Source: Blepharisma stoltei ATCC 30299 (taxonomy: Eukaryota; Protista; Ciliophora). From it: DNA of 64,000 bases. A program made the position numbers and the translations under genes. Positions 1 to 64,000 of this stretch are shown here, piece after piece. Where the stretch lies: positions 248,001 through 312,000 of the forward strand of contig CBFDEM010000056.1 in NCBI GenBank assembly GCA_965603825.1, read 5' to 3'. How positions within the stretch are numbered: the first letter of the stretch is position 1; each line of letters opens with the position of its first letter. The notes below the pieces were generated by a model, which was not told the DNA's origin, ran no database searches, and saw nothing but the letters and a program-made list of their open reading frames with translations.

Positions 1-554
1 TTGCTTGCCTTTTCATGTTTTCGTCTCTCTTCTCCGATTTTTAGCGATTTAACTTTTGTTTCTGCGTCTTCAATAATTTTCATCAACGATTTTTCTCCAG
101 CATCTCTATAACAAAAATAAGCTAAATCTTTTCCATCATCAATAGAAACTAAGCACCCAATATCTGCATTTTCAAATGGAACAAAATTTCCCATTGAAAG
201 ATGCCCGTTCAAGTCTGGGAATTCTTTTAAAGTCATCCCGACAGCTTTGCAGGCTAAATGAGTGATAGTGACCTTTTTCCCTGTTTTCTGATTAATTTTT
301 TCAATTAGCCTAAGAGCGTTAGAAATCCTTATTTTTCGATGTGCAATAATCTCAGGACCATCAGGATCACTCCAAGAAGAAATTCGCTCTTTAGTGCTAT
401 TTGTGTTATATTTCATATACCCTGAAGGTGTCAGAATAGCAGACAGCATAAAATAAGATCCCAAAAAGAAAGCATATATGATTATAAAAGTCCAATTATG
501 GATTGCCACATAAATAATGACAGAAATAATCCCACAGACGCCAAGCCCATTCAT
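1..554 (-). CDS. Membrane-anchored 2-oxoacid dehydrogenase acyltransferase (E2 catalytic-domain-like) protein, 3' truncated by window edge
   Basis: Manual translation from ATG 554: MNGLGVCGIISVIIYVAIHNWTFIIIYAFFLGSYFMLSAIL (hydrophobic)...SSWSDPDGPEII...KVTITHLACKAVGMTLKEFPDLNG...ADIGCLVSIDDGKDL. Resembles the E2 catalytic domain; no lipoyl domain. Absent from the ORF track because the frame runs off the window. Confidence 0.7.
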   Translation of the reverse strand, partial: MNGLGVCGIISVIIYVAIHNWTFIIIYAFFLGSYFMLSAILTPSGYMKYNTNSTKERISSWSDPDGPEIIAHRKIRISNALRLIEKINQKTGKKVTITHLACKAVGMTLKEFPDLNGHLSMGNFVPFENADIGCLVSIDDGKDLAYFCYRDAGEKSLMKIIEDAETKVKSLKIGEERRKHEKAS

Positions 555-592
555 TATAAATTACCCTTTTTATTAAAAATGTTATGTTATTG

Positions 593-1909
593 CTACTCTT
601 CTTCATTAATAACAACTGTGCTCTTTTCTTTGATATTTTTAATATTTTCAGGCTTTGTGTGTGCTCTTCTATTTCTTTCCTTTCTAAACTCACTCTCTTT
701 TTGAATCTGTTTAATCTTTCTTGTCTTAAACAGATATCTTGGCAAATGTCTGTGCTTCAATATCCTTCTCATCTCTGGGACGTACTGATATTTCTTTTTA
801 AGTCTTTCTCTATAATTTATTGCTTCCTGTTCTCTTGGCATCAAGGTCTTAAGCTGTTCGTCTGCTTTGGCTTTCCACACCCTCACATTTGTGTCATCAG
901 AACCAGTTAGCACGAATTTTCCGTCACCTGTAAATTCCACTGCGTGAATCCACTGCATCCTTCTTGTGTGGTAAACTTCTTTGCTTCTGCCGTCTCTAAC
1001 ATCAAAAATCCTTACAGTTTTATCAAAAGAGCCTGAAGCAAATTCCCTGCCTGTAGGGCTGTAAGAAACACTTGTGACTGCATTTATATGGTCTTTGTGG
1101 ATTTTTATGGGCTCTGATAAATTTCTCATATCAAAAGTGTATAAGTTGGTGTCTTCGTTTGCGACTGTAAAATTCATTGGCTCCCTCGGGTTCCATGCAA
1201 AGTCATTAGATTTCATTTTAAGCGTGAATTTTTGCAAGCAGGAGTTCGCTCGAGTATCTATCAAAATAATGCTTCTATCAGTGACTGTGGTCCCTAGTAA
1301 ATGAAATTCAGTAGGGTTGTACTTAATCTTTGTAGTTGAGTCTGAGCCCCATTGGTATTCGCTTAAAGGCTCAGACCTTTTGAAATCCCACACCTGGACT
1401 CCATCATGTCCGCAAGAAGCAAATAAATCTCCTTCCCAAGAAATGTCTACTGCATTCAAGGGCATTGAGGAATTATAAATCTCTGAATTTCCATCAAAAC
1501 TCCATAGCTTTATCACAGAATCTCTTCCAGCAGAAGCAAAATAGTCTCCTCTCATGCTGAGACCATTGACAAAGCCTGCGTGGGCTTCATTCATCGATAA
1601 TTTGCAAGTCATTTTTGTAAGATCCCACAGCTTGATTTCACCATTGGCACTGCCTGAAACTGCAAGACTTAAGTACTTATCAGACCTTGCCAACGATAAA
1701 ACTGAATCTGTATGGTCTTTGAGCGCTGCTATAAAAGGCTTCGCAAAAATCTTTTCCAGCTTCGCAGCATTCAGTGCTCTGACGTACTCCCTAGCTTGTT
1801 GAAAAGGATGCAAAGTTGAGTCTGTGTTTTTGTGGCGCTTAAAAATATCGTTCTGTGTTTCTCTGGACTCTTCCTCTTGGATGCGGACTATGGTTTTTAC
1901 TTTGACCAT
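593..1909 (-). CDS. DCAF13: DCAF13/Sof1 WD40 SSU processome protein
   Basis: HPFQQAREYVRALNAAKLEKIFAKPF, WD40 repeats, YHTRRMQ and Sof1 tail RHLPRY; TAG stop. Confidence 0.96.
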   Translation of the reverse strand: MVKVKTIVRIQEEESRETQNDIFKRHKNTDSTLHPFQQAREYVRALNAAKLEKIFAKPFIAALKDHTDSVLSLARSDKYLSLAVSGSANGEIKLWDLTKMTCKLSMNEAHAGFVNGLSMRGDYFASAGRDSVIKLWSFDGNSEIYNSSMPLNAVDISWEGDLFASCGHDGVQVWDFKRSEPLSEYQWGSDSTTKIKYNPTEFHLLGTTVTDRSIILIDTRANSCLQKFTLKMKSNDFAWNPREPMNFTVANEDTNLYTFDMRNLSEPIKIHKDHINAVTSVSYSPTGREFASGSFDKTVRIFDVRDGRSKEVYHTRRMQWIHAVEFTGDGKFVLTGSDDTNVRVWKAKADEQLKTLMPREQEAINYRERLKKKYQYVPEMRRILKHRHLPRYLFKTRKIKQIQKESEFRKERNRRAHTKPENIKNIKEKSTVVINEEE

Positions 1910-1949
1910 ATTAAATAATAATTTGGTTAAATAAATACTTAACGAGAAG

Positions 1950-2459
1950 TTAAGGGAAAGCTTTCTTAGTCATGATGTTGTAGAAGTCTTCTGGGGTTAC
2001 TTGTCCATCCCCGTCTGAATCAGCTCTTTCGATCATTTCTAAGAGCTCTTCATCAGTCATTGTTTCTCCAAGCTCTCTGGCAACTCTTCTTAGGTTTTTG
2101 ATAGTGATATAGCCTGTTTTGTCATCGTCGAAAAGTCTGAAGACTTTGTTGATGTCTTCTCTGGTGTCTTTATCACTCATTCTTGCTGTCATCATATCCA
2201 AAAATTCATCAAAATCAATTGCACCTGAGCCGTCTTTGTCGAGGTCACTAATCATTTGGTAAATTGTCTGGTTCTTAGCTTCGAAGCCGAGAGATTGCAT
2301 TGCAGACTTGAGTTCGCGAGGGTCAATTGTTCCAGATCCATCGGTGTCAAAAAGATCGAAGGCTTCTTTGATTTCTTCGATCTCATCTTCTGTGAGTCCT
2401 GGCCTTTCGTATTGCTTTGGATTAAATCCTTTACCTTTTGGAGCTGCTCTTCCAGCCAT
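1950..2459 (-). CDS. Centrin (caltractin), 4 EF-hands
   Basis: [32 protein letters not shown]...[12 protein letters not shown]; TAA stop. Confidence 0.96.
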
Positions 2460-2927
2460 TATATTTCTATTATATCCGTTGGAAAATGTCTAATTTTATA
2501 TTTATGAGGAGTCCTCTATCATATTTAATTTGACTGATTATTGTAGTAATGGAATAAAACTGAAATTTTCCAGTATTTGAAGAAAGATAGCGGAAAAGAT
2601 AATTTATGATAAGCTGAGGATAAAAATTAAAAGGGTTGGACAAAAATAATCTAGAGTTTCAGTATTTATTATAAGTGAAGAGTTTTTAGCAAGAAAAGTT
2701 ATTTGTTTGAGCATTTTGGAACTTTAATAGCTATCATAGGGGCATCAGTACTATACTAGAGTGCGAATCAAAATGCTATAATTAATTAATAAATTTAAAT
2801 GCATTGTTTAATTAATCAGCCCTAATTTATTTTTTATCACTTATAATTACTCTAGTATTATATAATTTATGATAAATATTTCCCTTGTTAAAAATATGAC
2901 TTATTGCATTCAATTAATTTAGCTGTT

Positions 2928-5891
2928 CTATTCTCTCCAAACTTTTATCGGACTTAATGGCTCTTCTTCATCGCTCTCCTCTGCATAGCTTTCCATTGGC
3001 TTCAGCAACGGTGACTTCGTATCAAACTGCCCTGAAAGTCGATATGAGTGCCTTGTAGAAAGCGCCCTCAGGTCCCCATAAGAATAATTCTTCTTGCACA
3101 CATTGCTCCATCCTCTAAGCTGCTCTAATATATGAACAACTTCATTTGCGTCATTTACATAAAAGTCAGCTGAGCTAGGCTTTCTTCCAACAGTGCATGT
3201 AAACGATTTTAATTCTCTTTTATGTGCTAAAAGGTTGCTGCCTTCTTTTTTGAGTGCTTTTACAACTTTGAACATTTCTTCGTCTGCGATATCGTCTCCA
3301 ATTGTCAAAATGAAATCAGGCGGCCCTCTCCTTTCTTTTAGATCTTGGAGGACTTTGTAAACTGCTGTTCCTTTTGTGGTCCCTTGAGGCTTTACTTCTA
3401 CGTATCCCAGGCCAGCTGAGACTTCGCACTCGTTCATGAAAGGCTTTAGCAGGATTTCTAGGTGGGAAATAAGCTCTTTGGCTTGCCAAGAACCAATGTC
3501 TGGGTCTGTATCTCGGTACGAAAATACGACAGAGCATTCTTTGGCTTCCATAGTCGAGCCTTCTGTCCTGACTACATAGGCTCCAATGATTTGCTTAGCA
3601 GTTTCAATCCAAGGCATTTCCCCAGTGAGAGAGTTTTCCCAGGTGCTCCCATAATTCCATTTCAGTATTGCCCCATACTCGGCAGCCATCCCTAGTCCTT
3701 GAATACTCCCAAACCAATTTTCAACAACTGCTCTCATTCTTCCAGTTACCACAAAAACGCTATTTCTTTCATCTTTACACAAATCAGTCAAGCAATTCAC
3801 AATCTTTTCTGATGGGCCTACACTTTTATCAATTTCGGTTTGCTTTAAAAGATTTGACAACGTTCCCTCATTATCAAAGAAAAATGCTCTATTTTTTGTC
3901 TCTTTATAAGCTTTCAGCAAATAATCAGCTTTTAATAAGCTAAACTTCTTTTTTAAAGCAATTAATTTCAGTTTATCACCGAGTCCATGTGTTACATATT
4001 GGAAATGCTTTGTGTCTTTTTTGGCCCTAATTAAATCAGATAAAAAGTTAAAAGCCCATTTGAGGGTTGTATTGGTGTTGATATAGTTAAGGTCTCTTTT
4101 TCTTTTGGCTGCATTATCACTGCTAGTAGGCGTGGTGATAAGGTAGTGAATTTCGGCTTCAAGCTGGGCTATATCAAAAGGATTGACACGCTTTAAGCTG
4201 CTTAAAGCACGACTCACCCCAGTAAATTCAGAGATAATGATTTCCACTGGTTTTTCTTTGCTTATAGCAATCACTTCAAAAGGAATCAAAAACAGTCCTT
4301 CTTTGTATGAGCTGTTCACAATGCCATATGCAATAGACATATAAGCATACCTGAGCTCTCTTGTAATAATCGAACCATCAACAAACTCTACGACATTTGT
4401 CCCTATTTCGGCATTGATTTCTGTTTTTAGTTTAACAATCTCTTGCAAAACATCGTCTCTCTCTGCATCTGAGCTGTTTTTTGCTTCAATCAGAAGCTGA
4501 ACAAACACGATTTTGTTTTTATAATGCATTAAATTTTTCATTGAGAGCTTAAATGCGTTAAGCTTCAGTGCAATTCCTGAAAGCCTATGAAGAGGATCAA
4601 CGCCCACTAATACTTTTTTGCCTGCATACTTTGTTTTTAGGTCCCTCATGATATTGCTGTACCCCTCACTTGCAAGGACATTATCTATAATTTTTGGTTC
4701 AACTCCTAAATGCCCAATTCTAATCATAATATGCCTTCCATAATAATCAAGCATTAAATATCCTTTTGGAGAAAACTGATGATCAATCCCAAGCAGACTT
4801 TTGCAGGATCCTAAAAAGTGTCGTGCATACTCAAAGAGATGAAAGCCAATTAAGTCACAGCAAAGCATGGCATGCAGAATTGCTTCCCTATGTGGTAAAA
4901 CTCTGAAAACTTCTGAACTTGGGAAAGGGTTATGCAAGAAAATGCCAATATTTAATATATCCCTGGTCCTTCTCGACACAAAGCTAGGAGTCAATAGCAG
5001 CTGATAGTCATGAACCCAAATAAGCTCATCTTTATATATCTTCATTATTTTATCTGCAGCAATAGAATTGACTTTCCTGTAAGCTTCCCACAATTCCTCA
5101 GAATACTGAGGGTTATTATCTTCGGAGGTGTCAATTATATTGTTAAAAAGAGGGTAAAGAATTCCATTACAAAATTGTGTGTGCAAAGCCATTGTATCTT
5201 CAGGGATAAATAATGGCTCACACTTGTATTTGGCTCTAAGTTCATTTGCCAGCTCCTCTTGTTCAGCTTCGTCTTCAACACATATATGAGGCCATCCAAT
5301 CCATACAAAATTGATATTTTCTTGATTCGCAATTTCATACAGCACAGGTAGCCACAGTCCTTTTGCGTTTTCAAAGACCCACTTTTCTGAGTTGGGGTTC
5401 TGTGAGTCATAATTTGGATTTCTTTCTACCCTGATTGGTAAGTTCATTGACACTATGATTATTGAGTTCTCTGGGCTGAATTTCTGTCCTTCATCAACCA
5501 AAATGATTGGATTTTCAAGAGTTCTCGCAAAGCTTACACTAGGATCAATTTGAGATTGGATTTGTCTGGAAATATGAGAACCAGCTTTATCCTTGACTAT
5601 CATATTGAAATCCTCCACTTCAAGTTTACGATTTTCTTTTAGTTCTTCCCACTTGTAGCTGGCTTTGTTAAAGTAGACGTATTTGTAAAAGGTAGATGAG
5701 TTGCTTTGTATGAGCGCAGGTACAGGAGTTGACCAGACTGGGTAGCGCTCTGGATCTGTTTTCATCAAAACACCTTTTTCAGGATTTCAAGAACCTAGCT
5801 CTTCAGCTTCTCCAACTATGAGAACGTCTTCACCGGGCTGAGTAGTCGTGGTGAATTCAAATGTTACTCTGACTTTTTGTGAAGAAGACAT
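2928..5891 (-). CDS. CBM20 + trehalose-6-phosphate synthase/phosphatase-like protein (987 aa)
   Basis: ORF extends upstream through in-frame TGA 5787-5789 (ELGS[W]NPEKG, CBM20 motif) to ATG 5891. GT20 motifs WVHDYQL and FLHNPFPSSEVFR; HAD motifs FFDNEGTL and GDDIADEEMF. Confidence 0.92.
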
Positions 5892-6697
5892 TATATGATG
5901 CTCTTAATCCTTTAATTATAAATTTAGCGGCATTAAGCATTATTAAGGCTGGATTAGTGGAATTAAAATTTTAAGGTGGAAGGGAGTGAATAGAAGTTTA
6001 GCCATTTTGCAAATGACTGTTAATTAGCTTTGAGCATCATGATAAATATGTTTAAAAGAATTAAAAGGTTTTTGATCATTTTATTAAGTAGTTGACTATT
6101 AAATTGAATTATTTATGAGTGTAGGAAATTCCCTTGAATATCTTAATAAAATTTATATTATATGAGGTTTAGGGGCATTCGATAAAAATTGTAGCCTTTC
6201 TGAACTAAATTCATCTTCTTTAGACCGAGCTTTCTCACGAAAGCAGGCACACAGCTGAGTATTTTATTAAAGAGGGTCAAAATAAATACGAATATTAAAA
6301 AAGTAAGGATCAAAAAAACTTATTAAGACAAAGCAAGTGACTGCATTAACCCAATAATATTTATAAAATGAGACAGCCCCTCCGAGCATTTATATATAAA
6401 TTAATTCAGTAATCATATAAAAAAGGGAGAATCAGCTATTAGTTTATAACTTTTCCTCATAATAATAGTAGAAAAATGATTAATTAGACATATTAAATTC
6501 GTTTTTTTTTGATTTTATCTGATCAAAAATTAAAACAAATATTTGCCAATGCAATCAAAATCTTTTGGATCATTAAAATTTCCAAATTGTTTTAGTGAGA
6601 TAGATATATTCTTAATTTATTTGCCTCTCCATAAATTATTGTTAAAGCTCTACATGAGCATATTTTGTTTATTATTCTAGATACAAAATACTGACAA

Positions 6698-7317
6698 ATG
6701 GCATCTCGTTTAAAAACAACAAAATCATTAGATTCAAAGGATAATAAGTCGCATCTTCCTGCTCTAAATCCTTCGTTTGAAAGGATCAAAAGGGTCTATA
6801 TTGCGCAAATTACGAAAGCAGATTCCAAGCCCCAAAAGGTAATTTTCGAATAGTCCAGATTGTAGATAGACTATACTTGGGATCAGTGGGAGCTGCTTAC
6901 ACCCTTGCAGTATTAAAAAATTTTAAAATCACTCACATTTTGACGCTCTGTGAGTGTTTACCACCAAAGTTTCCTAATGTAAATTCTACTTAGGAATTCG
7001 AATATAAAGTTATATGCATAACAGATGAGCCGACTTCTCATATTTCTTCACATTTTAAGGAATGTTTGGACTGGATAAAGACTGCTATTAGCAATGGCGG
7101 AGTTGTTTTAGTGCACTGCTTTGCTGGGGTTTCGAGATCATCAACAATAATAATCGCTTATCTTATGAGATATCATAACATGAATTTGAAAGAAGCAATT
7201 TTGTATGCAAAATCCAAAAGACCTTGGATAAATCCAAATTTTGGTTTCATGGGACAGTTAAGAAGGTATGAAAACTTTTTAAACAATCAAAGGAAAAAAG
7301 GAGCGATTGAAAATTAG
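6698..7317 (+). CDS. Dual-specificity protein phosphatase (194 aa; exons 6698-6838, 6859-6978, 6994-7317)
   Basis: PQKIVDRLYLGS, active site VHCFAGVSRS, INPNFGF. Two introns are needed to keep frame; TAG stop. Confidence 0.88.
6839..6858 (+). other. Putative 20-nt spliceosomal intron
   Basis: gtaattttcgaatagtccag. This excision joins the ATG 6698 frame to IVDRLYLGS; the 15-nt alternative gives TCC AGA TTG TAG. Confidence 0.6.
6979..6993 (+). other. 15-nt spliceosomal intron
   Basis: gtaaattctacttag, A at position 10, in-frame TAG; removal gives PPKFPN|EFEYK. Confidence 0.9.
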
Positions 7318-7553
7318 GAGAAAGAATCTAATGGCTTATAAACTGACTAATTGAAATGCTTTTATATCGAATTGAATTATATTTCGCATAAATTAAGTAT
7401 ACTAAAAGCAGTAAGAGTTATTTCTTATTTTATAAATAAAGTTGTAAATAATACATCAAATTTAAAAGCATTTACAGAGAAGCTTCAGGTTGCTTACTTA
7501 TTTATGTTCAAATCGTTTTTTATTTGCAATTCATAAATCCAATTAAATCAAAA

Positions 7554-10500
7554 ATGTCACTAAGAGCTCAAGCTCCAATTGCAGCAGCCCCAATTGTAAT
7601 CCAAAACATAAATAAAACCCGCTACAAATCTTCTTCAAAAGAGCCCTCAAGCACCAGACCTCGTTCAATCGATAGCCAAAGGCGGTTAAATTCTCGAGTA
7701 AACAAATCATTCACTGTTCATCACGAAACTCCAACAGCCCTATGCTCAAACCGCAACCAAAGTTTCACAATTGAAAAATCTCGAAACATTTCCCTAGGCT
7801 GCTCCACCCCAAAAAATAAAAATCCAAGCAAAGGAAACATTAGATCTACGAGCAAACTCGTTTCCGGACACCCCTGCCCTCGCGACTTAGAAGAGCGTGA
7901 AATTTTGTATAGAAAAGAAATCATTAACTCACTGTTTGAGCGTGGCAAATCTGAGATGAAATTAGGAGAGTATACAACAGCTTTGGGATTTTTTAAAAAA
8001 GTGCTAAAAGAGGACCCTAATCATGTAGAAGCAATTTTTGATAAAGCAAGCTGTTATATATACCTTGGAGAGCATAAAAAAGCGATCCCAGACTTGTTGA
8101 CGCTGACCAAAGATTACCCTTATTATGATAGACAAGTATATAGTGCTTTAGCAATGTGCTTTGTAGCGGTTGGAGATTTAATTACTGCTGTAAGGCAGAT
8201 AAGTAGAGGACTGATAAAATTTCCAAAATTTGTGGAAGGGTATATAACAAGAGGCAAACTATATAATGAGCAGAAAAAATGGGATAAAGCTATACTGGAT
8301 TTCCATAAAGCTATTGAGCTGAATGGAAATGATGGAAATGGCTATCTTGGACTAGCAGACGCTCTTTTAGGAATGGAGGACTCTAGGAGTGCACTCAAGA
8401 TGTTGGGAAGTGCGATTCAATGTCCCAATACATCAATGCAGGCTTTGCTTCAGAGAGCTAAAATCCACTATGAGCTTCATGAAAATGATAAAGCATTAAA
8501 AGATTTAGACTTACTATTAGCTAACAAAAATGACTGTACTGAAGCTTTCTACTATAAAGCTTTGGTGCTGCTGTCCCAGGAAAACTTATCAGACGCAGCC
8601 TTGTGCCTTGAACAAGCTATAAAATACGATGTTTATGAACAAAAGTTCACTGGAGCTGCTATTTATAACTTAGGAGCTATCAAAATCAAACAAAAAGATT
8701 ATTATGGAGCTATGCATACTTTTCAGAGGTCAATAAGCAATAATGTTGATATAAAAGAACAAAGCGTCTTGATTGCATATACCGATGCAATATTGAACCT
8801 TATGAAGAGGAAATTCAAAGAAGGAGTGTCTATGCTGTCTAAAATTATCAAAAAAAGGCATCCAGTCCTGCAGGAATTTCTTGGAAACTGCTTTGCATAT
8901 CGAGGGTATGGGCTAGCGTCCTTGGGAAGCCATGAAAAAGCATTAAAAGATTTTATGGCTTCAAGCAGAATTCAGCCACTAGATAATGCTTCAGAGTATA
9001 ATATGCTTATATCTCAAGCAATTGTGGTTTCAGAAACTGATTTAGAGACTGCACTATCATTATTTAAATCAGCTGCTGAACATTTTCCCAAAAATACTGA
9101 ACCTCTTGCATACCAAGCTGCGACTTTATTAAAGCTGTCTCGGCTTCATAATAAAACAGCACTAGCAGACCAAGCTGGAGTGCTTCTAACTAAGGCAATT
9201 GAGTCAAGAGAAACAGAAAGCGAGCTTTATTTTTACCGTGGTATTGTGCTATATTTTCTAGGAAAACCTATTGATGCAGTTACTGATATGGAATCAGCAA
9301 TGGAGAAATCAGAAGAAAATATGCCCATGCACTTTTTGGCTCGTGGACTCTGTTATGTTACTTTAAAGCTCATAAAAGAAGCGATAGAAGATTTTTCAAT
9401 TGCAATTCAACTTGATGAAAAACTAGCTGAAGCTTATTTTTATCGAGGAAGGTGTGCATATTTGCTGGACGACACTCAGCTGGCATTTTTAGACTTCCAA
9501 AAATTGATAGTTGCAAAGCCCAAAGACCCAATAGTGCATGTTCATGCGGGAAATTTATTGATGCTTACTAACTCAATTGAGGATGCAACGAAAGCATTTT
9601 CAAACGCAAATTCTATAAAGCCAACCATAACTGCTTATGTCCAAAGCGCGAAATGCAGTATAATTAATCGAGATATTGATAAATCAATAGAAGAACTTAC
9701 AAAAGCATGCGAAATTGATATGAAAAATGAAATCACACTTGATATCAGTGTCTTACAGGCAATAAAAGATGCCCATAAGAAGGAAGACTTAAAAGGATCT
9801 TTGACAAAGTCAATTAATTTGCTATCACAAGCATTAAAATCGAACTCAGAAGGAGAAATTTGTAAGCCAAAACAAGTTCACTGGTATAAAGGTATTTTCA
9901 ATTTCTTTTTGGGAGATTTTGAAAAAGCTCAAAGCGAGTTTAAAAATTCACTTAGTAAAAAAGAAATTGCAGAAATGGCCAATGCAAGTCCTATTGAGCA
10001 AGCAATGGTTGAAAAGGAAAACGCTGAACTTATATATAATGTTGCCTTATGCTATATTCTAGAAGAGTATTATGAAGCTGCCTTTATGCATCTTCATGAG
10101 ATTCTACCCTATACAGAAGGCAGTGATAGAGGAAAGCTGCTTTTGCTAATCGGAATTTTGCATCTAGGACTTGAGCAGACTGATGAGGCAAGAGAATTTA
10201 TGGTTGAGGGCTTTAAGTTTGATTCAGAAACTGTATCTGCGTATTTGGAAGAAAAGAAAGACGTAAAGATTCTTCCGTTTAATTCTGGATCAACATATGC
10301 ATCTCGCTTCCCAATGGCAAGAATCAAGGTGAAAAACACTAATCCAGTCCTTATAAGGCCTACTTTTAATCTACCAAGAATTCGGCTACCTGTAATGGAC
10401 TTCCAAACTGAAGACTTCATCTTAGATCAGTTTGGGGTAAAATCCATTAAAAGTAAACCAGAAGCCCCATGGCTCAATAGAGTCAACGGTGGCATCCAAT

Positions 10501-10823
10501 TCACAGAAAATATCCAAGAAATTGTTAGCCAAACAGTTTCAGAAAGCGAAGAAGAGGAAGACTCAAAATCTGATAAAGAGTCAAAGAAGTTCTCAGAAGA
10601 GTCCTCAAGCCTATTCGGGGGTGAAAACCGAACTTTTAAGTCTGACAGTGCTTTGCCAAAACATGATGAAAACGACGATATAATATCTGAGTATCTAAAA
10701 AGGCAGAATATAAAGCAAGAAATTGGTACACCGACTGAAGGCAGCAGCAGTGACGTTAAAAACCGACTACAATTTATGCTAAGTCCAAACTATGAAATGA
10801 GTGAAGATATATTGGAGTTTTAG
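7554..10823 (+). CDS. Large tetratricopeptide-repeat protein
   Basis: Many TPR motifs (AIEDFSIAIQLDEKLAEAYFYRG; AILDFHKAIELN). First ATG at 7554 (track start 7524 is TTG); TAG stop. Confidence 0.88.
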   Translation: MSLRAQAPIAAAPIVIQNINKTRYKSSSKEPSSTRPRSIDSQRRLNSRVNKSFTVHHETPTALCSNRNQSFTIEKSRNISLGCSTPKNKNPSKGNIRSTSKLVSGHPCPRDLEEREILYRKEIINSLFERGKSEMKLGEYTTALGFFKKVLKEDPNHVEAIFDKASCYIYLGEHKKAIPDLLTLTKDYPYYDRQVYSALAMCFVAVGDLITAVRQISRGLIKFPKFVEGYITRGKLYNEQKKWDKAILDFHKAIELNGNDGNGYLGLADALLGMEDSRSALKMLGSAIQCPNTSMQALLQRAKIHYELHENDKALKDLDLLLANKNDCTEAFYYKALVLLSQENLSDAALCLEQAIKYDVYEQKFTGAAIYNLGAIKIKQKDYYGAMHTFQRSISNNVDIKEQSVLIAYTDAILNLMKRKFKEGVSMLSKIIKKRHPVLQEFLGNCFAYRGYGLASLGSHEKALKDFMASSRIQPLDNASEYNMLISQAIVVSETDLETALSLFKSAAEHFPKNTEPLAYQAATLLKLSRLHNKTALADQAGVLLTKAIESRETESELYFYRGIVLYFLGKPIDAVTDMESAMEKSEENMPMHFLARGLCYVTLKLIKEAIEDFSIAIQLDEKLAEAYFYRGRCAYLLDDTQLAFLDFQKLIVAKPKDPIVHVHAGNLLMLTNSIEDATKAFSNANSIKPTITAYVQSAKCSIINRDIDKSIEELTKACEIDMKNEITLDISVLQAIKDAHKKEDLKGSLTKSINLLSQALKSNSEGEICKPKQVHWYKGIFNFFLGDFEKAQSEFKNSLSKKEIAEMANASPIEQAMVEKENAELIYNVALCYILEEYYEAAFMHLHEILPYTEGSDRGKLLLLIGILHLGLEQTDEAREFMVEGFKFDSETVSAYLEEKKDVKILPFNSGSTYASRFPMARIKVKNTNPVLIRPTFNLPRIRLPVMDFQTEDFILDQFGVKSIKSKPEAPWLNRVNGGIQFTENIQEIVSQTVSESEEEEDSKSDKESKKFSEESSSLFGGENRTFKSDSALPKHDENDDIISEYLKRQNIKQEIGTPTEGSSSDVKNRLQFMLSPNYEMSEDILEF

Positions 10824-10838
10824 TGTAACCTTAACTAA

Positions 10839-12215
10839 TTATTTTTCTTTACCTCCACCACAGTCCTTGTAAATTATTTCTGCAATGTTTTCTGAGACCA
10901 TTTTTCCATAAATTCCAACTACGGGGAAAGAGCTGGTAAGCCATGGCCCATAAACCTTTGTCAAATTTTCAGCTTCGTATTGCACAACACTGGAAGCTAC
11001 ATCGGCCCTTGAGCGTTTTGATCCTAAAAGCCTCAGTTGATTAGCATTAAGCTGGGCTACTTGTGAAGACCCTTCCAGTAGCAAAAGTCTATTAAGAAAT
11101 GTGTTTTTAGCTCTTAATAATTCTTCCTTGGAAATTTCTTTTGTAACCTGGAGCATTGCTTTGACTACAGCTGACCCGAGAAATGGCGCTGAAATAGGTT
11201 CACATTCTAAGAAATGGATAAACAGGCCACAGTCTGAGTAATTGGTAAGTACACAATGATGAGATATTAATCCTCCTATTTGTCCAAACATGGAGTGAAG
11301 GTAGTTAGACTGCTTGGGATAGTCTAAGTAGGGTAAATTTATGGGGTTGCTCATAAGCTGCTCTAGGAGCTGAAATGCAATGAATTGGTTCTGCCTTATA
11401 GAAGGCCCAGGATATGCAATAGCTAAATATGTTGTATCGTCATCTGTCCTGCATTGTATACAATTAGGAGAATAATTTGGAGGCTCAACCTCTGCTTTTT
11501 GACCTTTTTCTATCCTTCACAAGTATTTTTCTGCTAAATTCGAAATTGTATCGTGATCAATCCCTCCAGCGGTGCTTAAAATAATATTTTGGCCTACATA
11601 AAGATTTGTAGCAAAATCAACAATTTCGCTTTTTGTGATATCTCTTATAGTTTTTGAGTTTCCTTTCACAAAATTTCCAAAAGGATTGTCTTTAAATGAC
11701 GTTCTATGAATATTTTCATGCAATGTATAAGAAGGAATAGACATTGAATTTTCACAATCTTCCAAGGCAAGCTTTTTAGCTTGAGATACAGAATTTTCAG
11801 TAAAATTACTCTCGCTCAGCATTTCTCCTAACAGCTTAAATACTTGTTCAACATACTCAGTCATAACATTGATTTCAATTCATGTATTGTCTCTTTTCAC
11901 ATTAATTTCAATATTTGCTCCCAAGTCTTCAAAAGATTTCCTCAGAGTATTTGCATCTTTCCCTTTAGTGCCATATAACAGCAAATTTCCAGCTAAATTT
12001 GCAATGCCAGATTTTTTACCTTCATTTCTGCTTCCCGCATCAATCATAATTCCAATCGTTGATAAATCGCTTTTCCAGCTTTCAGAAATAATTCTGATCC
12101 CATTTTTCATCCCTCCTATTTTGGTAGGCCGCTCATATCTTAGTGCTTCAGGAAGCAGAGGCTTCTCTCTTACAAACTGTTGAGCCAATGATGAAAAATA
12201 CCTGACTGCTTTCAT
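10839..12215 (-). CDS. Peptidase M16 family, MPP/cytochrome bc1 core-like subunit, predicted non-catalytic (458 aa)
   Basis: Three track ORFs join in one frame through TGA 11880 and 11517. IDAGSRNE...GT motif and presequence-like N-terminus MKAVRYFSS; HxxEH replaced by NLAGN. Confidence 0.85.
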
Positions 12216-12283
12216 ATATAAATGAATATTTACCATCTCATTTTAACATAATCCAGTTTATTGCTTAGATAATTAACGAAAAT

Positions 12284-14767
12284 ATGAATAACACAGTAGA
12301 TAGCGATGAAAGTGGGTGCTTTTTAGATTGTGATAATTATATTTCTAACACCGCAAGCCCTGAAAATCCTTCAGAAGAGCTTTACAAATATATTCCACCC
12401 CCTATCCCACTCGTTCCTAAAAACTTGTATGCAGACAATTTGCCTCGATGCCACCAAGATATGTTGTAAAAATTATTTAGGCTCCTGCCACGACTATCAG
12501 GATCTGAAGAAATTTTTTCCCAAGGCCCAGAAGTGAGCCCATCATCTACAGTTATGATTCCCCAAGTTTCCTTAATAACAATGTGTGAATCCAGGTGAAT
12601 TCTATTTAGATCCAACAATATTGTATATCGACGAGACTCTTCCACATCAGGGCTACCGTATAATGCAAACTTATTAGACTTGCACGATTTAATAAAAAGC
12701 CAAGAAACCTCCAGACCTGACCCTGTTAAATTTGATAACGAGATACAGCCGTTTTATAAGCCAAACCTTGATGACAGCACTCTTGTGTTTGAAAGCAGGT
12801 TCGAAAGTGGCAACTTAGCAATGGCAATGAAAATGAGCAATAATGAATATAACTTAATTTTGCAAAACGATATAAATACCAGAGGACACACACAGTGGTT
12901 TTACTTTAGAGTTACAAATACAACTGCAGAGCTCAAGGTGAAATTCAATATTTTGAATTTGACGAAAAAGGATAGCTTGTATAATGAAGGGATGAAAATT
13001 TTAATTTTTTCTGAAAATGAGAGCCAGACGAACAATGTAGGCTGGTTTAGAGGAGGATATGATATTATGTACCATGCTAATGGAATTAGAAAACCTAAAG
13101 GTAATAAAACTTTTTATACATTGACATGAAAATATGATTTTCCTTATTCAAAAGACACTGTTTATTTTGCGTACTCATACCCCTACACATATACAGATTT
13201 AATGCACGATCTCCAAATCCTGGAGAATAATGCACAAATACAAGAAATTATGGCCCGGAGACTGCTCTGCTATACAATTTCAGGCAACCGCTGCGAATAT
13301 TTAACAATAACTGCTCAAGGAACTCCTGAGCAGACAAAAAAACGTAAAGGTGTTGTCATATCGGCAAGAGCACACCCAGGAGAAAGTGTTGGCTCCTGAA
13401 TGATGAAAGGTGTCATTGACTTTTTGACAAGCCAAGCTGCTGAAGCTCGCCTCTTAAGAGAAGCTTTTGTATTTAAATTAATTCCCATGATGAACCCAGA
13501 TGGAGTAATAAATGGAAACTACCGATGTAATTTAGCTGGAGTTGACTTGAACCGAAGATGGAAAGATCCTTCAAAAACGCTGCAGCCTACAGTGTACTAT
13601 GCCAAAAGACTCATTAAAAGTTTCGGAAAAGAAAGACCTTTGGAGCTTGTCTGTGATTTTCATGGACATTCAAGAAGGAAAAATATTTTTATGTATGGTT
13701 GCAACTACCCTGATAGGCCAGAGGCGACTCGTACATTTCCATTTATACTGTCTAAAGTATCTCCGTTTTTTTCTTATAGCTACTGCTCTTTTAGAATGCA
13801 GAAATCTAAAGAGTCTACCTTGAGGATTTCGATGTTCAAAGAAACCAGAACTCAAAATGTATATACACTAGAAGCAAGCTTCTGTGGGCCTAATTTTGGA
13901 CCATTTATAGGCTCACACCATACAGCTAAACAGCTTCAAGAAATGGGGAAGCAGGTTTGCTTATCCCTTGCTATAAATGCAGAAATCGAACTCCCGTTAG
14001 CTTTAGATCCTCAACCAAGTCCTGATGGCGAAATTGCAAACTTAGCGACTATAAAAAAGAAAGACATTTTGACTGAGCTGCTGAGTACTAAGGAGCTGCT
14101 TGTGGATAACCCAGAAAACGATTCTTCTGGAAGTGACTCAGAGCCTTCTGAAGACAATCTTGATCCAGAAGAAATGGCTGAAGTGCTCCCTACCACTTCA
14201 AGAAAGAGGATAGATAAGAAAAGACCTGTAACAACCAAAAAAAGAAATTCTTCAAATCTCTCTATAAATTTGCTAAAAGAAAAGGAAAAAGAGCTGCAAA
14301 AGTGTGGGACTTGTGGCGAACTGTTAAAAGATAAACATGTTTGCAAGACACAGGCTCCAAAGCCCAAGCCGAGGTTTTCGCAGATCTATAAGAAGCCGAC
14401 CAGCATTTTTTCAGTGAACCAGCCTTATTATAATGCAGCCGGAAAGAAAGTGAGAGATCAGGCAACCCAGACTATGAGGGTTCCTCAAAATCCAGTAGAA
14501 GATATAAGAACTCAGTCACCAATTTTAAGTTCTGAATTTAAGGAAAAAATAACTGGAAATCTGATTAATCGAAATCGGTCAGTCTCCCAAAAACCTGCAA
14601 CAAGGGACTATAAAAATGTAAACAGGTCGTTCAACCAAAATTACGGAGAAAAGCCAGGCGTTTGGAAAATGGATAAACAAGGGCTGCCTTCTCTTGGGAA
14701 ACTATATGATAAATCAATGGCCTCGCCAGCATGGAAAATCAGTGATATGGTTATTAAAAAGCATTAA
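12284..14767 (+). CDS. Cytosolic carboxypeptidase (CCP/AGBL, M14D tubulin deglutamylase)
   Basis: FESRFESGNL, HTQWFYF, YPYTYT, ARAHPGE, NPDGVINGNYR, DLNR, DFHGHS, YTLEAS. TGA=W at 13127 and 13397 (GS[W]MMKG); 15-nt introns near the 5' end. Confidence 0.93.
12466..12480 (+). other. 15-nt spliceosomal intron
   Basis: gtaaaaattatttag, A at position 10, contains the in-frame TAA that ends track ORF 12284..12469. Confidence 0.85.
12595..12609 (+). other. Probable 15-nt intron with GTG donor, frame-neutral
   Basis: gtgaattctatttag, A at position 10; retention would add 5 codons with no TAA/TAG. Confidence 0.6.
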
Positions 14768-14874
14768 AAATATAAATAACTGTTCATCTTTTCTTTCTGC
14801 ATTTAAACAATTGTGGAAAAACTTAATAGAGCTGAAAGCTCTAGCTGTTAAAGACGTTAATTTTAACTAATCAA

Positions 14875-16686
14875 TTACTTAGCTAATGGCAATAGCATCT
14901 TCAGCTGTTCAGGATTGTTCGCCCAAGCTGCTCTCAGTACAGCGATAGCTTCATCGACCTTGACCTTGAGTTCTGCTGTATTGCCTAGTAACGATAAAAT
15001 TTCATCGTTTGTCATTTCAAGAAGCATACCAGTGATTTTGCCAGCAATATTTGGGTTTGAAAACGCTATTACTAAATGATACAAAGCCTCACCCAAAATT
15101 TGCTTGTGCTGAGCTGCATCGACTTTTGTAAGGTCTGGGATCGGAGGCCTTGGAATCGGTACTTGTTGAGGTATAGGCTGAATTTGTTGGATTTGGTGAA
15201 GGGCTGGAGGATGTGGGATATGCTGTGGCGGCATCATTCCTCTTGGTGGCATAGGACGGCCCATTTGAGGACCCATGTGAGGTTGAGGCATTCCTCTGCC
15301 TCTTGGCATCATATTTTGAGGTCCTTGAGGCCTATAGAAGTTGCCTCTTCCCATTGGCATTCCTCCATGTGGGCCAAATGGCCACATATATTTCATCTGC
15401 TTCTTTATCTTAGACTGCAAAATTATTTTTTTCAGCTCTTCTCTTGGCTTCCACTTTGCAACAAAGACTTTTTTCCCTTCAATTGTTTGAGCTTGCAGCC
15501 CATGAATGGCGTTATTTAAAGCTTGTTCATTTTTAAAGCAAACAAAAGCCACTCCTCTTGAGGTCATTTCTTTGGTTATTTGAGAAGGAACGCGGTTTCC
15601 AGAAGCGTCATAAGTAAAATTGACTGATTGCTGGTTCACAACATTCCCACTAGCGTCATATTTTGGAGCTTCAAACTTGATGTTTTCTGATTTGCAGATT
15701 TTGACTGAAGTGATTTCCCCGAATTGTCCACAAAGTTTTTCCAATTTTTCTTCATCAATACCTAGAGGAAGATTTCTGATATAAAGGTTAACTCTTTTCC
15801 AGAGTTCTACTTGCTTAGAATACTTTTCTCTCAACAGAGCCACTCTATAGCTCTTTTTCATATGTGGGACAACATACCAGTAAAATCCGTCCTCGTCAGA
15901 GTTATTCAAGGCTAAGGCTGCTTCTGCGTCTTCTTGCCTGTTGAAGCAAATAAATCCAAAAGGAAGCCCAGACTTCGAAATCATTCTGGCTACTGAAATG
16001 ACTTCGCCAAACTGTGAGAACTTGCTCATTAAGTCGTTCTCAGTAAAAGTTTGTGGAAATCCTCTCACATAGAGATTCTTGTTTGGCGAGTTGTCAACTC
16101 TCATGCTGACTGGTAAGAACTTGGACACAGAAATGACTTGTCCCTGCCAGCTCGATCCATTTTTGCTTTGGATTGCTGCCAGTGCGCTTTCTTGCTTGTC
16201 AAACTGTATAAATCCATATCTCAAAGGTCTGCCCTGGTCGTCGTACACCACTTTTGACGAAGTAATATTCCCAAAGACTGAAAAGTAGTCTCTAAATTCC
16301 TTTGCAGTCACTGAGTCTGGGATGTTTTTCACAAAAATGTTGGCTTCCTGAGACCTCTCCTGGGTGAATTTGACAACACGGATATGTTTGCCATTGATGA
16401 GCTCGCCGTCAAGCTCGCTCTGGGCCCTCAGGGCGGAGTCTGGAGAAGAGAATGAGACCAGCGCGTAATTGAGAGACGTGAAGTTCTTAAAGCTTCGAAT
16501 GATGCGGATATAGTTGATGGCTCCAAAGCGAATCAGATGCTGATAAAGCTGAGATTCGGACACTTGGGCATCTAAGTCTCCTATAAACAGCTGAGGAGGC
16601 TGTGATTGTTGTGTGATGGGTTGACTCTTTAAACCTTGGCTTTCCATTTCTCCTTGTTTTGGCCTTAGGTTAATATTATTGTCCAT
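14875..16686 (-). CDS. PABP: Polyadenylate-binding protein (4 RRM + MLLE/PABC)
   Basis: RRM RNP motifs, P/Q/M/G linker, C-terminal KQILGEALY...AGKITGMLLEM. Confidence 0.93.
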   Translation of the reverse strand: MDNNINLRPKQGEMESQGLKSQPITQQSQPPQLFIGDLDAQVSESQLYQHLIRFGAINYIRIIRSFKNFTSLNYALVSFSSPDSALRAQSELDGELINGKHIRVVKFTQERSQEANIFVKNIPDSVTAKEFRDYFSVFGNITSSKVVYDDQGRPLRYGFIQFDKQESALAAIQSKNGSSWQGQVISVSKFLPVSMRVDNSPNKNLYVRGFPQTFTENDLMSKFSQFGEVISVARMISKSGLPFGFICFNRQEDAEAALALNNSDEDGFYWYVVPHMKKSYRVALLREKYSKQVELWKRVNLYIRNLPLGIDEEKLEKLCGQFGEITSVKICKSENIKFEAPKYDASGNVVNQQSVNFTYDASGNRVPSQITKEMTSRGVAFVCFKNEQALNNAIHGLQAQTIEGKKVFVAKWKPREELKKIILQSKIKKQMKYMWPFGPHGGMPMGRGNFYRPQGPQNMMPRGRGMPQPHMGPQMGRPMPPRGMMPPQHIPHPPALHQIQQIQPIPQQVPIPRPPIPDLTKVDAAQHKQILGEALYHLVIAFSNPNIAGKITGMLLEMTNDEILSLLGNTAELKVKVDEAIAVLRAAWANNPEQLKMLLPLAK

Positions 16687-16939
16687 TTACCCGCTCGGCA
16701 CGAAATCTTTGCTAAAAGAGTGTTGCAATTTTAGTGGGAAATTTAAGAAAATTATGGTAAGGAATAACCTTTTTGAATTGCAGCTTTAAATAATCTATTC
16801 AAACCAAATCACTTTTATATAGAATTTATTATAAGTTCAGAGTTTTAGAATTGAGGTTAATTGTATTTTTTAAGGTAAAGTTCGACTAAGCCATATTAAT
16901 TAGCATTGAAAAATAGTTTCGAAATTTAATTTAAGAAAG

Positions 16940-18412
16940 CTAAGGAACTGTTGGCAGTGCATTTCTGCAGGTTGGGCATTCCATTTTAATATTCATCCAG
17001 TTTATCAAGCACTCTTCATGAAATCTATGCCCACATGGCGCATACATTGTCCTTGTTTTTCCACAGCTGTCTTCAGTATTTAAACAGTTCATGCATATAA
17101 TGCATTCATTTCCTAGAAAATGGTATTTGATCTTCTTCGCTTCTGTAAAATAATCGTGAACCTTTGGCCTAAACCTATCAGGGATAATAAAATCAGGTTT
17201 TGCCCTCTGAATTGTTAAAATGATAAATTGAGCCAGGCAGATAAAAGCTATGAACCCAAATAAAATTGGCTGGGGCTCGTAGTTCATGAAATTGTGAGGA
17301 TAGGCAAAAATATATGCTGAAAAAGTAAGTCTAGTCAATAAAATTGTTGTATATACACAGGGACTTAGAGAGTCCTTATATCCATTTAGGGCATTAGAAA
17401 TAATTTGTGGGACAAATATGCAATGCATAAGTGGAACTGTAAGCTTGGCTAGCCCTGATGCAGCAATTAGCACGACCACAACTGCAACAACAATAAGGCA
17501 AAACCTAGCATGGAAATTTGAAGACATCCTTCTTGACATGTCATATCCATAATGATTTAATTCTGGGTGTTGGGCTGTTCATACAGCCAATGCCAGCTTG
17601 CCTTCTACTATGAAAAATACTCCAAAATTTCATAAAGAAGAGATCAGCATATAATCAAATCCTAGCCAAGTCCTAAACCCTCTATCAATATGCCAAAAAG
17701 ACAAAAAGCAGTCCAGCGACGCATTCATACCTAGCGAAATAATCGATGTTTTCTGAGCATAATTGCTATTCAGCAAGCACAAATGCAAATGTTTAGCAAA
17801 AATCAGTATCAGGACCATGCAGATCCCTGAAATAAAAATGCAGTAGTAAATCTTTGGGTCTTTTTCCATGTCTGCAGAGAACTCTTTCATTTCCAAATTC
17901 AAATTAATATTACAATCGCCGCCAGTGATAGTTCCTTTCATTAAGCTGGAATCGTAATTAATAAGCGCAGTTCCATTGCACCTGGAAATTGTCCCGTGTT
18001 CTTTTGTGATTAGATTCATAAGTCCAGTTCACTTCAACGAAGGGTGGATCAGTTTTTCAAGCCCATATTCGAGTGATAACGCATAGGCAGGATCACTTTC
18101 CCAGAACCCATCAAAAAAGAGGATTCTGATGAAGAAGTTATTGATTTTGGACTTAGTAAGTTTGGATGCCAGGTAAGCTCGGCCTGACCTGTTTTCGAGG
18201 AGGGAACTTTGAGAGGATCTCCATGTTCCTATATAGTTTTCTTGATTTGGGATATATGCCATAAAATAGCCACTGTAGTTTATTGAATCAATCTGAGCTG
18301 GGATGTGAGAGTGAGGCTTTTGAGAATAAGATGGAAGGGCATTGAATATAATATAGACCACAAGGATGAGAGCTAGTAATGAAAGCACTCGAGGCCTAAT
18401 AAAGTCAACCAT
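16940..18412 (-). CDS. Multi-pass transmembrane RING-H2 E3 ligase (Tul1/FLY1-like)
   Basis: Three track ORFs join through TGA 18029, 17630 and 17579. Signal anchor, lumenal domain, several TM helices, VPQI motif, C-terminal CIIC...PCGHRFHEECLINWMNIKMECPTCR. Confidence 0.87.
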
Positions 18413-19117
18413 TATATATGGATTTTTTAAAACTAAATAATCTAACCTAAGCATGGAGTCAGCTCTAGTATAATATTTAAAACGAATACTTATTGAAAAT
18501 TGGATCATGATAGCTATTATTTAGATTAAGAAGTTATTTTGAAGCGGATTTATTATAATTTTATTAAATTATAATGAAAAATGTATTTACTTTTAAATCA
18601 ATAATTTAAGTCTTGACTCTTGTTAAGAATGAGACATTTTATAAAATGTATTTAGTTATTTTAAATTTTTTTCGATTATAAGACTACCTCCACCTTCCAT
18701 CTAAATAGAGCTTAGATTACTCCTTTTAACTAGAACTGAAGCTAATTTTATTAACTATAAGGTCAAAATAATATTCAATTCAAATAATTACACTTAAATG
18801 CATTGAAAAATTAGTTGACATTAATAGAATAACTATTGCTTTTAAAAATTAATCCTTTTTTGCATTAATTAAAGAAGTACTTGTGCATCTCAATATTTTA
18901 CTAAACCCTTTTAAATCGCATATTTCTTTATTTAAATCTGCAAATAAAATTTCTTTCGAATTTGGAGGGAAACCTTTTTAGCCTATTCCAAAATATTAAT
19001 TTTAAATCATTTTTATAAAACTATTAAGCAATTTTAATATGTTTCTATAACAAAAATTTAACGTTCTCGTTAAATATTTTAAAATCCATATTAGTACCGA
19101 TCGTAACAATCATATAA

Positions 19118-20017
19118 ATGAATCTAACTGACATCTCAAAAGAAAATCAATTCGCAGACCCCAAGTCATATAAGATCCCCTCCTCCCGCAGTGCGCTGAA
19201 GTCTCTCAATCTTTCAGCCTTCCTAAATGTCTCCCAAATTCCTGCTGAAATTCAAAATCCAGACCCTCAATTGGTCTCTGAATACGCCGTCGAAATTTCT
19301 AACAATCTCAAAATTCAAGAAAATTCTTACCAAATTTCTCATGAATATATGAAATTGCAGCCTGACATCAACCTAAAGCACAGAGCTGTGCTTATTGACT
19401 GGATAATCAGCGCGCACAAACACTTTAAGCTACTCACTGAAACACTCTTTTTAACTGTTTATTTGATCGATAGATACTTAGAAAAACGCGCAGTGACAAG
19501 GCAGCAGTTGCAACTAGTCGGGGTAACTGCGCTCTTTGTTTCTGCAAAATATGAAGAAATTTATCCGCCAGAGGTAAAAGACTTTGTGAATATCACTGAC
19601 AGAGCGTATACTAAAGATCAAGTTGTGAAGATGGAAAGAGAGATGCTGACTACGCTGGAGTTTAATATAACTTTTCCTTCAGCGTGGAGATTTTTTGAGA
19701 GATTCAGCCTGATCACCAGTCTGAATCCTCAAGGACAAAGTGTAGGCCAATATGTGCTAGAATTAGCATTGGTTGAGTATCATATGCTGAAATATAAAGC
19801 ATCATTGAAGGCTGCGAGTGCAGCTTATTTAGGCCACAAAATTTTTAACAGAGATTATGTGTGGAGCACTGAAGGTTTTTCAGAAGCAGAAATAAAAGAA
19901 TGTGCTAAAGATTTGCTCATCCTTTTTCAGGCTGCTTCCAAGCATCCCTTGTCGGCAGTAAGAGAGAAGTTTTCAAGGCCTCAATACCATGATGTGTCGA
20001 ATTTAAGATTAAGTTAA
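19118..20017 (+). CDS. Mitotic (B/A-type) cyclin
   Basis: RAVLIDW, LQLVGVTALFVSAKYEEIYPP; N-terminal KEN and D-box-like RSALKSLN. Confidence 0.94.
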   Translation: MNLTDISKENQFADPKSYKIPSSRSALKSLNLSAFLNVSQIPAEIQNPDPQLVSEYAVEISNNLKIQENSYQISHEYMKLQPDINLKHRAVLIDWIISAHKHFKLLTETLFLTVYLIDRYLEKRAVTRQQLQLVGVTALFVSAKYEEIYPPEVKDFVNITDRAYTKDQVVKMEREMLTTLEFNITFPSAWRFFERFSLITSLNPQGQSVGQYVLELALVEYHMLKYKASLKAASAAYLGHKIFNRDYVWSTEGFSEAEIKECAKDLLILFQAASKHPLSAVREKFSRPQYHDVSNLRLS

Positions 20018-20022
20018 TGTAA

Positions 20023-21105
20023 TTATAAAGCAATTTCTTTGTTTGCTATATCTTTAAGCAGTACTTTTCTACCTTGAATTACTCCTTCTATGATTGTGGA
20101 TCCTTTTCAGCCAGACTTTACAATTTCAGTTGACAGTGGGTTTGTTTTATTTAAAACATCGAGCTTTTTCGGCTCCTTTTTAATTTTTTTTATCCTTTTT
20201 TCTCCATCTCCTGCTGTGCTCTGTATTGGTCTTGACCTTGGTGATCTGATTTTTATCTTGAAATAATCAGAATCATAAGTTTTCGTCATATTTTCTATTT
20301 TTCTCAATAAAAGATCTCCATGAGTCCTTGTGTTTTTCATAGCAGTTCTTGTCAGAAGTGTTGGCGAAAAGTGTGAAGTGAGATCTTTTGAAAGCAGATT
20401 CTGAGCAGATGTTGAAGCTCGCTTGTCTTTAAAAGAAACAACTGCTTTTAAATAAGGCTCCATCCAAATCGAATAGCATTGTCTGTGTGGTTCTGTAAGA
20501 TGAAGCTTGCTATTTAGCCGAATAGTTTTAAAAAAACTTGCATTTAGGATGTCAGCATGTATTGCTTTAGTCATACGAGAGTACTCAGACGCTAAAGCGC
20601 TTTTAGTTAAATTATCCAAGCAATTAAAAAAACTGTCATAAAATTCTGTAAAGGTTAAGCCATGGTTTGGGCCAAAGTCAATTTCAGCATCTTGTAAGGC
20701 ATATTTTTTTGACAGCTTTTCGCTTTGAACAGGAGCAATAGCATCTCTATAAATGAATTCGCTGGTATTGATGTATATTTGTTTAGATATGGCACGCAAA
20801 CGGAAAGGATTAATTAAAGTCCAAAAACTGTAAATTGCTTTGAAAAGATATTCATTTCTTTTAACTTGCAGCCTTCTTAAAATATGAGATCGTTTGTAAA
20901 CATCAACTGAATGTTTTTTAGGATCGGAAATTATAATGATTTGCTCATCGGATACTTCTTTGTATTCAATTAGAAACTGTTTTACTTCAAAACTTTCATT
21001 GTGAGAGAGAAGTCACTTGTGATTGCACAATCTCATTGGAGAGTAATTTCGGGTGATGATATTGACTTCATGGGATAATGATAGCTCAAAATTTAGATCT
21101 TCCAT
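20023..21105 (-). CDS. Hypothetical protein (360 aa)
   Basis: ATG 21105 open through two TGA to TAA 20023-20025; helical segment DAEIDFG...LTFTEFYDSFF; no family recognised. Confidence 0.7.
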
Positions 21106-21438
21106 CAGAAATAAAATTATTTTCTTTTTTATATTAATGTGTTTTAAGCAGCATCATAATTCGCAAATTAAAGCGTCTTCTTATTAAAAGCATTATTCTT
21201 TTATATTAAGAGTAAAGATTAACGCGCTATACATATGAAATCTCAAATGAACGGTTTTATTTTTTTAAATTTAATAGTAGCTAGCTAAAGTAGCTTGAAC
21301 AACTGATACTTATTTAATAGCTATTTACATCTATAATTAGGTTTATCTTTCACTTTCTTTGAATTAGAATGTTCTAAGAGTGTTTTCGAAATCATAGAAT
21401 TTTCGCAATTCTAGAACTAAAATGGATATAAAAATAAA

Positions 21439-22290
21439 ATGTTAGGATATTCTTTCAAAAGCTATATTTGTCACAATTGTCAACGAGTTTCTCTAGTAGA
21501 TACTTCAAATCTAATATGCCCACACTGTGGTAACGACTTTCTTGAAGACACAACAACAGCAAGAATTCATCAGCACCAAGCTTATCAATATGCGAGTTAT
21601 TACTGCCACTCTTGCAGATCTACAAACCTAATTGATCCACATAACCCTGTTTGCCCTAACTGTCATGGAACAATTTTAGAAGAAGCCTCACAAGCTCGCC
21701 GCAATGCTGAGCGGGAATCCCATATTCCAGATAATTCTATTTTTTATCAGTTTGGACAGACTCATCAGTACCCTCCCCGGCAGCCTCGCAGCTATCAATA
21801 TCAATATCGTGCCCAAAGACCAAGTGAGCGTGTATTTTTCCCTGAATTTGCAGGATTTCCATCTTGGAATAACTCATTTTTCAGAGATTTTGCAATGGAT
21901 CCATTTGCTGAGTTTGAATCATTTTTTAACGGAGATTTCTTTAGCAGAAGACAGGAAAGAGTTCTAGGAAGATTGTTTGGTGACTTGGATATAAATCCAA
22001 ATGAATATTTCACTCAAAACTTTGGCAGCTTTGATGATATCATTAATCTTCTTATTCAAAGAAATGCTAGCCAAACAACTCCAGCTTCAGAATCTGCAAT
22101 AAATAGTTTGCAAAAGAAAATTGTTGAGAAAGGAGCTGAAATCCAAAAATGTGCAGTGTGCATGGATGATATGCCTGAAGGAACTGAAATAAATGTGCTT
22201 AGCTGCAATCATATGTTTCATCCTGACTGCATTCAGCCTTGGCTAAGAGTCAAAAATAATTGCCCTGTTTGCAGACAAGAGGTGAGATAG
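21439..22290 (+). CDS. RING-H2 E3 ligase, RNF115/RNF126-like, with two N-terminal zinc ribbons
   Basis: YICHNC...CPHC and YYCHSC...CPNC; PAS motif; CAVC...CNHMFHPDCIQPWL...CPVCR. Confidence 0.9.
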   Translation: MLGYSFKSYICHNCQRVSLVDTSNLICPHCGNDFLEDTTTARIHQHQAYQYASYYCHSCRSTNLIDPHNPVCPNCHGTILEEASQARRNAERESHIPDNSIFYQFGQTHQYPPRQPRSYQYQYRAQRPSERVFFPEFAGFPSWNNSFFRDFAMDPFAEFESFFNGDFFSRRQERVLGRLFGDLDINPNEYFTQNFGSFDDIINLLIQRNASQTTPASESAINSLQKKIVEKGAEIQKCAVCMDDMPEGTEINVLSCNHMFHPDCIQPWLRVKNNCPVCRQEVR

Positions 22291-22617
22291 ACAAATTAAT
22301 AATAGATTATAAATAGATTTAATGGAAAAATGGATCAGAATATAAGAAGCCATCAGGGTCTTTAGGGCTCTCTTGTTTTAATCAGTAGGTCGTGAAAGTC
22401 TAAGAATTTGAACTAAAAACTTTATACATAGGCAAAAGTTCTAGGCTTCAAGAGTAGTCGTTTTTTATCATTAATTTGGCCTTCTTTTCGTATAGACAGC
22501 GCTATAACTCATAATTTGCTGCTCTTTAAATTGTGAGTTATCATTTTACTGAATCAAGAGAATTTAATTTCTTCTAATATTAAATGGTGAATCATTTTAT
22601 TTATAAGTATACATAGG

Positions 22618-23622
22618 TTAATCACTGATCATAACTTTAAAACACATATGACGAATCTTCATCAAAGTCCCAAGATTAATTGGGATTTTTGGAGACTGAG
22701 TGTGTAATGCCACTGTGCTTTCGACGTGCAGCTGCTTCCATATAAAATCCCCTTGATTCCTAGCTTTGATCCTCCAGTCACCTTGTATTTTTTCAAACTC
22801 AGCATAACACTCATTGTCATTTTCCCCTGGTATTACAATTGAATTGGAGGGTCCGCTGCCAATAGCAGCATAGTTCGAAATCCTAAAATACCTGATTTCA
22901 TCATTTTCATCATTATATTTTACACAGACCTCCAGCTCAGGCCCTGGGTGAATGATTTGCTTGATAGAAATTTCAGCTTGCCCGAAAACATAGACCTCTC
23001 CTGTTGATAAAATATCATTTTTAATTTGGTAGAGTCCTTCAGGGTTTTCTGTGGGTGCTTCTCATGCTTTAAAGATGCTGCTATTGGCTTCGTAATAAAT
23101 AGAAATCAGGCTTTCCACATTTGGCACAGCTATGTGATGGATCTGTCCTGGGTGATTTGAGCCTATTGATATCAGGATACTGCTATCTTCCATTTTGAAT
23201 TTTTGAGGCTTAGATCTATGATATTCAGGAAAATTAACTTTTAGGTACTTCTCATTCAGAGGCTGCTTATTTTCTTCTAATCTCTGCTGACTAAGAGGTG
23301 TAGGCTCTTCAATCACCTGCAGAGCTGGACGTATTAATATGTTAGGTTGCTGGTTAAGTGAAGATTGTGATATGGAATTTCCAAACGAAAAAAGTTTGTC
23401 AAGCAAGTGCTTTAATTCAGATACTTTATTATTTGTGTAAATGCATTTTTCTGATGTGAATTCGCTCAAGCTTTGAAAGTACATTTTAGTCAGCGGAGGT
23501 ACGTCATTTTGGAGTAACATAGTTGAGCATCTTCAAATTGATAATCGGGCAATTTCAATGAGGTCAGGATTCCCCGATTCTAGAAAGCGCGTTCAAATTA
23601 ATTGATATTGTGCTAAATCCAT
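22618..23622 (-). CDS. Hypothetical protein (334 aa), possible divergent tandem FHA-like beta domains
   Basis: ATG 23622 open through three TGA to TAA 22618-22620. Two beta-rich segments begin ISIGS and AAIGS; the domain call is weak. Confidence 0.65.
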
Positions 23623-24361
23623 TTTGTAGAGATTTTAAACTCTCTATTCAATTTAATTATCATCTGTGAGAAATTATGGACTCACATTGAGTTAGATTAA
23701 TCTAAATAGGAATTTTATATGAAAAACTCGAGATTTTATTAGGATTTAGCTAAAAGTAACTATAAAAAGTTTGGATGTTTAGGGTTATATGAGAGTTCGA
23801 AAAAACGTATAATATAAAAGAAGGTTGTTTTCAGTGAAACCCTTTTTAGTTTTGCGAAAGCCAAAAATGCATAGCATTTCTATTCCAAGTTTCAATTGTG
23901 GTTATTATTTTTCGCTTTTTAGAATAGGATTTTGAAATCTAGCTTATTTTGGGAGTAATACCAATTATTGTTGAAACTTGGCTTTGATCAGAAAGTGCCT
24001 AAATGACAAGAAAAAAAACTTTAAAGAAAGAATTTTTTTAGGGAATATATAAATTTTACTGATTTAATTTCTATTTTAGTTATAAATTGGAATATAAAAG
24101 AAAAACTTATAAAAAAAATACCTTCTGCCCCCTATATACGCTATGCCACTTATCTCCTCTTCACCGATAAAATCACTACAGAGCCCACTCCTCGAACTGA
24201 CCCAGTTCGAATCACCATGCGATAACTTCCACTAACATTCGTTCCTAAGACAGCATCCTTCCGGTTCTCAGGCAAAACCAACTCTCATGCACCAGACACA
24301 CTAAAGATTTACTAGCTTTGAATACAAACTTAATTTTGCACAATATTTTAAAATTATAAAT

Positions 24362-24742
24362 ATGAGCTTGATTATTTGGCTTCTATTAGGAGCAGCCTTG
24401 TCTACAAAATTAAATCCTGATAGATCTAAAATACTATTTCACAGAACATCATTAGGACTACAATTAGATGCAAAAGTGTCTGAGCCTGAACGCTTCCAAA
24501 ACATCATCAGAGAAATCAAAGATGAACTAGGAACTACAATTTATTCGCAAGACCTAAACAAAGGTTCTGAGAACTCATCAAAGCCCCAAATTCAGCCAAT
24601 TATAGAAACCCCACCCTCTGATATCAAATTTAATGACAATTTTTATTATTATTCTTTTTTTGCCTCTATAGGTATAATATGCGTTATTGGTGGAGTTTAC
24701 ATTTACAAGAAAAGATCTTTGCATAATTTATATAAATTATAG
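24362..24742 (+). CDS. Small type-I membrane protein
   Basis: Signal peptide MSLIIWLLLGAALS; C-terminal TM FFASIGIICVIGGVYIY followed by KKR. Confidence 0.75.
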   Translation: MSLIIWLLLGAALSTKLNPDRSKILFHRTSLGLQLDAKVSEPERFQNIIREIKDELGTTIYSQDLNKGSENSSKPQIQPIIETPPSDIKFNDNFYYYSFFASIGIICVIGGVYIYKKRSLHNLYKL

Positions 24743-24747
24743 TTAAA

Positions 24748-25758
24748 TTAATATCTGTACTGCATTGTCTCTTTATTTTGCTGCCCAAATCTATTGCTGG
24801 GTGACGACAAGTTGCTATTAAACCCCATCGGAGAAGTAGGCATAGTTGAAGGCTCCTTGGTAAGAAAAGAAGTATAAGGGTTTTTCAAGAAATCATCTGC
24901 AATTCTGATCATTTCATTTTCTTCTGAGCACTCTTTTTTTTGTTTTTTCGGCTCAATTCTTATATGATTTATATTTTTAATGTAATTTGGCAGCTGCTCT
25001 ATTGGACAAGTATCAGGCTCTTTCAAGTCTTGTGTAAAGCTCAGTGATGTCAAAGACCCAGAGCGATTTTGATAAATTGGAGGCTTTGGGGGGTAGCCTA
25101 AGTTAACTTCTCGTAAATTTTTCGTTGAATTTTCACGGCTAAGTGTTTGCCTTTCAGTCTGAGATTCAATTTCTCCTTTACAGTTATAAAGAGCCACATC
25201 TTTTTGAATTTCACCCTTGATTTTGCTTTGAACACTTGATAAGTATCGGGGCAATTTTGGATTTTTTTTGGTTTGAATTTCAGTGGAATGCTGATGAGAG
25301 AGTTTTGATGAGGACAAAGTTGGGGAATTTTGACGAACCCCTGACAAGTTTTGCTTTGATCGAGATGAACTTCTGGAAGGACTCACGTAATTTATGTCAC
25401 GCTTGGTGGGTTTTAAATTTTGCTTTGGTTTCCATTGCATCTCCTCAGAATTTTGTTGCAGAATCTGAATTGCGTGCTTTTCGTTTGGCTTTGGTCTGTT
25501 TTCTAGATGGCCGACAACACTTGATATTCTTTCTATATCATTTTTCATGTGATTTAGAGCTTGCTCTATGCCTCGCTTTTTATTATCTTGAAATCCCGCT
25601 TCTTGTAATAATTTTTCGTAAGTGATTATGGGGTAGTTTTCTTTTAGCCTTTTGATTCCTATAACTACGCTTGCTTCTACACATTTTCTCCATTGATGTT
25701 TTGGAAATTGGCCCAAAAATTCATGAATTTCAAGGTTATCACATAAAAGTTCCAGCAT
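24748..25758 (-). CDS. Hypothetical protein (short helical N-domain, low-complexity tail)
   Basis: 336-aa ORF, ATG in AT-rich context, TAA stop. Confidence 0.75.
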   Translation of the reverse strand: MLELLCDNLEIHEFLGQFPKHQWRKCVEASVVIGIKRLKENYPIITYEKLLQEAGFQDNKKRGIEQALNHMKNDIERISSVVGHLENRPKPNEKHAIQILQQNSEEMQWKPKQNLKPTKRDINYVSPSRSSSRSKQNLSGVRQNSPTLSSSKLSHQHSTEIQTKKNPKLPRYLSSVQSKIKGEIQKDVALYNCKGEIESQTERQTLSRENSTKNLREVNLGYPPKPPIYQNRSGSLTSLSFTQDLKEPDTCPIEQLPNYIKNINHIRIEPKKQKKECSEENEMIRIADDFLKNPYTSFLTKEPSTMPTSPMGFNSNLSSPSNRFGQQNKETMQYRY

Positions 25759-25915
25759 TTTTATTTTAAAAAATTATGACTAGGCCTTTCTATATTTCAT
25801 AAAAGAGATAGCTTAGCATTTTATTAAAATAAATATTTTACCCGACTCATATTCTTGTGCCAAATAAATCAATGATTTTATTCAGAAATTCACATGATTT
25901 TATTTTCATTAATAA

Positions 25916-27988
25916 ATGGCAAGCAGATTTATTCATATTGAAAGCCCTGTCCAGCTATTAGATTGTCTTAAAGCATGGAACAAGCTTACTCTTAAAGAAA
26001 AATTTTATGCTCACTACTACTCCAAAGCTTGCTGGGAAGGCAGTAAAATTTGCTACTTCCAAAAATCTTATGAATCTCCAGGGATTTTCCTATTGCTCCA
26101 AGAAATTTTCTCAGTCCCTAACATCAGTCAAAAATATGAAGAAGCTGGCTTTACAGAGCTAGATATCAAGCAATTTAAAGCATATGCAGCTGGAATCTAC
26201 ACTAATTGTGGCAATTATCTTAGTTTTGGAGACACAAAAATAGTCCCAGAAATTTCTCAAGAAAAGCTCGATGCTCTCGTAAGCAGCGTTAATTCAGATA
26301 GAGTCGCTTATATTTGGAATTTAATAAAAAATGTAGTTTATGACTATAGTCCTAGCAGAAGGCAGCTTGGGTTTCCAGATAAAGGAGGAGTGACTTCATA
26401 TTACTCAAGCAATATAACATCGCAAGATGCAGAACTCGCCAAAAATTTCCTTCAAAGTGTAAACCTCGTTGACTTGCACTTTAACAGTAGACTTTGGAAG
26501 GTAGGTGATCAATATGAAATACGCGTTGCCAGCAAATCTCAGCATTGGTTCGAAAATTTGGGAGAGTATACTTATGAAAGCAAAAGGTTTAAAATTGTTA
26601 ATGGTGATTTCAGCGTATTTTTAGCCCGTGTAGTTGACAACTTAGCAGACACTCTTCCTTATTGTGCGAATGTGACTCAAGAAAAAATGATTTCAGAGTA
26701 TATTAAACACTTTAATACAGGAAATATTGTTGACCATAAAAATGCACAGAGGGAATGAATCAAAGATAAAGGCCCAGTTGTAGAGACTAATATTGGGTTT
26801 ATTGAAACATATGTGGACCCATTACAAATTAGAGCAGAATTCGAAGGTTTTGTGAGCTTTGTGGACAAAGAAACAAGTGAAAAATTCCATAATCTTGTGA
26901 ATAATGCAGATTCAATTATAGCAAAACTGCCTTGGAGTAATGTATTTGAAAAGGAAAAATTCCAAGCTCCTGATTTTACGTCACTTGAAGTCTTAGCATT
27001 TGCGACCTCTGGGGTACCAATTGGCATCAATTTACCTAATTATGATGAAATAATCACAAATGAAGGCTTCAAGAATGTAAATTTGGGCAATGCTTACCCA
27101 AAGCCGAAAGCCAAAAATTTACAGTTTCTGACTCCTGAAGACGTTCAATTAATTATTGACTGCTATTTTAACAGTGAAACCATCGCAGTTGCAACTCATG
27201 AATTACTAGGACATGGCACAGGTAAATTCTTAATCAAAGGTAAGGACAACACTTTCAATTTTGATACAAATGCAATAAACCCTGCAACAGGAGCCGTAAT
27301 AGACTCATTCTATAGCCATGAGGAGTCTTGGAAAAGCAAATTCGGAGAAATTTCTTCTGCTTATGAAGAATGCCGAGCTGAAACAGTGGCTGTTTATTTA
27401 TCATGCTTCCCTGAAGTATATCAAATCTTTGGTGTTGAAGATTTTATAAGGCACAGAAATATGACTTGGCTTTATATGGCTTATCAAGGTGTAAAAGGCC
27501 TTCTTTATTGTCCAGAATCAAATAAATGGGGTCAAGCTCACTGCTGTGCAAGATATATGATTTTTAGAGTGATGCTTGAGGCTGGGGATGATTTTTTGAA
27601 AGTTGAGTTTACAGATGATGGGCTATTTTTGGTCAAAATGGATTACAATAAAATTGAGAGTGTCGGAATGGCTGCAATTTCAAGATTTTTGACTAAGCTG
27701 CATTGCTTTAAGTTCAGTGGAGATGTGGTCAGAGGTAAAGAAGTATTTGATAAGTATTCTGCAATTGATGAGCTTGCTAATAGATTGAGGCAAATTATAG
27801 TAGCTAATCAAAAACCAAGGGCCTTAGATGTGCAATGCAACGTAAACTTGGAAGGGAATGAGCCTGTATTGGTAGGGTATGAAGAGAGCTTTGATGGGAT
27901 TATTGACTCTTTTAAAGAAAGATTTCCAGTTTATGACGAAGAAATGTTTGCATGCTGGGATAGTGAATTTTCTTCAAATAAATCCTAA
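25916..27988 (+). CDS. DPP3: Dipeptidyl peptidase III (M49)
   Basis: GNYLSFGDTK, QRE[W=TGA 26756]IKDKGPVVETNIGFIETY, HELLGHG, EECRAE. Confidence 0.96.
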
Positions 27989-28526
27989 TTAATTATTCTA
28001 ATAAAATAGCTTTGTATTTGGCATTGGGGTTATTTGTCAGGAACTGAAGCTCAGGAAATGAAAATGCATATCTTGCAAAAAGCTGAACATGCAATAACTC
28101 AATCTAATTGTTTAGGATCAGAAATTAAGCATTTGATTTTAATTGATTCCCTTTTTTAAATATGCCCAAGTATCTAATAGATCGCTGGACTAATTGAATT
28201 TATTGGCTATTGAGAGTTGAGTTGTTAAGCTAAATTGAAGAGCCAACTCTTAAATTGGCTTTTGAGTGCAAAGCCCTAAGCGTTTCATTAAATATTGAAA
28301 AGGAATTCTAGCATTTGAAATATGAAAATGTTACTTTATATCTTAATATTTAGAAAATATAAAGAAAGGATATAGTAGATATATCGGTTCAGAAAAATTT
28401 TCAAATTATTGTTTGCTATCGATTAAAAGCAAATATTCGCTATAAACTGCAAATTATTGACTAATATAATTTAAAATATGCACACATCTAACTATTTATA
28501 ATTCTACAACTTTACTATTATCAATC

Positions 28527-29648
28527 ATGGACAAGATTTCTGCTCAAAAAAGGATTCTTGAAGAAAATATTCAAATCCTCAAGAATTTCATCCAAGCAGC
28601 AACTGAAGAAACTAAAGCTTCAGTAGATCACGCTCTCCAAGAACTTACAAACCACACTGAAAAAGAAAAAGAAAAATTAATCGAATGCTGCAATGAGCTT
28701 AAAGAATCATATGAAGAAGAATTCAAAAATGCTCTGATGTTTTCAAATCCTCCTCCCGAATTAACTCCTCTAACCCTTTCATTAGAAACTGATGAAGCCA
28801 AGATAAAGCTGGCAGTTCAGGAATCGTTTACTTTTAATATCTATTCTTATCAAAACTCACTCAAAGATCTCCATCGAGTTTCAATGCTCAATTGCTCTTA
28901 TACTAAATGCAATGTTAGAACTGGAGAAGTTTATACAATCTCTGCACCATTTGCAAGCTGCATTGCTCCTGCACTTACTCCACTTGATAATGGGAATATT
29001 TTTCTCTCAGGAGGAATTAATTGGCAGACAATTCAAGCAATGGCAAGAGTGATAGAATATGACCCCTATCGCAACATTGCTTATGGAAAACCAAATTTAA
29101 ATAGGCCTAGAGGCTACCATTCAGCTCATAAATTTAAGAATAAAATTTTTGTGTTTGGAGGGTCAGATTCAGATTCATTCACAGCTAATTCTATAAAAGA
29201 GATAGAAGAATATGACATCGCTAAAGAAGAATGAAAAATTGTTGGAGAATTAATAACCGCAAGAAGTTGCCAAGGGGTTGCTGAGTATAATGAAAAATTA
29301 TATATAGCAGGTGGGTGGAGCAATACTATAAGCATTGAAATTTTTGATTTGAATAACTATTCAATCAGAAAAGCTGAGCCTATGCTAGATGTACCTGGAC
29401 CATCAATAGCTGTAGCGTTGACCAATTTTATATTAATTATTCATGGAAAGCACGTCAGTAAATATTATCCAGATAGAGATAGAATCGTCAGTGATGGATG
29501 TGTAGAGTTCGATGATTTAGGCTTATTTACATCTTCACCTCCAGTCTGCTATCAGAATAAGCTTTACTTTACTGGGAATTGGCAGCATGAAAAATATAAT
29601 GTCTATGATATTATTGGGCATCAATTAATTGAATTTAAATTACTTTAA
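28527..29648 (+). CDS. Coiled-coil + kelch-repeat protein
   Basis: IFLSGG, IFVFGG, LYIAGG repeats; TGA 29232 falls at the kelch W (YDIAKEE[W]K). Confidence 0.85.
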
Positions 29649-30809
29649 AAAAGTTATACATGCATCTTCTATCGGTTTCTCTACCTCTTGAGACTTGTGC
29701 TCATAATAAACACATGCGATTTCGTCAAGATTGTGCTTTCCGTTTAAATAGGCGCTTGCTTTTCTGATGGTTTCTAAATCCGATGGATTTGTTTTGGTTT
29801 TCCTTAATACTGATTCGTTATATTTAACATAATATTTGTGAATTCTCCTGATAAGTCCTCTTACTGTGCCATATTTGATGAATTTTTGGAGATCGACAAT
29901 ATTATCGAAATCAGGGTTTTCCAGCTTAAATTCTCTAATTGTTTTGTCAGAGAGCTTAGAGTAATAATCAAACAGCCCAGCTTCATCAATTTCTGGCTCT
30001 TCTGAATTTCTCGCTAAAGATAAGACAGCTTCTTCAGCATACTCTGTAAGAATTAATCCAATTTTTGGTGTTATTCTATATATATTGCTGTCCTGGAAAT
30101 AGTCTGAAATTTCAATCATCCCATGATAATACAGGTGCTGGAGACACACTTTTACATGCCCTTCATCTACTTTTGAAAATTCGCTTATCTGCTTCACGCA
30201 CCTAATTCCATTAATCGCTTTTACAATTTTGTTCAAGGAAGTATCAGACCTGATCTCTACAATATCATACAAGTCAATCAATGGAGTCGGTACATGTCAA
30301 CTCCTGATTTTCGGTGGATACCTTTTATTTTTGCTTGATAGCTCTATAATTATCAAATTCCAATTATCAACTGGGATGTAGCATTCATTTTTGTCTAATA
30401 GCTGTGTATAAATGTCTTTGCAGAGCTTCCCCATCACTATTTGTTTTTCTGGGTTGGAAATGTAGTCGTTTTCTATCTCAAGAACTGTGAGCTGTAAGGC
30501 AAGTTTTCGTATCATGTTTTCATAAAGAGAAAAGCGAGAGTATTCTTCAGCTGGAATGATGACGGCAAAATTGAATTCTATTTTCTGACGCTCGTATTTG
30601 TCGTTGACGATGATTACAGGCTGGCCTATTATATATTCATCACCGACAACTTGGACACTTATGACTTTTCCACAGAGTTCAGGACGCGGGATAAGAATAT
30701 CAGATAAAGAATCAAAGGTGTCTTTGGAGAGATAATTTTCGGGATACTGGTAAACTAAAGCTGGGCCTCGCTTTATATGGAACTCACAGAACATGACACA
30801 GCTTATCAT
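29640..30809 (-). CDS. NPRL2: GATOR1 subunit NPRL2/Npr2 (389 aa)
   Basis: FCEFHIKRGPALVYQYP, LIPRPELCGK, KYER..IEFNF, [W=TGA 30297]HVP, INGIRCVKQI...CLQHLYY, FIKYG..RGLIRRIHKY, LNGKHNLDEI. Confidence 0.92.
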
Positions 30810-31201
30810 TTTATAAATGAATTTATGTGCAATTCAAAAATATGCCAATTATTTTATAAATTACTTTGCAGCTTTCTAACGAGAAATAATTGCTAAATGT
30901 GATGAATTATATTATAAATCTTTAAACATTTCAATTCTTTGAATCAAACCATATATATTTCTTTAATGATAATTCCACAGTAGATTTGCATCAGCTAAAG
31001 TGAACCTAAGAAAATAAATTGGAGCTTCTTAAATTAGAATACTACCTTAAAATTATAAATTAATAAAAAAGCGAAGTACCATTAAAGAAGTGTTTTGGCG
31101 AAGAATTAGATGCACTTTAACAGCTAATTATAATTAATGCAATTGCTATTTCTGTCAATAATTAAAATGCTCATCAATCTATTAATAATTTAATTATAAA
31201 A

Positions 31202-34200
31202 ATGTTATCCGAGAATGATTCAATAGTTCTTTCTGATTTTCGTGTTATTTCATTTGTTGAAAGAGCTTTATGATATTGAAAATACTTATGCAATCCACAG
31301 TCAATCCTAAATGATTCAGAATTCAAATATAACTGGGAAGTAGGTGCGCCAATACTTGAAGATTCAATTCGATTTAGATATATAAAATACAGGATTTTAA
31401 TTATGATCGATCTGGCTCCTTCTGTATATGCATATAATTTCGCTTTAAAAGAATCAATGGGCAATAGAATAACAACTGTTTTGAGAAGCCTGATTGAGTC
31501 TATTCAAAACTATTCACAAGAAATAGACATTCAGATTGAATTAGGAATAATTTGTGTCAGAACTCCAAATGAGCCAATTCATGTTGTGGTACAGTCAATT
31601 GAGCTCAGAAATGGCTTCAATTCAGACGATATTATAGACCAGTTTGAGTCTTATATGGAAGAAATACGCAATGACTTAGACATTAATTTTTTGAATGGAG
31701 CCAAAGAAAGCGAAATTGACTTCGCTTCAACATTAAAATGAGCTTTATTTGCACTGGATTTAATGGATCAGCCAAGTATGCCAGCTGTTATTTACATAAC
31801 AGACTGTACTAATTCTAATTTAGCATCAGGAATTTATGACTGACTTGTTGTACAGTATTGCAGAGCTGATGTCGCTCTTAATCTTATTAATCTGTCTGAA
31901 AATATTTCTCCCCAGTCTTTTCAGTATGGCTTTACTCCTGACCCGACCTCAATTAAGCTCATGACAAGTATTTCTGGAGGGACATGGATAAGCCCAGACG
32001 ATATACCATTAAAAGTCAGAGAAATATTTTATAAGAAACTTGTACTAAAATCTTGTGGAGATGTAAATTTTTTGAATAAATCTCATTCTCAGAAATATTA
32101 TTTAGATCATTATCATTGCGAAGTTCCTGTTGAAAATTTGGTGGAGTGCATACTTCGTGAAGGCTTCCAGATAAGAGCTATTCAACCAAATAAACTAGTT
32201 TTTTGATTTATTTTGCACTTTAATACAATAATTGAATATACATTGAATATTGAAAATCCTAGACTAAGTATAATCGAGCTTAGTATTATCTGCAAGCAAT
32301 CGCTTTTTAAAAAACTAAAAAAAGAAGAAAAAGTAGCTGCCGTTTTTTCAAAGGAATCTAAAATTTCGCTAGCTTCTCGAGTGCTATACATAATTCAAAA
32401 TATAAAAGAAAATGAAAAATTTGTATTTGGGATTTTTCAAGACATAGAGTTTAAAGATCAGAAGTCGTTATATGAGAAAATATCGAAATTGCCTACTTCA
32501 AAGTGGCAGAAATGGTTTCACTTCGAAACTTTGGATGTATTAACTGCTAAGCAAAGCCAAGACCATTTAATTTCATACGGGAAAGATAAAGTCAGAGAAA
32601 AAATAAGGACTTTAGGGTCAGGCTTATTTTTTGAAGACACATATATTGAACTGATTGAAAAATCTGGACTGCTTATAATAAAAATTGTGTGAGAACTCTA
32701 TAATAAAGCAACAATCTATTTTGGGTTCTTTGGTTGCTCAAATTCTTTTAGAATAGAAAAATACCAGCTTTGCATCCAAAACTTGAAGAAAAGCGCTCTA
32801 GATGTATATGATCGTCCATTGGGAAAAATTGTTGTTGAAGAAACTTATCGTAAAAAGAACTATAAATCAAGAGTTTATTCACTATTCACTTACAGACCTC
32901 ACAATAAAGTGATTAAGTCCTATATGTGCGGATTTTCAAGCCAATTTGATCTGCTAGCAACTAAGTCTGCTCAATTCTTTCTGAACATCCTACATACTTC
33001 AAGAACAAAGCAAGGCTTTATTGTGATTGGCTGCATAGAAAAAGACAAATTTTTGCTTATAAAACCATATGAATGTGAAGCTGAAAACAAGCATAGGATC
33101 TTTTTTCTCCAATACTTGATGTATATCTCTGACTATTCAGTTTTTATAGAATTTTATCATGAGCCTTCAATAGCTAATTACTATGATGAAAGTGACGATC
33201 TATTAGATCTTAAAAATGAGTATGAGATAAATGACGAGTCAATTTATAAATCACTTCTTTCTCTTGACTCCTTGATATTTCAATGCTTGGAAAATAAACT
33301 TAACTTTTGCAACAGTAATGATCTATTAGAAAACAACGGAGAATTCAAGATGATTGACTTTTCTGATGAGGATGACCTTTTTTGCTATATTCAAGCAGAA
33401 AACCTTGAAAAAGCAGAAACATTTGAGGATCTCAAAATCCAAATGTACGAAAAAATGTATGAAGTTGTTTCAAGCTTTCAAGATACAGGAAGCTGCAGCA
33501 TTGAGCTTGACTTTCTGCTCAAGCACTCAAGCTGCTGGAGTTTTGACTATGAAACATTTTCTGTAGATTTAGATATAAATACTCAGCAATATAGACAAAT
33601 TTTTGAGTATCTTTATAGCGTTTTGTTAAGAGCATTCGGAGACATTGCAGATTATCAAATGTCGCAGAAAAATCAATGCTATTTTGCTAGATATGCGTGC
33701 AACATTGGAGTTATCATGTGAACAGTCCCTGAATTTGAAGAACTTTTGAAAGAACTGAGCTGCAATGGCAAAATGCTACCTATTTATGTATTTGAGTGTC
33801 TTCAAAATAAAATAGATCTTGCTAATTTTGAAAAGCGAAGGTCGTCAATTGTTGGGACTGCAAACAATTCTAATACAGTCTTTCAAAAAACTTTGCAGTT
33901 AATTCAAAGAGTTTATAAGGTTGTATTATTAGGAACATATTATAATTTCTTGGGAATCTCTTCAGTTTGTGAATTCCAGCTACCAATCATAGAAACGGAT
34001 TTCACCAAGTTGCTATCATGCTGTGAGCAGTACGAAGAAACGCTGAATATATCAAAACTCAATAAATATCGCCATCATTTGCTGATGAAAAGTTCAGGTT
34101 TAAGCGTCATTCCTAAAGATCTTAATGCAGGCAATTGTGATAATATTGATTCCAAATTTTTATCTTTCATCAGTTCTAATTTTTCTCAGCTTCATGATAC

Positions 34201-37200
34201 TGAATATTTCATTTACAGAGACAAAGACCAAGATAAAGAAAATAAGTTCCTTCTCCAAATTTCTAACTACAAGACATCATTACTTAATTGCTTTGAAACG
34301 CCTGAGATAATTCTGACTCTTTTTTCCTTTCAAAATTCAAATTTTTTTCAAAAAGAAAAAGCTGTGATGAAGCTGCAAGATTCCCCTATTTCATCCAAAC
34401 AAACTATGGCCCAAAATTTGATCAAAATTATCAGTGAAAAGCTACAATCCTTGCTTGCAGAATTAACACTAAATACTTTATCAATATGCAAAGAAATAGA
34501 CATAGATTTGGTTGAAGAAGTACTTTTGCAGTTCACAAAAACAACTGAGACTGTCAGATTTGAATTTATTATGCATTCAATTGAAGAGAGTGAGGAAGCT
34601 GGTGAGATGATAAAGCTGGAGCTTGAACGAGGCTTAGTTATTTCAACTTTGTCTATTGATCAGTACTTCTATGCAGCTGGCGTTAAATCTTTCAGTAAAC
34701 TCATGTGTATAGATGAAGAATCTCTGATTGATAAATTATTTTCAAGAAATGAAGAAACTGTTAGTATTAGGAATAATGAGCATTTAATTGCATTTTGGGT
34801 GATCATTGAAATAAAACAGGCGGCAGGTCTTAAGTGCTCATTCTTTCTTCCTGACCATTGGACAAGCCAGGGCTTAAAAGCTGATATGGTGAAAAGTCAA
34901 CTCCTAAAAATTTTTAAGAAAATTGAAGTAAAGGTGTATCAAAGAATTCTTCTCAACGACCTAGGAAAAACGGGGAAATTATCAGAGCTTTTAATGCCAA
35001 AGGACAATTCAAATTCATTTTCTGCTGAAAATAGCAGCAAGGACAGCAAAGAATGAGCCAAAAAAAGGTTTTCAAGATTTTCTCACGTCAAGTCTAAAAA
35101 CCCTGAAAGTGTTCCTGTCTCAAAGCTTAAGACCTCATACAAGCTGGAGGTCCAGCACAGAAACAATTTTAGTGTTTCTGATCGACTATCTAAAAATGAA
35201 TCTGTAAACACCCTCACCATGAAATTTTCTACTCCACCATTTATAATCAATAACAGAAATGATTTATATATGCTTATTCAAGGCTCAGATATATTCATAT
35301 TCCGATTCACAGAAAAAGAAATGGAAAATGATGAAGAACTTTCTCCACCTGAGCTAAAAAGGAGCTCGTCATTCTCAAAAACAAAATTTCTCACTCTTGA
35401 AGTATTTGGCATAGACAAGCCGCTGGAGGAAACAATTTCTAAGCTAGAGCAAAGAGTCTGTGAGCAGCTTCAGCAGATTTCCCTATTTAAATTGGCAGAC
35501 TCATTAATAAAAAATCAAAAAAAAGTCATGAGTTTTAGTGATATGAAGTTTATTAAAGGCTCAGAGCTACCTTCTATTGCATTCTTTCCAATCCATCTTG
35601 TTTCAAGCTTGGAGCTGTTCCTTAAATATATAAAGCAGAATTTGATGAAGTTTCTATTGAATTTCCAAGTTAAAGGCCTTGAGTCCAGCGTTTTTGTTTA
35701 TAATTATCTGACTGTGGTAGAAAGTGTTTACATAAAAAATAACGCTAATCGCTTTATATCTAGACAGGATAGGGAATTGACTCCGTTTCTTGGCAATACC
35801 TTTGGAAAAGCTTTGGGGATAATCCAAATAAGCATTTGCTATTATGATGGAGAAGCAATTTATAGTGAGAAAAAGCAGCAAAGTGCTGAATTGAAAGTAA
35901 ATCCAAAAATTACTGGGCTATTTTGAAGGCCAGGAGGAGCAAAAGTAAAATGTTTGCCTTATCCTACATTTCCAGGATATTATTTAGAGATGAAACTTTA
36001 TAAGAATGGGCACATTAATGAGAGTGCATTTTTAGATTTTATTGAGCAGCATTTAAACCAGTCTTTAATTGAGTATTTAATTGAAGACACTCTTAAGTCA
36101 ACATCCATGAAAAATAATTTTCTGGGGCCAAGCTATCTAAATATGTTCGAAAGTTTAAGGCAAATAGCTATTGAAGCAACACAGATAATTAATCCCAAAA
36201 TAAATATATCAATCCCTTCTTTTGAAATATTCACCTATTTCTGCTCTCTCGAAAAAATTATCAATGAAGCCGCAGAGTTTTCACTTCCATTCATTTATTG
36301 TTTTAAAATAGGCGGACAGATTTTCATTGAAAACTCTATAGAAGAAATAAAAAAGCATTGGCTTAAGCAATTTGAATTAGTAAGCATCATCTGTGAAGAT
36401 CTTTGGTTTAGTGCTTTTTTTTACTCTGCAGGTGATGAGCAAAATCAATTTAATCCATTAAAGTTTCACTCAGAAAAGTTTGAAGAAGAGACTCTTCTAC
36501 GTTCCCTACTGTTAGGATTTGAATTATCAAAGTCACAGTTTTTGCTGTTTTCTTATAATTGAAATAGATCTATTTTAGCAAAAATTCACAGCTCTGTAGA
36601 AACTCATATACACTCTATAAATCAGAGATATAGGCTGCTTAATAATATACTAATTCAGAAGCTGGGACTTCATAGCCATAATTTGCCAAATGATTTCCTA
36701 TACCCAGAAAATAGAAATTCTCCAGAAGACCAAATTTCTGCACAGATTCTGAGAACATGCTCAATTATGGAAATAAAAGAAGAAAGCATAGCACCTCCAG
36801 GCAATTCATTGGCTGAAATTAAGGAATGCAGGCATCCTCTATCTCTTGTTGAAGATCCGATTCGCAAATGCAAGCCCAATGAATTTTTATTCTGTGAAAA
36901 ATTTGTAGTCAGCAAATTAAATTTTGGTGACAAACTTGGAATAAGAATTCAAGATGTCTATGAATGAAATGACGCGAAATTCGTTAGAGAGATGAGAAAG
37001 CGCGGACATCTTCTTTGTGCACGAAAAGTCCCATTTATTGTCCAAAGCTGAAAGATTCAGACCACACAATATCAATTGATGAAGTCAAATATAAAAATCG
37101 ACAAAATCATCAGAAAAATTCTGAAAACAATTTCTGTTGAGATCTCAGGGCCGCTCAAACTTAAGCAGATACCATATCGCCAGTACTCGGGGCATCGAAA

Positions 37201-38527
37201 ACACTCGTGCGACAACAGCTTTGATGCTGAATATGAACTGACGCGGTCATATAGCGAAGAAGAAGCCCTTCCAGACAAAATAAAACCTATAAACTTATTC
37301 CTGAAAAAACTAGGCAAACAATCTGTGTTCCTAGTAGAATTAGGCTATGAAAAAGGTTTTATCTTATCTCGCGCATATTCGCTGGATAATGAAAATAATT
37401 TTGATCAATATTTAGTTGAAAACCAAGACATAAAAGCAAAAAGCACTGCCCATGCACTCACGAAGAGCTCGCTTGACTTGCCTACCTTGGCATATGACCA
37501 ATATATTAAACACACTTGCGAATTTCTTTTGGCTCCTGAAAAGTATCCATGAATAAATATCCTAGGAACCTTAACAGATTTTATCCATTTTTATAAATCA
37601 CACCCGCCCAAGGCTAAAAGTTGAATATATTCCTCATATGTTTATATTGATTTAGGAAATCTTGAAGGAGGAAGTGCAGAAGAAATATACAATTATATCG
37701 CAAATAATCATGAAGCATACAGTCTGAACACTCCTAAACACTCCCATCGTCCTCATCCCATTTTTAAAGTAACGAAGCTGCCTAATAAATCAAATTTGTG
37801 AAGTGGGTCTCTTTCCCCAATTAAAGGCAGAACAGCTAATTTTAATCAGCCACAGCCTAATGAAAATAAAGGCAAAAATAATGTAAGAGCATTTGTTTAC
37901 TCTTTAATAGCTTCAACTAAAGAGACACATTTAGGTACCATTCGTCTTGAAGAAGGGAAAAATACCAACAATATCATGAGCATTAGATATTACATTATCA
38001 ACTATACAATGTATGAAGAACAATCAGGAGAGTCCCTGAAGATGATAATCAAGAAAACAGAAAAATCTTTGGTTGAAACCATAAAACTTGCAAAACTGCA
38101 CAGTCGTAGAGATAAACTGTGACAGAAACTCAAGAATTTATCCAAATCAGATACTTTTTCTGACAATGAACTCAATGAGCTTCTATCTTTATCCATAATA
38201 GAGCCCCTAGAAGAGATTGATCAACGAATTAAGTCCCTTTGCTCTCTAACAGACGCATTCACACAAAATTATTTTAATTATTTAATTAGAATCTACCAGG
38301 AAAGGTGCAAAATGATAAAGAAGCCAAGCCACATTGATCTGTGTGTTTTCTCTAATCCATCCATATTTATTTGTCTTAATTTAAACTGTGCAGCAAAAAA
38401 AATGAGTATGAAATTGGTAAGGCGAATTTCTGATAGCAATCTTGAAGAGGAAGAAGATGAACTCCTTTCAGATTTGATCAATAAATCTTTGCATTGACTC
38501 TGGTATAGGATGAGTACTAGCAATTAA
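31202..38527 (+). CDS. SZT2: KICSTOR scaffold SZT2 homolog (2441 aa)
   Basis: Ten track ORFs lie in one frame, separated by TGA (about 17). Ordered motifs DFRV..RAL[W]Y, YRILIMIDLAPS, ALDL..AVIYITD, YGFTPD, LREGFQIR, NTIIEY, INNRNDLY, RRDKL[W]QKL match SZT2 motifs as recalled; TAA 38525-38527. Confidence 0.82.
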
Positions 38528-38644
38528 ATCTTTTTCGTTTATAAAATATAGAGAAATCTATTAATTTATTTTTAATCAAATTATATATGAAATAAGTCTA
38601 CAGCATGCAGCCATATAAATTCTGAATTTTGCTCAAATAATTAA

Positions 38645-41329
38645 ATGGGTAATTGCATTCGAACAAACCAAAAAAAGCCCTCAATTTTAAGAGTAGAGAG
38701 TTTTGTTGATAGAAAAGGAAATAAAATAAAATTAGACTTCAAGATCTGCATATCAAGCATAAAAATCCTTGGCCTCAATAAGGTATGATTAATTTAGGCC
38801 AAAGCAAACCTTATAATCAAATTCGACACCGTGAAATTGAATTTTGACGAGAAAAACAATGAAAACGAAGCTTTTGAATGAAATGTTGAAAGACGATTTG
38901 ACTATTCCACGCTACTGGAAGCCATTAACCAGTCAGCAATGTCTTTAGAAGTGTATTCTAATGAAAAATTAAAGGCAAAAACTGAAATCAAGATTTCGTC
39001 AATTGTGAATGGGCCAGTCCACTATAGCTTGCCACTATTTCTGAAGAAGAAAATGAAAGGCCGAATAAGCCTTGATGTTGAAATGTTAGAGGAAACCAAA
39101 ACTTATATAGAAACAAATAATATTTCTTGCAAGTTTAATGAGGAAGTTTTTGGCAGATATTCTATGACAGTCAAGTACTCAAGTGACGTTTCCAAAGAAA
39201 GCGGACATTCAGAGGCTACTAAAAGCTTATCATGGAATTATGAAGAGATAGAAGATCCTAGATATGTCCCTAGAGTTGAATTTTGGGCAAATATCAAGAC
39301 TATCAGGGATTCATCAATACAGATCAAGATCCACAAGCATCATAAATCAGGCTATGAATTTGCTGGGACCTGCTGACTGAGTTTTAGCAAACTTTTTAAA
39401 GAGAGCTCAGAAATATATAGGCCAGAAGGAAGCCAGGAATCTGAAAGTACAGCGAAATCAAAGCTAGACATCTATGCACTGAAAAATAGCTTTGATTGTT
39501 CTTATGTTAAGTCTTTTAATGAGGGTATATGATTTGATGGCAGAAGGATTGGGACTATTAAAGGAAGCTTGATAATTGGAAACTTACCAGTCTTTCAGCA
39601 GCTGATTATTGGCGTTAGTACCGAGGATGGGGTGCTGCCCCAGGGATCACTATATACTTATGCGAGAAATTCTATTTTTCAAAGAACAGTTATACCTGAA
39701 GAGATCCACAAAATAACTGAATTTACTAGGAAATTAAAGAAAAGCATGATTTCGAAGCAGATTGAAGTCAATCCAATAATAAGCGAAAGGCTGCTGTTTG
39801 AGGAAAGAAAATTAATAATAGATTCACTTATCGATTTATTGAACTATTCCCAAAAAGAATCAATGAAATGCTTCTTGTATAGCAATGAAGAAGCAGTTCT
39901 CAAAGCCCAAGATCTTTTCATTGAGCTTGGAAGCAATTTAATTGAATACATAGACAGTGTTACTTATGATATAAAGCCTTATTTTTTCTCATGCTTAACT
40001 CACTTAATAAAACGAGGAGAGTTAGCTATTGGATATCTTGCATTTGCAAAAGGAAGTAAAAATTTTTCATCGCAAAAGACGGAAATCGCAGCGAGATATC
40101 TGTCTATTATGCATAGAATGCTAAAAATTTCTTTAACCTACTTCGTCTTAAAAGGACTAGATGAGTTGATTCAAGAATTTGTGTACTGCATCCTCGTGAA
40201 GGCTTGGTTCCGAATTCCTGAATTTAGAAAAACAATGATGGACTGCTTGAGGCGAAAATCTTTTTACCCAATCGAAGAATGACGAAACTTAGAAATTGAT
40301 TTGGAAGATGAGAAACCCCAAAGTGAAGTGATTTCAATTTTTGATTGGCAAAGCAGCTTTTATGCAATGCTTCCAAGTGAAATCAAATTTGATCAGCTCC
40401 AGTCTTGCATTTCTGAATCAAGTTGGAAAAAAAAGATGACCAAGCGAGGACTTGAATTTTTCAAGTTTCTAAAAGAATGAGTCGAGCAGGTAAATGGCCA
40501 AGTGGTTTCCCAGAATATCCGCTGGGCCAATATACCTGGCTACCCTTTCCTGCTTAAGTGCATGCTATTGGAAATGAAAGAAAGAGAAATACTAAAGTAC
40601 CCAGATATTTTGGTAAGCTCCATATGCAGCATGCTTCATAATTCCAAAATTATTAACGCTTTGGTAAAGATATTATTTGAAAAAACTAACATCTACAGTG
40701 CCAAAACTGTGCAGGAAACTTTTAAGCTGTTAGGAAAATTTTTTAAAACAATGTATGAATATAAAAGGAAAATCCCTTCATCATTTGACACTGATTTCTT
40801 TGTAAAGGGAATAAAGGTAACTATTAATTGTGATATTGGGCTGAATATTGCAAAGTGTCTTGAATTTTTTTATTGAAATTATCATATGATTAAAGACAAT
40901 TTGAGGAAAGAAATTATTTACTCTCTTCTTTTAAAAAAGCAGTTCAAAAGGCTTTTCCTCCACTGGCACTCTGAAGTGCGAAAGGTCTTTTGCTATTTAC
41001 TCATTTTTCGGATATTATCACTTGAGTTTTTATCATTCGAGACTTCGGAAGATTCGGATACTTTGCTAGATGGCAAAATAAAAAAAAAGGTTGCATATAA
41101 ACTTGCGAAGCTAGAAGAAATTGACGACCCAGAGCAGCTCCCTTATCTCAAAGCTGCAAAAGAGCAGTATGCGTTAATTGGTGAAGAGTATGCAAGATGA
41201 TCGAGTAGGATTCCAAAATCTCCTAGGACCTTGCTCTATGGCTGGAGTGACTCTTTCCCATATCCCGAAATCCGGGTGAAAGCTGCATTTGTGGATCTAG
41301 GTGAGAAGCACATAGACGATATTTGATAG
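38645..41329 (+). CDS. MGNC-lipidated C2-like + DUF1765-like protein, paralog A (889 aa)
   Basis: One frame after removing intron 38783-38797; 8 in-frame TGA; C-terminal LFLHWHSEVRKVFCYLLIFR; colinear with 45896-48583. Confidence 0.8.
38783..38797 (+). other. 15-nt spliceosomal intron
   Basis: gtatgattaatttag, A at position 10, in-frame TAG; same position as the intron in paralog B. Confidence 0.9.
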
Positions 41330-41385
41330 TTATATATAAAATAATTTTATCATTTCTTATATGGAACTTAGTAAATTAGAATTAG

Positions 41386-43374
41386 ATGAAACAAGATGAC
41401 GATTCAATATCCAGTATCTCAAATCTTATATTAGTCTCTCCAAAACCAGGCTCAAATATCGGAAGGGAATTCAGTACATTAGAATTCAACAGCACCAAGG
41501 AAAATTACACAGTTAAGTGGGATAAAAGCAAATTTAGTGGGAAGTATTTATTTCATCCTGAAAGCTATTGAAAACTGATCTGAGATATTTCACTGCTGCT
41601 CTTCCTTCTATTCCAAGGACTCTATATCCCTTTTTATCTCGGCTTTGGAATTCCTCTTTCCGGCGCAATGCTTTATCTGGATTTTGTGATCACATTGGCT
41701 TTTTGTATAGATATTCTCTTCAATTTCAACACTGGGTTTTTCAGGAAGGGTGCCTTGGTGATGGACCGAACTCTCATAGCGAAAAATTATTTTTTCTCAT
41801 GGTTCTTCTTAGACATGCTTTCAAACTTCCCTTACAATTGAGTCATCAACGGAGGGGTTTTTAATGACTCATCAGGTAGCATGTCAGGCACCCAGATGGC
41901 GCGTATGGTGAGGATGATAAAATTTGTTAAGATGCTAAGGTTAGTCAGATTCGCTAAGTTGAAGATGCTTTTTGTAAAAATAGAAGAAATTATCGCTGAT
42001 GAGCTCTTATCTGGCTTGATTGTGTTATTTAAAACAATCTTCATTATATTCTTATTAGCTCATTGAAATGCTTGCTTATGATTTTTTATTGGATCCCAGG
42101 ACCGTAGTAACCACCCAGATTCGTGAGTGTCTCAATTTGAAAAAAATTATGCGACTCACTTAACAACGATGGATTATTATGTTACTTCTCTTTATTGGTC
42201 ATATACCACCATGCTTACTGTGGGATATGGAGACATTCACGCAGTCACTCTTGATGAAAAAATAGTAGCAATGATGAGTATGGTGCTAGCTAGTGGTTTT
42301 TTTGGGTTTATGATTGGGAATATTGGGAGTATTGTGGAAAGATCAAGCTTGAGAGAAAGCAATCATCGAGAGGTGATAATTAGCATCACAAAATATATGA
42401 GACTGCATAACATACCCAAAGAGCTTCAGTTCAAAGTGAGAAACTACCTTGAGCATGCATATGAAGAGGAAATAAGGAAAGGGATTGAAGATGACGAAAT
42501 TTTGACAATGCTAAGTGTGCCCTTAAGAGATGAAATTGCTAGATATAAGTACTTGCCAATCATTCAAACTTGTTCAATATTCAGCAAGTTCTTTAACTTG
42601 CAGACTATAACCTATTTTGCAAAATGGCTACAAGAAGAGACCTTTGCTCCTGATGACGACGTTATTAAGGCAGGTGAAAAGGATAGGATTCTTTACTTTG
42701 TAAACTCTGGGTCAGTCAGTGTATACTATGGATCTCCTTCATCAAGTGCAGCAATTCTTTCCAAAGGAAAATATTTTGGGGAAATTGCATTTTTTGCAAA
42801 TCACCCTCGTACTGCAAGCGTAAAAAGTGTAGAGTTTTCAGATATCCTATCTGTGGATTTCAACCAAGTGTGAGACGGAATAGAGCAGCAGCCAAGGCTT
42901 CAGGAAATTTTTACGCTTATTGAGACAATCTGCGAGGATGGTGACTACACAGAGATCAACGTTGCCTGCTATCTATGTAAAAAGAATGGGCATGTAGCTA
43001 TCAACTGCACGACGATGGCTGTGCATACTGAAGAATCTCGAAAAGCATGAATGGCAAAGAAACAAGCAGGGACCTACAAAATCAACTTAAGCGAGTATTC
43101 AGTGCCAAAAGTCAAAAGGAAGGAGAGAAAAGTGAAGCACGTCATGAGCACTTACAACATCATAGGAGTCTCAAGACCACCAGAAAAAATGTATAAAAAC
43201 CACAAAGAACTACAAGAAAAAATCTCCAATTTCGTTGTCAAAAGAAGGACCAACAAGAGCAACTCCACAAAGCTAAGCGAGGTCAGCCAGCTTGAAGATG
43301 TGCCTTTTCCTCTAAGGCACCAAATAAGCAAGATCTATAAGGACTCAAGCAGTGGAACTGAAAATCAAGAGTAA
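41386..43374 (+). CDS. Voltage-gated K+ channel with cyclic-nucleotide-binding domain and CCHC zinc knuckle
   Basis: Single frame with TGA=W. HPESY[W]KLI[W]D, S4 RMVRMIKFVKMLRLVR, TTMLTVGYGD, YFGEI...RTASV, CYLCKKNGHVAINC. Confidence 0.93.
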
Positions 43375-43479
43375 AACAGTTTTGCTAATATGTTAATTAT
43401 AATTATTACTACATTTATTTCCTTTTCATAAAAATAAATAGTTGTTATTCATTCGCATTTTTCAGAGAATAATAGAAAA

Positions 43480-45279
43480 ATGAAAGAAAAGAAGAAATCA
43501 AAACTGATCTGTAACGTTGGCGACACCAAATATAAAGTAGTAAAACACATCGCAAGCAAAGTCTTTGGAATGACACTTACAAGAAGCGAAGAAGCAGAAT
43601 GAGACCTCAAATGGACTGACTCAGCAGTGCAGCCAGAAAAACTTTGCAGTATGAAGCCATTTCAAAAAATCAACCATTTTCCAGGAATGTACTCAATCAC
43701 GAGAAAAAGCAATTTGGCATGGAGCCTCAACAAAATGAGGAAGCTCTTCCCTAAGGATTATAATTTCTATCCCCGCACATGGGTTTTGCCAGGAGATCTT
43801 GGGGATTTTAAAGCACAAATGGATAAAAAGAAGAAAATTTTTATAGTCAAGCCAGAAGCCTCTTGCCAAGGCCGAGGGATATTTCTTGTGAAAAAACCTG
43901 AAGATTTAACAGTAACAGAAGGGTATGTGGCTCAAGAGTATGTTAAAAGCCCATTTTTGCTTGATGGCTTAAAATTTGATTTAAGAGTTTATGCACTCGT
44001 AGCTGGCTGCGACCCTTTGAGAGTATTCATCCATGAAGATGGGTTAACGAGGCTAGCAACTCATCAATACCAAAAACCAAAAAAAAAGAATATGAAGGAT
44101 GCGTGCATGCATCTAACAAATTACGCAGTCAACAAGCACAGTGGACTTTTTGAGTTCAATGAAGAAGCTGAAGAAGACGATAGTGGGCATAAGCGAAGCT
44201 TGAAGTCAACCTTAGCTTTCTTTGAAAGCCTTGGCCATGATGCCAATGCTTTGAAAGCAAAGATAGGAGACATGATAGTTAAGACGCTTTGTGCAATTCA
44301 GCCTTCACTGTCACACGCATATAGATCATGCCAGCCAAATGATCTCACGAACTCGATGTGCTTTGAAATACTAGGATTGGATATTTTGATTGACCACAAG
44401 CTGAGACCATGACTGCTGGAGGTAAACCACACTCCTTCGTTTACAACAGACTCACCACTCGATTGGAAAATCAAAAAGCGAGTTATAAAAGAATCCATCA
44501 AAATGATGAATATTAAGGCTTCCAATAGGAAGCATTATTATATTAATAAAAGTGTTGAAGCACAGCAAAGATCAATAGGAAAAGCAGTAAGAGAGACCAG
44601 AGAAGAAAGAAAAGAAAACCAGCGACTCCAAGCAGAGCTCAGAAATCAGTGAGAAGATGCGCATATGGGAGGATTTACAAGGGCATATACAGAAGAAAAT
44701 AAAGCAAGCTACCAACAGTTCCTGCAGGCTGCTGAACAGATCTGGAGTGAATGAACAGGCACTCAAGCATCAAGGCTTAAAAGGCTTGAAGATCCTGCTA
44801 CAAGCCAGCGACCAGAAGTTGTGAGTGCTCCTTCTAAATTAATTGAAGACAGCCACAAAACTATAAGATGTCGGACTGCAAAGACGAGATGTCTAAGCCC
44901 AGATAACCATCCAGAAGTCCAGAATTTCGATTCCAAAACGATGGTCCCAGCCGAAGACCATCCTGCGACCAAAACTCATCGAGAATGTTCTTCCATGCCG
45001 ACTTCAGTAGATTTGAAGATTTCAAATCGAAGAGAAACACTCAGTGCCTACCTTACCAAAGCCATCAGTGAAAAACGCTCTATAGAAACCAGCTATGAAA
45101 ATAAAAGGATCCTAGGCTCCAAAATCCAAAGTTCTCGAGTGATCCCTTCGAATATGAAACTCCCAGGAGTCCAGATCGGGAATTTCTTGGTTCCCAAGGT
45201 TTATGAGTTCACTGGCAGTGAAATGATGGCAAGGCCTGTGTTCCCATGCAGGCCTCGTAGCGGTGTGTTTAAGCTTTAA
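43480..45279 (+). CDS. Tubulin polyglutamylase TTLL6/13-like
   Basis: QKINHFPGM, KPEASCQGRGI, KFDLRVY, MHLTNYAVNK, CFEILGLD, P[W=TGA 44410]LLEVNHTPSF. Confidence 0.93.
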
Positions 45280-45316
45280 TTTGATATAATAATTTAAGTC
45301 TTCTTCAGTTATTAAA

Positions 45317-45841
45317 ATGGTTAGATTACTAAAAGTCGGAAAAGGAAAAGACTCAGCGCTCCATTCGCCTACTTCTAAAGAGGCTGTTGACTTTGATATG
45401 CAAGTTGAGTACCCAGTCACATCTCCAGAGCAAGATATCGAATTCGAGAAGATCAATACTTATTTGAATGAAAAAGGAATCCCAGAACTATTCAATAAAC
45501 TCCTCACCCAAGTGATCCATGATAAGCCTGAGAACGTGAAAAGCCATATCTTGCAGCAGCTCACGAAACTCAGATATTTTAGAGAGCATCCTAATATGCA
45601 GGAGCCAAGGTACTTTACAAATGAAGAGTTCGAGACTATGTTTGAGGCTTATGATATTGCGGGAGAAAACAGCTTGCCTTATCAGTGCTTGGTTCAAGCC
45701 TTGACTATTTCTGGAATTGTAAATCCAGAAGAAGCACTGAGAGAAGATTTTCCTGAGCTGACTGAAGAGCTAAAGGTGTCTAGACCTAAATTTGTGCAAG
45801 TTATGATGCAGGAGTTTATAAAAAGAGGCTTTAGCTACTAA
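45317..45841 (+). CDS. RIIa/D-D domain + EF-hand-like protein (EFCAB10-like)
   Basis: YLNEKGIPELFNKLLTQVIHDKPEN; FTNEEFETMFEAYD. Confidence 0.72.
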   Translation: MVRLLKVGKGKDSALHSPTSKEAVDFDMQVEYPVTSPEQDIEFEKINTYLNEKGIPELFNKLLTQVIHDKPENVKSHILQQLTKLRYFREHPNMQEPRYFTNEEFETMFEAYDIAGENSLPYQCLVQALTISGIVNPEEALREDFPELTEELKVSRPKFVQVMMQEFIKRGFSY

Positions 45842-45895
45842 TTTTAATATGAAAATATTGGATTAAATAAGACTAGTTATAATTTCTTGATAACG

Positions 45896-48583
45896 CTACC
45901 ACTCATCTTCAATTTGCCTCTCTGCAAGATCCACGAAATTCAGCTTCACCACCACAATGGGATAAGGAAATTCATCAGAGACTCCAAAGAGCTGGTCGTT
46001 GCCGAATTTTTCAGGAAGCAGGTTTTTCCACTCTTCATACTCCTTATAAACTGCCTCATACTCCACAAGTGCTTTGTCTATATAAGTCGCTTCTTCTTCA
46101 TTTGCGAGCTCTCTGATATTTCTTAAGTTCTTCTTAAGTTTCCTTGCGATTTTTTTGTTCAACTTGACGTCGTCTTCAGGCTCAAAGGAAAAAGATTCGA
46201 GAGAGAGAACGCGGAAAACAAAGAAATAACAGATCATCCTCCTTACATCTACACATCAGTGACAAAAGAGCCTCATGAACTGATCTTCGAGGATGTAGTG
46301 GAGCAGGAGCTCTTCTCTCATATGGCCTCGAATCATGTGGTAGTGGTAGTAAAGAAATGAAATTGCCTTGGCCACACTCAGCCCGATTTCATGCTCAATA
46401 GTGATTTTTAGCCCTTTTAAGAAGAAAGAGCTGTCAAATGTTGGAGGCAAGAATCAACCATAGCTGTATACTGCTGTGAAAAGCTTTCCTAAGACATTAT
46501 AGCTTTCTTGGACAGCCTGATAGTCAAATACATTGGTTTTCCCAAAAATGATGCGGACCATAACACTTATCAGTTTAGGATTGTAAAGAAGTTTGCAAGC
46601 AGCTGATATCAAGGCTTCAGGGTATTCAGTGATCTCCCTTTCCTTCATCTCAAGCAAAAAGCACTTCAGCAGCACAGGGTACCCTGGGATGCTTGACCAC
46701 AAAATATGCTGCACCACGAATTGTTTATTTACATGCTCAGCCCACCCTTCTAAGAATCTCAAAAACGCGACTCCTCTTTTTTCGATCTTATTAATCCACA
46801 CCTGGTCATTCAAATACGCAATCATAGGCTCAATTTTTATTTCGCTTGGAAGTAGCTTATAAAACAAACTTGGCCAGTCAATGACTGACACAAGCTCTGA
46901 TGATGTTTCTGAATCGCTATCTAGGTCTATTTCAGTTCCTCTCCACTCGTCAATGTGGTGGTAAGACTTTTTCTTGAGTGTTTCCACCATGACAGCTCTG
47001 AATTGAGGCACTCTGAACCAGCCAAGAACCAGCATGCACTCCACATACTCTTGTGTCATTTGATCTATCCCTTTGAAGACCATTCGAGAGAAGGCAAGCT
47101 TGAGCATCTTGTGAAATAGTGTCAAATATCTAACCGCGACATCTATTTTCTGAGGCAAAAGAGTTGGGTCGTTGTCTTGGAGCGAAAGGTAGCCAATATC
47201 AAGCTCTCCTCGCCTGATAAGGCACATCAAGCTTTTGAAATAGTAAGGCTTTATGTCATACATCACCAATTCTGCGTATTCAGCGAGATGCATGCCTAGG
47301 TCAATCAAATAGTTTTGTGCTTTTAATATGTTTTTCTCTCCAGTGTAAGTAAAACAGACCATTGACTCTCGTTTGCTTGATGTCAAAATTTTGCAAAGTT
47401 CATCAAAGTTCAGTTTCTTTTCCCTAAATACGTTTTTATCATTCAAAACTGGGTTGCCCCTCTTCGATTTCATATTCACACTTTCCTTGATTTTCGCAGT
47501 GAGCTCTATAATCCGTTCTATTTCTTTTGGCAATTTTCCTGAAGCTTTCCCCATCTGAGGTGTAAAATGAGAGCTTTGGACTTGGTAGCCTTTTTCTGTA
47601 TTTACTCCTGAAATCAGCTGCTGGAACACAGGCAAACATGCGATTTTCAGAGACCCAGAGACTTCTCCAGCCCTTCTTCCTGACAGCCAAAGCTCCTCTT
47701 TGAATGTCTTCAAGTGTGTTTTGTTGTAGGCATTCTTGATTTTATTGAAGTCCAAAGTGGAAAGAGTCCCTTCTGAACTTCCATAATACGACTCAGTTCT
47801 ATATATATTTTCCATTTCTTCTCGAAAGAGTTTGGTGAACCCTACCCAGCACTCAGCCACAAGTGCTGGCCCTGATTTATGGTGCTTGTAAATTCTAATC
47901 TGAATAGAAGCGTCTCTCACTGTTTTGATGGTCGCTCCGAACTGAAGAGTTGGGCTTGCCTCAGGGTTTTCGTCATAAAAGTTCCATTTTGGCTTGTCAC
48001 TGATGTCTGAATGCGGACTTTCTTTAGTAAAATTGCTCATAAATTTGATCGATGCTGAGTACCTGCCAGTGGCGTCGTCTTCAAGCTGGCAGTTGATATG
48101 CTTGGCTGCGATCATCAGAAGAGTCTCTTCAAGCATTTCGACGTTAAAGCTGATTCTCCCTTTGGGCTTTCCTCTGTCCTCTAGAGAAAGACTAGTGTGT
48201 ATAGGCCCATTGATGATGCTGGAAATTTTAAGCTCAGAAGAGGCGATGACCTTTTTTTCAGCGATGATCCAAATCTTCATTAGTGAGTGATCCATTCGAG
48301 CAAGAGAGGTGGAGTAATCAAACTTGTTTTCCTCGCTCCATTTGATAACGTCTTCTGAAGCAGTTCTCTCTTCTAAGTTGAAGTCAAGCTTATCGAATCT
48401 TATCTTGATAGCTGCTTTTTTCTAATTATTCATTACCACCCCGAGCCCGTTCACTTTAATTTTTGAAATGCACGCTTTGAAGTTGATTTTCGGCTCGTTG
48501 TCAGGCTCGTCTGGTATTGTTTGTTTGGTTTCTGGAGGCAGAAGGGCTGGCTTGCTTTTTGCTGGCGCACAACAGTTTCCCAT
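45896..48583 (-). CDS. MGNCC-lipidated C2-like + DUF1765-like protein, paralog B (890 aa)
   Basis: ATG 48583, intron 48422-48436, TGA 46454 and 46256 (LFCH[W]CVDVR); ends IEDEW-TAG. Confidence 0.82.
48422..48436 (-). other. 15-nt spliceosomal intron
   Basis: Minus strand gtaatgaataattag, A at position 10, in-frame TAG. Confidence 0.9.
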
Positions 48584-48683
48584 AATTATAATATAGAGAC
48601 TTGGTCTTCATTTACCTTCTAGCAAGCGTCCACATACGTTTAATAAAATGGCTGGAAAGACTCTTTTTAAAGAATATTATTAT

Positions 48684-51600
48684 CTAACTATTAAGTATCT
48701 GTGACAGTGGCCCTGGCACACAATTCTTGCTCATCTTTTCGTATAGTCTTTCTATTTCAGGGGTGCAGCGAGTGAATGGCTTCTTCAAAAACTCGTATCT
48801 TGGGTTTTTAATAAGTTCTATCAGTGTGATTAGGATTCCCCAAGGGTGTGGTCTATGGACAATGGCTCTTTCAGTTAGGACTCTTGAGATCTGTTCTTCA
48901 ATAATTGGCTTTTTGCATTCAGAGAATAGGAAGAAAAGAACACATGAGAAGAACTGAGTGTGAGAGTTAGGATATCTCAGCTGATTGGCAATAGCGTTAA
49001 TAAAGTGCTTTCTCGCTTCATTTTCGAGGTTTAGAAGAATGCTTAAAAACAAATCGTTGGCATCACGCTGATTTCCACCTTCTGAGAGTGCCCACTCTGC
49101 GACGTAAAGCACAAATGCATTGATAACAATCACATTAGCTCGGATTATTAGTTCTGCTGGAGTTGAGGGGTCTGGGATCATCATTTTATTGCAAATTTCT
49201 TTGACACAGATGGCATCTCTTGCAGTGAAGTATCTATCGATATCATCTTTCACGCTTAAAAATGACAATTTTTCTTTGTATGAGGATAAAATGTTAGGAG
49301 AAACGTTCATTTCTGGCAATAAATCGACTTTCAAGTTAGGGGTAAAAGGCAAAGGCACCCTCATTGTTCTTGGATATGCACTTAAGACCAAGTTTTTCAT
49401 TTGGCAGCAGTGTTCTGGAATATAGTCACAGAAGTCAGAATGATAGTCACATAAGAATTCAGGGAAATCGTGCATCAAAATAAGCAGCATCCTTAGGACT
49501 CCTTGGTAAAACGCCTTGAGAGATTCGGTGAGAGGAACTTTGCTAAAGTTTAGATATATGAACTTAAAGAGATCCATAAGCAGCAAGTGCATCTTTTTCC
49601 AGTGTGTGGATGGCACTCTTCTTTCAGCAGAAATGTTAACTGTTCGCAGCATCTTTGGTAAAAAGAAACGATGGGATATCAACTCGAGCCAACTGAAGGC
49701 AAATGCTGGGACTCGACAAGGGTTGAGCTCGTGGAATATTTTTGCAATTGGAAGCAAGAGCTCTTGCACTAGAACCTGATCTGGGAACACGACATTTGGC
49801 TGAGTTGATTCAGTCAAAATGTCTAGTAAAATCCTAAAGTATGGTCTTTGGTTAAATATTGGTTCAGATGCTGCAGAAACTATCAATGATTTTACAGCTG
49901 AAAGTACTTTTCCTAATATTTTTGATTTCTGTGAGGATCTAGCAAGCACAATGATGACTTGCGAAAGTTTTGTAAAGCTATCAATTGGTGCATAATATGC
50001 CTCATCAGTAAATCTGCTCCTAGAAATTGCGATTTCTGCAATAGTTTTGAAGAAAAATTCAATTTTGTCATCAAAATTAAGTAGCCCAAGTGGCTCAAGA
50101 CTCTTCACAAATGTGGGTACTTTTTCGCTATTAATAAAAGGTTCTTCAAGTGTAAGATTTAGCCACTCGTTGAATTTCCCTTCAATTACTTCCCTCAGCC
50201 TTGCTTTCTCAGCTGACATTGTTGGGACCGTTCTTGACTCAGACGAAATTTCATTGAGACCTATAGCGACTCTTCCAAGCTCATCATTCCCTGAAAACCT
50301 ATCTTTTGCAGCTCTCAGTGCAGCCACCGTCTCCTGGACTTCAGTATTTGCAACCACTCTGCTGCTGAGAAGCATTTCTTTGATAAGTCTGACAGCGAAC
50401 TGAATAGCCATCTGATTATCATTTTCAATAGCTTTGCCCATTATCTTGTCAAACTCATTCAGCTGAATAAGATCGCCTTTGATGATTTCGCTTGTAACAG
50501 GCCAGTAGAATCTCTTGCTGTCTTCACTAGAAATGAGCCATGAAGTGATTTCTTTGGTGATGCTCCTCTGCTGGTTTTTGATATTTTGTAAAATTTGGAT
50601 GTAAAAGGAAGTCAAGTCGTCAGTGGTGTACATTCGTCTGAAGAGCTTCTGGGCGCATAAGGATGCACTTTCAGTCTTGCTGTTAGAAGCGATTGCGGAA
50701 AGAGTGACGTTAGAAATGGCTTGCTGCACTTCTGGGTCTTCAATGTCATTTTTAGCTACCATTATAGATTCAGCCTGCTCTAGCTGGTCATCAAATTTCA
50801 AGCTTTGAGGAGAGCTGTCAGGCTTGGCTTCTGGGGATGGAGAAGATTTCGCTGGAGGAGCTGGCTGAGATTGGGATATTTTCTTGGGGTTTTCTATGAT
50901 GTTCACAAAGTCATGGTACACTTGGAATTGCTCTTTTGTCAGGCCTGAAAGTTTTGGCTTTAGATTGTCAGGGAGAAACTGGACAGCTCTGCTTCTTGCA
51001 GCTGCGTTTTCGTCATAGAATTTATCTCCACTAATTCTTCTCATTTGAAAAGCGTCTTTCAAAGTCTCTTCTTGACCTACATCACTAACTGCTTTTTCAA
51101 TAACTATTTTTGCAATTAGTCCACAGCCAAGTTCTAAGTTATCTAAGGCTGCTTGCTCTACGATTTGTTTGAGAGTCTGATTATTAAGAGTTGTGCTAGT
51201 CCTTAAAATTTCTGCCAAGAAATTCACAACATGCACTCTGAATGGCTCTCTTGATGTAACCTGTGCAAGGCTTCCAGCCAAACTTTTAACTACCCAAACT
51301 GAAGCCTGTTGCAGTTTATTAGCATCTTTTTCAAACGCGAAATCCTTCAATACTAGTTCCTTAGTGGTAATCAGCGCTATATTTACATTTCTCTGTACAA
51401 TTGGTTGAATGATTTCTTTAATAGCTTTTTCAATTGCAAGGGCAATCATCCTTCTCAGCTCAGGCTCAGAATACAGCTCAGCTAGTTTAGGAGAAACAGT
51501 GACGTAGCTTGGAAGAGATGACAAAATCCCTTGCTCAGTTGACAACTGGATGGTTTCTTGTGGGCTCTGTGCTTCTTTAATAGCAAAGTCTTGAGTTTTC

Positions 51601-54600
51601 TTAGTCTCTTTTGCAACAAGAAGGTTGGTTTTTGGGAAATCGTCTGGGCTGAGCTTTAAGAGTCTAAAAAGCAGCTCGATTTCACTGACAATCCTAAGCT
51701 TGAGTTCAGGCTTGCTTTTGAGCTCTACTAGAAGTGATAGGTTAGAAATGACCCAAGGATTTGTGCTATTAAACACTTCAGAGTTTGCGCAGCTTTTCAG
51801 GACATTGCATACAAATGGAATGATTGCTAGCAGCGTGCCTTCTTCATATGCTTTTATAACTAAATCTTTTAAGTCAAGATGCTTAAGCAAAATAGGCTTG
51901 TTTCTAGCTAAGGTTAGCGACCCAATTCAAGCTCCTAAAGAGTTCAGGACTTTTCTGTCGCTGTCTTCAAGCTCTTTATGAGAAGTAAGCAGCTTCCAAA
52001 TTGCATAATAAGTCTCATTAAGCACAGATGAATACACTTTCTTTATATCTACAGCTTTTAAGAGCTTTAAGTAAAGTTCTTGGAAATTGATTTCTTGGGA
52101 AACTCTTTTTACAACTAAATAATTTGCGAACCAGGGGATATTTGTGTTTTCGTCCTCAGTTAAAATTTTCCGAAGCTCGCTGGCTTTTTCTTCCAGCTTT
52201 TGAAGATCTGTGGTGTTTATGATAAACATGATTCGGTCTTTTGTGGCGTCAGGAATGCTGGGATCAGAAACTTCTTCGATTGGAGATTTCCATACTGGCT
52301 GAGGCGCAGTTTCTGGGGGCTTAGGAATCCCAGGAGGGTTATCAGTCAGGATTACAGGCTCTTCGTGTGCTGCTGGCGGATCTTCAGGGGCTGCGCTGGT
52401 TTTATTTTTGATGCTTTGCAGCCACTTTACAAATTCAGGCTGCTCTTCTTGCAAGTTCTCCACAGCTAGCAGCTCGCTGCAGAAGTTTGGCCACTCACTG
52501 AGGCGGTCTTTAAACTGCTCCAAAGCAATAAATCCAAATCTGCTCAGTTTGCTTCTAGGCTTTTTGAGTGCCATAACTATGTGCTTCAAGCCTACAAACA
52601 GGTGGACACTTACCAGTACCCCAGACTTGATCATGGCTCCGAAGATCTCTCCTGTGATTCTCAGCTCTTTTTCTGGGTACTTATGGAAGAACCTAAATTC
52701 ATCAAAGAGGTTATTAATGACGCACTCAAAAATATCAGTCTCATGCTTGTTCGCTGACCCTTTGAGCTTCTTCATTTGGACAATGAAGTCAGCAACGCTG
52801 ATTTCTTCTGAATAAAGCTGTTGGAAAAACAAGTTTGCCTTCTCATCAACGTCTTCTTGCAGATTTGGAGGCTTGATTTCAGGGAACTGTTTGATCACAT
52901 TGTTGTAGACTTCATAAGCTCTTTTCTGCAGCTCTTGAGAAGGCTGGGCGTCTATAAGCTTCTCAAAAATTATGACTAAGGCTTCTTTCGTTATTTGGGC
53001 TTTGTCTAGAATGGCTTCTATTTGTTTGGGATCTTTGGCTTCAGCAGATGGCTTGAGGACGAAATCTTCAATATAGTCAAGCAAAGCAATGATAAAGCCA
53101 CTTTTCCCATTGGCCAGTCTCTCGTTGATTCAGTGCTCTAAATGCAAAAAATCTCGTTTGCTCGCAAGAAGGCCGAAATGGGCTGTAAACTTGTGATTAT
53201 CACAAGCGACCAACTTCAATAGAGAGTCTCTGATTTCTTGTGTGAGGTCCAGCAAGTTGCTTAACGCCAGCGAAGTTGGGTCTTTTTCATAGTACTCTAT
53301 GGCTCCTTTGATAATTAAATCAGGGTTATGTGTCCAAATTGTTTGTAAAACAATAGGATTCGTGGTTTGTGGGGTCATGAACTGAGGCATCATCATTGAT
53401 ATGAGCTCTGTCAGCAAATGGTGGCCACGGCTTGGCTTGATCATAGAAAGCCCAATGATTAAGATGTCTGGGAAATGTTTGGCTTCATTGATCAGTAAAT
53501 TGCGTATGCTTGGGTAAAACTCTGTGACTGAGAGCTCGATCAGCACTTTAAGTAAGTCTAGTGAAAGTAAGGCTTGGATTATGCATTTTACGTCTGGCTG
53601 CATAGCGATTTCTTCAATCGGTACCTTATTTGGAGTGTCAGAAAAATTGAAGATTTCTGAAGAGACACTGGAGTAGATTGCATGCATTAAAAAGGAGACC
53701 TGGCCTCTTGGATTCTTCCAAAGCTTGAAGAAGGGCATTATTGGGAACTTCTTTCCAGTGATTTTGTAATACAAGGTTGTCAACAGCACAAAAGCTTGCT
53801 CGTTTTTAATTACAAATCTTGGGATATCGAGCAGCTCAACTACTAATTCCCACTGCAAGGTGTAGTTTTCTCTGACAGTCTTGCTGAAAATGTCGAGGTT
53901 CCAGTTGGTGATTGATTTCTTTTCTGAGAACTCTGATGTCAAGGCTTGCCATGCTTCCTGGTGTACTGAAGAATAAACAGCAGAAATAACTCTGCTCTCT
54001 TGGTCTAAAGTGTCTGAAGTTTTTTCGCACATCATAGCAAGAGCTTCAGCCATCTCTGCTTCTTTAATATCTGGAAACTCCATAAACACTTCTCTTAGAG
54101 TAACTGGACTTTGTGTACAAAGCGGTCCTAAATCTTCTAGCACCTCCGACAGCGCCAGTGAGCTCTTGATTTCATTCATCAGTGTCGGCCTCACTTCTGG
54201 CAGATTATACGTCTCCTTTCCTTCTTTCAGCAAGGGCAAGTAGTAAATCCTTTCATCAATTTGGTTTCCCAGCAGCAAAAACTCAATTCACTCTCCACAT
54301 GCTGCTTCCTCTGTGAACTCAGGATAATTCCTCAGCACAAACAGTATCGAGTGAATTGCGTAGGCTGGAATCCTCTGTGGCTTGCCTTGTGCGCAATATT
54401 CCTTCAGCTTGTTCTTCAAGATTACTGTCCCTGCCCGAGAGACGTGCGGAGTGCTCGACAAGGCCAGACTTAAAGCCAAAAGGATCTGGACAGGCAAAGT
54501 CAGATGCAGATTGCGGGAAAAGTCTTCGAAAAACTCTTCAATGTCGCCTGACGGGAATACCTGTGAGAAGTAGTCCAAAAATGCAGGCTTTGCTGAAAAA

Positions 54601-54842
54601 TGTGTGATGGCTTGGTTGAGAAACTGGACCTTGAACTGGTCCTTGCCACCTGAGGAAATCCTTGGGTCTTTGAAATCGATGTCTTGAAGGAAAACTCCAA
54701 GCAGGAATTTTTCGGCACCAATGCCGAAGGTTGCAGTCAGCTTTTGGAGCTCGGCTGCTGTTGTTTTGAACTGTTTTTTATTTGTTAGTGTTGATACTAG
54801 GTTTCTGATGTAGAGACAAACGCAACTTTCTGGGCCACTCAT
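48684..54842 (-). CDS. CNOT1: CCR4-NOT scaffold subunit Not1 (2052 aa)
   Basis: Four track ORFs join via TGA 54288, 53130 and 51927 (LGA[W]IGSLTLARNKPI). NLFDEFRFF..YPEKEL, FAFSWLELISHR, NQLRYPNSHT, RPHPWG. Confidence 0.96.
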
Positions 54843-55076
54843 ATTTATTATAAGCAAACTAATAGGAACTCTTAAAAAGCTCACAGCTTCTGCGTGAGGT
54901 AGGAATTTTGGGTAAAAAATTAAAAGAAGAAGTGAAAAGATAAGTAGATTTGCTGTAGCATTAAATATTATTTTTAAATTAATTATGACTAAAATAAGAA
55001 ATCTAAAGACTACCTTATAAAAATATAATTTAGTCGTCAATAAGTATAAATGAGTCACTTATTATCAATTACTAGA

Positions 55077-57323
55077 TTACTCCCCTCTTCTGATGGTTCT
55101 TGAAAATTTAGTCTTCTCATTCTGTTGTTTCATTTGATCAAAATCAAGCAAATATCCCCTTATGTTTGATCCTTGAATTAAAGCTTTACTTCTTTGCTGA
55201 TATGCAGCTTCAATCTGTCTTGAAGCCTCAGCTGTATACTTCTTGAAAATTTTGTCGTCGTCTTGTCAGTACCAGGTGACCTCATTTTCGTTGAGTTTTC
55301 TATCGACACTTGCCTGGCTTCCATCATTTCTTCTAACAGTTCTAGAAATTTTTGAGTTTAAAACTACTTGGACATGCGGATCTCCGAAAATGACTCTATA
55401 TGTCTGGCCTTTAATCGGAATTGCTGCTCAATTTTCTCCTCGATTGTATGCATTCTCAATTATTTCGTTTATTGCAGGCGGATAAGCTTCTAGTGAGCCA
55501 TCATCACGAAGCCATTCCCAAAACACATTGCCTAGCTGACTCTCTTGGGTGATAATTTTCTTTAATTCTTCAGATGCTTGCTGAACTGAGCTGGGACTTC
55601 CGGTTAGATTAAAAGCTGTGCCATCATAGGTGGCAGTTGTTAGCATGTATTTTCTTTTAATGTCTGCTGTAATGTTTCTTCTGTTAAGTCTCGATGCAAG
55701 TTGAGGTGGGCATGGAATGCTTTCAACCTGCAGTAAGCCATTTGAAGGGGGAGAATTTTGCATATCTGAATCAATAGAGGATGAGTTGTTTAAGGACGCC
55801 ATCCGAGACCTGGAAAGGTCAAATGGCTGATTCAAGGGAATTGAGTTGCCTCTCGGGGGATTATTTGGAGTAAATTTTGGAAAGTCTTGTTCTTGATGAA
55901 CTCTAAGTGGAGCAGGATTAATTAATAATGCATTGGTTGGATTTTGTGGCTGCGGAGGATATGCCATTCGAGGTATAATTCCTTGAGGAAGGCTTCCTTT
56001 TAGGTCAGGAAGAGTTCCTTCAACTGAATTGGCTATCTGTTGGATAAAAGGAGGGCCAGAATTTATTCCACTTAAAGGAAACTTTGATTCAGATTGAGGG
56101 TTATTAGGATTTTGTATACTATCACCTTGTGGAGGCTTCGTGGGATTTTGAACATTTGGTGGGTTAAAAAATTCTGGTGGCGGTGGTGGTGGCCTGACAA
56201 ATTTATTGCTTTCATCAGCAGAAGGAGTAGGAATTTGATTGCTTGCTTTTGGAACCTGTCCAGATCCTATATAATTCTGGCCATGCAGAGGAGGTGGAGG
56301 AATATTTGGACCAAAATTGGGAGGAGTAAAATTAGGTTGAAAGTTTTGCAAATTGCCTGTGCCTTCTTGCATATTTTGAGGTGTGGGATTAGGCACAAAC
56401 TGAGCTTGAGGCGTACCTCGGATTAGTTGTTGAGGCTGAAGATTTTGAGCGTTTTTAACTTGATTATCATTTTGAGGTGAGGGAGGAGGGACATACTTTT
56501 TAGGCAGAAACTGGCTTGGCTGCTGAGATTGAAAGTTTTGAGGGTTTTGAATTTGGTTATTGAGCTGGCCCATCTGATTAGATGGAGGCAGAAATATTGG
56601 TGGGCTTGGAAGCTGAAATGGCTGGTTAGATTGATTAGGCGGTTTAACTAGGGGTGGAGGACCTGCTGAGCTTGGGACTTGGTTAGTAGGTTGATTTGGA
56701 GACTTAATAAAAGATTGAGGGCCAATTGGGTTAGAGACTTGGGAATCAAGCTGGTTTGGCTTAATAATTTGGGATTGGAGATTTGGCTCTCTTTGAAATT
56801 GAGGATTAATTTGATTCGCCTGGTTAATTTGAGGAGTGTTCTTAATAAATGGTGGTGCCTTCATCATTGGGGCATCATTCTGAGGAATTTTTGGAGTTAT
56901 CATTTGCTGAGGTGCATGTGAGGATGGAGTGTTGTTTTGAGTAAATTGACGAGGTATTGAAGGGCCTTTTATTGGCATGCCTTGATTTGAATGCGGATGA
57001 TAAGACCCTTCTTGGGAGCTTGTGTCTTGATAACTAGAATCAGCTTTTACAGGGAACACAGCTCCTAATGGGTTAAATTGTTGGTTTGTCTGGTATTTTG
57101 GAACAGAGATATCAGTCATACCCTTTAAAGACTCAGAACCTGGCGCAGGTAGATTGCTTGGTTCTGGATTTTGCCTAACAAGTGGGTTAAGTTTTATAGC
57201 AGGTATTTGAGGATTTATCACTTGTGGGCCTGGCTGCACGTTTGCGTTAGGGAATGTGCGCTGACTTATTGGAGAATTGTAGTTTGGGGGTTTAAAAGCA
57301 GGATGCGGGTTCTGGGGATTCAT
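55077..57323 (-). CDS. P/Q/N-rich low-complexity protein with C-terminal tandem WWE domains
   Basis: Reads through TGA 55428 to TAA 55077. VFWEWLRDDG...IIENAY and VTWY[W]QDDD...QIEAAY...RTIRR. Confidence 0.85.
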
Positions 57324-58035
57324 AATGTTTATATATAATATGTAGAATGAAAAAGATGAAGTTATTGTAGATGCAGCTAATTTTCTGTATCAGAAAACCT
57401 TTAAGAGTTTTTAGTTCTAATTTAAATATTTAAAACCTAGCAATAGGTATTGAACTTAAATACCCAAAGATTCTATTTAAAAATTATATGCTGTTTAGAA
57501 ATTAAAAAGAGTAAGTTGCTTTATTAGGCAGATTTTAATATAGCGCATTCATTAATAAAATTAAAAATTAAACAGATCAAATTATAATGCTTAAGAAAAA
57601 GTAAATCTTAAGAATGGATCATTAAATCTTTTGATTTTAAAATTATATATTATAGCTAGCTAATATGATGCAATAATTATTTAAAAGCTTCCTTTTTAAT
57701 GCATAATTAATTTCCCTAGTTTAGATTTGCACCTTTCTCTTGGATCGAATAAGATTTTCCCACTCTTAAAGAGATATAATTTTATAAATGCAGGATTTTG
57801 AAAATGCAATAGAATTAATTCTGGTCATTCTTTCCTTCACCTCTCCTTTTTCTTCTCTAACCACTACAAGAATATTTATATCCACTGTCTTACGAAGATC
57901 AGAGGAAAAAATGTCAGAACTCCTCATAGTATTTTTTATTTCAAATAAAAACTTCAAAATAATTCTAAATTATCATAAAAGATGCTTCGAAGCCCAATAA
58001 ATTTTATTAATTATTATGAACACATCTATATATAA

Positions 58036-59049
58036 TTAACTGATATTATAAAATTGTCCCAGTAAATACTTGATACAAACTTCATTAATGGTTTTTTCTT
58101 TTGCATGCTTAATTAGCTTTTCCCATGTCAATTTCTCACGTGGCTTCTCCATTTCACTTAAAAATTCATCCCAAATTTGTCGAGTATTTCTTCTCTTTTG
58201 AATTATCTTCAAAATTGCTGCGGCGCTATTGCACCTAATTATTTTTTCTTCCAGTCTTTCCAGCACTTCTAAAAAAACCTTGTAAAAGAACACCCAACGA
58301 TGCTTGATGAATTTATTGAAAAATCATATAGTGTCATCCAATGGTATTACTGACGTAAATAAGGTAAGACACCATTCAATCATGATCATTTGAGTCATTA
58401 TCCCATGCCTTGATAAATGCTCATACAATGCTGGAAGATACTCAATCAGCATGAAATCGGCCACATGGCAATGCTTCTCCAAACCTGGAAATCCAGGTAG
58501 AAACAAAGCTGTTAGGTCAAAATCGTTGATCAAGCTTACAAGCAGTCAAAATGCATGAATTTCTGAGGTATGCCAAAGCAATGCTGCAGCTATTAAGTTC
58601 ATCCCTTGGACGTAGCCAAGGTTGGGGTTGTATTTTGCGTATGCTAAAAGCATTCTTTTGAGAATAATTTTACCGTTTCCTTGGCTGAAGTAAGGTATAT
58701 CATTATAGGTCCTTTCGACATCCAAGGTGATTTGGCAGCTGGCATCATTGTAGCCTTGGCAATCTATTTTTGTCTGGTTCAAGATGTAATAGTAGGAAAT
58801 CTCTGCGTCTGTGATTTTTACTTTTTCGCTTAATTTTATTGAATTTATGCATCCTTGTGGTTGCTCTTTTCGCTTTAAAAAAAGCCTGTAAGTTCTTCTA
58901 AGAATATTCTTATTATTGCAGTTGCACTGAGGGGAATGAGCTGGTTCCAGAGGCTTCAGACTTTCTCCTGGATTTAAAATGATTTGCTCTTCGGGGATGG
59001 TTTCGTCTTTACTAAAAGCAAGCATTTCCGTGCTGTGGCCGCACTTCAT
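58036..59049 (-). CDS. TBC/Rab-GAP domain protein
   Basis: ITLDVERT, GYVQGMN, AF[W=TGA 58546]LL, FLPGFPGL, WCLTLF. Confidence 0.9.
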
Positions 59050-59143
59050 AGCCGGTATAATTCTTATAAAAATAATAGTTATTTACTTATAAAATACAAA
59101 TTTACGAATTTTTATTTTGTTCTTCTGTTGGCTCTCTGAATAG

Positions 59144-59998
59144 CTAAATAGTAAATACAGTGAAAGGAATTCGCATAAAGGTTTTTCCATAGGTTTTGCT
59201 TCTTGTGAAACTTTCCCTTTCCCTCATCTTAAACTCAAGAATTTTTCCTTTAGTTATTGGTTTTTCGTCATTAAAATTAATCTGAATAAGTGATACCTTA
59301 ATTGATTTCTGCTTGATATTATTCCTAGGAGGGCTGCTAATTGTGTTTGATATTATAACTTTATGGCTTTCTGGGCTCATTTCTTTGTGTACATTCATAA
59401 TTAAATTTAAAAAATCTTGGCTTGATTTTTTAGTCCCTTCAGAAAATACGTTTTTAGGGTCGAATAAATTTCTTTCGGTTTCTTCATATTTCTGTGCATT
59501 TAATAATCTTTTTCCTCTCGCATCTTTGACAAGCTCGTTAATTTTGAAATCAATTTCTGATTCGCTTTTTCGCAGTGCGACCATTTTTTTGATGGTATCA
59601 AAATGACCACTTAAAGTTTCAGTCAAGGTAATTTCTTTTCTTTTGACATTCTTTGCTTTGATTTTATCATCTAGAGTGATTTGCTCAGATGTTAAATTTT
59701 CATTGGGTTGCTTTTCTGCTGATAATTGTGAAGAAGTAAGGCGTGGGAGGGTCAAGGTTTCTACTTGAATTAGCTCCGATTGAGATCTCGCGTGACGATT
59801 TTTTGTAGGTTTAGGCTTCTCTTGAGAAGCAGGTGACTGTAACCGTGTCGTTGGTTTTGAAACTCTATTGAGGCTATGAAGATTGTGAGTCCAAATGTAT
59901 TTTGAATAGAGATTCGACTTTCTGATATTGGTGTTCACTGAGTAGATCCTTTGAGGATCGTAAAGAAGCACTTCATCGAAGGATGATCTTTTATTCAT
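59144..59998 (-). CDS. Hypothetical basic protein
   Basis: 284-aa ORF, ATG to TAG, flanked by AT-rich spacers. Confidence 0.7.
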   Translation of the reverse strand: MNKRSSFDEVLLYDPQRIYSVNTNIRKSNLYSKYIWTHNLHSLNRVSKPTTRLQSPASQEKPKPTKNRHARSQSELIQVETLTLPRLTSSQLSAEKQPNENLTSEQITLDDKIKAKNVKRKEITLTETLSGHFDTIKKMVALRKSESEIDFKINELVKDARGKRLLNAQKYEETERNLFDPKNVFSEGTKKSSQDFLNLIMNVHKEMSPESHKVIISNTISSPPRNNIKQKSIKVSLIQINFNDEKPITKGKILEFKMRERESFTRSKTYGKTFMRIPFTVFTI

Positions 59999-60446
59999 AT
60001 TTATCTTATATTGCCTTAATTAATTACTATTTTTTATTAATGATTCATCTTCATACCAGCTAAGCTTCATCAATCATACTAAATTTAATCAATACTTTAG
60101 TGTTTCATAGCTATTTAATTTATCAATTAAAGATTTAGCTGCTAATTGCTTATCATGTTAGAATAAAATTTGCATTTTTAAATAATTTGTTTTTCTCAAA
60201 ATTTATATATAAAATTATAAAAAGTTTTGATTTAAAAGAATGGTTTTTTATTAAATTAGTTAATTAATCTCCATTTCCTTGATTATAAAATTAGTCACAG
60301 CTATCTCTTTATCATTTGAATTTTAATTATAATTACCAGTATACAATTTTCTGGTAAATTGAGTCAAGAAACAATCTAAAACTTTTACAATCACAGAATA
60401 AAATCAAATCATTAGCAATTTCTATGCATATGAACTGTTAGAATAC

Positions 60447-60812
60447 CTAGTCTAGCTTGAAATCTTCTCCCCAATTACCAGTATCTCCTTCTTCCATGTC
60501 GAACCTTGTTTTGCTTTGATTTGAAGTTGATTTTAATTCGTTTTCATTTGCCATTACAACAAGATTCACTCTTTTTGGCGCAACGTATCGAGGTTCCATT
60601 TCTCTGAATAGTTCGTCAGAATTCTCTTCTTCATCCTTATGCTTCCTTCTTATAACTACAGGCGAGTAAGATTTTTCTGTTTCTACCTTTGGCTTTGTAG
60701 GTTCAATTTTTGAAATTTGTGGTTGGGTTGGAGCTGTCTGTTGGCCTGCAGGTCCACCTGGAGGGTAGCAGCGTTCTAAGATGAATTTCTCAAGAAAGCC
60801 AAAGCAACTCAT
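60447..60812 (-). CDS. Small hypothetical protein, possibly EBAG9/RCAS1-like C-terminus
   Basis: DELFREMEP...RF...GNWGED pattern; similarity judged from memory only. Confidence 0.55.
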   Translation of the reverse strand: MSCFGFLEKFILERCYPPGGPAGQQTAPTQPQISKIEPTKPKVETEKSYSPVVIRRKHKDEEENSDELFREMEPRYVAPKRVNLVVMANENELKSTSNQSKTRFDMEEGDTGNWGEDFKLD

Positions 60813-60939
60813 ATTTACTTAAATGAAATTCTGAATAATTCAATGTTTAAACAAGGAATAAAGTAGTAATTAATGCATATTAAACCATAAAGTTAGGCTG
60901 GTTTTTAATTATTTGATTTGGTAATACAAGTTAGCATAA

Positions 60940-63816
60940 TTAATTATTATGCACACATTGCTTCAATAAAGGCTTCTCATCTCTGGCTGTTTTCGTAAGC
61001 GAAAGCAGTCGATTTACCTTTAGCCTAGACTGGGTTTGACTAAGTCTTAAAACTGGTTGTGAAATTTCATTCATAAGCTGTTCTTTTCGATCAGTATATT
61101 TTGGATCATACAGCGGATTCCTCAATGGCTGCTTATAAGTGGTGCTTTTCTTCAAAATTCTGTCATTCTGAGTATTATTGTGGTCTTGGTTAAGCTCAGT
61201 TAATCTTGTCTGCAACGAAAAAATTTCTGCTCTAATCTCATTTCCTACACTAAGAGTCTTTGACTTTTCTCTCCTCTTCGAAGAATTTTTCATACAAGAT
61301 AATATAGGCGATTCGTCATCATTTCCAGTCCTATCTGTATATTCTCCTGGCAAAACTCCTTTGAATTGGAATTCAGTGATGCTGAACCTTGGCTCTTCCA
61401 TCTCGTTTTTTTCATATCGCGAAATTCCATTCCTCCTTTTTTCTTTTAAAGGAGTTTTGCTTCTTCTTTGTAAATAGCAATTTAATGAGTCTTTTAGTGA
61501 GGTCCTTGCGGTTTCATTGCTGCTCTTATATAAATCTTGACTTGAAAAAGTTGTCATTCCGCCTGTTGATTTTCGAGGGTTTGAGCTTGATCGTTGCAGG
61601 CTTTTAATTTTGCTGAGACGAGTAAAATAGTTTTGCTGGTAAATTTCTGATGGCGAATCAGGGGCTTCTTTATTTTTGAATAAAGAATTTCTTGAAGGAT
61701 GTTTGTCGTTAGAGTGCTTTAAAATAGTTGGGAGAGGGTTATTTTCCATTTTACTAAGTTCAGCCGAAATAGCGGTAACTTGAGCGTTCTCGTAATTTGT
61801 ATTCTTTTCTGCATTTTTTGATGTATCTAATTTTTGCTTTGTAATCTCTAACAGGTTGATCGTTTGATATTCAAGATTTGAAGGAATGTTAATAAGTTTA
61901 TCTGGAGAAATTCTTTTTTTGGAAGATTTAGCAAGAGATTTTATGAATTTTTCAGTATTAGAACAATTACTGGGCTTTGGAGATGATTTTTGTTTTGAGA
62001 GTTTAGGTGATTCTGCTAGATTTGGTTCTATAGGAAATGAATATTTTAAAGGTCCATCTAGTGTTGAGTTTTTATTGAGATCTAATTCATTTTCCAGTAA
62101 GTTTTTTTGCAAAATATTATTTTCTATGACTGGGGAAATAATTTGAGGGGAAGACTCAATGGATTCCTTCATCGAATCTAAATTTTCTGTTTTTGAGGTA
62201 TTGCAAAATAAGTTATCAATCATTTTGCAGGGCGAGAATACAGAAGCTTCATTACCAGGGCTCTTAATATTAGAGTCTGAAATAGCTAAAAGATTTGTTG
62301 GTTCTTGGTCAACATTATATAAATTTGAGTTTACTTTACTTTCTTCTAAGACTTGCTCAGAATAAGATGAATTATTTTCTTTTAAACTTTGATTGCGCTC
62401 TGAAAAAAGAACTACTTCCAAAGAGCATTTTTCAGAATTTGGCTCATTTTCAGTGATAAGCCTAGCATTCTCTTTAATACCTACTGATTTTTCACAAATA
62501 GCCTTGTTTTGTTCAGCTATGTCAATCCTTTTTTCATTTTTTTCTATGGTATTAAAAACTAGATCATTACTATTTTGGCTCTTTTCTTCTTTCGCAATTG
62601 TATTGGAGACTTCATTTTCTGCATCAGACTTTTCCGGAAATATAAATTTATTAGCTTTTGAGCTAGGATACAATACTGGCTCTTCTATTGCAGAGGCTTT
62701 GAAAATTGCTTTAGAAGCTTCTTCAATAGGTTTCTCAGACAATTCAGACTTCCCGAGGTCTTTTTCGCAAAATTCTGCTATTAATAATTTGTTATCTTCC
62801 TCATTATTTTTATTCTCTTTTTCTTTAGATTTAAGCACAGAATCCTTATCTCTCTTGTCTTCAGAGCTATCTTGCAAAATGGCCATATCTTGAGAAAAAT
62901 CGGGATCTATTCTTTCTTTTTCCTCATCATAGAAAGTTTTTTGTACTTCTTGATTATTTGATATAGCGTTATTAATTGAACTTGTGTTGCTAATCCATGA
63001 TCTTTCGAAAACTCTTGGCGTATCTGCATTTATTTCCCCAGGATATGAAGCAATAGGCCTATCAAGTGAAGTGTACACAGATAAATCTTGATTAGAGCTT
63101 CTGTCAATTTTAAAGCACTCAAAAGAAGGTTCCTCCTCAAAAAAAATTTTTTTTGGAGTCTGATTTAAGTTTTCCTCAGTTAGGTTAATAGGTGTAACTA
63201 CTTCTTCTATCTCAAAAGTTTCAGGGATTTTGTCAGGCTGCTCATTTTCTAACTTTATTATGCCTCCATTGCTTTCAAATACTCCTGCCCCTTCAATAGA
63301 AAACGAAGGAGCACGGCTGTATAATGAAACTGCAGGTTTCACCTGAGACGTTTCAACTGGTCCAGAATAGGAAAGACTTTTCTTTCAAGTTCGAGATTTA
63401 ACATAGTCACATTTTCTTCTTAAATCCGGATCAACTGGTACAAATAGCGATCTTAATACTTTGCATCAATCATCATGTACTTTTTTGTTTTCTGCATATA
63501 ATATAAATACCCTATCAGTTGTAACCATTTCCAAAGGATAATTAAAGTCACATTTGTCTTTAGTCTTCGGGTTTGGCTCAAAACCAACTATTTCAGCTAT
63601 TTTATATGATTTTTCTGGTATAGCATTGGAGTGACTCTGGGTGTAATAAAAAACTCCATGAATTAAATCGAGCACAAACCATCGTTTTGTGAATTTTGAA
63701 AGGAACCATACGACTTTCTTCTCATGCTTTAGTTTCTTCAAATAGCTCTGCATTATTTTTGGTCCCTGAGTTTTAATTACCTTATAGTGAGGATCAATGT
63801 TGAAGCATTCTGCCAT
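60940..63816 (-). CDS. N-terminal PH domain + long E/K/N/S-rich disordered protein (958 aa)
   Basis: SYLKKL...KRWFVL...FYY...RVFILYAE...DD[W=TGA 63466], the invariant PH Trp; joins ORF 60940..63342 in frame. Confidence 0.88.
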
Positions 63817-64000
63817 CTTAATAATGCTAGATTTTACGGAATTTAATATAATAATGATTGCAAGTCCTTTATAGCAGACTCTAGCGCTTTAATAAAAGCT
63901 AGTAATTCACCTTTTAAGTATATAAAGTAGGCTAAAAATCTGTTGATATTATTTTATTTATAACTCAATAAAATTTTATATTTTAATTAAAAATAATTAT

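What the first reader, a model, noticed from the sequence alone, without database searches (positions are those of the whole stretch)
29640..38527. GATOR1 subunit NPRL2 is head-to-head with a hidden 2441-aa KICSTOR scaffold SZT2
Seen: NPRL2 (minus, ATG 30809) and a 7.3-kb frame (plus, ATG 31202) diverge from a 392-nt spacer. The long frame appears only with TGA=Trp and carries SZT2 motifs in the right order. Known: in animals SZT2 scaffolds KICSTOR and recruits GATOR1 (DEPDC5-NPRL2-NPRL3) to lysosomes to repress TORC1. KICSTOR has been characterised mainly in animals, and budding yeast lacks it. Inference: this ciliate keeps a KICSTOR-GATOR1 nutrient-sensing axis, and two partner-complex genes may share a bidirectional promoter. 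That would be an unusual functional gene pair, relevant to starvation responses. Chance adjacency is possible.
Basis: partly seen in the sequence, partly recalled or inferred. Interest (0 to 1): 0.85.

Follow-up and report, generated by a model that had tools for sequence, protein, structure and literature searches.

The report
Ciliate SZT2 gene beside NPRL2
In the ciliate Blepharisma stoltei, a real 2441-residue relative of the nutrient-signalling scaffold SZT2 sits head-to-head with the GATOR1 gene NPRL2, but a related ciliate does not share this arrangement, so it looks like an ordinary neighbourhood in a compact genome and not a conserved gene pair.

Summary
NPRL2 (minus strand, 29640-30809, one in-frame TGA) and a 7326-nt plus-strand frame (31202-38527, 17 in-frame TGA, TAA stop) diverge from a 392-nt spacer. 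The genome fits the Blepharisma stoltei macronuclear assembly (41.46 Mb, 64 contigs, UGA=Trp).

The long frame is an SZT2 homologue:
- A six-sequence family profile hits only human SZT2 in the PDB (E 2.9e-32, seven collinear stretches).
- The same profile hits a source-named vertebrate SZT2 (E 1.8e-27).
- A model of the last 702 residues matches human SZT2 residues 2838-3432 (VIA-align Z 22.3; Foldseek E 1.3e-19).

The protein is already deposited, unnamed, so it is "hidden" only under the standard code. The genome also encodes NPRL3, DEPDC5, three Rag GTPases, TOR, a MIOS-type zinc-ribbon hit, a KICS2-like protein and a second SZT2 paralogue. ITFG2 was not found and KPTN could not be tested.

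The shared-promoter, functional-pair idea is not supported. In a related TGA=Trp ciliate, the orthologues of this SZT2 copy and of NPRL2 lie on different contigs. Synteny with the window runs up to NPRL2's 5' end and stops there. Divergent spacers of 157-1662 nt are normal in this window. Expression could not be tested.

Verdict: a new member of a known family, of modest interest.

The parts
29640..30809 (-). NPRL2 (GATOR1 subunit) coding sequence, 389 codons. ATG at 30809, TAA at 29640-29642, one TGA=Trp codon at 30297-30299.
   Evidence: Pfam NPR2 matches both halves (3.3e-27 and 1.7e-26). The six-frame match is 162.6 bits over profile positions 3-288, plus 342-432. It is 71% identical to the orthologue on L032. 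It is the only NPR2 match in the genome.
30810..31201 (.). 392-nt AT-rich divergent spacer between the two start codons. This is also where synteny with the relative breaks.
   Evidence: Sequence read; only short AT-rich repeats were found. Divergent spacers in this window measure 157, 317, 333, 392, 609, 739 and 1662 nt. Synteny with L032 stops at window position 30810.
31202..38527 (+). SZT2-A, a 2441-codon SZT2 (KICSTOR scaffold) homologue with 17 TGA=Trp codons and a TAA stop. It is the faster-evolving of two B. stoltei paralogues.
   Evidence: frame. (identical deposited protein P0001). (family profile against human SZT2, E 2.9e-32, 7 collinear stretches, no other PDB protein). (named turtle SZT2, 1.8e-27). 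(tree: branch lengths 0.51+0.83 against 0.31+0.28 for the other paralogue).
31712..31996 (+). Best-aligned part of the N-terminal vWA-like region (aa 171-265), which aligns with human SZT2 residues 234-327.
   Evidence: Alignments (profile stretch 1 against human 234-513, i-Evalue 4.9e-05). UniRef names the paralogue P0011 a 'VWFA domain-containing protein'.
36419..38524 (+). C-terminal region that was modelled (aa 1740-2441). Residues 1931-2438 superpose on human SZT2 2838-3432, and the region includes a Bet v1/START-like domain at aa 2139-2304.
   Evidence: AlphaFold2 model with mean pLDDT 59.5; the C-terminal half is mostly 80-90. Foldseek's top six hits are all human SZT2, best E 1.3e-19. 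VIA-align Z 22.3, rmsd 3.7 A, 367 residues aligned; the best unrelated Z is 9.1.
28527..29648 (+). Convergent Kelch-repeat gene that overlaps NPRL2's stop codon by 9 nt. It is context, and part of the synteny block shared with the relative.
   Evidence: Pfam Kelch_1 9.7e-08. It is 54% identical to L032 9367-8555. ORF map.
23180..30810 (.). Block of conserved gene order shared with contig L032 of the related ciliate (L032 18533-7367, reversed). It ends at the NPRL2 start codon.
   Evidence: tblastx: NPRL2 699 bits, the Kelch gene 354 bits, window 24751-25768 300 bits, window 23260-23625 174 bits. Beyond 30810 only hits of 21-33 bits remain.

Best explanation
The locus holds two genuine, intact macronuclear genes of Blepharisma stoltei, both read with UGA=Trp.

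One is NPRL2, a subunit of GATOR1, the GTPase-activating complex for RagA. The other is SZT2-A, a divergent member of the SZT2 family, which in animals scaffolds the KICSTOR complex.

Mechanism (inferred). By analogy with the human complex, an SZT2 protein, probably together with the KICS2-like protein encoded elsewhere in this genome, holds GATOR1 (DEPDC5-NPRL2-NPRL3) at the lysosomal or food-vacuole membrane. There GATOR1 switches off RagA, and with it TORC1, during starvation.

History of the gene. SZT2 duplicated before B. stoltei split from a related TGA=Trp ciliate. The copy in this window is the faster-evolving one.

The arrangement. The head-to-head position with NPRL2 is a juxtaposition specific to one lineage, created by a rearrangement whose breakpoint lies in the 392-nt spacer. 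It is the ordinary divergent arrangement of a gene-dense genome, not a conserved or demonstrably co-regulated pair.

Shown here: the gene structures, the family memberships, the paralogy, the pathway parts found in the genome, and the lack of conserved linkage. Inferred: the biochemical role, and that the adjacency has no selected function.
For: Genome identity:
- 41,464,486 bases in 64 contigs. This matches the published B. stoltei macronuclear assembly: 64 telomere-to-telomere contigs, 25,711 genes, UGA=Trp and short intergenic regions (PMC9942806).
- NCBI names the paralogue as a B. stoltei protein.

SZT2 membership:
- The single sequence finds only SZT2 in the PDB, in four collinear stretches, but below significance (E 0.14).
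- The six-sequence family profile gives E 2.9e-32 with seven collinear stretches from human residue 234 to 3370, and hits nothing but SZT2 among 177,635 PDB sequences.
- The same profile against 5.8 billion proteins finds 'SZT2 subunit of KICSTOR complex' of a turtle (1.8e-27) and a 3905-aa protein of the Mucoromycota fungus Circinella minor (7.5e-24).
- The paralogue P0011 alone reaches human SZT2 at 8.7e-10.
- Structure: Foldseek E 1.3e-19 and VIA-align Z 22.3.

Partners in the genome: NPRL3, DEPDC5/IML1 at 189.6 bits, three Rag GTPases, the TOR FRB domain, a MIOS-type zinc ribbon, and a KICS2-like protein that passes the Pfam cut-off and has human KICS2 as its best PDB hit.

Paralogy: the clades (P0001, L030) and (P0011, L025) each have 100/100 support.

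No conserved linkage:
- The L030 orthologue has a tandem upstream gene with a PHM7_cyt (OSCA-like) domain and no NPRL2.
- NPRL2 of the same organism lies on L032, head-to-head with an NBR1-like gene.
- Synteny with the window ends at NPRL2's start codon.
- The same species pair does keep gene order at the SZT2-B locus (MIP, DUF846, RNase_PH), so it is an informative comparator.
Against: - Only one comparator organism carries the true orthologue of this SZT2 copy. The direction of the rearrangement (gained in B. stoltei or lost in the relative) is not resolved.
- No expression data could be obtained, so co-regulation from the shared spacer is not excluded.
- Within this pathway alone, a chance adjacency is improbable. 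My arithmetic: about 11 pathway genes among 25,711 gives roughly 0.004 expected adjacent pairs.
- No binding or localisation is shown.
- ITFG2 was not found, and Raptor_N gave no candidate. The ciliate pathway may therefore differ from the animal one.
Confidence: 0.75

Rival explanations
1. The pair is a selected functional unit. A shared bidirectional promoter in the 392-nt spacer co-expresses NPRL2 and SZT2-A, so that GATOR1 and its scaffold are made together during starvation.
For: The two products belong to partner complexes in animals. The genes are divergent with a short spacer. Adjacency within this small pathway is unlikely by chance when taken alone (my arithmetic, about 0.004 expected pairs). 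Even a recent juxtaposition could be adaptive.
Against: The linkage is absent in the relative that has both orthologues, and the synteny break falls in the spacer. It is also absent at eight other SZT2 loci. The spacer length is typical for divergent pairs here, and nothing stands out in the spacer sequence. The pair was picked after the fact from a scan of many windows. If each gene had about ten functional partners, roughly ten chance adjacent partner pairs would be expected per genome (my estimate). In the relative, NPRL2 sits head-to-head with an NBR1-like autophagy-receptor gene, which sounds equally plausible as a functional pair.
Confidence: 0.15
2. SZT2-A is a paralogue that has taken on a new function or lost part of the old one, and no longer works with GATOR1. 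The slower-evolving copy SZT2-B (contig C39) is the working KICSTOR scaffold, and the adjacency to NPRL2 is coincidental.
For: SZT2-A and its orthologue have longer branches than SZT2-B (0.51+0.83 and 0.71 against 0.31+0.28 and 0.27). The SZT2-A orthologues are 42% identical, against 64% for SZT2-B. SZT2-A alone does not reach significance against human SZT2 (E 0.14), whereas SZT2-B does (8.7e-10).
Against: SZT2-A is a full-length, intact frame that aligns along the whole family. It has been kept in two species since the duplication. Its C-terminal module still superposes on human SZT2 with Z 22.3.
Confidence: 0.2
3. The long frame is not SZT2 but an unrelated giant vWA-domain protein, and the motif matches are chance.
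For: No Pfam family matches any piece of it. The pieces and the whole sequence give no significant single-sequence PDB hit. The protein-atlas search returned no usable hit.
Against: The profile hit (2.9e-32), the source-named hit (1.8e-27) and the structural hits (Z 22.3) are all to SZT2 alone, and they are collinear from N- to C-terminus.
Confidence: 0.02

Closest known systems
Human SZT2, scaffold of the KICSTOR complex (PDB 9v0j, 9v6e, 9o5a; Teng et al. 2025 and Lupton et al. 2026, as cited in PMC13738686)
   Same: Collinear homology from the N-terminal vWA-like region to the very C-terminus. The C-terminal module of about 500 residues superposes on human residues 2838-3432. It is a single very large polypeptide. 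Candidate partners are encoded in the same genome: GATOR1 subunits, Rag GTPases and a KICS2-like protein.
   Different: It is 2441 aa against 3432 aa in human. Pairwise identity in the aligned stretches is only about 16-22%. There are two paralogues plus a stand-alone C-terminal fragment gene. No ITFG2 was detected and KPTN was not tested. No interaction, localisation or phenotype data exist.
SZT2 and KICSTOR homologues of early-diverging fungi (PMC11836306)
   Same: These also lie outside animals, are also multi-copy in some lineages, and were also identified by sequence alone. A 3905-aa protein of Circinella minor (Mucoromycota) is hit by the ciliate profile at 7.5e-24.
   Different: The fungi belong to the opisthokonts, as animals do. 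The present protein is from an alveolate, a much more distant lineage. I found no paper mentioning KICSTOR in ciliates.
NPRL2 / yeast Npr2 (GATOR1 / SEACIT subunit; Pfam PF06218)
   Same: The Pfam match runs nearly full length and well above the cut-off. The gene is single-copy. NPRL3 and DEPDC5 are present too.
   Different: Nothing notable. It is an ordinary orthologue with one UGA-encoded tryptophan.
Divergent (head-to-head) gene pairs with shared upstream regions in compact eukaryotic genomes
   Same: Two start codons 392 nt apart on opposite strands.
   Different: Conserved linkage was tested and not found. Correlated expression could not be tested. Seven of the 29 gene junctions in this window are divergent, with similar spacers.

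Membership tests
SZT2 (KICSTOR scaffold; InterPro IPR033228 as cited in PMC11836306) | Significant, collinear, near full-length sequence homology to bona fide SZT2 | tested here: met
   The family profile A1 against the PDB gives human SZT2 at E 2.9e-32, with 7 collinear stretches and only SZT2 hit. The profile against 5.8 billion proteins finds a source-named turtle SZT2 at 1.8e-27. The paralogue alone reaches 8.7e-10. The query alone reaches only E 0.14, but with four collinear stretches.
SZT2 (KICSTOR scaffold; InterPro IPR033228 as cited in PMC11836306) | C-terminal module with the fold seen in solved KICSTOR structures | tested here: met
   The model of aa 1740-2441 gives human SZT2 chains as Foldseek's top six hits, best E 1.3e-19. 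VIA-align gives Z 22.3, rmsd 3.7 A and 367 aligned residues, covering human 2838-3432; the next unrelated Z is 9.1. Caveat: mean pLDDT is 59.5, and only the C-terminal half is confident.
SZT2 (KICSTOR scaffold; InterPro IPR033228 as cited in PMC11836306) | N-terminal vWA-like region | tested here: inconclusive
   Profile stretch 1 aligns with human residues 234-513 (i-Evalue 4.9e-05), and UniRef calls the paralogue a VWFA domain protein. However, no Pfam VWA match was found for the pieces, and this region was not modelled.
KICSTOR complex | KICS2 (C12orf66) partner encoded in the genome | tested here: met
   The 381-aa ORF at G000:C46 (L009:1288-2430) matches Pfam C12orf66_like at 25.4 bits against a cut-off of 22. 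Its best PDB hits are human KICS2 (1.4e-4) and the deposited hypothetical protein 2gnx (2.9e-4). The match is weak but specific.
KICSTOR complex | ITFG2 partner encoded in the genome | tested here: not met
   Pfam Itfg2 (PF15907) gave no match in the six-frame genome search. The tool warns that this does not prove absence.
KICSTOR complex | KPTN partner encoded in the genome | not testable with these tools
   PMC11836306 lists KPTN only under an InterPro entry (IPR029982), not a Pfam family, so I had no family accession to search with and no query sequence.
KICSTOR complex | Physical binding of SZT2 to GATOR1 and recruitment to lysosomes | not testable with these tools
   This needs co-purification, localisation or multimer modelling.
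NPRL2 / Npr2 (GATOR1) | Match to Pfam NPR2 above the curated cut-off over most of the profile | tested here: met
   162.6 bits over positions 3-288 plus 32.1 bits over 342-432 of 440; the cut-off is 27.5. The two halves matched separately at 3.3e-27 and 1.7e-26.
GATOR1-Rag-TOR pathway | The other core parts are present in the genome | tested here: met
   NPR3, about 105 bits summed. IML1/DEPDC5, 189.6 bits. Gtr1_RagA, 300.9, 183 and 174.3 bits. TOR FRB, 116.3 bits. MIOS-type zinc ribbon, 56.3 bits. Raptor_N gave no candidate, which is unresolved.
Conserved bidirectional functional gene pair | Linkage conserved in related genomes | tested here: not met
   The orthologues lie on separate contigs in the SRR24908292 organism, and the synteny break is at the spacer. 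No NPRL2 is present at eight other SZT2 loci.
Conserved bidirectional functional gene pair | Correlated expression and closely spaced start sites | not testable with these tools

The most novel reading that the evidence does not exclude
A KICSTOR core (SZT2 plus KICS2) that works with GATOR1 predates the split of alveolates and opisthokonts. In the Blepharisma lineage, a fast-evolving SZT2 duplicate was newly placed head-to-head with NPRL2 and is now co-transcribed with it from the shared spacer. That would tune a specialised GATOR1 tether for the starvation-triggered switch to conjugation.
Probability: 0.1. Interest if true: 0.55.

Novelty: new member of a known kind. Interest (0 to 1): 0.3.

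Why it matters
KICSTOR was first described as essentially a vertebrate addition to the Rag-GATOR branch of TORC1 signalling, and was only recently extended to early-diverging fungi (PMC11836306). Clear SZT2 homologues, here in two copies, and a KICS2-like gene in a heterotrich ciliate show that the scaffold is much older than animals and fungi. They also give ciliate biologists named candidates for how starvation is sensed. In Blepharisma, by my own knowledge, starvation is the trigger for sexual development.

This value lies in annotation and evolutionary distribution. The eye-catching feature, the head-to-head pair, does not hold up as a conserved unit.

Tried and rejected
- Pfam scans of all 14 TGA-free pieces of 58 aa or more found nothing for the long frame.
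- Single-sequence PDB searches with the 444-aa and 342-aa pieces returned no hits.
- Protein-atlas feature searches on the same two pieces gave no usable hit.
- The word-index homologue search with the full protein found only the B. stoltei paralogue. Only the profile reached named SZT2 proteins.
- Two metagenome scans for more comparators (an NPRL2 alignment, then P0001) found no relatives.
- I tested whether one reciprocal exchange could explain the rearrangement. That would place the NBR1-like and OSCA-like orthologues next to each other in B. stoltei. They lie on different contigs, C48 and C3, so the idea is rejected.
- Earlier scan notes by place and by words held nothing on this pathway.
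- Wolfson 2017 and Brunkard 2020 are not held in the paper library.
- How I handled the stop codons:, window sequence went to the tools only as TGA-free pieces. The full-length protein was used only as the database entry P0001, which a search returned. Read-through translations of loci L025, L030 and L031 were made and used only inside local scripts, for BLAST and the tree.
Full report
**Where the window comes from.** The assembly has 41,464,486 bases in 64 contigs, and the window is contig C56, 248001-312000. This matches the published macronuclear genome of Blepharisma stoltei ATCC 30299. That genome has 64 telomere-to-telomere contigs, 25,711 predicted genes, short intergenic regions, introns of 15-16 nt, and UGA reassigned to tryptophan (PMC9942806). 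NCBI also names the paralogue found below as a B. stoltei protein.

The plus-strand frame 31202-38527 is 7326 nt long. It carries 17 in-frame TGA codons, no TAA or TAG, and ends in TAA. The longest stretch readable under the standard code is 444 aa.

In an alignment with five homologues, the TGA codons at residues 497, 840 and 1922 fall on invariant tryptophan columns. Those at 24, 180, 2141, 2307 and 2432 fall on mostly-tryptophan columns. This confirms the recoding within the gene itself.

The translation equals a deposited 2441-aa protein held by NCBI and UniRef without a name (P0001). The gene is therefore hidden only from a standard-code reading.

NPRL2 runs on the minus strand from ATG 30809 to the TAA at 29640-29642, with one TGA. 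It matches Pfam NPR2 at 162.6 bits against a cut-off of 27.5, and it is the only such match in the genome. The spacer is 392 nt.

**Is the long protein SZT2?** Direct methods failed at first:
- No Pfam family matched any piece.
- The two longest pieces had no PDB sequence hit.
- The protein atlas gave nothing usable.

An exhaustive search with the 444-aa piece then returned the full-length deposited protein and several homologues of 2200-2500 aa from environmental assemblies.

With the whole protein, the only PDB sequences reported at all were human SZT2 chains. There were four collinear stretches, but they were not significant (E 0.14).

A profile of six family members settled the question:
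- Human SZT2 scores E 2.9e-32 (113.8 bits), with seven collinear stretches running from human residue 234 to 3370. No other protein among 177,635 PDB sequences is hit.
- Against the 5.8-billion-protein collection, the same profile finds a turtle protein named 'SZT2 subunit of KICSTOR complex' (1.8e-27) and a 3905-aa protein of the Mucoromycota fungus Circinella minor (7.5e-24).
- The B. stoltei paralogue alone reaches human SZT2 at 8.7e-10.
- A pairwise BLASTP of the window's protein against the turtle SZT2 gives collinear hits at 1e-05 and 0.009.

Structure agrees. I modelled residues 1740-2441 with AlphaFold2. Mean pLDDT was 59.5, and the C-terminal half was mostly 80-90. Human SZT2 chains from the KICSTOR and KICSTOR-GATOR1 cryo-EM entries are Foldseek's top six hits, best E 1.3e-19. 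VIA-align gives Z 22.3 (rmsd 3.7 A, 367 residues), aligning protein residues 1931-2438 to human 2838-3432. The best unrelated match is Z 9.1, to Bet v1/START-like proteins over one sub-domain.

I conclude with high confidence that the gene is a member of the SZT2 family.

**The rest of the pathway.** Six-frame Pfam searches of the genome gave:

| Component | Result |
|---|---|
| NPRL3 | C53, about 105 bits summed |
| DEPDC5/IML1 | C27, 189.6 bits |
| Rag-family GTPases | three strong matches: 300.9, 183 and 174.3 bits |
| TOR FRB domain | C5, 116.3 bits |
| MIOS-type zinc ribbon | C51, 56.3 bits |
| ITFG2 | no match |
| Raptor_N | no candidate |

A 381-aa ORF on C46 passes the Pfam cut-off for C12orf66_like (KICS2), at 25.4 bits against 22. 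Its best PDB hits are human KICS2 at 1.4e-4 and the deposited hypothetical protein 2gnx at 2.9e-4. A shorter second copy lies on C14.

The tool warns that the two negative results do not show absence. KPTN could not be searched, because it has no Pfam model I could name.

So GATOR1, Rag GTPases, TOR and at least an SZT2-KICS2 core are encoded. Whether they assemble as in animals is inferred, not shown.

**Two paralogues.** A second SZT2 gene (P0011, 2507 aa, 37% identical) lies at C39:542367-549887. A related organism that also reads TGA as tryptophan (Logan assembly of run SRR24908292) has both copies, on contigs L025 and L030. A maximum-likelihood tree gives (P0001, L030) and (P0011, L025) as sister clades, each with 100/100 support.

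The duplication therefore predates the split of the two organisms. The window's copy is the faster-evolving one: its orthologues are 42% identical, against 64% for the other copy.

**Is the head-to-head arrangement meaningful?**

Forward test, starting from SZT2:
- In L030, the true orthologue of the window's SZT2 is preceded by a same-strand gene with a PHM7_cyt (OSCA-like) domain.
- A tblastn search with the B. stoltei NPRL2 finds nothing on L030. It also finds nothing on the seven other contigs carrying SZT2 homologues (L018-L025, L031), or at the paralogue's own locus L026.

Reverse test, starting from NPRL2:
- The NPRL2 orthologue of the same organism (71% identical) lies on a third contig, L032.
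- There it is head-to-head, across 310 nt, with an NBR1-like gene carrying ZZ, PB1 and N_BRCA1_IG domains.
- Window 23180-30810 is collinear with L032 18533-7367 through NPRL2, the convergent Kelch gene and at least two further genes.
- The similarity stops at NPRL2's start codon. Beyond it only noise remains.

The comparator is informative, because gene order downstream of the other paralogue is kept between the two organisms (MIP, DUF846, RNase_PH). The spacer between NPRL2 and SZT2-A is therefore a rearrangement breakpoint between the two lineages.

A single reciprocal exchange does not explain it. The B. stoltei orthologues of the NBR1-like and OSCA-like genes lie on C48 and C3.

Within the window, seven of 29 gene junctions are divergent, with spacers of 157-1662 nt and a median of 392 nt. 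The spacer itself shows only short AT-rich repeats.

**Chance.** This paragraph is my own arithmetic. Taken alone, about 11 pathway genes among 25,711 give roughly 0.004 expected adjacent pairs, so the adjacency is not trivial. But the pair was noticed after the fact, in a scan of hundreds of windows and across all pathways. If a typical gene has about ten functional partners, roughly ten such adjacent pairs are expected per genome. The relative's NPRL2-NBR1 pair, a TORC1 regulator beside an autophagy receptor, shows how easily a plausible story arises.

**What could not be done.** Expression, co-regulation and start sites remain untested. Only one comparator carries the true orthologue, so it is unknown which lineage rearranged. 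Two metagenome scans for further comparators found none.

[quoted passage not shown] The human complex binds negatively charged membrane lipids and forms a dimeric supercomplex with GATOR1 (review PMC13738686). I found no paper that mentions KICSTOR together with Tetrahymena, or SZT2 in ciliates in the relevant sense.

**Verdict.** The genes are real, and the SZT2 call is correct and useful as annotation and for the evolutionary distribution of KICSTOR. The functional gene-pair reading is not supported by synteny and remains untested by expression.

Noticed in passing
G000:C16:220291-220722 (-), locus L029 1492-1968: A stand-alone ORF of about 150 aa is 35-41% identical to only the last 140-176 residues of both SZT2 paralogues. 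Nothing SZT2-like lies upstream of it. It could be a separate C-terminal-domain gene or a remnant.
   Followed up: partly
G000:C39:542367-549887 (+), locus L026: This is the second, slower-evolving SZT2 paralogue (P0011, 2507 aa, 5 TGA). Its downstream neighbours (MIP, DUF846, RNase_PH) keep the same order as in the related ciliate contig L025.
   Followed up: yes
G000:C46:132641-133783 (L009:1288-2430) and G000:C14:346628-347380 (L008:1207-1959): There are two KICS2 (C12orf66)-like ORFs. The 381-aa copy on C46 passes the Pfam cut-off and has human KICS2 as its best PDB hit. The C14 copy is shorter (251 codons) and weaker when scanned as a TGA-free piece.
   Followed up: partly
Whole genome G000: Pfam Raptor_N (PF14538) and Itfg2 (PF15907) gave no match, although the TOR FRB domain (C5:667721-668014) and a MIOS-type zinc ribbon (C51:366955-367254) are present. 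Whether Raptor is truly missing, or was missed by the loose first-pass filter, is open.
   Followed up: no
L032 5792-7072 (-) and 7368-8537 (+): In the related ciliate (run SRR24908292), NPRL2 is head-to-head across 310 nt with an NBR1-like gene (ZZ, PB1, N_BRCA1_IG domains). The B. stoltei orthologue of that gene is on C48:337509-338780, with a paralogue on C56:674948-676195.
   Followed up: partly
window 29640-29648: The 3' ends of NPRL2 (minus strand) and the convergent Kelch-repeat gene (28527-29648, plus strand) overlap by 9 nt.
   Followed up: no
window 36419-38524 (protein residues 2139-2304): Inside the SZT2 C-terminal module, one sub-domain has a Bet v1/START-like fold (Z about 9 to plant PR-10 proteins). 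That fold often binds lipids or other small hydrophobic ligands.
   Followed up: no
window 25916-27988, 41386-43374, 43480-45279, 48684-54842: Neighbouring genes are a peptidase M49 (DPP3-like), a cyclic-nucleotide-binding ion channel and a tubulin-tyrosine-ligase family protein. A 2052-codon minus-strand frame was not examined.
   Followed up: no
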